Shown: positions 1-28,843, numbered from the stretch's first letter. The stretch: DNA of 28,843 nucleotides from Macrostomum lignano (GCA_002269645.1 NIVC01002671.1:1-28843), one strand, 5' to 3'. Made by a program: numbers and translations. The notes: a model not told the origin generated them from the letters alone.

Positions 1-1572
1 CTAAGTTCTTGAACATAGTTGCTTCAAATAGATAATTAGATAATAGATTTTATTGGTTAATTAAGTAAGTTTTAAGAGGGCCGGGGCTGGTGTCAAACCA
101 CTCTAATTATCCTTAACTTTATGTCCCCTATACTGTGTGACTGGCTGACCGTCTTATCAGGCCGACCTGATAATTGCTCCTCAAATATACGTTCGCATCA
201 CATAATTGATTTTGCCGTCGAAGGGTTGCAAACAGCCTTGACCAATCGACATTTAAGTAGAGTGGCAATTACGCTCGTATAGCTCGTATAACAGCATAAA
301 GAGAAGCTGATACGGTCGAAAGTGCCAAATAATTGGAATGCAATGAATTCTTACGCAGCACAAAAACGCGCGGCGAACTGGTCAACGGCGGAACTGGAGA
401 CGCTGCAAGAAGCAACGACCGAACGGAAAAGTTACCTGGAGAGCCCCAAGCGAATTTTCGCAAGAAACGCGGATGGCAGCAAATTGCCGATATCGTGAAT
501 GCAGTCGGTGGACAAGGACGTTCTGGAGAGAACTGCCGAAAGCGGTGGTCCGACTTCAAGAGTCAACTGAAGCACAAAGTAGCCAGCATCCGCAAGGAGC
601 AAGCTAAGACGGGAGGCGGTCCATCGCAGGCCCCACAGCTGTCGAGTTTAGAGGAGAAGGCGGCGCAGTCCATCCGAAAACAGGTCGTGGAAGGCGTGCC
701 ACGTGGTGTTGACACGCTGCAGCTGCCTAAATCCAATAGTGCAGCATCAAGCTTGGCGGCCAAGTACATTGATATCGCAAGTGCGCCTGCTGATGAATTT
801 TCCGAAGCTGTTGGCAGAAGCACATCGCCTGAGTACGAGACAGCTGACGACGAAAAAAGTGAAGAGTCTGTTGCTAACCCCGCTGCCAAGAACACGAAGC
901 GTCAGCGAAAGCAGAGCAAACTTGGGCTGATCGAAAGCTTAGAAATAAAACGTCTTCGGGTGGAGGAAGCTCGATTGGAAGTTGAAAACGACAGATTGTT
1001 TGTCGAGAGAGAGAGAGGCTGAAGATCGAGACGGAACGTCTACGCGTTGAGCAGGAAAGACTGACGATAGAAAATAAAAATCGAGGCAATGAGAGCAGTC
1101 AACAGCTTAATTTTAATGACATGTGATGCGTCAAAATGGCACTAGGAACGTAATTAAGGAATTCTCTAGGCCTTATTTGTATATGCGAATGAATAAGGCA
1201 CCCTTGTTTGAATGTTTTTTAATGTGCCTAAATACAACAGTGGAATCGACCTGTGTCAAAATGGTCATAGCTCATATTGCTTGTAATGGTAATGGATAAA
1301 TGAGCTTAATTTTGTCTTACTTTAATTTAAGAGTGCAACGTGTTTTTTACGAGCTAAGTTCCAATTACGGTAAAATCAGTTCCAAAAAGACCACTGGCAG
1401 AGGAAAAAGTCAGGCATGAATTCTTAAGTTTGATCGCAGCTACTGCGTAAGTTATGACGCATCTGCGAAAGTTTCACCGAACGCACTTAAGAACGTTCTG
1501 AGACGGTTCTCAACTCTCGTGCGTAAGTTGGATCGTACGACAGAACTTACGAAAGTTTTATAGAACGGGCCC
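1..1572 (+). mobile_element. PIF/Harbinger DNA transposon, right portion (left end and transposase outside the window)
   Basis: Contains a Myb/SANT-like ORF of the Harbinger second-gene type. Subterminal region 1425-1560 is rich in (CG)TAAGTT / TTAAGAACG motifs. Ends ...AGTTTTATAGAACGGGCCC at 1572 (reverse complement GGGCCCGTTCTATAAAAC, a GGGC-type Harbinger terminus). The partner TIR and TSD cannot be checked here. Confidence 0.7.
343..1126 (+). CDS. Myb/SANT-like DNA-binding protein (Myb_DNA-bind_5/MSANTD type, Harbinger-associated), with two apparent frameshifts
   Basis: ATG at 343 gives MNSYAAQKRAANWSTAELETLQEATTERKSYLESP (Myb helix 1). One C missing in CCCC 444-447 joins it to QANFRKKRGWQQIADIVNAVGGQGRSGENCRKRWSDFKSQLK...KTGGG (W..IA..VN, KRW.D.K and TGGG motifs). 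One extra GA unit in (GA)6 near 1004-1015 cuts off a coiled-coil tail (ERLKIETERLRVEQERLTIENK...DM*, stop 1124-1126). Confidence 0.82.
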
Positions 1573-1641
1573 TATGTCCGCAGTGTAGAAGTTCCGACGT
1601 ACGATCAAACTTATGCTACGACAGCTTTATAGTACGACCCC
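1573..1641 (+). mobile_element. Terminus of a second, related Harbinger-like element directly after the first TIR
   Basis: CGTACGATCAAACTTATGCTACGACAGCTTTATAGTACGACCCC aligns with the first terminus TCGTACGACAGAACTTACGAAAGTTTTATAGAACGGGCCC. Confidence 0.5.
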
Positions 1642-2858
1642 TTTGTATGCCTCTCGTAGGCTCCAATCTTAGCTCTACCTCCTCCGTAGGCCTCCGCCTC
1701 AGTGTTAAGGTGAAACTCCACCCCCTTGCGCCCGCCTCTCCTCCTCCGCGCGCTTCCCCTCCGCCTGGATAGGAATGTACACAATTGGCCCGGGGGGAAG
1801 GAATTTCTTGGGTCTTGTACACGCTTGTCCTAATACTTCTGAATATATGCACACGGGTTTTATCTTTACGATCGAATGAGAAAGAACTGTTTTCCAGAGA
1901 GGGCTGTACAACTTTAAGTGGTCTAAGATACTATGTTGGAGGGTAATAGACTAACGCGACAATCTGGTTCTGTTAAGAGTACTCGTGCGCTAGTTAGTTT
2001 ATGGCCAACAAATCGCCTTTGACCTTACAGTGACAGGCTAAAATGAGCTAGCAGTCCATGCAGTGATCTAAGTCTCATTGTTTCTCAGTACATCAAATCA
2101 CTATACCAAATAATAACTCTATGGAATATTTTGCAAATATGCTCGTAATACGAGCGTATAGCTAACCACAAACTCAGGCCAATTAAGAAGCCTTAGAGAA
2201 CACGCTTCCTTTTAGTAACGTGGAATAACGTACTTTAACTACTATATAATAAAATCAACGATACTTGTTGGGGGAAAGCAAAGTTTTTCTTTGTCTTGCT
2301 AACACATTTCATATTTGAAAATAGGATTTTGAATCTTTATAGAATTATTTTTTATATCCGAAATTCAGAAAATACGCTGTCAAATACCATTGGATCCTTA
2401 GAGCGTCGATTAGCAGCTCTGTGGTGTACATACTTTGTTACTTTTACTAGAACTTCCACTATAATTGTAAGAAACATTGTAAAAGAGCGTGAATTCCTAT
2501 TGTGACCCAATAGTTATGTTGGGTCAAAAGAAAATTTTCGCATAATTTTTTACCCTCTTGGGACGCTACAAATCATTACATAGCTCGTGTTTGATTTAAA
2601 ATATGAAAAAATGACCTTGATTTTTGAAAAGAGAATTGAAAGACGGTTCCAATGAATATTTTTTCATTTCTAAGGCTTTCATTTTTTGGTGTGTTGGGAC
2701 GCACTTGTTGGGCCTGGCCCAACACTTTTTTGGTCCTAATAGCACGGGTCACTTTATACACGCACACACACACACACACTGATTTTTGGCCTGACGAAGA
2801 GAACGGAGGCTTGAAACCGGTAGACTATATTCGAAAAAAATTTTTAACACGCCGTGAC

Positions 2859-2860
2859 CT

Positions 2861-2935
<75 letters not shown>
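2859..2935. repeat. (TC)n microsatellite (a short (CA)n lies at about 2763-2778)
   Basis: Directly visible dinucleotide run. Confidence 0.95.
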
Positions 2936-3295
2936 ACCTCTTTCCCCACCTCTGTAGACGCTCATAGAGCTGTTGTTCACGACCAGCTTGTGAAAGACCT
3001 CTCGCTGAGCTAGCTCTGGTTTGAGCTGTTTGGTTGTAAAATTGCATGCGCTTTCCATGACGAGCGAGCGACGTGGCGCAGAGGGCGGCGCGCAGATGAA
3101 TAAGCTGGTGAGCAAACCCCCCACCCCACGTAGGGGTACAGAGGACAGCGCACAAAAGCGCACAATGTACAGCGCGAGGAGGGGTGGATGGCTAACACCC
3201 ATTTCACTCCAGGCTCACAAAGGAGCCCTAAGAGAAATGGAGGCATTGGCTCGGATATGAATACATACAAGTCTATATAAATTCGTCTCCCTTTG

Positions 3296-3457
3296 GCGCC
3301 CCAGACACTCATTTTGCGCCTCAGACACACATTTTTGCGCCTCAGACACATATTTTTGCGCCTCAGACACTCATTTTGGCGCCTCAGGCATTCAGGCAAT
3401 TAAGGTAGGGCGGAGGGACAAAGCATTGGCATTTCCCCCTTGGTGGCGACGTGTCTG
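3296..3457. mobile_element. hAT-like MITE remnant with about 4.5 tandem 20-21-bp units (GCGCCTCAGACACWCATTTTT, 3296-3390)
   Basis: The tandem units are visible. GGGACAAAGCATTGGCATTTCCCCC matches the reverse complement of a segment near 22503-22527 (GGGGGCAAAGCATTGGCATGCCCCC). It ends TGGCGACGTGTCTG, like TGGCGACGGCCCCTG at 22610. No TSD found. Confidence 0.45.
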
Positions 3458-4046
3458 TTATTTTTTATGCGTAAAAGACGGAAATGCATAACATGGATGG
3501 GTGTACATACACTCAGCAACATGTTAGTTTCCACCCCAGTGTTGTCAACAAGTAGGCAGCTTTAACCCAACTCTAGCCATCACTCTCCACTCCTCACCAG
3601 CCTAAGCTGGGGCCTTGTCCGCGAATTGCATCACCCGACAGTTAAAACGAGAACCGCTGGGTGTTGCGAATTGCGTCACTCGGGGCTGAGATCTGGGAAA
3701 AATTGGCCACTGGTTTTTTAGAGTGGAAACTTTGGAGTGGAAATGCAATGCTCTTTGCTATCTCATCTAGCTTATTAGTGATAAACGGCCGTTTGGGATA
3801 GCAATCGGCCGATAGCCGATCGGCAGGGCAGAGACAGGGCTTGGTGAGGCTCACTATGCAATCGACTGACGGATGCTTTACACGAACTTTATACCGCCTC
3901 CATTTCAGGCGTCTGAGCGTAGCCGAGAACAAGCTGCTCCCCCCAGCCAACTCAGACTGTGTGAGCACAGAAAAAAGCGATAATTGAACAGAGCGTTGGA
4001 ATCGAGCCCAAGGGCTGCCTAAAGACCAGACAAAAGAGGCAGCTCG

Positions 4047-7000
4047 ATGACAAAGCAAGAGCTGTTCTTTCGAACACTACTTGTATTCGGTGTCGTCTTT
4101 GTAAGTCACAGCTGTTACTTTTTACCTCATTTCGGACTTTGGTGTCTGTCTAAGCATTAATTGTTAATCATTGAGTGTAAGTCAGAGCAAGCACAAAGCA
4201 AATGCAATCCTCTGAAGCTCTCACGAGGCACAGGAGATGAAAAGTTACGAAGATTTTGTTCCGACCTTCCAATTAACATCTGCTTCTCTGCATGTTGTGG
4301 AGCGGCGAAAAGCACAATATTAAAAGTGCACATTTAGCTTAGTTTGTTACGTTAAATATATTTATATATATTCGGAAACGGAAACTGCCGAGTGTAGTTG
4401 ATATAGGAGCCAAAAAGGTTATTCAACTTAACAATTATATTTGCTAACTAACTAAATAAATCTTAAATTCTTTCTTCCACCGATATTTAGCAACTTATTA
4501 CAGCATTGATTAATTACTCTGACGTACAAAGCTGTAGGGTAGGCACAAAACCAAAAACAAAACACAAGGCTAGCGCGGACTCGCTACGAGCACGTAGTTT
4601 AGACTAGAGTCTTAAGGCCGGCTCACATTACCGCTACCAATGTACAGTTGGTTGGCATGCCTAGTCTATGGTAGCTGTTGCTAGCTGGAGCTATTCTGCA
4701 TAGTCTATGGTAGCTGTTGCTAGCTGGAGCTATTCTGCATAGTCTATGGTAGCTGCTGCTAGCTGGTGCTATTCGGCATAGTCTATGGTAGCTGCTGCTA
4801 GCTGGTGCTATTCGGCATAGTCTATGGTAGCTGCTGCTAGCTGGTGCTATTCTGCATAGTCTATGGTAGCTGCTGCTAGCTGGTGCTATTCGGCATAGTC
4901 TATGGTAGCTGCTGCTAGCTGGTGCTATTCTGCATAGTCTATGGTAGCTGCTGCTAGCTGGTGCTATTCTGCATAGTCTATGGTAGCTGCTGCTAGCTGG
5001 TGCTATTCGGCATAGTCTATGGTAGCTGCTGCTAGCTGGTGCTATTCTGCATAGTCTATGGTAGCTGCTGCTAGCTGGTGCTATTCTGCATAGTCTATGG
5101 TAGCTGCTGCTAGCTGGTGCTATTCGGCATAGTCTATGGTAGCTGCTGCTAGCTGGTGCTATTCTGCATAGTCTGCTCGTACTGCATAATTTCTCAAAGC
5201 AGCGATTTTCTCCCGACTATCTAGGTAGGGATCGGCAAACTATTTTACCTTAAGGGCCAGATAGAGAACCTTGCACCGGCCCAGAAGAGGAGGAGAGAGG
5301 AGAGAGGAGAGAAGAGAGAAGAGAGAAGAGAGAAGAGAGAAGAGAGAAGAGAGAAGAGAGAAGAGAGAAGAGAGAAGAGAGAAGAGAGAAGAGAGGAGAG
5401 AGAAGAGAGAAGAGAGGAGAGAGAAGAGAGAAGAGAGGAGAGAGAAGAGAGAAGAGAGAAGAGAGAAGAGAGAAGAGAGGAGAGAGGACAGAGAAGAGAG
5501 CAGAGAGGACAGAGAAGAGAGCAGTGAGGAGAAAAAGAATGTTTAGCGATTTTCTAGACACCTGTTATCTTATGCCTTCAGACAGTGGAGGAAAAAACGA
5601 CAGCACCGAAGATGCTTTTTGTCGTCACATTTTAGATATAAAACCAGCAGTGCCTCTTTGGGCCTCAAGATCGTGTGCGTTCTCTACAACTTCATCCCCT
5701 GCCACCGATGGTGTTGGATACCGCTTAGTTAGCGGGTTTACACAACAGCGCATGCAATCAAATCAGAAATAGACCTGCCCATTACTACGGGGGCGAGGGT
5801 TAGGTGGTTAGCTGGTCGGGGTTGGCCATCAGTCCCGGACGTGCCAGCTGCTCCTCTCAAGGAGCGGCCTCCGCGCCGGGCTCATTTAGAATCCTCCGGC
5901 CGGCCGTGTCGGCCTGTCAACCGTCTGGGTCAACTTTCCGCCTCGCCTTTGAGTCTAAAATGAATGGGAACTGCTGTAGCCTTTCCATGCGCTGCTTGTA
6001 CTATTGTAGACCCTATGAGCTGCATAGAATGCCGCCATATTTCCGAAGTGCGGCTGCGCCTAAAACGCGTAATTTGCATTTTTTCGATGTAGCATAAGAG
6101 TTTACGGTCCCACGCGCATGTTCTTCAGTGTTTCAAATAAAAAGGAGAGACAGTGGAGGCGCTCGCTTCACTTTTCTCTCGCCCGCATTTGCGGGCCTAA
6201 AGGCATGGCCACTGACCGTGCTTCGAGTTCAATTCTTTGTTATCCGACGTGAGCAGAAGGTGCAGGCAGGACGCAAAATCCTACCTGTTACAATGGTTCC
6301 CTGACCTCGTGAGTCTGCTGGACGAAATTCCTGTCACGAAGGATAACAGAGGGTTGAATAGAAGCCAGTTGACGGACAGCACAACATCAACAAATCAGGA
6401 TCCGGCGACCAGAGGACATCTTGCGTCGTTGGTGTGCTTGACGGCATTAAGTCGGAACGGTGGTTCAGTTCAACTGCCACCACGGTGCAGCCGCAGCCCC
6501 AGCTGACGCGTGTTCAACAGCCGTTCGGATGGATCGACAAGAAGAGTCAGCCCCGACGTCACTGTCTCGGCGACCGGCATGCAGATCAATTTTCCTGCCC
6601 TGAGAGGCGATCCGTCTCAAAAGCGGAGCAGTGTTTCGGTCCAAAGGCCAAGAGTCGTCTCTCCACAGCAAGAAGTCTGTGAGGGAAATTTGCGGTGCAT
6701 CCGGAAAGAAGACCGGAGCACGATCGATGCATGCAATGGACATACCAGTCAAGCTACTTAAGATAGCTCACGAGGACTGCATGCCCGCGTTTCCGAGGTG
6801 GCGGACTTCGATGCTGACCCCCTTAGAGCAGCGCGTATTGAGGAATGGTGCGACCCGGCTGGAGGAGTTCAACATTACTATACTAATGGCTGGTATTTTC
6901 AAGTACGGTTCAACTTTCAACAATACTTCGGGGTGTCGAAGTTTTTTGAACCACGGAGGGATATGAGCTGCATAAAATGCCGCCATATTTCCGAAGCGCG

Positions 7001-10000
7001 ACTGCGCCTAAAACTTGCTGCGTAATCTGCATTTTTTCTATGTCCCCCACAAGAGTTGTGGGGCATAAGAGTTTACGTTAACACGCGCAAGTTCTTCAGT
7101 GTTTCAAATAAAAAGGAGAGACAGTGGAGGCGCTCGCTTCACTTTTCTCTCGCCCGCATTTGCGGGCCTAAAGGCATGGCCATTGCCTCGGCTGGGCTGT
7201 AGACCGCAGCAGCCTGGGCCCAGAAATACCGTGCTTCGAGTTCAATTCTTTGTTATCCGACGTGAGCAGAAGGTGCAGGCCGGACGCAAAATCCTACCTG
7301 TTACAGACCCTGCCTGTTTACCCAGCTCTATTGTTCTAGCTTAATTTCTAAGCCCTGAGGGAGAGAGGAGAAGCAGGGGAGAAAAAGAGAGGAGAGGAGA
7401 GGAGAGAGAAAAGGTAGAGCGGAGGTGAGAGAGAACATAACTGAGAAGCGAATTCCGCAATCTGTACTTCTATACTTCTCACCTCGACTTCCGCAATCTC
7501 CCAGGCCGCATGGAAAACTGTCGGCTGGTACTGGTCCGGCAGTCAGAAAATGTCCAGGTCAGTTATTTTGAATCAAGTGCCTTCTGTTGTGCAGCGGCTG
7601 CTGAACCGTGAGCCAAAGAAGCCGCCAACACAGCAGGCTTTGAATCTGTCTCCAACTTCGCTAAAGCTAGTGACGCTAACTGCCAGAACTACACCTACAA
7701 CTCAGAGTACGCGAACAACCACAAGAGCTGCAGTCGCGCCCACAAAGAAAGCTGCACCAGCGTTCAATTCGTCTGCTCGCATACCGCGAATTCTGCACCA
7801 GGCGTTTGCATCCGAGATGGTCTACGAAAACTACCTGCCTTACATTAACGGCTGCATGTCGCTGAACCCGGACTGGACATATTACCTGTGGCGGGACAGC
7901 GACGCGGAGGCGCTGATCAGCTCCGCCTACCCGGAGTTTCTCGCCAAGTACAAAAAATACTCTGACGTGCTGGAGCGGGCCGACTCTATTCGGTACATTG
8001 TTCTGCACCACTTTGGCGGTGAGCGGCTTTGAGGACTTGTTGTTCACCCTGAGCTTTGAGTGCCGAATCGAAGCTGAATCATGCTTAATATAGATGCAAA
8101 ATCGGTCAAATTGGATTGAAAGAAAATACGAGCTATAGCATTTCCCGTATCGACGCACATGAAGTAAAGAAAGAAGCACTCAAGTTCTGCAGGTTGTAAA
8201 GAGCAGGCACTATGGGGTGGCAACCAATTTTCTTTCAGCAGGGTGATCTGTACCTCAGCTCGGTGGACTACTCTCTCATTACCTGCCTATTATGCTGTGT
8301 TACTAACCGTGGTGGTAAATGCGCAATTTGCGCTTTTTTCTAGCGACCCCTGTAGGTTTTGATAAGGGCCCTGCAATCTCAATCGGCTCCCAGGAGTGAC
8401 ATCAGACGTTTTTGTTAAATTGCATCATAGCTCTATGGCTCTTTGACAGTCGCAAATTACAATGCTTCAGGTGTAAACGCATAACAACAACAACAACAAC
8501 AATAACAACAATAAAGTTCGTTGTCAGCCGGTTATGCGAGTCATGAGAGGCAAATCAAATGTATGCATTCACATCTACATAAACTTAAATTTTTGTAAAA
8601 CCGGACACCTAGACTAAGCTTATTTTAGCATAAGCCTAAATGTGACAACAAGTCTGTCAAATGGGGTCGGTCGTCCCTCAGTGGCAGACATGCATCATTA
8701 GGTTTCGTTTTTTTCAGGATCTATTTCAGAGAAAGAATATTTCTGCTATTTGCAGGAATTTACCTGGATATGGACGTACAGTGCGTCAGACCATTCTTCC
8801 CGGCATTGGAGAATCTTAACAGCTTCTTGGACCAGGAGCGAATCGAGCAGACGAACATCTTATGGGGCTGGCCGTTTGGCGTGATGAACTCAGGGATGGG
8901 CTCCGCTCCCGGCCATCCGTTCTTCCGCGAGGTGATCGACGAAATGTTGCGCGAGTCTCGGATTGGCAACGCGTTCACCAGCACGGGCCCGACCATCCTC
9001 ACCCAGGTGTACAAGCGATACACGGCTGCCAAGCATGCGGTGCCGGTCACTATGCTGGAGCCGAAGGTGATGTCGCCCCTCATGGATGGCAACAAGAACT
9101 GGCGCAGCATGTGCGGCTCATTAGGTGAGACCTGTTTTAATTAATTATGCATCGAGTTCTAGGCTGGGGAAATTACTGGTGACAAAAATTTGCGCAGAGC
9201 TCTCAAAACTCGGACTGCTGCTCAAATGTTTTAGTTTTCTATGAATATTTTTTCGTCTCTCATATTGTGACGTTGTTTCCAATTGTCTATGCTTCTAATC
9301 CAATTAAATAAGCCGAAGTTTCGATATGTTTCTCTCGATCTTAGCCTTCAATACGGATGTTTATTTCTAACTGCAATTCCTGATGATTTCAGTTTGAGAT
9401 GGATAATCAACACGCAATTGTTTTAAACAATTCAGAGAAATGAAGAGGGGTTACTAATCCATATTAGTGTACTTCGATCTTGATGTCTCCAGATGGTCTC
9501 TTCGTTGGATCGGGATGCTGGAGTCTTGGGCTCGATTCAAAGGAAGAGGTTTCCGTGTCAGTCTTTTGATTCTAGGTGGGGTTTGATGATAACTCTGGAT
9601 ATTCGTCTGAGCATGCTAGTTTGGACTAGCGAAGGAGCGAAGGAGCGACGGAAGAGGGCGGAGTAGGAGTAGCAGGAGCGGAAAAGGAGGCGAGAGATTC
9701 ATTCTCAGTGAACGCTGGAATATACATGTTTCTATAACGCTTTTTATTGGTGTTCGCGTCACGCAATAGGATATTTAATGCCGCACAAGCATGTGCTGTA
9801 CTTTCCTTCTAAAGTTCACATTAGACTGCAAATTAGCATTGAGCACCACATGTTTCAATTAAGATCACTTACTTTCACTGTGACTTAATTTATAGTCGTC
9901 CAGCGTTTGGGCTTTTTGTGAATTTTGGCTCTCTTCTGACTGAATCTTATCGCTGCAATGCTCAATAACAACAATATCGGTACTGAGGATGGATTGATCG

Positions 10001-11073
10001 GTCGCGAATTAGCCTCTAAAGGTATACTTTTTTCAATATCTCGTTCTTGCATTGCCGAAGCTTTCATTTTGAAGCCTTTAGGTGTCAGCAGCGACGAGCA
10101 GTGCTCGATTGTGATCTAGGGGGGAACGAGTACAGTCTCGGCCGCTTGGCTGTGACTCTCAGTAATAGCAAGCGGAAATATGAATTTCGATTTTTTCCAA
10201 ACCCTTATTTTTACTCTCTCACTGGGTGACAAGATGCGCTAATCTGCTTTCAAAACTTAAAGGTTCGTGCTTAAGGCTCGATAGGCACAGATAGCTGTAG
10301 GCATGCCCTTGCTTCTATTTTTAAAAGCAGCTAGACAACACTTCGTTGACCCTAGCAGATCCTGTGAGCAGGCGTCTACTCAACAGCGAATTAAAACGTG
10401 ATGTGAAATGACACGCGCAGACACGCGCAGAAAACTTTTTACCGACGATTTTCGGCTTGAAAATGTTGCAAGGGGAACAGTTAACCATCGAGCCTATGCT
10501 CAGTTTTACACGTTTTACGAGGACCCAGCACAGGTGCGAATAATGCTTCATCTGGTAGAGTACTTCTCTGCAAAACAATCGATGAACAGCGGGACGGCTG
10601 GGGAGAGAGAAGCAGGATCTAACGCAGGCAGTAGTCGCTATCTCTCGCGTTATTATTTTTCCCTACTGAGCGGCCGTCGCCCGGGCTGGCTGCTCGGGTC
10701 TCTTCTCAAGATACGAGTACTTATAAACGCAGTACAGTGCTTGGCTGGAGAGAGAATTTACTAGCTGGTACTACTAAGTTAGAATCGATTGCATAGTTCT
10801 AATCCAATTCTAATTAATAATTCAATTTTATGCCCCTGCTTTCCAGCTGCAGCCAAATCGAAGCCGGACTCGCGGCGCAGCTGGAAAGAGCGCGGCTGCA
10901 TCATGCTTGAGTCGAAGAACTGGCGCTACGATGACTCGGACAATTCCACAATCTGCGTTCATAGATTCCTTCATCTTGGCTACGGCTCATTCGCCGCGGT
11001 GCGCAAGAAGCCGTTTAACATCACTGCCCGCTTCTGGCCCCGGGTTCGAACTTTCAAACGAAGAGGTAAATGA
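4047..11073 (+). CDS. Glycosyltransferase family 32 (Gly_transf_sug, DXD; SUR1/CSH1/OCH1-like) type II membrane protein, paralog A, about 387 aa
   Basis: Exons 4047-4100, 7505-8018, 8756-9124 and 10847-11073 all have GT-AG sites, compatible phases (0,1,1) and total 1164 nt. N-terminal anchor MTKQELFFRTLLVFGVVF|AAWKTVGWYW. GT32 motifs: IPRILHQ, NPDWTYYLWRD, ERADSIRYIVLHHFG|GIYLDMDV (DXD), NSGMGSAPGHPFF, TGPTILT. Confidence 0.88.
4662..5168. repeat. Minisatellite, 13 x 39 bp (TAGTCTATGGTAGCTGCTGCTAGCTGGTGCTATTCTGCA), in intron 1 of GT32-A
   Basis: 507 bp equals exactly 13 units, with only a few substitutions (CTG/CGG, GTT/GCT, GAG/GTG). Confidence 0.97.
5283..5522. repeat. Purine-rich simple repeat, mainly (AGAGAAG)n; a shorter GA-rich tract lies at about 7357-7440
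   Basis: Directly visible 7-bp unit array. Confidence 0.95.
6014..7305 (+). mobile_element. Non-autonomous LTR retroelement (TRIM-like), 1292 bp, in intron 1 of GT32-A
   Basis: Direct repeats 6014-6292 and 6962-7305 both start TATGAGCTGCAT and end CCTGTTACA. GACCC is duplicated at 6009-6013 and 7306-7310. PBS at 6294-6306; purine tract GGAGGGA at 6955-6961. The 669-bp interior has no recognisable gag/pol motifs. Confidence 0.92.
6294..6306 (+). promoter_or_regulatory. Primer-binding site complementary to the tRNA-Glu 3' end
   Basis: TGGTTCCCTGACC lies 1 nt after the 5' LTR. It is the reverse complement of the eukaryotic tRNA-Glu 3' end ...GGTCAGGGAA-CCA (13-nt match). Confidence 0.85.
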
Positions 11074-13468
11074 CTTAAGGGTCAACGCTGAGGTGATGCA
11101 AGGTGATGCAAGTGCCAAAGTGCACAATGCGAATTCAATGAAAAGCTTTGGAATGTCGAACGAGTAGCTCTTATTATTACAATCCATAAATTTAGTTAAC
11201 AATAATGCCAGTGTTCAGAACATTTCTCCCTCGCAACAAGTGTGTCAAATATTCCTTGTAAACTGTCATTCTGTTTGCTTTTTAAATCAATATTTCGCTT
11301 TTTACTGTTTTTTTCATGGCACCCGTCCCGAATTGACCGAATGGCTTAACACATGGATGTATTACGCTTCAACTCAACGCATCTATATTATTTACTTAGC
11401 ATTATTTAGTGAATGAAAGTAACTGCATCGTTTCTACCTGAGAAAATTCCCTGTTTTCCACTTTTCCACCTGTCGGAGTTTTGCATATTGTTTTATTAAT
11501 TCCGAACAAAAAAGCCCCATAGACGTGGGACAATAAAACGATTTATTTTGAGTTAAACAAGCGATAAAACCTCTTCAGGACTAGGCCTAAATTTTTATCA
11601 TCTCCGTTTTAGTCTAATAGTAAACAGAGCTTACCATAGACCATTTGGCTTCTGACTGAGCCATAGGTATTTTTTCTCTCCGTTCCGATCGGCATGGCAA
11701 GCAATGCTTATCTACAGATTTAGCCGACTAGGGTAGAAAATGAGACAAAACGTACATCTAGTAGTCTGTTACTAGACTGAAAGCACACTGGTCCCTGTAA
11801 AAAAAGGGATGGGCAACACGAACAGTATAAGAAGCGTGCTTTTTCCTAGCCCTTTAACGAACACCTTTCGGCCGCCGCACTTACAGTATACAATCCAAGC
11901 GTTTCGGACCATCTGCAAGCACAGGTGCAAACCACAGATACTATATAACAGATAGTTTCTGGAAGCCAGCATTCGTGAATTCGTGCAGAGCACTGAGATG
12001 ACCAGAAGGCGACCAGCCGCTGCAGCTTAATTAAGCCTTCGGCCAAGTCAGCCCGCACTTTCCAATGCGGATTGCGGCCCGAGAAAGTCAGCCAAGACCA
12101 ACTAAGCGGTGTCGCGTCTGCTACCGAGCTGAAAGAATCATTCGATCAATCTACTGCTGCCCTGCGTGTCCAGGTGAACCGGGACTGTGTCTGGAGACCT
12201 GCTTTCAGCAATGGCATTCTTGAATTTTTGATAGCTTTGGTTCCCGGTGCACGCATGCAGCAGGCAAAATATTTCATGCTATATTCCCTTCTATAGGTGT
12301 GCCTCGAAGAAAATTGAGAAAATGGGCTTCTCACAGTTAGCTTTTTCTTTCTGAGACTATTATTAAATTAAAATCGGATCGGCGCTAACTTCTCAAGTTG
12401 CTAAGAATGTGCTATAAAAATTTGTTGAATGAATGCCAAAACCTAATCGTTTGTATACTTCCGGATGAAATAATATCTTTAGAGAGCTGAGAGACAAGTG
12501 GAAGTAATTTAATAACGTTTAATTTATTCTGTTTATCAATAAATTCTTGTTTCTTTTTCTTCATTTGGAAATCTTGAGCACCTAAACGATCATTAAATTC
12601 ACTAAATAGATGCATTAAATTCAATCCCAAATATTTTTACAAAGTAACGGAGCTTTTGTCTATGGTAGCAAGGCTGGCACAGCAGCATTAATTTGGTCCA
12701 TAGCGTCAATGAAACGCAATCATGATTTGAGCAGATTTCACTGTACCAATACAAGGTGGCTTCAACAATGCGATCTGCGAGAGGGCTGGAGAGGGAGAAG
12801 TAGGATCTAACAAAAACAGTAGTTGCTCTTTCCGGCGTTATCATTGCATAGTTCTAATCCAATTCTAATTAATAATTCAATTTTGTGCCTTCCAGCTGCA
12901 GCCAAATCGAAGCCGGACTCGCGGCCCAGCTGGAAAGAGCGCGGCTGCATCATGCTTGAGTCGAAGAACTGGCGCTACGATGACTCGGACAATTCCACAA
13001 TCTGCGTTCACAGATTCCTTGATCTTGGCTACGACTCATTCGCCAAGGAGCGCAAGAAGCCGTTTAACATCACTGCTCGCTTCTGGCCCCGGGTTCGAAT
13101 TTTCAAATGAAGAAGTAAATTTGACAATAATTGCGTGACTGTCAAGTGCTTAAGCTTCTAGTGATGCCATTTCATAACAGAAAGAAGAAGTGCACAGTGC
13201 AAACTCAATGAAACGCGTTGGAATGTCTCGTTTCTCGTGTTGCAATCCATAAATTTAGTGTGCACGTGTATGTACTGCAGAACAGGAGCAACACTGCCAG
13301 TGTTCAGAACATTTTTCCTGTGCGATAAGTGTGTCAAATAGCTCGTACTGCTTGTCGAACGTAAACAGATTTTGCACTTCTATTGTTTTGTCATTGCACC
13401 TTGATCCATTTTTGACCGGATGGCTTAGCATACACATATTACTATTCATCCGCTCAATGCATCTCTAC
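10596..13468 (+). repeat. Local direct duplication of the GT32-A last exon with flanks: about 10596-11386 and about 12784-13468
   Basis: Shared upstream intron sequence (GGCTGG..GAGAAG.AGGATCTAAC; ATTGCATAGTTCTAATCCAATTCTAATTAATAATTCAATTTT), the exon (95% identical), and a more diverged 3' flank (CAATCCATAAATTTAG, GCCAGTGTTCAGAACATTT, AAGTGTGTCAAATA). Confidence 0.9.
12896..13110 (+). CDS. Duplicated (alternative) terminal exon 4b of GT32-A
   Basis: Same acceptor TTCCAG|CTGCAGCC and same phase as exon 10847-11073. Open frame AAKSKPDSRPSWKERGC...RIFK*. Ten nucleotide differences in 215 nt; splicing it would give a 383-aa isoform. Confidence 0.6.
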
Positions 13469-13479
13469 ATGCGCTTTGG

Positions 13480-13833
13480 ATTTCTACAAGAGCGAATCTA
13501 TCACAGACCTACACCAATCATTGTCTCCGTGCTACGGTTGTCACGACACTAGCAACCAAGGGCATTTCTGTTGGCGACCTTCAATTTGCTACCGGTCACA
13601 AGAGGCCAGAGTCGGTTCAGAGGTACGCAAAGCGGATCTCGCCAGCGAAGAAGCGTCAACTGTCCGATGCTCTGACAATGGATTCTTCACCGCCTGGTCC
13701 AATCGTTAAACGAGTCACGAGCGACGTCCCACTTCAATCGCCTGGTTTTAGCGTTGAGCGTGGCGACCTAAAAGTATCTGCTGTTGACTGCGAACAAAGG
13801 ACTTTAATGGAGTTCTGCCGACTGCAGTGCTAG
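13480..13833 (+). mobile_element. Crypton-type tyrosine recombinase, 5'-truncated C-terminal fragment
   Basis: A start-less frame missed by the ORF track reads ISTRANLSQTYTNHCLRATVVTTLATKGISVGDLQFATGHKRPESVQRYAKR. It has the catalytic HxxR, GH and Y of tyrosine recombinases in the YTNHxLRAT...TGH...Y pattern of animal Cryptons (DUF3504/KCTD1-like). Confidence 0.85.
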
Positions 13834-15853
13834 AGAAAAATAGATCCCGTGTTCTATTTTTCCTATAAGTGAGTACCTCTGAATGTCACTTGGGCATTGA
13901 ACTACCTTATGTACTGTAAAGACGGCGTGGGTTGCACCACAAGACTACTATATTAAATCGTTACTGTTGTCCTCTTTGTGATGTTGCACTTTTAACGTTT
14001 TAAATACAATCGTTTCGTCTTCGTCTATGGCCAAGCCCGATATCGGACAGAGAATGGGCCGTTTCTTAAGCAGTCTTGCCCGCAAAGTCAAGCAGGAATA
14101 GATTTTACAGTGAATTAATTATATTATTTATTTAGCATCATTCGGTGAATGAGAGCACTACCGCACCTTGCCTGAATTTTGCGCATTGTTTTATTGAAGA
14201 GAATCCTGAGGCTGTTTGCTCGCTCTGTCAATGTATTGACTGAATCGAAGTTGCAACTGCATTTTGCATACTTCGTCAACTGATTCGTGGTGAAGCATCT
14301 GGCGGAAATGAAAACTTCAGTTACGAGTGCAATTTTTTATCCAGATTTCCTACTACTCATAATTCCCATATGAATATGTTTTACACATACTACGAGCGTA
14401 CAAATGGCGTTTCAGAGACTGTCAGATACATTAGAATTGATATTTTGCAAATCAGTTTGTTCTCGTTTCAAAGTGCTGTCCTGTGATTTATTTTTTCATA
14501 TATAAGTAACGGAGTTATGCACGAGTAGTTTAGCTACATTTTCCCCCTAATGTTTGTTAAATCCCTGTAAGAGCAAAAATGGCATTCCATCCCTCTAATC
14601 TATTTAGCTTGTACTACTCGTGTAATAATCGAATAAATAGCGCATAATATGTTCATTTTTTCTTACGATTATTTCAATACCTTATAATCGATTTGTGTCA
14701 ATGTTTTCGCTTTAGTTTTTACAGCAAAATTTGTAGCTAATCGCATATAGGGTTTAGAAATTTGCAAGAATAGGGCTCATAAAATTATTAGCAAAGTACA
14801 AGAACGCCAAAAACGAGGTGAGCTTAGGTCAGAAGTGCGAGCTAAAATAAGTGAAAGTGAAAAGACACGGCGCATAAATGAAACGATTAGAGGTCAGTAG
14901 CGGGGAGTTAAGTCTGATAAGAATCTAACAGCAACCTCCATTCCAGATATCAGGCCAAGCGAGATGACAACATCAGCTGAGGCACTGGGCAGGGTCAGTC
15001 GGTGCGGTGCCAGGCAAGCAAAGACGGCAAGATATCCCGACTGGCGGGTGAGATAAAGCAACGGCTGACAGTCGAGGTCGATCGGTGCAGGCGCGCGTGG
15101 AATTTGGCCGAGTGGAGAAAGAGAAGCAGCGGCTCACCCGGCACTGATAACCGAAGTGCTGGATCGGTGCGCGGACGTTGCACAAAAGAGCAGAAAGTGA
15201 ACTCCATACTGACCTCCTCTAATCACCTTGTAGCTAAAATAACTGGTACTAAATAAATTTATCTCGCCCTCGTAAGCAATCCGCTATATTAGTTTATAAT
15301 GTTAATTGCGTCTGTTTTCTTGGACCCTGCCGTTGCTAACCAAAAGGAAATCTACCCCCTTTAGCGGCAAGGGATAACGTATCATGGTATCTATAAAATG
15401 GACACAGCCTCGGCCCTTGAGCGGGCAATCTCGCTATATGCTTTGTTCAGTAGTCTCCCAAACACTTGAGTTTTATTATTCAATTGTGCTAAAGACGCAA
15501 AAATACTTTAGCTAAAAGCTAAAATTCATTTAGCTTGCACTGTAAATGCAAAGCTTACTTCTAATAAAATCAAGACAATTAGCCTTTCGGGTAAGCCAGA
15601 TAAAGCTGCATGTACGCGGGTTACTCTTATGCAACTTACAGTCGAAAGATAACAACGATAAAACCTACTTGAAATTTAGACGAATAAAAATATATAGACG
15701 AACCACAGAAAAAATCAGTTTTATAAGTACACAAATATTCTTTTTTCTATGAGTATACTCGCCAAGGAAATACTGGGGGACCCAAAAAGAGAAGCAGGAC
15801 TAGGAATAGGCATCGCATTTTCCAAGCGGGAGACGTGTGTCACTTTTTTGTAT

Positions 15854-16290
15854 GACGGCCGATGTCTATGGTCTAAGACGCCCGATGTCTATGATCTAAG
15901 GCGGCCGATGTCTATGGTCTAAGACGGCCGATGTCTATGATCTAAGGCGGCCGATGTCTATGATCTAAGACCGCCGATGTCTATGGTCTAAGACGACAGA
16001 TGTCTATGGTCTAAGGCGGCCGATGTCTATGATCTAAGGCGGCCGATGTCTATGGTCTAAGACGGCCGATGTCTATGATCTAAGGCGGCCGATGTCTATG
16101 GTCTAAGACGGCCGATGTCTATGATCTAAGACGGCGGATGTCTATGATCTAAGGCGGCCGATGTCTATGGTCTAAGACGGCCGATGTCTATGATCTAAGG
16201 CGGCGGATGTCTATGGTCTAAGACGACCGATGTCTATGGTCTAAGACGGCCGATGTCTATGGTCTAAGACGGCCGATGTCTATGGTCTAA
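15854..16290. repeat. Minisatellite, 19 x 23 bp (GRCGGCCGATGTCTATGRTCTAA)
   Basis: 437 bp equals 19 units; variants at two positions partly alternate. Confidence 0.97.
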
Positions 16291-17030
16291 ACATAGTGCC
16301 AAGAACAGTCGTTTTCTAGCATTCGTGGCTTCGCTATGGTATACACGTTTTATTGTTGCTGAGTTAAATGTACGAGCGTAATAAAAAAATTACTTTTGCA
16401 ACTTTTTGACGATACAGCCTTCTCAGCTTGGTTTGGATGGGGTATACGATCGTATATGAAAGATCGTTAATAGATGAGATAGGTTTCTGACTTAACTTGA
16501 AGTGTAACTCAGTGACTCAGCTCGCACCTTCAGAGCGAAAATGAAATTTCTTTAACGTCTTGTAGGCCTTGAACGTCCTTATGTATAAAGAAATGGCAAT
16601 TACGATCTACATGCATGGATAAAACTGGCATCTATGTTTACTCTCCTCAAATTCAAACACAACTAATCGTCCTGTTCCATTACAGATTGGGGCGTGTTTC
16701 AGTTAGGGAACGCTACAAAAAGCACTGATTCACGTCATGCCCACGGATATCTTGATTAGAAACAATTTCAAAATATTCGCTTCAAATACCTAATTATCCA
16801 TGCCACTGGCTAAGAGAGGAACCTTTAAGTCGCCTTTCTGCCTGCGTCTATACCAGTAATTTTTGGTCACTCTGATGTTGACCAAATTTCCATTGTTCTG
16901 TAGGTATAGGGAACGTCTGTAGTCTAGTCTAGTTTTACACTATTAAATAATGAAGGCCCCAGAGAGGGTCGGGGCAGGACTTTTCAGCCTACTGGTGCGC
17001 TGCATTATCGCTCCTATACACAAAACCTAG

Positions 17031-17341
17031 TAATAATAATAATAATTGATTGCACCTGCCCTAATGCGATGATGTGCAACCGACAGCTCAGCCGCAGCTA
17101 TTGCGCAGCGCATCTGAAGGCTGCGTACGGCTGTTCAGTCCAAGGACTGGGGGTGACGCCACAGACAGCCTCAATAACCCCAGCTAATGCATTTGCTGAC
17201 CCATTTTACAGCTGAGTGAACTGAAGCAATGCAGAGTTAAGTGTCTTGCTCAAGGATACAAATTGTTCCGAGTGGGTCGAGAATCGAACCTCTGACCTTT
17301 CAGTCGTGAGTTCGACGCTTCAACCAGTAGGCTACAATCCC
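17031..17341 (-). mobile_element. tRNA-derived CORE-type SINE, full length
   Basis: Minus strand: A box TAGCCTACTGG, B box GGTTCGATTC, then TCCTTGAGCAAGACACTTAACTCTGCATTGCTTCAGTTCACTCAGCTGTAAAATGGG (matches the MIR/CORE consensus CCTTGGGCAAGT.ACTTAAC...CAGTTT..CATCTGTAAAATGGG), and a (TTA)n tail. Decayed TSD-like TACACAAA[A/G]CCT on both sides. Confidence 0.88.
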
Positions 17342-18025
17342 TTTTACACAAAGCCTGCAACGTTGAATAGCGCTAGCAACTATTTTATTTTCACAAGAGG
17401 CGCGCTAACTTTTCGGCAAGTGGCTCATAATTCGTTTTTTTTCAACATTAAAATACAAGAAAATGTTTGTCAAATGACTATTATCATACGAGTATTCTAT
17501 AGGTTTATCCGTGACTTTTTAGCGCATTGCAATGAAGAATCAATAGTCATTCACTCGACTATTTCAAATTAAAACGGCAAAAAACCCCGCAAATCAGGGC
17601 GATTTCTCGTGTTCATCACAGCTCTGTCACAGCATCTTTGCCTTCGCAAGGTCACTGCAAGCTGGGTGCCTCGCGCCCTGACTACAGAGCATGACTCGAG
17701 TGTGTTTTGCTTAGCGTTTCATGCATGCAATACAAAAATAGAACTCAATCCTACACAAAACCACTACATACGTTTGTTAAAAAGATTTTTGTAAATTTTT
17801 ACCGTAAAACCTTTTTGTCAATTTCGGGCTGGGAGCTTACAATAATTAAGAAATTAACTGTTCAATTTTTTTAAATGCTTTGTTTAATTTGATTAAAATT
17901 GATTTTACTTCTAGTTTTTTGCGGAGTCTAATCAATTTTAACAACCGAGGAGCAATCTGGAAAGTCATAAATACATCAAATCTAAACTCACAACCGTCTG
18001 CACATTTGCAACAGACATTCCAACC

Positions 18026-20661
18026 ATGGCTGCAGGCTTCTACAGAGCCCTGCAGTATCCATCTAAACGTTTAACTCTTTTTACAACAATTCTGGTGAGT
18101 GTTTTTTGTTAACTAGTTGACAGGAGGGCTTCGGGCACTGGCACAACTCAACGCAGGTGACAGTTGACCCGTGTAGTGATGATTTTCTTAGAAATGCACT
18201 GGAAGGACTTTCGTTTTTTGTATTGCCAGTGCATTTACACCTTTTTGCGTTCTATTTCGATAAAACTGCGTTCAAGTTCGGCAAACTGGCTTTCATTTTC
18301 GGCATCAGCTATGGCCGCACATCCAAACTGCATTCGAATTCGACAAACTGAGAACAAATTTCGGCAAACTGCATTGTCAAACAATTGCGCTTTTGTTTTT
18401 ACCATAGAAGCGTGCGGCAACGCAATGGGGCATTGCCGCACGCAAAACGGTACGTTTCCGCACGCTTCTATGGTAAAAACAAAATCGTTAGCCAATGATG
18501 TCGACGCACTGCTTTCGAGTGCAGCAACGACCATAGACACTCGTGCGCGGAGTGCGTCATCTCTACATTCAATTTCGCAGCCAGCGCCTCGTGCCACAGA
18601 CTGTATTGAATATTGAATATAGAAATTGAATATCAGTTTTGGGTTTAGATGCGTCTATTTCCATAGACAGTTTGTGGCACGAGGCGCTGGCTGCCGAAAT
18701 TGAAAATACGATGCCGAAATTGAATGCAGTTTGCCGAATTTGAATGCAGTTTACCGAAATTGGTTTTCGGTTTGTCGAATTCAAATGCAGTTTGGATGTG
18801 CGGCCATAGCTGATGCCGAAAATGAAAGCCAATTTGCCGAAATTGAATGCAGTTTGAGCACAGGCTGTTCAGCTGCCCTGACTTTTTCATCTTCAAGAAT
18901 GTATACATTCTGTGCCCTGAGGGATAGAAGTGAATCGAACAGCAAGCATTCAACAACAGTCAGACGCCACCTCCTGGTTGAGAGAAGCTTAGTGGATTAT
19001 ATCGCGTTTCCCGATCCACCAGAATGCCATAGATCTTAGTTTGGCAACATTAGTTCAGAACAACTTCAGGACAGTTAAAGCAGATGTCTTGAACTATAAA
19101 AAGGAAGTTGCCTGCTGACCCTCTGTAGAGCCTCACAGCCTCGTATAGTTGAGGACAGAACTTTTACCCCAGAAAATCGCGGGACATCGACTCCTCAGCC
19201 TTTTAGAAATAAAAAAAATGCTGTAAAAGTTACAGAGACGTCACAAGCTAATTACTGAGCACAGCGCACTATTAAAAAGCAGGCTCATTATTGACCATCT
19301 TCGCCGATTGCTGAACCTGAGCTTTCAGATCGCCTGCCCGCTGATTGTCGGCCTTCTTCATTGGCAGCTTCAGCAACGCCAGTCTCAACCGGGCGGTGCA
19401 GCTCCGTTCCGTCGCCTACTGCACCAGGTGTTCACCAGCGAGCTGGTCTATGAGAACTATCGGCCCTTCATCAACAGCTGTCTATCGGCTAACCCGGACT
19501 TCACCTACGTGCTCTGGCGCAACTCGGACGCGGAGCGCCTGCTGGCAGACAATTTCCCGGACTTGCTGCCAGTGTACAGGGGCTACGGCAGCGACCTGCA
19601 GCGCTCCGATGCGGTCCGATATGCAGCGCTGTATCTCTTCGGGGGTATGCTATTAAGTACACCATTAAGTGCAGTGCAGAAAGGGTGTGAAATTGGCTAC
19701 GCCAATTTCAAATCAGTAGACCTCGGGGATTTTATTGTAAATCTGAACGCTCCATACGGCTCCTTATTTCAATCCTCTTTATATTAGCTAGACATGATTT
19801 TAGAAGACTTTAGAAGACCATATCGGATTCAATGAAGAAAGTAGTCAACCCTATACTGCACAGGTGTCTACCTGGACATGGATGTTCAGTGCCTGCAACC
19901 GCTGACACCTCTCCTAGACAAGGCCTGGCAGATGTCTGCGGCCCTTCTCGACCAGGAGCGGCCGGAGCAGACTCGGATTGTGTGGGGCCGCGCCTTCCTG
20001 ACCATGAACTCCGTCATGGCAGCTCCGCCGCGACACCCGTTTTTCCGGCTGATGGTCCGCGCGCTTCCCGAGCGGAGCGGCGAAGCCTCCATAGTGCACA
20101 GCACCGGGCCGCAGCTGCTCACCAGGAAGTACACCGAGTACTCCCTGGCTGGTAGAAAGCCACCCGTGCTGCTGCTGCCATACGTCCTGTTCTCGGCCTG
20201 GATGAATCCGAATCGAAATTGGAAGGGGCTCTGCAACCACGAGTGTAAGCAGGTCTAAGATCAGACTAGTTTTGAAGCTTTCTGTGCGGCCCGCTGTGCA
20301 TGTAATATTTAAGGTCATTTTAGTTTCAAATGCAGTGACAAAACCATCATCGCTAAGGACAGTGAGCCGCGAGGCGGAAGAAACAGTGACCGGCACGCCG
20401 GAGGAGGTCGAGATTGACCACTGGCGACGACTGGGCTGCCGACAGTTGGCTGCGAAGCATTGGCAACTGGACGAAGTTAACATCAGCCCGGAGGCCGGCC
20501 GTGAAGCCAGTCTGGGAGTCCACAGATTTCTACACTTGGGCTACGAGTTCGCGGCTTCTGAACGAATGCGCCGCTTCAACCTCAGCGAAGCCTTTCCGGG
20601 CCGAGTGGTCTTCTACGATAGGATCGCTTCCGTGCTGGAAGACCACCTTGGTGATGGGTGA
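18026..20661 (+). CDS. Glycosyltransferase family 32 (DXD) type II membrane protein, paralog B, about 363 aa
   Basis: Exons 18026-18094 (Kozak caaccATGg; MAAGFYRALQYPSKRLTLFTTIL), 19329-19644 (IACPLIVGLLHW...RRLLHQ...NPDFTYVLWRN...QRSDAVRYAALYLFG), 19864-20244 (GVYLDMDV...NSVMAAPPRHPFF...STGPQLLT) and 20336-20661 (VHRFLHLGY). Total 1092 nt, phases 0,1,1. Confidence 0.88.
18263..18855. mobile_element. Nested inverted-repeat (fold-back-like) element in intron 1 of GT32-B
   Basis: Outer arms 18263-18375 and 18743-18855 (113 bp, about 90% complementary, built from TGAATGCAGTTTGCCGAAAT-like subunits). Inner arms 18568-18604 and 18667-18704. Confidence 0.85.
18391..18484. mobile_element. 94-bp hairpin MITE with perfect 27-bp TIRs, inside the fold-back
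   Basis: TTTTGTTTTTACCATAGAAGCGTGCGG (18391-18417) is the exact reverse complement of 18458-18484. Confidence 0.8.
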
Positions 20662-21233
20662 CACCTGTCGCCAAAATTTGACAGTCTTTGTGTGGTGCCG
20701 GAATGCTGAGCTCATGGCACTGCCAGTGACTAACTAACCGATACGTGCACCGGCAACATGCACACTATTCTCTCCCGTTCTCTTTGCCCTGTCTGGCAGT
20801 ATCCCTTAGCTTTCATGTACGTAGTAATTGTCATCACGTGACCTATTTCGTTAGTGATTTATAAGCCCTCTCTCATGTTATCATTAAATAGGCTGGTTGC
20901 TAAGTGAAACAGATCGAAGAATTTTGTAAACTACACGGCACGACACTTTGATGCGAGTACTATAATTAACAATTAGAGGCTAAACGGCGCCAATTCACTG
21001 TCAGTTGTTGAACTTCTACGGTCAAAAATTATTTAACAAATGCTAGAATACCCTGTATATTTTAAAACTACAAAATATTATTTTCGATCATCAAGCAATC
21101 TGCAAAACAATTAGTACACTTTCAGTATGCATGCGACGATTCAGTAGCAGTTGCATAAATTTGCTTCTCGCAGAATCTTGCCCACTTTTCGTCCAAGCGT
21201 ACGAGCGTCGCGTGTTCACAAAGCCCAATTATT

Positions 21234-21722
21234 TCACTCCTCCTTAGCTGCAGCATCAACCCTTTTCGAACTGTGCCGAGCCATGGCGCCGAGAATGCGC
21301 AGATTTGCAGCCAGCAAGAGGCCGTGAACCACAGTCGAGTGCACAAGGTGCCACATCCAGTCGGTGTTGTAGTCGGTCGGCTTGTGCGAAATCAGCACGA
21401 CGAGGGGCGCAACCAGCATCGCCAAGGAGCGCAGCTTGCTGCCCAAGGACACGCTGTCTAGAGTGCAGAATCGCAGCAGAATGGCCACAGCTGACAAAGC
21501 CAGCGGGAATCTGCCGATGTAGTTCTCCATGATCTGCGTGGTGTAGGCATGGTACTCAGTGGGCACGTAGGGCTCCACGTGATCGCCGAGACCGCCAAAC
21601 AGACCGGCAATGTAGCAGGCAGCGAAGAAACCAGGCAGAGCAGGCCAGCTCTTGTAGGCGATGATGGCATTGCTGACTAGGTACCACAGAGTGCAGGCGT
21701 GAAGCCACAGCGGCAGGGCCAT
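21234..21722 (-). CDS. Hypothetical multi-pass (about 5 TM) membrane protein, 162 aa, single coding exon
   Basis: GC3-rich intact ORF with Kozak-like aaccATGg and five hydrophobic segments. Probable 66-nt 5'UTR intron (GTAAGT at 21794; AACAG acceptor at 21729). No family recognised. Confidence 0.75.
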   Translation of the reverse strand: MALPLWLHACTLWYLVSNAIIAYKSWPALPGFFAACYIAGLFGGLGDHVEPYVPTEYHAYTTQIMENYIGRFPLALSAVAILLRFCTLDSVSLGSKLRSLAMLVAPLVVLISHKPTDYNTDWMWHLVHSTVVHGLLLAANLRILGAMARHSSKRVDAAAKEE

Positions 21723-22449
21723 GGTTAGCTGTTTTTAGAAAACAGGCTGGTTACTGTGACTGTTGCTCTTGTTCAGGCCACGATCGAGACTTACTTTTCT
21801 AACCCAGGCAGCCCTTTTATCTGTGCCAACTGAAATGATATGTAAGCTGCAGAAGCATGTTGGTAGAGATCAAAGCGCCTAGCTTGTACGCATGCAAATG
21901 AAAACCTTGTGACGTGCATTATTGTACAGTATCTGACCAGTTTTGCTTTGAATCGCTTGGCTTATATTTTGTATATTTGCATGAATTCAACTTCAAAAAT
22001 ATTTCAATTTTGAGGTAAACTTGATCATTGATTTATAATCATGACTCTTCTTTGTTTTTCATACAATGTACCATGATCTCTATATGCACGTACATACTCA
22101 CTGCTCACTGCAACAAAAAATGATTAAAAAAGCGAAAGCAACACCGAATCGATAAAGTACGTGTAAGCTGGGGGGTACATATAAACTCTTGATTTTACAT
22201 GTATTCAATATACAATTTTTTCGATATCGTAATGCATGTAAGGTCTAATGAGGCCAAATAAAAGTATACTAATCAGATGCTTTGTTAAATGCTACATGTT
22301 CATTTTTCGATTTTCATAGGTTACATGTATAAAAATATGCCCACAGATTTTTTCAAACCCACATGCGCTTCACAGGAAGTCTTAATTCCTTTTTTGGGAT
22401 ACAATCAAAGTTTCAAGATATCTGTACACATCTATTATACATTCTACTC

Positions 22450-22610
22450 CAGTATTACACCAGGGGGACAGGGGGGCATGTCCCCCTCCCAGTAAAACCT
22501 CTGGGGGCATGCCAATGCTTTGCCCCCACCCCCACCTTGTGACCCCACCATGTACATGTTGAACTCTTGGCTTTGTCCCCCCACCATAAAATCCATGGCG
22601 ACGGCCCCTG
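22450..22610. mobile_element. Degenerate hAT-like MITE (CAG...CTG termini, G/C-run subterminal motifs)
   Basis: Starts CAGTATTACACCAGGGGGACAGGGGGGCA and ends TGGCGACGGCCCCTG. GC-rich island in AT-rich DNA, related to 3405-3457. No 8-bp TSD seen. Confidence 0.5.
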
Positions 22611-24234
22611 GTATTGCACAATAAAAATCCGCCATTTTTTGGTTCGCAAGCAATTTCATGTACATGTAGTAATAAGCTATAAACTGAAAGTTGATACCGA
22701 TCAAAATAGAATCGGAGAGTTCTGATAGTATGCATCACATACGTACGTGGCTAAAAGTATAGATGCACTGCAGTATATCATGCAAAATGCAGCATATACA
22801 TGTATGTTCTAGGTTTGAACTTTTGACAGTATATCAGTTTAGATGAGTTTGTTACAGGACCCGAGTCAAAGAAAGTATATTCTATTTTACGTCATGTAAA
22901 ATGCATGTATTCAACTTAACGTTATTCTGAATTGAGAAGAAGACGCAATGTAGCTCGAAGTAATTGTTGAAAAACTATAAATTTTAATTTTTAGAACTTT
23001 AAATTTTCGAAATAACTTAACTAACATGATAAAATATTGAAAATTTCCACATTTCTTTCGTTTCATTAATATGCAATTAGACGGATTGGATGGACTGTAG
23101 TATATTAAAACAATTTTTACTAGCTCCATTCAAGTGAAGCAAAGAAATTTCTATTTACAAGAAAAAATTTAAAATAAAAAAATGCACCCTTATTTCCTAA
23201 AATCCACTAAGTTTTTAATCTTTATCAATTGCATGGCAGTTTTTCTCACGGCGTCCTCCCACCATTTCAGCTTCAAGAAAAATCTATATTAAATTTCGTT
23301 TGCTTTTTCATGTTACTGTTTTTTAGAGATACTCCGCATTTGTATTCGATATTATCAGACAAATAAGTGGATTATCTGGCTGTCGAACTTTTACTTGGAT
23401 ATTGAAACTATCCCCTCGGTTTTTTAACACTGAAGGTTGTGGCTCATATTTATTGTGCGCTTCAAAACTTGTATCTTTTCCTATGGTTTCTGTGCTCATT
23501 AGCTGCAGCTTATATACTTAATAACATTTAAAGAACAGAATGCATACAACGAGACTACGAGAGTAATTGATGCTATAGTAGCAAGTTTTAATTTTAATAT
23601 TTCTTATTGTTTTTTTGCTATCAAACAGTTTTGACTGGTTAGTGACAGCGACAAAAAACGAATAATTTTAACTAAAAAATGCTTGTAGCTTTTGGTTGTA
23701 GGTACGAATTGGATTAAAAATTAACTGCAATGTATTCAATAAAAATAGATAAGCCGATGCTTTATAAGATTGTCAAATAAAGCACTGCATGAATAAATGC
23801 TACTAATGCACACTAATTTCTATTTTTATTGTCTAAAAATTTAATCAAATTTTTCAAAAATTTTGTAATTTGTATAACTTTAATTATAGTTATATAATTC
23901 TTTTAAAGAAATAAACATGAAATTTCAATACTCATGTACAAAATGAGTAAAATTTAATTAAATGTAGCAATAATAATATGTTACTAGCTTAAAGTAGGTA
24001 AATGCGCTTGTATATTTTTTTTTAATTATACCAAATTACAAGCTGAGCTAAAATAGTCTTTTTGTGAGAACTCAGCCGAAATAATTCATCTTAAACCGTT
24101 TTTGTCCTTCTAAACGAGTGAAAAATTTATGAGGTTTAAAGCCAAATATTCTCACTCACTTGTGTGGCTAAATTTCAGATCAAATAAATTTTATTCGAAA
24201 AAAAGTTGCAACAATGCAATTGTAATGTCTGCAG

Positions 24235-27200
24235 TGAAGCTAATAAACTTTGAACATTTCTACAATGAGCTGGAGGTGCAGGAGCAGATCCCGCTTAGAA
24301 AGCTGTTGGTGAGTTTGTACGATTTGATTGGCTCTTTATGTTTGAATGGATGCGGTCAAAGCCTTGTTTTAGCGCAGCGAGTACTATATTTAGAATACTT
24401 ATTTAACATGTATTGCATATTGTATTGCATATTGACAAGGCTTCCTCTAATAATATTTTGGCATTATACCTTCACGCGTGATTATAAAAGCATGCGCACG
24501 CAGTCAATCCGCAGAAGTGATTACGGTAGACTCGCCTGACTGGCTTGATTGCAGAATTTGCTTCTATGAATCAAATTGTACTACTAGAAGTAGTATTGCA
24601 CTTATCGCTGTAGCATTACAAACGATATGAAGGTTAAATAAAGATATATTGAATATAAGATCAGATGGTAAAATTAACGATACAGTTTTCACAATAGCAA
24701 AGATCCTTGGCGTGGATTCTTAAAAGTTTGCTGGTAATAAACAGGATTGGTACCATAAACCTGCATGGTACATCAAACCAGCCATAGACAGTCTACCTGG
24801 TACAATATCGATGCCACAGACCGTCCAACTTACAATATCAATGTCACAGATAGTCAAACTAGTACAATATCAATTTCATAGGCATTCTAACTTGTACAAT
24901 ATCAATGTCGTTGACAGTCCAACTGGTACAATATCAATTTCATGGACAGTCCAACTGGTAACAATATCGATGCCATAGACAGTCCAACTGGTACAATATC
25001 GATGTCATAGACAGTCCAACTGGTACAATATCGATGTCATAGACAGTCCAACTGGTACAATATATCAATGCCATAGACAGTCCAACTGGTACAATATATC
25101 GAGGTCATAGACAGTCCAACTGTTACAATAATGACGTCATAAAAAGTCTAACGGGTATAATAAATGTGCCGTGGACATGCTACATTAACGATCCATAAAA
25201 CCGCCTTACGCAGGCAAAACTACCAACTTGGTTCGGCGAGAAAGGCGTAGAGTTTCACCTTGATTTTGACGGCATAGAACAGCTAACTGATGAGGTGTTT
25301 CACCTGCTGGAAACATCCGTGCCATACGAGGCCAGAGTCCGAGTTGCTCGAGTCTCCTGCGCTGGTTGCCGGCACCTTCGGGATGACGGCATGGCTCACC
25401 TGGCCCGCGCGTTCCCCCGCCTTCAGCAGCTTAACCTTGACGGCTGCCGGCTGCTCACTGAAAGAAGTCTGCATTACCTGGGAAAGCACTGTCGAGACCT
25501 GAAGTCTGTCAGCATGCTGGGCACCGGACTGACACACTGCGGCTCCAGGCAGCTCGGTTTTCAAGTTCTGAGCGATCCGGCGTGTCAGTTTATTGACGGT
25601 GAGTGCCATTGCTTAAGAGCTACTTAACATGAGCAGCAAAAGTGCATGTAGGACGCTGCTACACTCGCAAGTCGAGCTATAAGTTCCAATTAGGAGGTCG
25701 GTTTCGGTAGACTTACACTGTAATAGCTAGACAAAGTGAGGAGAAATCAAATTTGTGCCCGAGGACAACAGGTCATTTAGGGTGGGCTCAAGCAGGACTC
25801 CAGTCCCGAATGATTGTTTCCCAGCTGTTGTGTTAAACATTTGGGCCATGGACTGACAGGTAGCTTTTATAACGGGCTCTGCACGAAAAAATCGACTATT
25901 AACTAGAATATATGCATAGGGAAAAGTTCTCTTAGAATTTTTGCTGCTGTGCCTGTTGTAACTGGGCATCGGATCAAATGTAGCTGCCCTTGGTAACGTG
26001 CATCATATCAGATTACTTATAGAGTTGGGACTATCTATGGAGAGCATTGATCAGACAGGAAAATGTTATGTTGTTTGTAAACGAACATGATGATGTCAGT
26101 TTACTTTGTTAGTTCGCAGTGGGGGCTTTGGGAACTGCCGAAAATCAAGGCGAAATTTGACTACTTTTTTTACCAAGAACCCACTTGCTGTCCCCCACAC
26201 GCCAGGACCGGTGTCCACCACCGCTCGCCTACCAGTGAAGCTGGCCATCATCTGCGACCCGGCCGTAACCGTCAGCATTGGCGCCCTGGCTCTACCAGGC
26301 GCGGTGGGCGGAGCTCAGCCATCTTCCAGCTCCAAGTCGAGGCCGTCGTCCTCAAAATCGGCGGTAACGTCGTCTGTGCAGCCCCCGCCGACTTTTCAAG
26401 CGCTCTCAGCCACTGTTGGCGACCTGGACCTGACTGTGTTCGAGATGCGCGCAGACCTAGTAAATGCACTGGTCAAGTGAAAGGAGTGATAAACTGGGTG
26501 AAGTGAATTCAAGCGTGTTTTGATAGCCTTGCGTGTGCCGATCCCACGAGCAAGCACGGACTGGGGGGGGGGGGTCGCCACACACACACCCCCTCGATTA
26601 CCCCAGCTAATGCTGGCACACATTTTACAGCTGGGTGAACTGAAGAAATGCAGAGTTAAGTGTCAAAACCTAATTCAAAACCTTGTCAAATCTATGAATT
26701 TGTTTAAATAGTTTAGCCTGTGCTTGACCATAGGCATCGCAGATGAGGACGATTTTCAAATGTTTAGAATAGTACTTAGTCCCCAATTACTTTTCGCCAA
26801 ACCCCTTGCTCAGGTGTACAGCTCGCTGTTCATGTCCAACACAGCCGGTTTCGTGCTGGTAGTGGATGCGGAGCGCACAGAGAATCCCCAGCTAGAAATT
26901 ATGCGAATGATTGACGCAGTTCGTGGAGCGGTGAGTCTGACAGATCTGTCCATTTAATGTGCGCTCGTAGGTATTTCACCTTCATTAATCGTCACGCGCC
27001 TCGCCGTCGCAGGTGTTCGAAGCGCCGCTGCTTCTAGTCGCTACGGTGAGCAGCCAGAAAGGGGTTGAGAATGTTGCCTCGCTGAAATCCGACCTGGAAA
27101 ACATGCTCAGGGATCAGGTAGACAACATGAAGGAGCACTTGGAGAAGGAGCACTTAAATAGGTAAGAATAATAGTTTCGTTTTGTGCTCTGAGCAGCCTA

Positions 27201-28843
27201 TCAGATAATCTCTCAGACACGAAATACGCTGCTTCAATCATAACTTCAGTTGCTACGACAAGGACTTTCCGCACCAGTGGCGTTACGTTCAGTCGATTCA
27301 GTGCGCGGATGTGACCCACTTTCCCATCACTTTGGTCGCCGTTCCAGTCGAAGGCTTCAATGAAGACTGGGTGAGCTTCAAATGAAAACTACTTGTATTC
27401 AATAAGACACCTAGGCTCAGAAAGAGACAGATTTTTTAAACCGGAATTTGAATTCAAACATTCTCAGGTATTCGAGACTACACTCCGGGAAGTAAAGGTG
27501 GACTCCAACGTACAAGCTCAAGTGCAGTATTGGGCGGAGCACGATTACGTAAGTTGCTTGTTCGCCATTTGCTTTAGGAATAGACTACTTCAAGTACAGT
27601 ACGGGTACAAGTACTGTAAAACAAATAACAACTGCTTACTTGTTTGTAGATGTTTGCCATTGACGCGTTGGACCGGTGCACCAAGGCGGACTTCATGGAG
27701 GTCAGTGTTAGCTGAATCTGACATGCAATCTGAATCTGAATGCACAGATTATCTTAACAGTTGTAAATGCTTATTCTGTTCTTTCAGTTGCGCTCCCTTT
27801 CGGCTCCGCCGTCCGTCGTAGTGACCACAATGAAGTGCGTTATGCTCATATTCGACATTCCATTCACGGAAGACGACGCCTGGCCAACGGCAAAGAACCT
27901 CGTGTCGGAGACGCGCTTTCTGTTGCGATTCAAGGACACGAATTACATTGTGAGAAACTTGGTGAACTAATCTAAAATTTTCCTGATTCGTCCTTAAGTC
28001 AAACCCAACAAATCCGCTTTCAGACGGAGTCTCTCTCGGGCAGACACGCCAAGCTGTTGGCGGACCTGACCGCCCTTGTTCCAGAGTGGGAGACCTTTGG
28101 AGAAACTGTGAGAGTTGCTTCTTTCTTCTGCGTATTTAATTTATAATTCCTAAAAACAGCGCTCATCTCGCAGGTGAAACGTGGTTCAACATTATCAACT
28201 GCATGTGGCTCTACGTGTACGCGGTGATCAAGTACCTGCTGTTGTGAAGGAGCACGAGCGGGAGCTGAATCCGGCTGGAGCAGCCGCGGCTGAGTCAGCG
28301 GGAATCGAAAAGGAGGTAAAAGTACATTGTGACGTTTAGACTGGCGGGAACTATTGATATTTACTCCACAGCGAATGAGAAATCTATTCTAGGGACTTAT
28401 TACTAACGAGTAGTGCGAAACTAAAATGAGAAACGAATCACAAACAGTAATTCGTTTCAGCAGTCTAACATAACAAAGTTCGTTCCTTGTTTCACTTGCA
28501 TGTAGAATTTAGAGGCTCAGGTGTCAGCATGAGCGTCACTGCTTACCCCTCTTTACTGCTGCGGGTGAACTGTAGCCTTGATGTGCAATTTGCGATTTCC
28601 ACTTCCCTCCTCACCTGTCTACCTCAGAGCAATCGTCTGGCGCGTCACGTGACCCAACTGGCCAGAACAGCCGCCGAGTCGCTGCAGCTGTGGGAGACGC
28701 GTCGCCTCACCGAGTCCAACTGGCAACTGGCTGATCGGCTGAGCGACTTTCTGGCTGCTCAGCAGTCGCAACAACAGCAGCAGCAGTCGTGGCGGCGAAT
28801 CTTCCCACTGAATGTGCTGATGTCTGAGCTGGGCCTGCCGCAG
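24235..28843 (+). CDS. ROCO-like protein (partial, 3' end outside window): RNI-like LRRs, degenerate Roc, dynein MTBD-like insert, COR-like region
   Basis: Phase-compatible GT-AG exons: 24235-24308, 25214-25598 (LDFDGIEQLTDEV; LARAFPRLQQLNLDGCRLLTERSL; CRDLKSVSM), 26113-26459 (KNPL; VKLAIIC; LDLTVFEMRADL), 26814-26930 (VYSSLFMSNTAGFVLVVD), 27013-27161 (APLLLVAT), 27217-27370, 27468-27548, 27650-27700, 27788-27949, 28024-28107, 28174-28315 (needs frameshifts), 28628-end (TESNWQLADRLSDFL...IFPLNVLMSELGL). First exon uncertain, possibly ATGATAT at 21835-21841. Confidence 0.78.
24781..25170. repeat. Degenerate minisatellite, about 12 x 32 bp (GYCATAGACAGTCCAACTGGTACAATATCRAT), intronic in the ROCO-like gene
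   Basis: Units of 30-34 bp; the central copies are most homogeneous and the ends decay. Confidence 0.93.
26497..26664 (-). mobile_element. 5'-truncated CORE-SINE fragment related to 17031-17341, intronic
   Basis: 26558-26664 (GGACTGGGGG...CCCCAGCTAATGC...CATTTTACAGCTGGGTGAACTGAAGAAATGCAGAGTTAAGTGTC) aligns with about 17141-17245. The tail-side sequence differs. Confidence 0.8.

What the first reader, a model, noticed from the sequence alone, without database searches (positions are those of the whole stretch)
27650..28246. Dynein microtubule-binding domain inserted inside a ROCO (LRR-Roc-COR)-like protein
Seen: four consecutive exons encode MFAIDALDRCTKADFME|LRSLSAPPSVVVTTMKCVMLIFDIPFTEDDAWPTAKNLVSETRFLLRFKDTNYI|TESLSGRHAKLLADLTALVPEWETFGET|..WFNIINCMWLYVYAVIKY. 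Known: the dynein heavy-chain stalk tip/MTBD (Pfam MT, PF12777) consensus is roughly AL..L.K.DI.E.KS...PP..V..VM.AV..LL....W..AK..L....FL..L..FDKD.I...LC.WV.A...Y, and these residues match in order and spacing. There is no AAA ring here. The segment follows Roc strand 5 (APLLLVAT) and a short coiled coil, and COR-like sequence resumes right after it (28628 onward: ESNWQLADRL...LNVLMSELGL). Inference: an exon-shuffled ROCO scaffold carrying its own microtubule-docking module, possibly ciliary. I know of no described protein with this architecture, though I cannot search for one.
Basis: partly seen in the sequence, partly recalled or inferred. Interest (0 to 1): 0.9.

Follow-up and report, generated by a model that had tools for sequence, protein, structure and literature searches.

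The report
Dynein microtubule-binding domain in flatworm ROCO gene
A Macrostomum (flatworm) gene for a giant LRR/ROCO-family protein really does carry a domain copied from the microtubule-binding tip of an axonemal dynein, with no dynein motor attached; I found no description of this combination, but in this copy of the gene the last exon of the domain is frameshifted.

Summary
The core observation holds. Twelve GT-AG exons on the + strand (24225-28843) form one reading frame. Exons 8-11 (27650-28315) encode a homolog of the dynein stalk tip/MTBD. Against all PDB sequences, DNAH6 scores E=1.8e-6 with the window sequence and 3.4e-9 with an intact paralog, and the top 14 hits are all dynein heavy chains aligned at their MTBD. 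No AAA module is present.

The window is a third, 95-98% identical copy of a Macrostomum lignano locus. An RNA-seq-derived GenBank model of one paralog (1755 aa) joins exactly these exons.

- Exon 11 in the window lacks two single G's, so the in-phase reading stops at 28225-28227. Both paralogs are intact.
- The N-terminal LRR is FBXL-type, not ROCO-type.
- The 'Roc' next to the MTBD has no G motifs and no sequence hit. The only support is a weak GTPase-fold hint.
- The 'COR' after the MTBD rests on one sub-threshold Pfam COR-A hit.

A canonical LRR-Roc-COR-A-COR-B module does exist about 13-22 kb downstream in a paralog. The monogenean ortholog's gene model also contains it.

Verdict: a real, constrained (pN/pS 0.10) and apparently undescribed domain combination. 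Microtubule binding is inferred, not shown.

The parts
24225..24308 (+). Exon 1. Start codon and MSAVKLINFEHFYNELEVQEQIPLRKLL, phase 0 end, GTGAGT donor.
   Evidence: Identical to the N-terminus of the paralog model P0151.
24783..25162 (.). A 32-nt minisatellite (about 11.8 copies) inside intron 1.
25214..25598 (+). Exon 2. FBXL-type (cysteine-containing) leucine-rich repeats.
   Evidence: FBXL2 E=2.8e-17 and FBXL17 E=6e-11. The top 150 representative hits are dominated by this LRR.
26206..26459 (+). Exon 3. Start of the GTPase-like ('pseudo-Roc') domain: strand KLAIICD with no P-loop, a Ser-rich loop, then LDLTVFEM with no DxxG.
   Evidence: Splice phases. No Roc or Ras hit. Conserved at 26-29% identity in Cichlidogyrus P0003.
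26814..26930 (+). Exon 4. GTPase-like domain (GFVLVVDAE...).
27013..27161 (+). Exon 5. Strand APLLLVATVSS (no NKxD) followed by a long helix (SLKSDLENMLRDQVDNMKEHLEKE).
   Evidence: low-confidence secondary structure.
27250..27370 (+). Exon 6. End of the GTPase-like domain (ITLVAVPVEG...).
27468..27548 (+). Exon 7 (phase 0-0). Short ascending helix equivalent to stalk CC1 (DSNVQAQVQYWAEHDY).
   Evidence: The Pfam MT alignment starts here at profile position 87.
27650..27700 (+). Exon 8 (phase 0-0). MTBD helix H1 start (AIDALDRCTKADFME).
   Evidence: Aligned to DNAH6 ALDSLDKADISE.
27788..27949 (+). Exon 9 (phase 0-0). MTBD core, about H1-H4: LRSLSAPPS..., WPTAKNL, RFLLRFKDTNYI.
28024..28107 (+). 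Exon 10 (phase 0-0). Middle helices of the MTBD (LLADLTALVPEWETFGET).
28174..28315 (+). Exon 11. Last MTBD helix (WFNIINCMWLYVYAVIKY) and the start of descending CC2. In this window it is 142 nt instead of 144. Single G's are missing after 28181 and next to 28244. The in-phase stop is at 28225-28227.
   Evidence: Alignment with L002 and L003. Frames.
28628..28843 (+). Exon 12 (runs off the window). CC2 continuation, a poly-Q stretch, then the first residues of the COR-A-like segment (RRIFPLNVLMSELGLPQ).
   Evidence: The Pfam MT alignment extends to profile position 289. The sub-threshold COR-A hit starts here in the paralog.

Best explanation
The window holds the 5' third of one copy of a Macrostomum lignano gene for a very large multidomain protein of the ROCO family.

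Domain order from the N-terminus:
1. A few FBXL-type LRRs.
2. A small-GTPase-like domain that has lost every nucleotide-binding motif.
3. A helical hairpin whose tip is a dynein-derived microtubule-binding domain, most similar to axonemal inner-arm DNAH6.
4. A divergent, possibly COR-like region.
5. A long flatworm-specific middle part.
6. LRRs.
7. In the paralog and in the monogenean ortholog, a canonical Roc-COR GTPase module.

Shown: homology of the hairpin tip to the dynein MTBD; its in-frame splicing into this gene; absence of any AAA motor; purifying selection on the exons.

Inferred: the hairpin works as it does in dynein, as a tubulin-docking knob on a short antiparallel coiled coil. 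The CC1 equivalent is only about 25 residues, far shorter than dynein's stalk. This would tether the ROCO scaffold to microtubules, perhaps axonemal ones. The cassette of phase-0 exons probably came from an axonemal dynein heavy-chain gene by exon shuffling.

The copy in this window carries two 1-nt deletions in the last MTBD exon. They are either residual assembly errors or a very recent inactivation of a redundant copy.
For: - The exon model has no stops and GT-AG borders. It equals P0151, a model from an RNA-seq-based annotation.
- MTBD homology: DNAH6 E=3.4e-9, with the 14 best PDB hits all dynein heavy chains aligned at their MTBD; z=14-23 against shuffles and 45.9 bits to a dynein-only HMM; 32% identity to DNAH6 over the domain.
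- No AAA domain or any other dynein part was found.
- pN/pS is 0.10 between the window and L002 over 616 codons. Within the MTBD exons the count is 6 synonymous to 2 nonsynonymous.
- Canonical Roc, COR-A and COR-B lie downstream in L003.
- The Cichlidogyrus locus is collinear, with a Roc-containing model. There the stretch that follows the M. lignano stop codon is in the same ORF as the preceding LRR.
- Exons 7-11 are all phase 0-0.
- Foldseek hits from the AF2 model are mostly small GTPases, including LRRK1 and LRRK2.
Against: - Pfam MT is below its gathering score.
- Both AF2 models are low confidence (pLDDT 39 and 36.5), so there is no structural confirmation of the MTBD fold.
- The CC1 equivalent is very short, and the arginine of dynein's 'WVRA' in the last helix is replaced (MWLYVYA). 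Tubulin affinity may therefore be altered or lost.
- In Cichlidogyrus the positionally equivalent linker shows at best a marginal MTBD signal. It scores 15.4 bits to a mixed HMM, above all 300 shuffles, but only 3.9 bits to a dynein-only HMM and gets no PDB or Pfam hit.
- The M. lignano annotation ends the ORF before the canonical Roc-COR, so one-protein status of the two halves is not shown in this species.
- The window copy is frameshifted.
Confidence: 0.6

Rival explanations
1. The copy in this window is a decaying duplicate (pseudogene). The two deletions in exon 11 are real and truncate the protein inside the MTBD, while function is carried by the intact paralog(s).
For: - Two single-base deletions lie 63 nt apart in one exon, and none occur in the other ~1,700 coding bases.
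- M. lignano DV1 has large recent duplications, with 180 Mb in blocks of at least 95% identity (PMC5730564).
- Paralog L003 also has indels in exons 4-6.
Against: - pN/pS of 0.10 shows the copy was under purifying selection for nearly all of its divergence.
- Both deletions are GG-to-G, the typical residual error of a long-read assembly.
- The older assembly's model P0001 is riddled with such shifts.
Confidence: 0.3
2. The MTBD-like hairpin is a relic that no longer binds microtubules. It serves as a helical spacer or protein-protein interface between the GTPase-like and COR-like parts.
For: - The stalk equivalent is very short and some basic residues of dynein's last helix are lost (alignment).
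- The Cichlidogyrus ortholog keeps a helical linker of similar length but almost no MTBD signature.
- Pfam MT is below threshold.
Against: - Signature positions of the tubulin-facing helices are retained: ALD..KAD..E.R..., PP and WPTAK.
- Nonsynonymous change in these exons is low.
Confidence: 0.3
3. This is a gene-model artefact. The MTBD exons are a fragment of a dynein gene or pseudogene nested in an intron of an unrelated LRR gene.
For: Only that gene prediction in this repeat-rich, duplicated genome is error-prone.
Against: - All junctions are in phase with canonical splice sites.
- The same joins appear in an RNA-seq-derived model.
- No other dynein sequence lies within 28 kb.
- Only 32% identity to DNAH6, together with pN/pS of 0.10, argues for a long-resident, constrained part of this gene.
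Confidence: 0.03

Closest known systems
Dynein heavy chain stalk tip / microtubule-binding domain (Pfam PF12777 MT), closest to axonemal inner-arm DNAH6
   Same: The match is collinear over the whole globular MTBD, from the first helix to the last, and runs into the descending coiled coil. Shared signature positions are ALD..KAD..E.R, PP..V, WPTAK, FL.R and CMW. Identity is about 32%, with E=3.4e-9.
   Different: No AAA+ ring, linker or tail is present. The coiled coil on the N-terminal side is about 25 residues instead of about 100. The score is below Pfam's gathering threshold. The host protein is an LRR/ROCO scaffold.
ROCO proteins (LRRK2, LRRK1, MFHAS1, prokaryotic Roco)
   Same: A canonical LRR-Roc-COR-A-COR-B lies on the same strand downstream in paralog L003. 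The Cichlidogyrus ortholog's gene model also includes LRR and Roc. LRRK2 is known to associate with microtubules through its Roc-COR-kinase-WD40 half (general knowledge, not tested here).
   Different: Known ROCO proteins have no dynein-type MTBD. I found none described in two literature searches. The domain next to the MTBD lacks all G motifs. The N-terminal LRR is FBXL-type. No kinase or death domain was seen in the sequence available.
F-box/LRR (FBXL) proteins such as FBXL2 and FBXL17
   Same: Exon 2 encodes about three cysteine-containing LRRs, with E=2.8e-17 to FBXL2.
   Different: No F-box was detected, and the rest of the protein is unrelated.

Membership tests
Dynein stalk/MTBD (PF12777 MT) | Score at or above the Pfam gathering threshold (24 bits) | tested here: not met
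   18.7 bits with the window-derived peptide and 16.2 bits with the intact paralog peptide.
Dynein stalk/MTBD (PF12777 MT) | Significant, collinear sequence homology to the globular MTBD of bona fide dyneins | tested here: met
   DNAH6 E=3.4e-9, and the top 14 PDB hits are all dynein MTBDs. z=14-23 and 45.9 bits to a dynein-only HMM.
Dynein stalk/MTBD (PF12777 MT) | Long antiparallel coiled-coil stalk (CC1 and CC2, about 100 residues each) flanking the MTBD | tested here: inconclusive
   The Pfam alignment covers profile positions 87-289 of 344. The upstream helix is only about 25 residues before the GTPase-like domain. The AF2 secondary structure shows long helices after the MTBD but at low confidence.
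Dynein stalk/MTBD (PF12777 MT) | Insertion between AAA4 and AAA5 of a dynein motor ring | tested here: not met
   No AAA or dynein domain appears in the window's spliced product or in the 1755-aa paralog protein.
Dynein stalk/MTBD (PF12777 MT) | Binds microtubules | not testable with these tools
   Needs co-sedimentation or cryo-EM.
ROCO (Roc-COR tandem) | Roc GTPase with G1-G5 motifs directly upstream of the insert | tested here: not met
   No Roc or Ras hit in Pfam or PDB, and no BLAST similarity to the gene's own Roc. By direct reading there is no GxxxxGK[ST], DxxG or [NT]KxD in M. lignano or Cichlidogyrus. The only hint is a set of Foldseek hits at E=0.01-0.1 to small GTPases from a pLDDT 36.5 model.
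ROCO (Roc-COR tandem) | COR-A/COR-B directly downstream of the insert | tested here: inconclusive
   Pfam COR-A E=0.0037, 17.6 bits against 35.3, with no COR-B hit. hhalign E=0.06 on the same motif. No PDB hit with the sequence or a two-species profile. Not above shuffles with a three-sequence COR-A HMM. The Cichlidogyrus counterpart has no hit.
ROCO (Roc-COR tandem) | A canonical Roc-COR tandem somewhere in the same gene | tested here: inconclusive
   Present on the same strand about 13-22 kb downstream in paralog L003 (Pfam Roc 1.3e-15, COR-A 1.2e-25, COR-B 1.4e-20; LRRK2 1.3e-21). It lies outside the window and beyond the annotated stop of P0151/P0002. In Cichlidogyrus the predicted 1563-aa protein includes Roc, and the junction is one ORF.
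FBXL-type LRR proteins | Cysteine-containing LRRs plus an N-terminal F-box | tested here: not met
   The LRRs are met (FBXL2 E=2.8e-17). No F-box hit appears in Pfam.

The most novel reading that the evidence does not exclude
The protein is a tandem ROCO: a degenerate N-terminal LRR / pseudo-Roc / COR module followed by an active LRR-Roc-COR. A dynein stalk and MTBD has been grafted at the Roc-COR junction of the first module. Conformational changes of the Roc-COR dimer, rather than an AAA+ ring, would shift the coiled-coil registry and gate microtubule affinity. That would be a G-protein-controlled, motor-less 'dynein foot'.
Probability: 0.12. Interest if true: 0.85.

Novelty: new variant of a known kind. 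Interest (0 to 1): 0.6.

Why it matters
To my knowledge the dynein MTBD is regarded as a part found only in dynein heavy chains. A constrained copy spliced into a motor-less ROCO/LRR scaffold would show that it can act as a portable microtubule-docking module. It would also give a natural, minimal stalk-MTBD unit for study.

The case also touches the much-studied link between ROCO proteins (LRRK2) and microtubules. Here evolution appears to have solved microtubule attachment with a borrowed dynein part. M. lignano is transgenic- and RNAi-tractable, so localisation (cilia or cytoplasm) and loss-of-function tests are feasible.

The caveats are that everything is in silico, the family seems confined to flatworms, and a clear MTBD signature was found only in Macrostomum.

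Tried and rejected
- Three word-indexed homology searches found only the M. lignano proteins P0001 and P0002. The Cichlidogyrus ortholog was missed, so the taxonomic spread could not be mapped.
- The exhaustive representative search with the N-terminal 589 aa gave only M. lignano proteins, one Cichlidogyrus protein and then FBXL LRR proteins. No other animal has a recognisable ortholog of this part among 1.84 billion representatives.
- Single-sequence AF2 of the hairpin gave pLDDT 39. AF2 of 817 aa with a three-row alignment gave pLDDT 36.5. Neither gave a usable MTBD model.
- The COR-like region and a two-species profile of it found nothing in PDB.
- BLASTP of the N-terminal module against the canonical Roc-COR was not significant.
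- The Cichlidogyrus linker gave no PDB or Pfam hit and no pairwise similarity to the M. lignano MTBD.
- P0001 could not be located on any contig. Its source name 'FSA_C domain-containing protein' has no Pfam support.
- Two literature searches found no ROCO protein with a dynein MTBD and no non-dynein MTBD carrier. A third, for ROCO in flatworms, returned no paper mentioning Schistosoma.
- I rejected the idea that the upstream 'Roc-like' strands are a degenerate dynein AAA4. No AAA similarity exists, the upstream exon is an FBXL LRR, and the fold hits are small GTPases.

Full report
**What is in the window.** Base composition, short GT-AG introns and the homology hits show a eukaryotic, flatworm sequence. 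On the + strand I reconstructed twelve exons:
- 24225-24308
- 25214-25598
- 26206-26459
- 26814-26930
- 27013-27161
- 27250-27370
- 27468-27548
- 27650-27700
- 27788-27949
- 28024-28107
- 28174-28315
- 28628 to the window end

All have AG/GT borders and compatible phases, and they give an open frame through exon 10. The finding's four segments are exons 8-11.

**Source and independent gene models.** The only close database relatives are Macrostomum lignano proteins. P0001 is a frame-scrambled model from an older assembly. P0002 (1371 aa) is 98% identical. P0151 (1755 aa) is a member of the P0002 cluster.

P0151 reproduces my exon model exactly, including the first exon MSAVKL.... Its contig (L002, NIVC01003833.1) and that of P0002 (L003, NIVC01003779.1) are 94-98% identical to the window at the DNA level. 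The window is therefore a third copy. This fits the published 180 Mb of duplicated blocks at 95% identity or more in this assembly (PMC5730564).

That paper also states that the GenBank annotation derives from StringTie/TACO transcript assemblies with TransDecoder ORFs. The joins in P0151 are therefore transcript-based.

**Frameshift in the window copy.** Exon 11 is 142 nt here and 144 nt in L002 and L003. One G is missing after 28181 and one next to 28244. Read in phase from exon 10, the window gives a stop at 28225-28227. No other coding indel separates the window from L002.

Between these two copies there are 16 synonymous and 5 nonsynonymous differences in 616 codons (pN/pS 0.10). In the MTBD exons the count is 6 to 2. 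The copy therefore evolved under constraint. The two GG-to-G losses are either residual long-read assembly errors or a very recent lesion, and I cannot tell which. L003 shows indels in exons 4-6, which explains why its model starts at exon 7.

**Is it a dynein MTBD?** Yes, at the level of homology.
- phmmer against every PDB sequence puts DNAH6 first. E=1.8e-6 with the window-derived peptide and E=3.4e-9 with the intact paralog.
- The 14 best hits are all dynein heavy chains. Every one aligns at its stalk tip, from the first MTBD helix into CC2.
- Shared signature positions are ALD..KAD..E.R, PP..V, WPTAK, FL.R and CMW.
- Shuffling gives z=23, 14 and 18 against DNAH6, a Chlamydomonas inner-arm dynein and a third PDB dynein heavy chain (9y6s). 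A three-sequence dynein-only HMM scores it at 45.9 bits.
- Identity to DNAH6 is about 32%.
- Pfam MT is the only family matching this stretch but stays under its gathering score, at 16-19 bits against 24.
- Axonemal dyneins score much better than cytoplasmic dynein, which points to an axonemal donor.

There is no AAA or other dynein domain in the window product or in the 1755-aa protein. Both AlphaFold attempts were of low confidence, so the fold is not independently confirmed.

**The flanks.** Exon 2 is an FBXL-type LRR (FBXL2 E=2.8e-17), not a ROCO LRR.

Exons 3-6 have a strand-helix rhythm like a small GTPase, but no P-loop, DxxG or NKxD. They give no hit in Pfam or PDB, and none against the gene's own Roc. 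From a poor AF2 model (pLDDT about 50 in this part), the Foldseek top 50 is nevertheless about 80% small GTPases (Arl, Arf, Rac, and the Roc of LRRK1 and LRRK2), at E=0.01-0.1. That is a hint, not proof.

After the MTBD, the first ~70 residues are the descending coiled coil. The Pfam MT alignment reaches profile position 289. Then comes LLKKLHQMGKLLFFPEG..VVLDLAWF, which gives a sub-threshold Pfam COR-A hit (E=0.0037). The same motif is the best BLASTP and hhalign pairing with the canonical COR. PDB searches and a small COR-A HMM give nothing above chance. 'MTBD between Roc and COR' therefore remains a reasonable but unproven reading of the immediate neighbourhood.

**The gene is nevertheless ROCO.** Downstream of the annotated stop of P0002/P0151, on the same strand of L003, lie:
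- an EF-hand-like loop and more LRRs;
- a textbook Roc (KLMFVGLGGAGKT, DFAGQ, THCD);
- COR-A (FLHDMGSLQHF...NPQWL);
- COR-B.

The scores are Pfam E=1.3e-15, 1.2e-25 and 1.4e-20, and LRRK2 E=1.3e-21. The annotated stop sits in a (GGC)n tract where a second frame stays open.

In the monogenean Cichlidogyrus casuarinus, the N-terminal homolog P0003 (26-29% identity) is followed, after a 100-N scaffold gap, by a 1563-aa model. That model is collinear with P0151 and contains LRR_14 and Roc. There the stretch homologous to the M. lignano post-stop ORF is in the same ORF as the preceding LRR. This favours one long protein, but it is not shown for M. lignano.

**Age of the insertion.** The Cichlidogyrus linker at the equivalent position has a similar length and is probably helical. 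It has no PDB or Pfam hit and no pairwise similarity to the M. lignano MTBD. An HMM built from the M. lignano MTBD plus three dyneins aligns it collinearly across the domain at 15.4 bits, above all 300 shuffles (maximum 6.2). A dynein-only HMM gives only 3.9 bits. The cassette could be ancestral and eroded in the parasite, or specific to Macrostomum. This is unresolved. Exons 7-11 are all phase 0-0, as expected for a shuffled cassette.

**Mechanism.** Shown: a constrained, dynein-derived MTBD sequence on helical flanks inside a motor-less LRR/ROCO scaffold. Inferred: it docks the scaffold on microtubules as the dynein stalk tip does. The stalk is very short (about 25 residues on the ascending side), and some basic positions of the last helix are changed. 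Affinity and any registry-based regulation are therefore open. Because the adjacent GTPase-like domain has no nucleotide-binding motifs, any switching would have to come from the distal canonical Roc-COR.

**Novelty.** Two full-text searches found no ROCO protein with a dynein MTBD and no non-dynein carrier of this domain, and a third on ROCO in flatworms found nothing relevant. I rate it a new variant (a new domain combination) of known kinds, of moderate to high interest. The limits are the purely computational evidence, the narrow taxonomic range seen so far, and the frameshifted state of this particular copy.

Noticed in passing
window 333-1019 (+): An ORF with a Myb/SANT-like DNA-binding domain (PF13873, E=6e-8), probably transposon-derived.
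   Followed up: partly
window 7445-9141 (+) and 19227-20255 (+): Two paralogous genes for DXD-motif glycosyltransferases (PF04488, E=9e-8 and 6e-7). Their downstream exons are similar (GIYLDMDVQC...). This looks like a local tandem duplication.
   Followed up: partly
window 13429-13830 (+); repeats at 10783-11164 and 12823-13135 (+): A tyrosine-recombinase fragment (PF00589, E=1.7e-6). Upstream of it lie two near-identical ORF-bearing repeats about 2 kb apart, possibly a Crypton/DIRS-like element.
   Followed up: no
window 24783-25162: A 32-nt minisatellite of about 12 copies (84% matches) inside intron 1 of the ROCO gene. The flanking 22-24.7 kb region is very AT-rich (GC 0.27-0.36).
   Followed up: partly
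window 4626-5564 (both strands): Long tandem repeats that read as open frames (RLCRIAPASSSYH repeated; EERREKRE repeated). These are probably satellite DNA, not genes.
   Followed up: no
window 21237-21734 (-): A 166-aa ORF with several hydrophobic segments (membrane-protein-like) and no Pfam hit. It lies between the glycosyltransferase gene and the ROCO gene.
   Followed up: partly
L003 14515-14900 and L001 10301-11593: The annotated stop of the M. lignano models lies in a (GGC)n tract. An EF-hand-like loop (DVNNDKILQAQE) and more LRRs follow in another frame. In Cichlidogyrus the homologous stretch is in the same ORF as the preceding LRR. The M. lignano models are probably truncated.
   Followed up: partly
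L003 762-1318: Paralog L003 has five indel positions in exons 4-6 relative to the window. Different copies therefore carry different frameshifts, from either assembly error or decay of redundant copies.
   Followed up: partly
P0151 residues ~1030-1500 (outside the window): A long middle region conserved with Cichlidogyrus at 24-38% identity (for example YPYLHHKLRxYCRGECF and Cys-rich motifs). It has no Pfam family and appears to be a flatworm-specific module of unknown fold.
   Followed up: no
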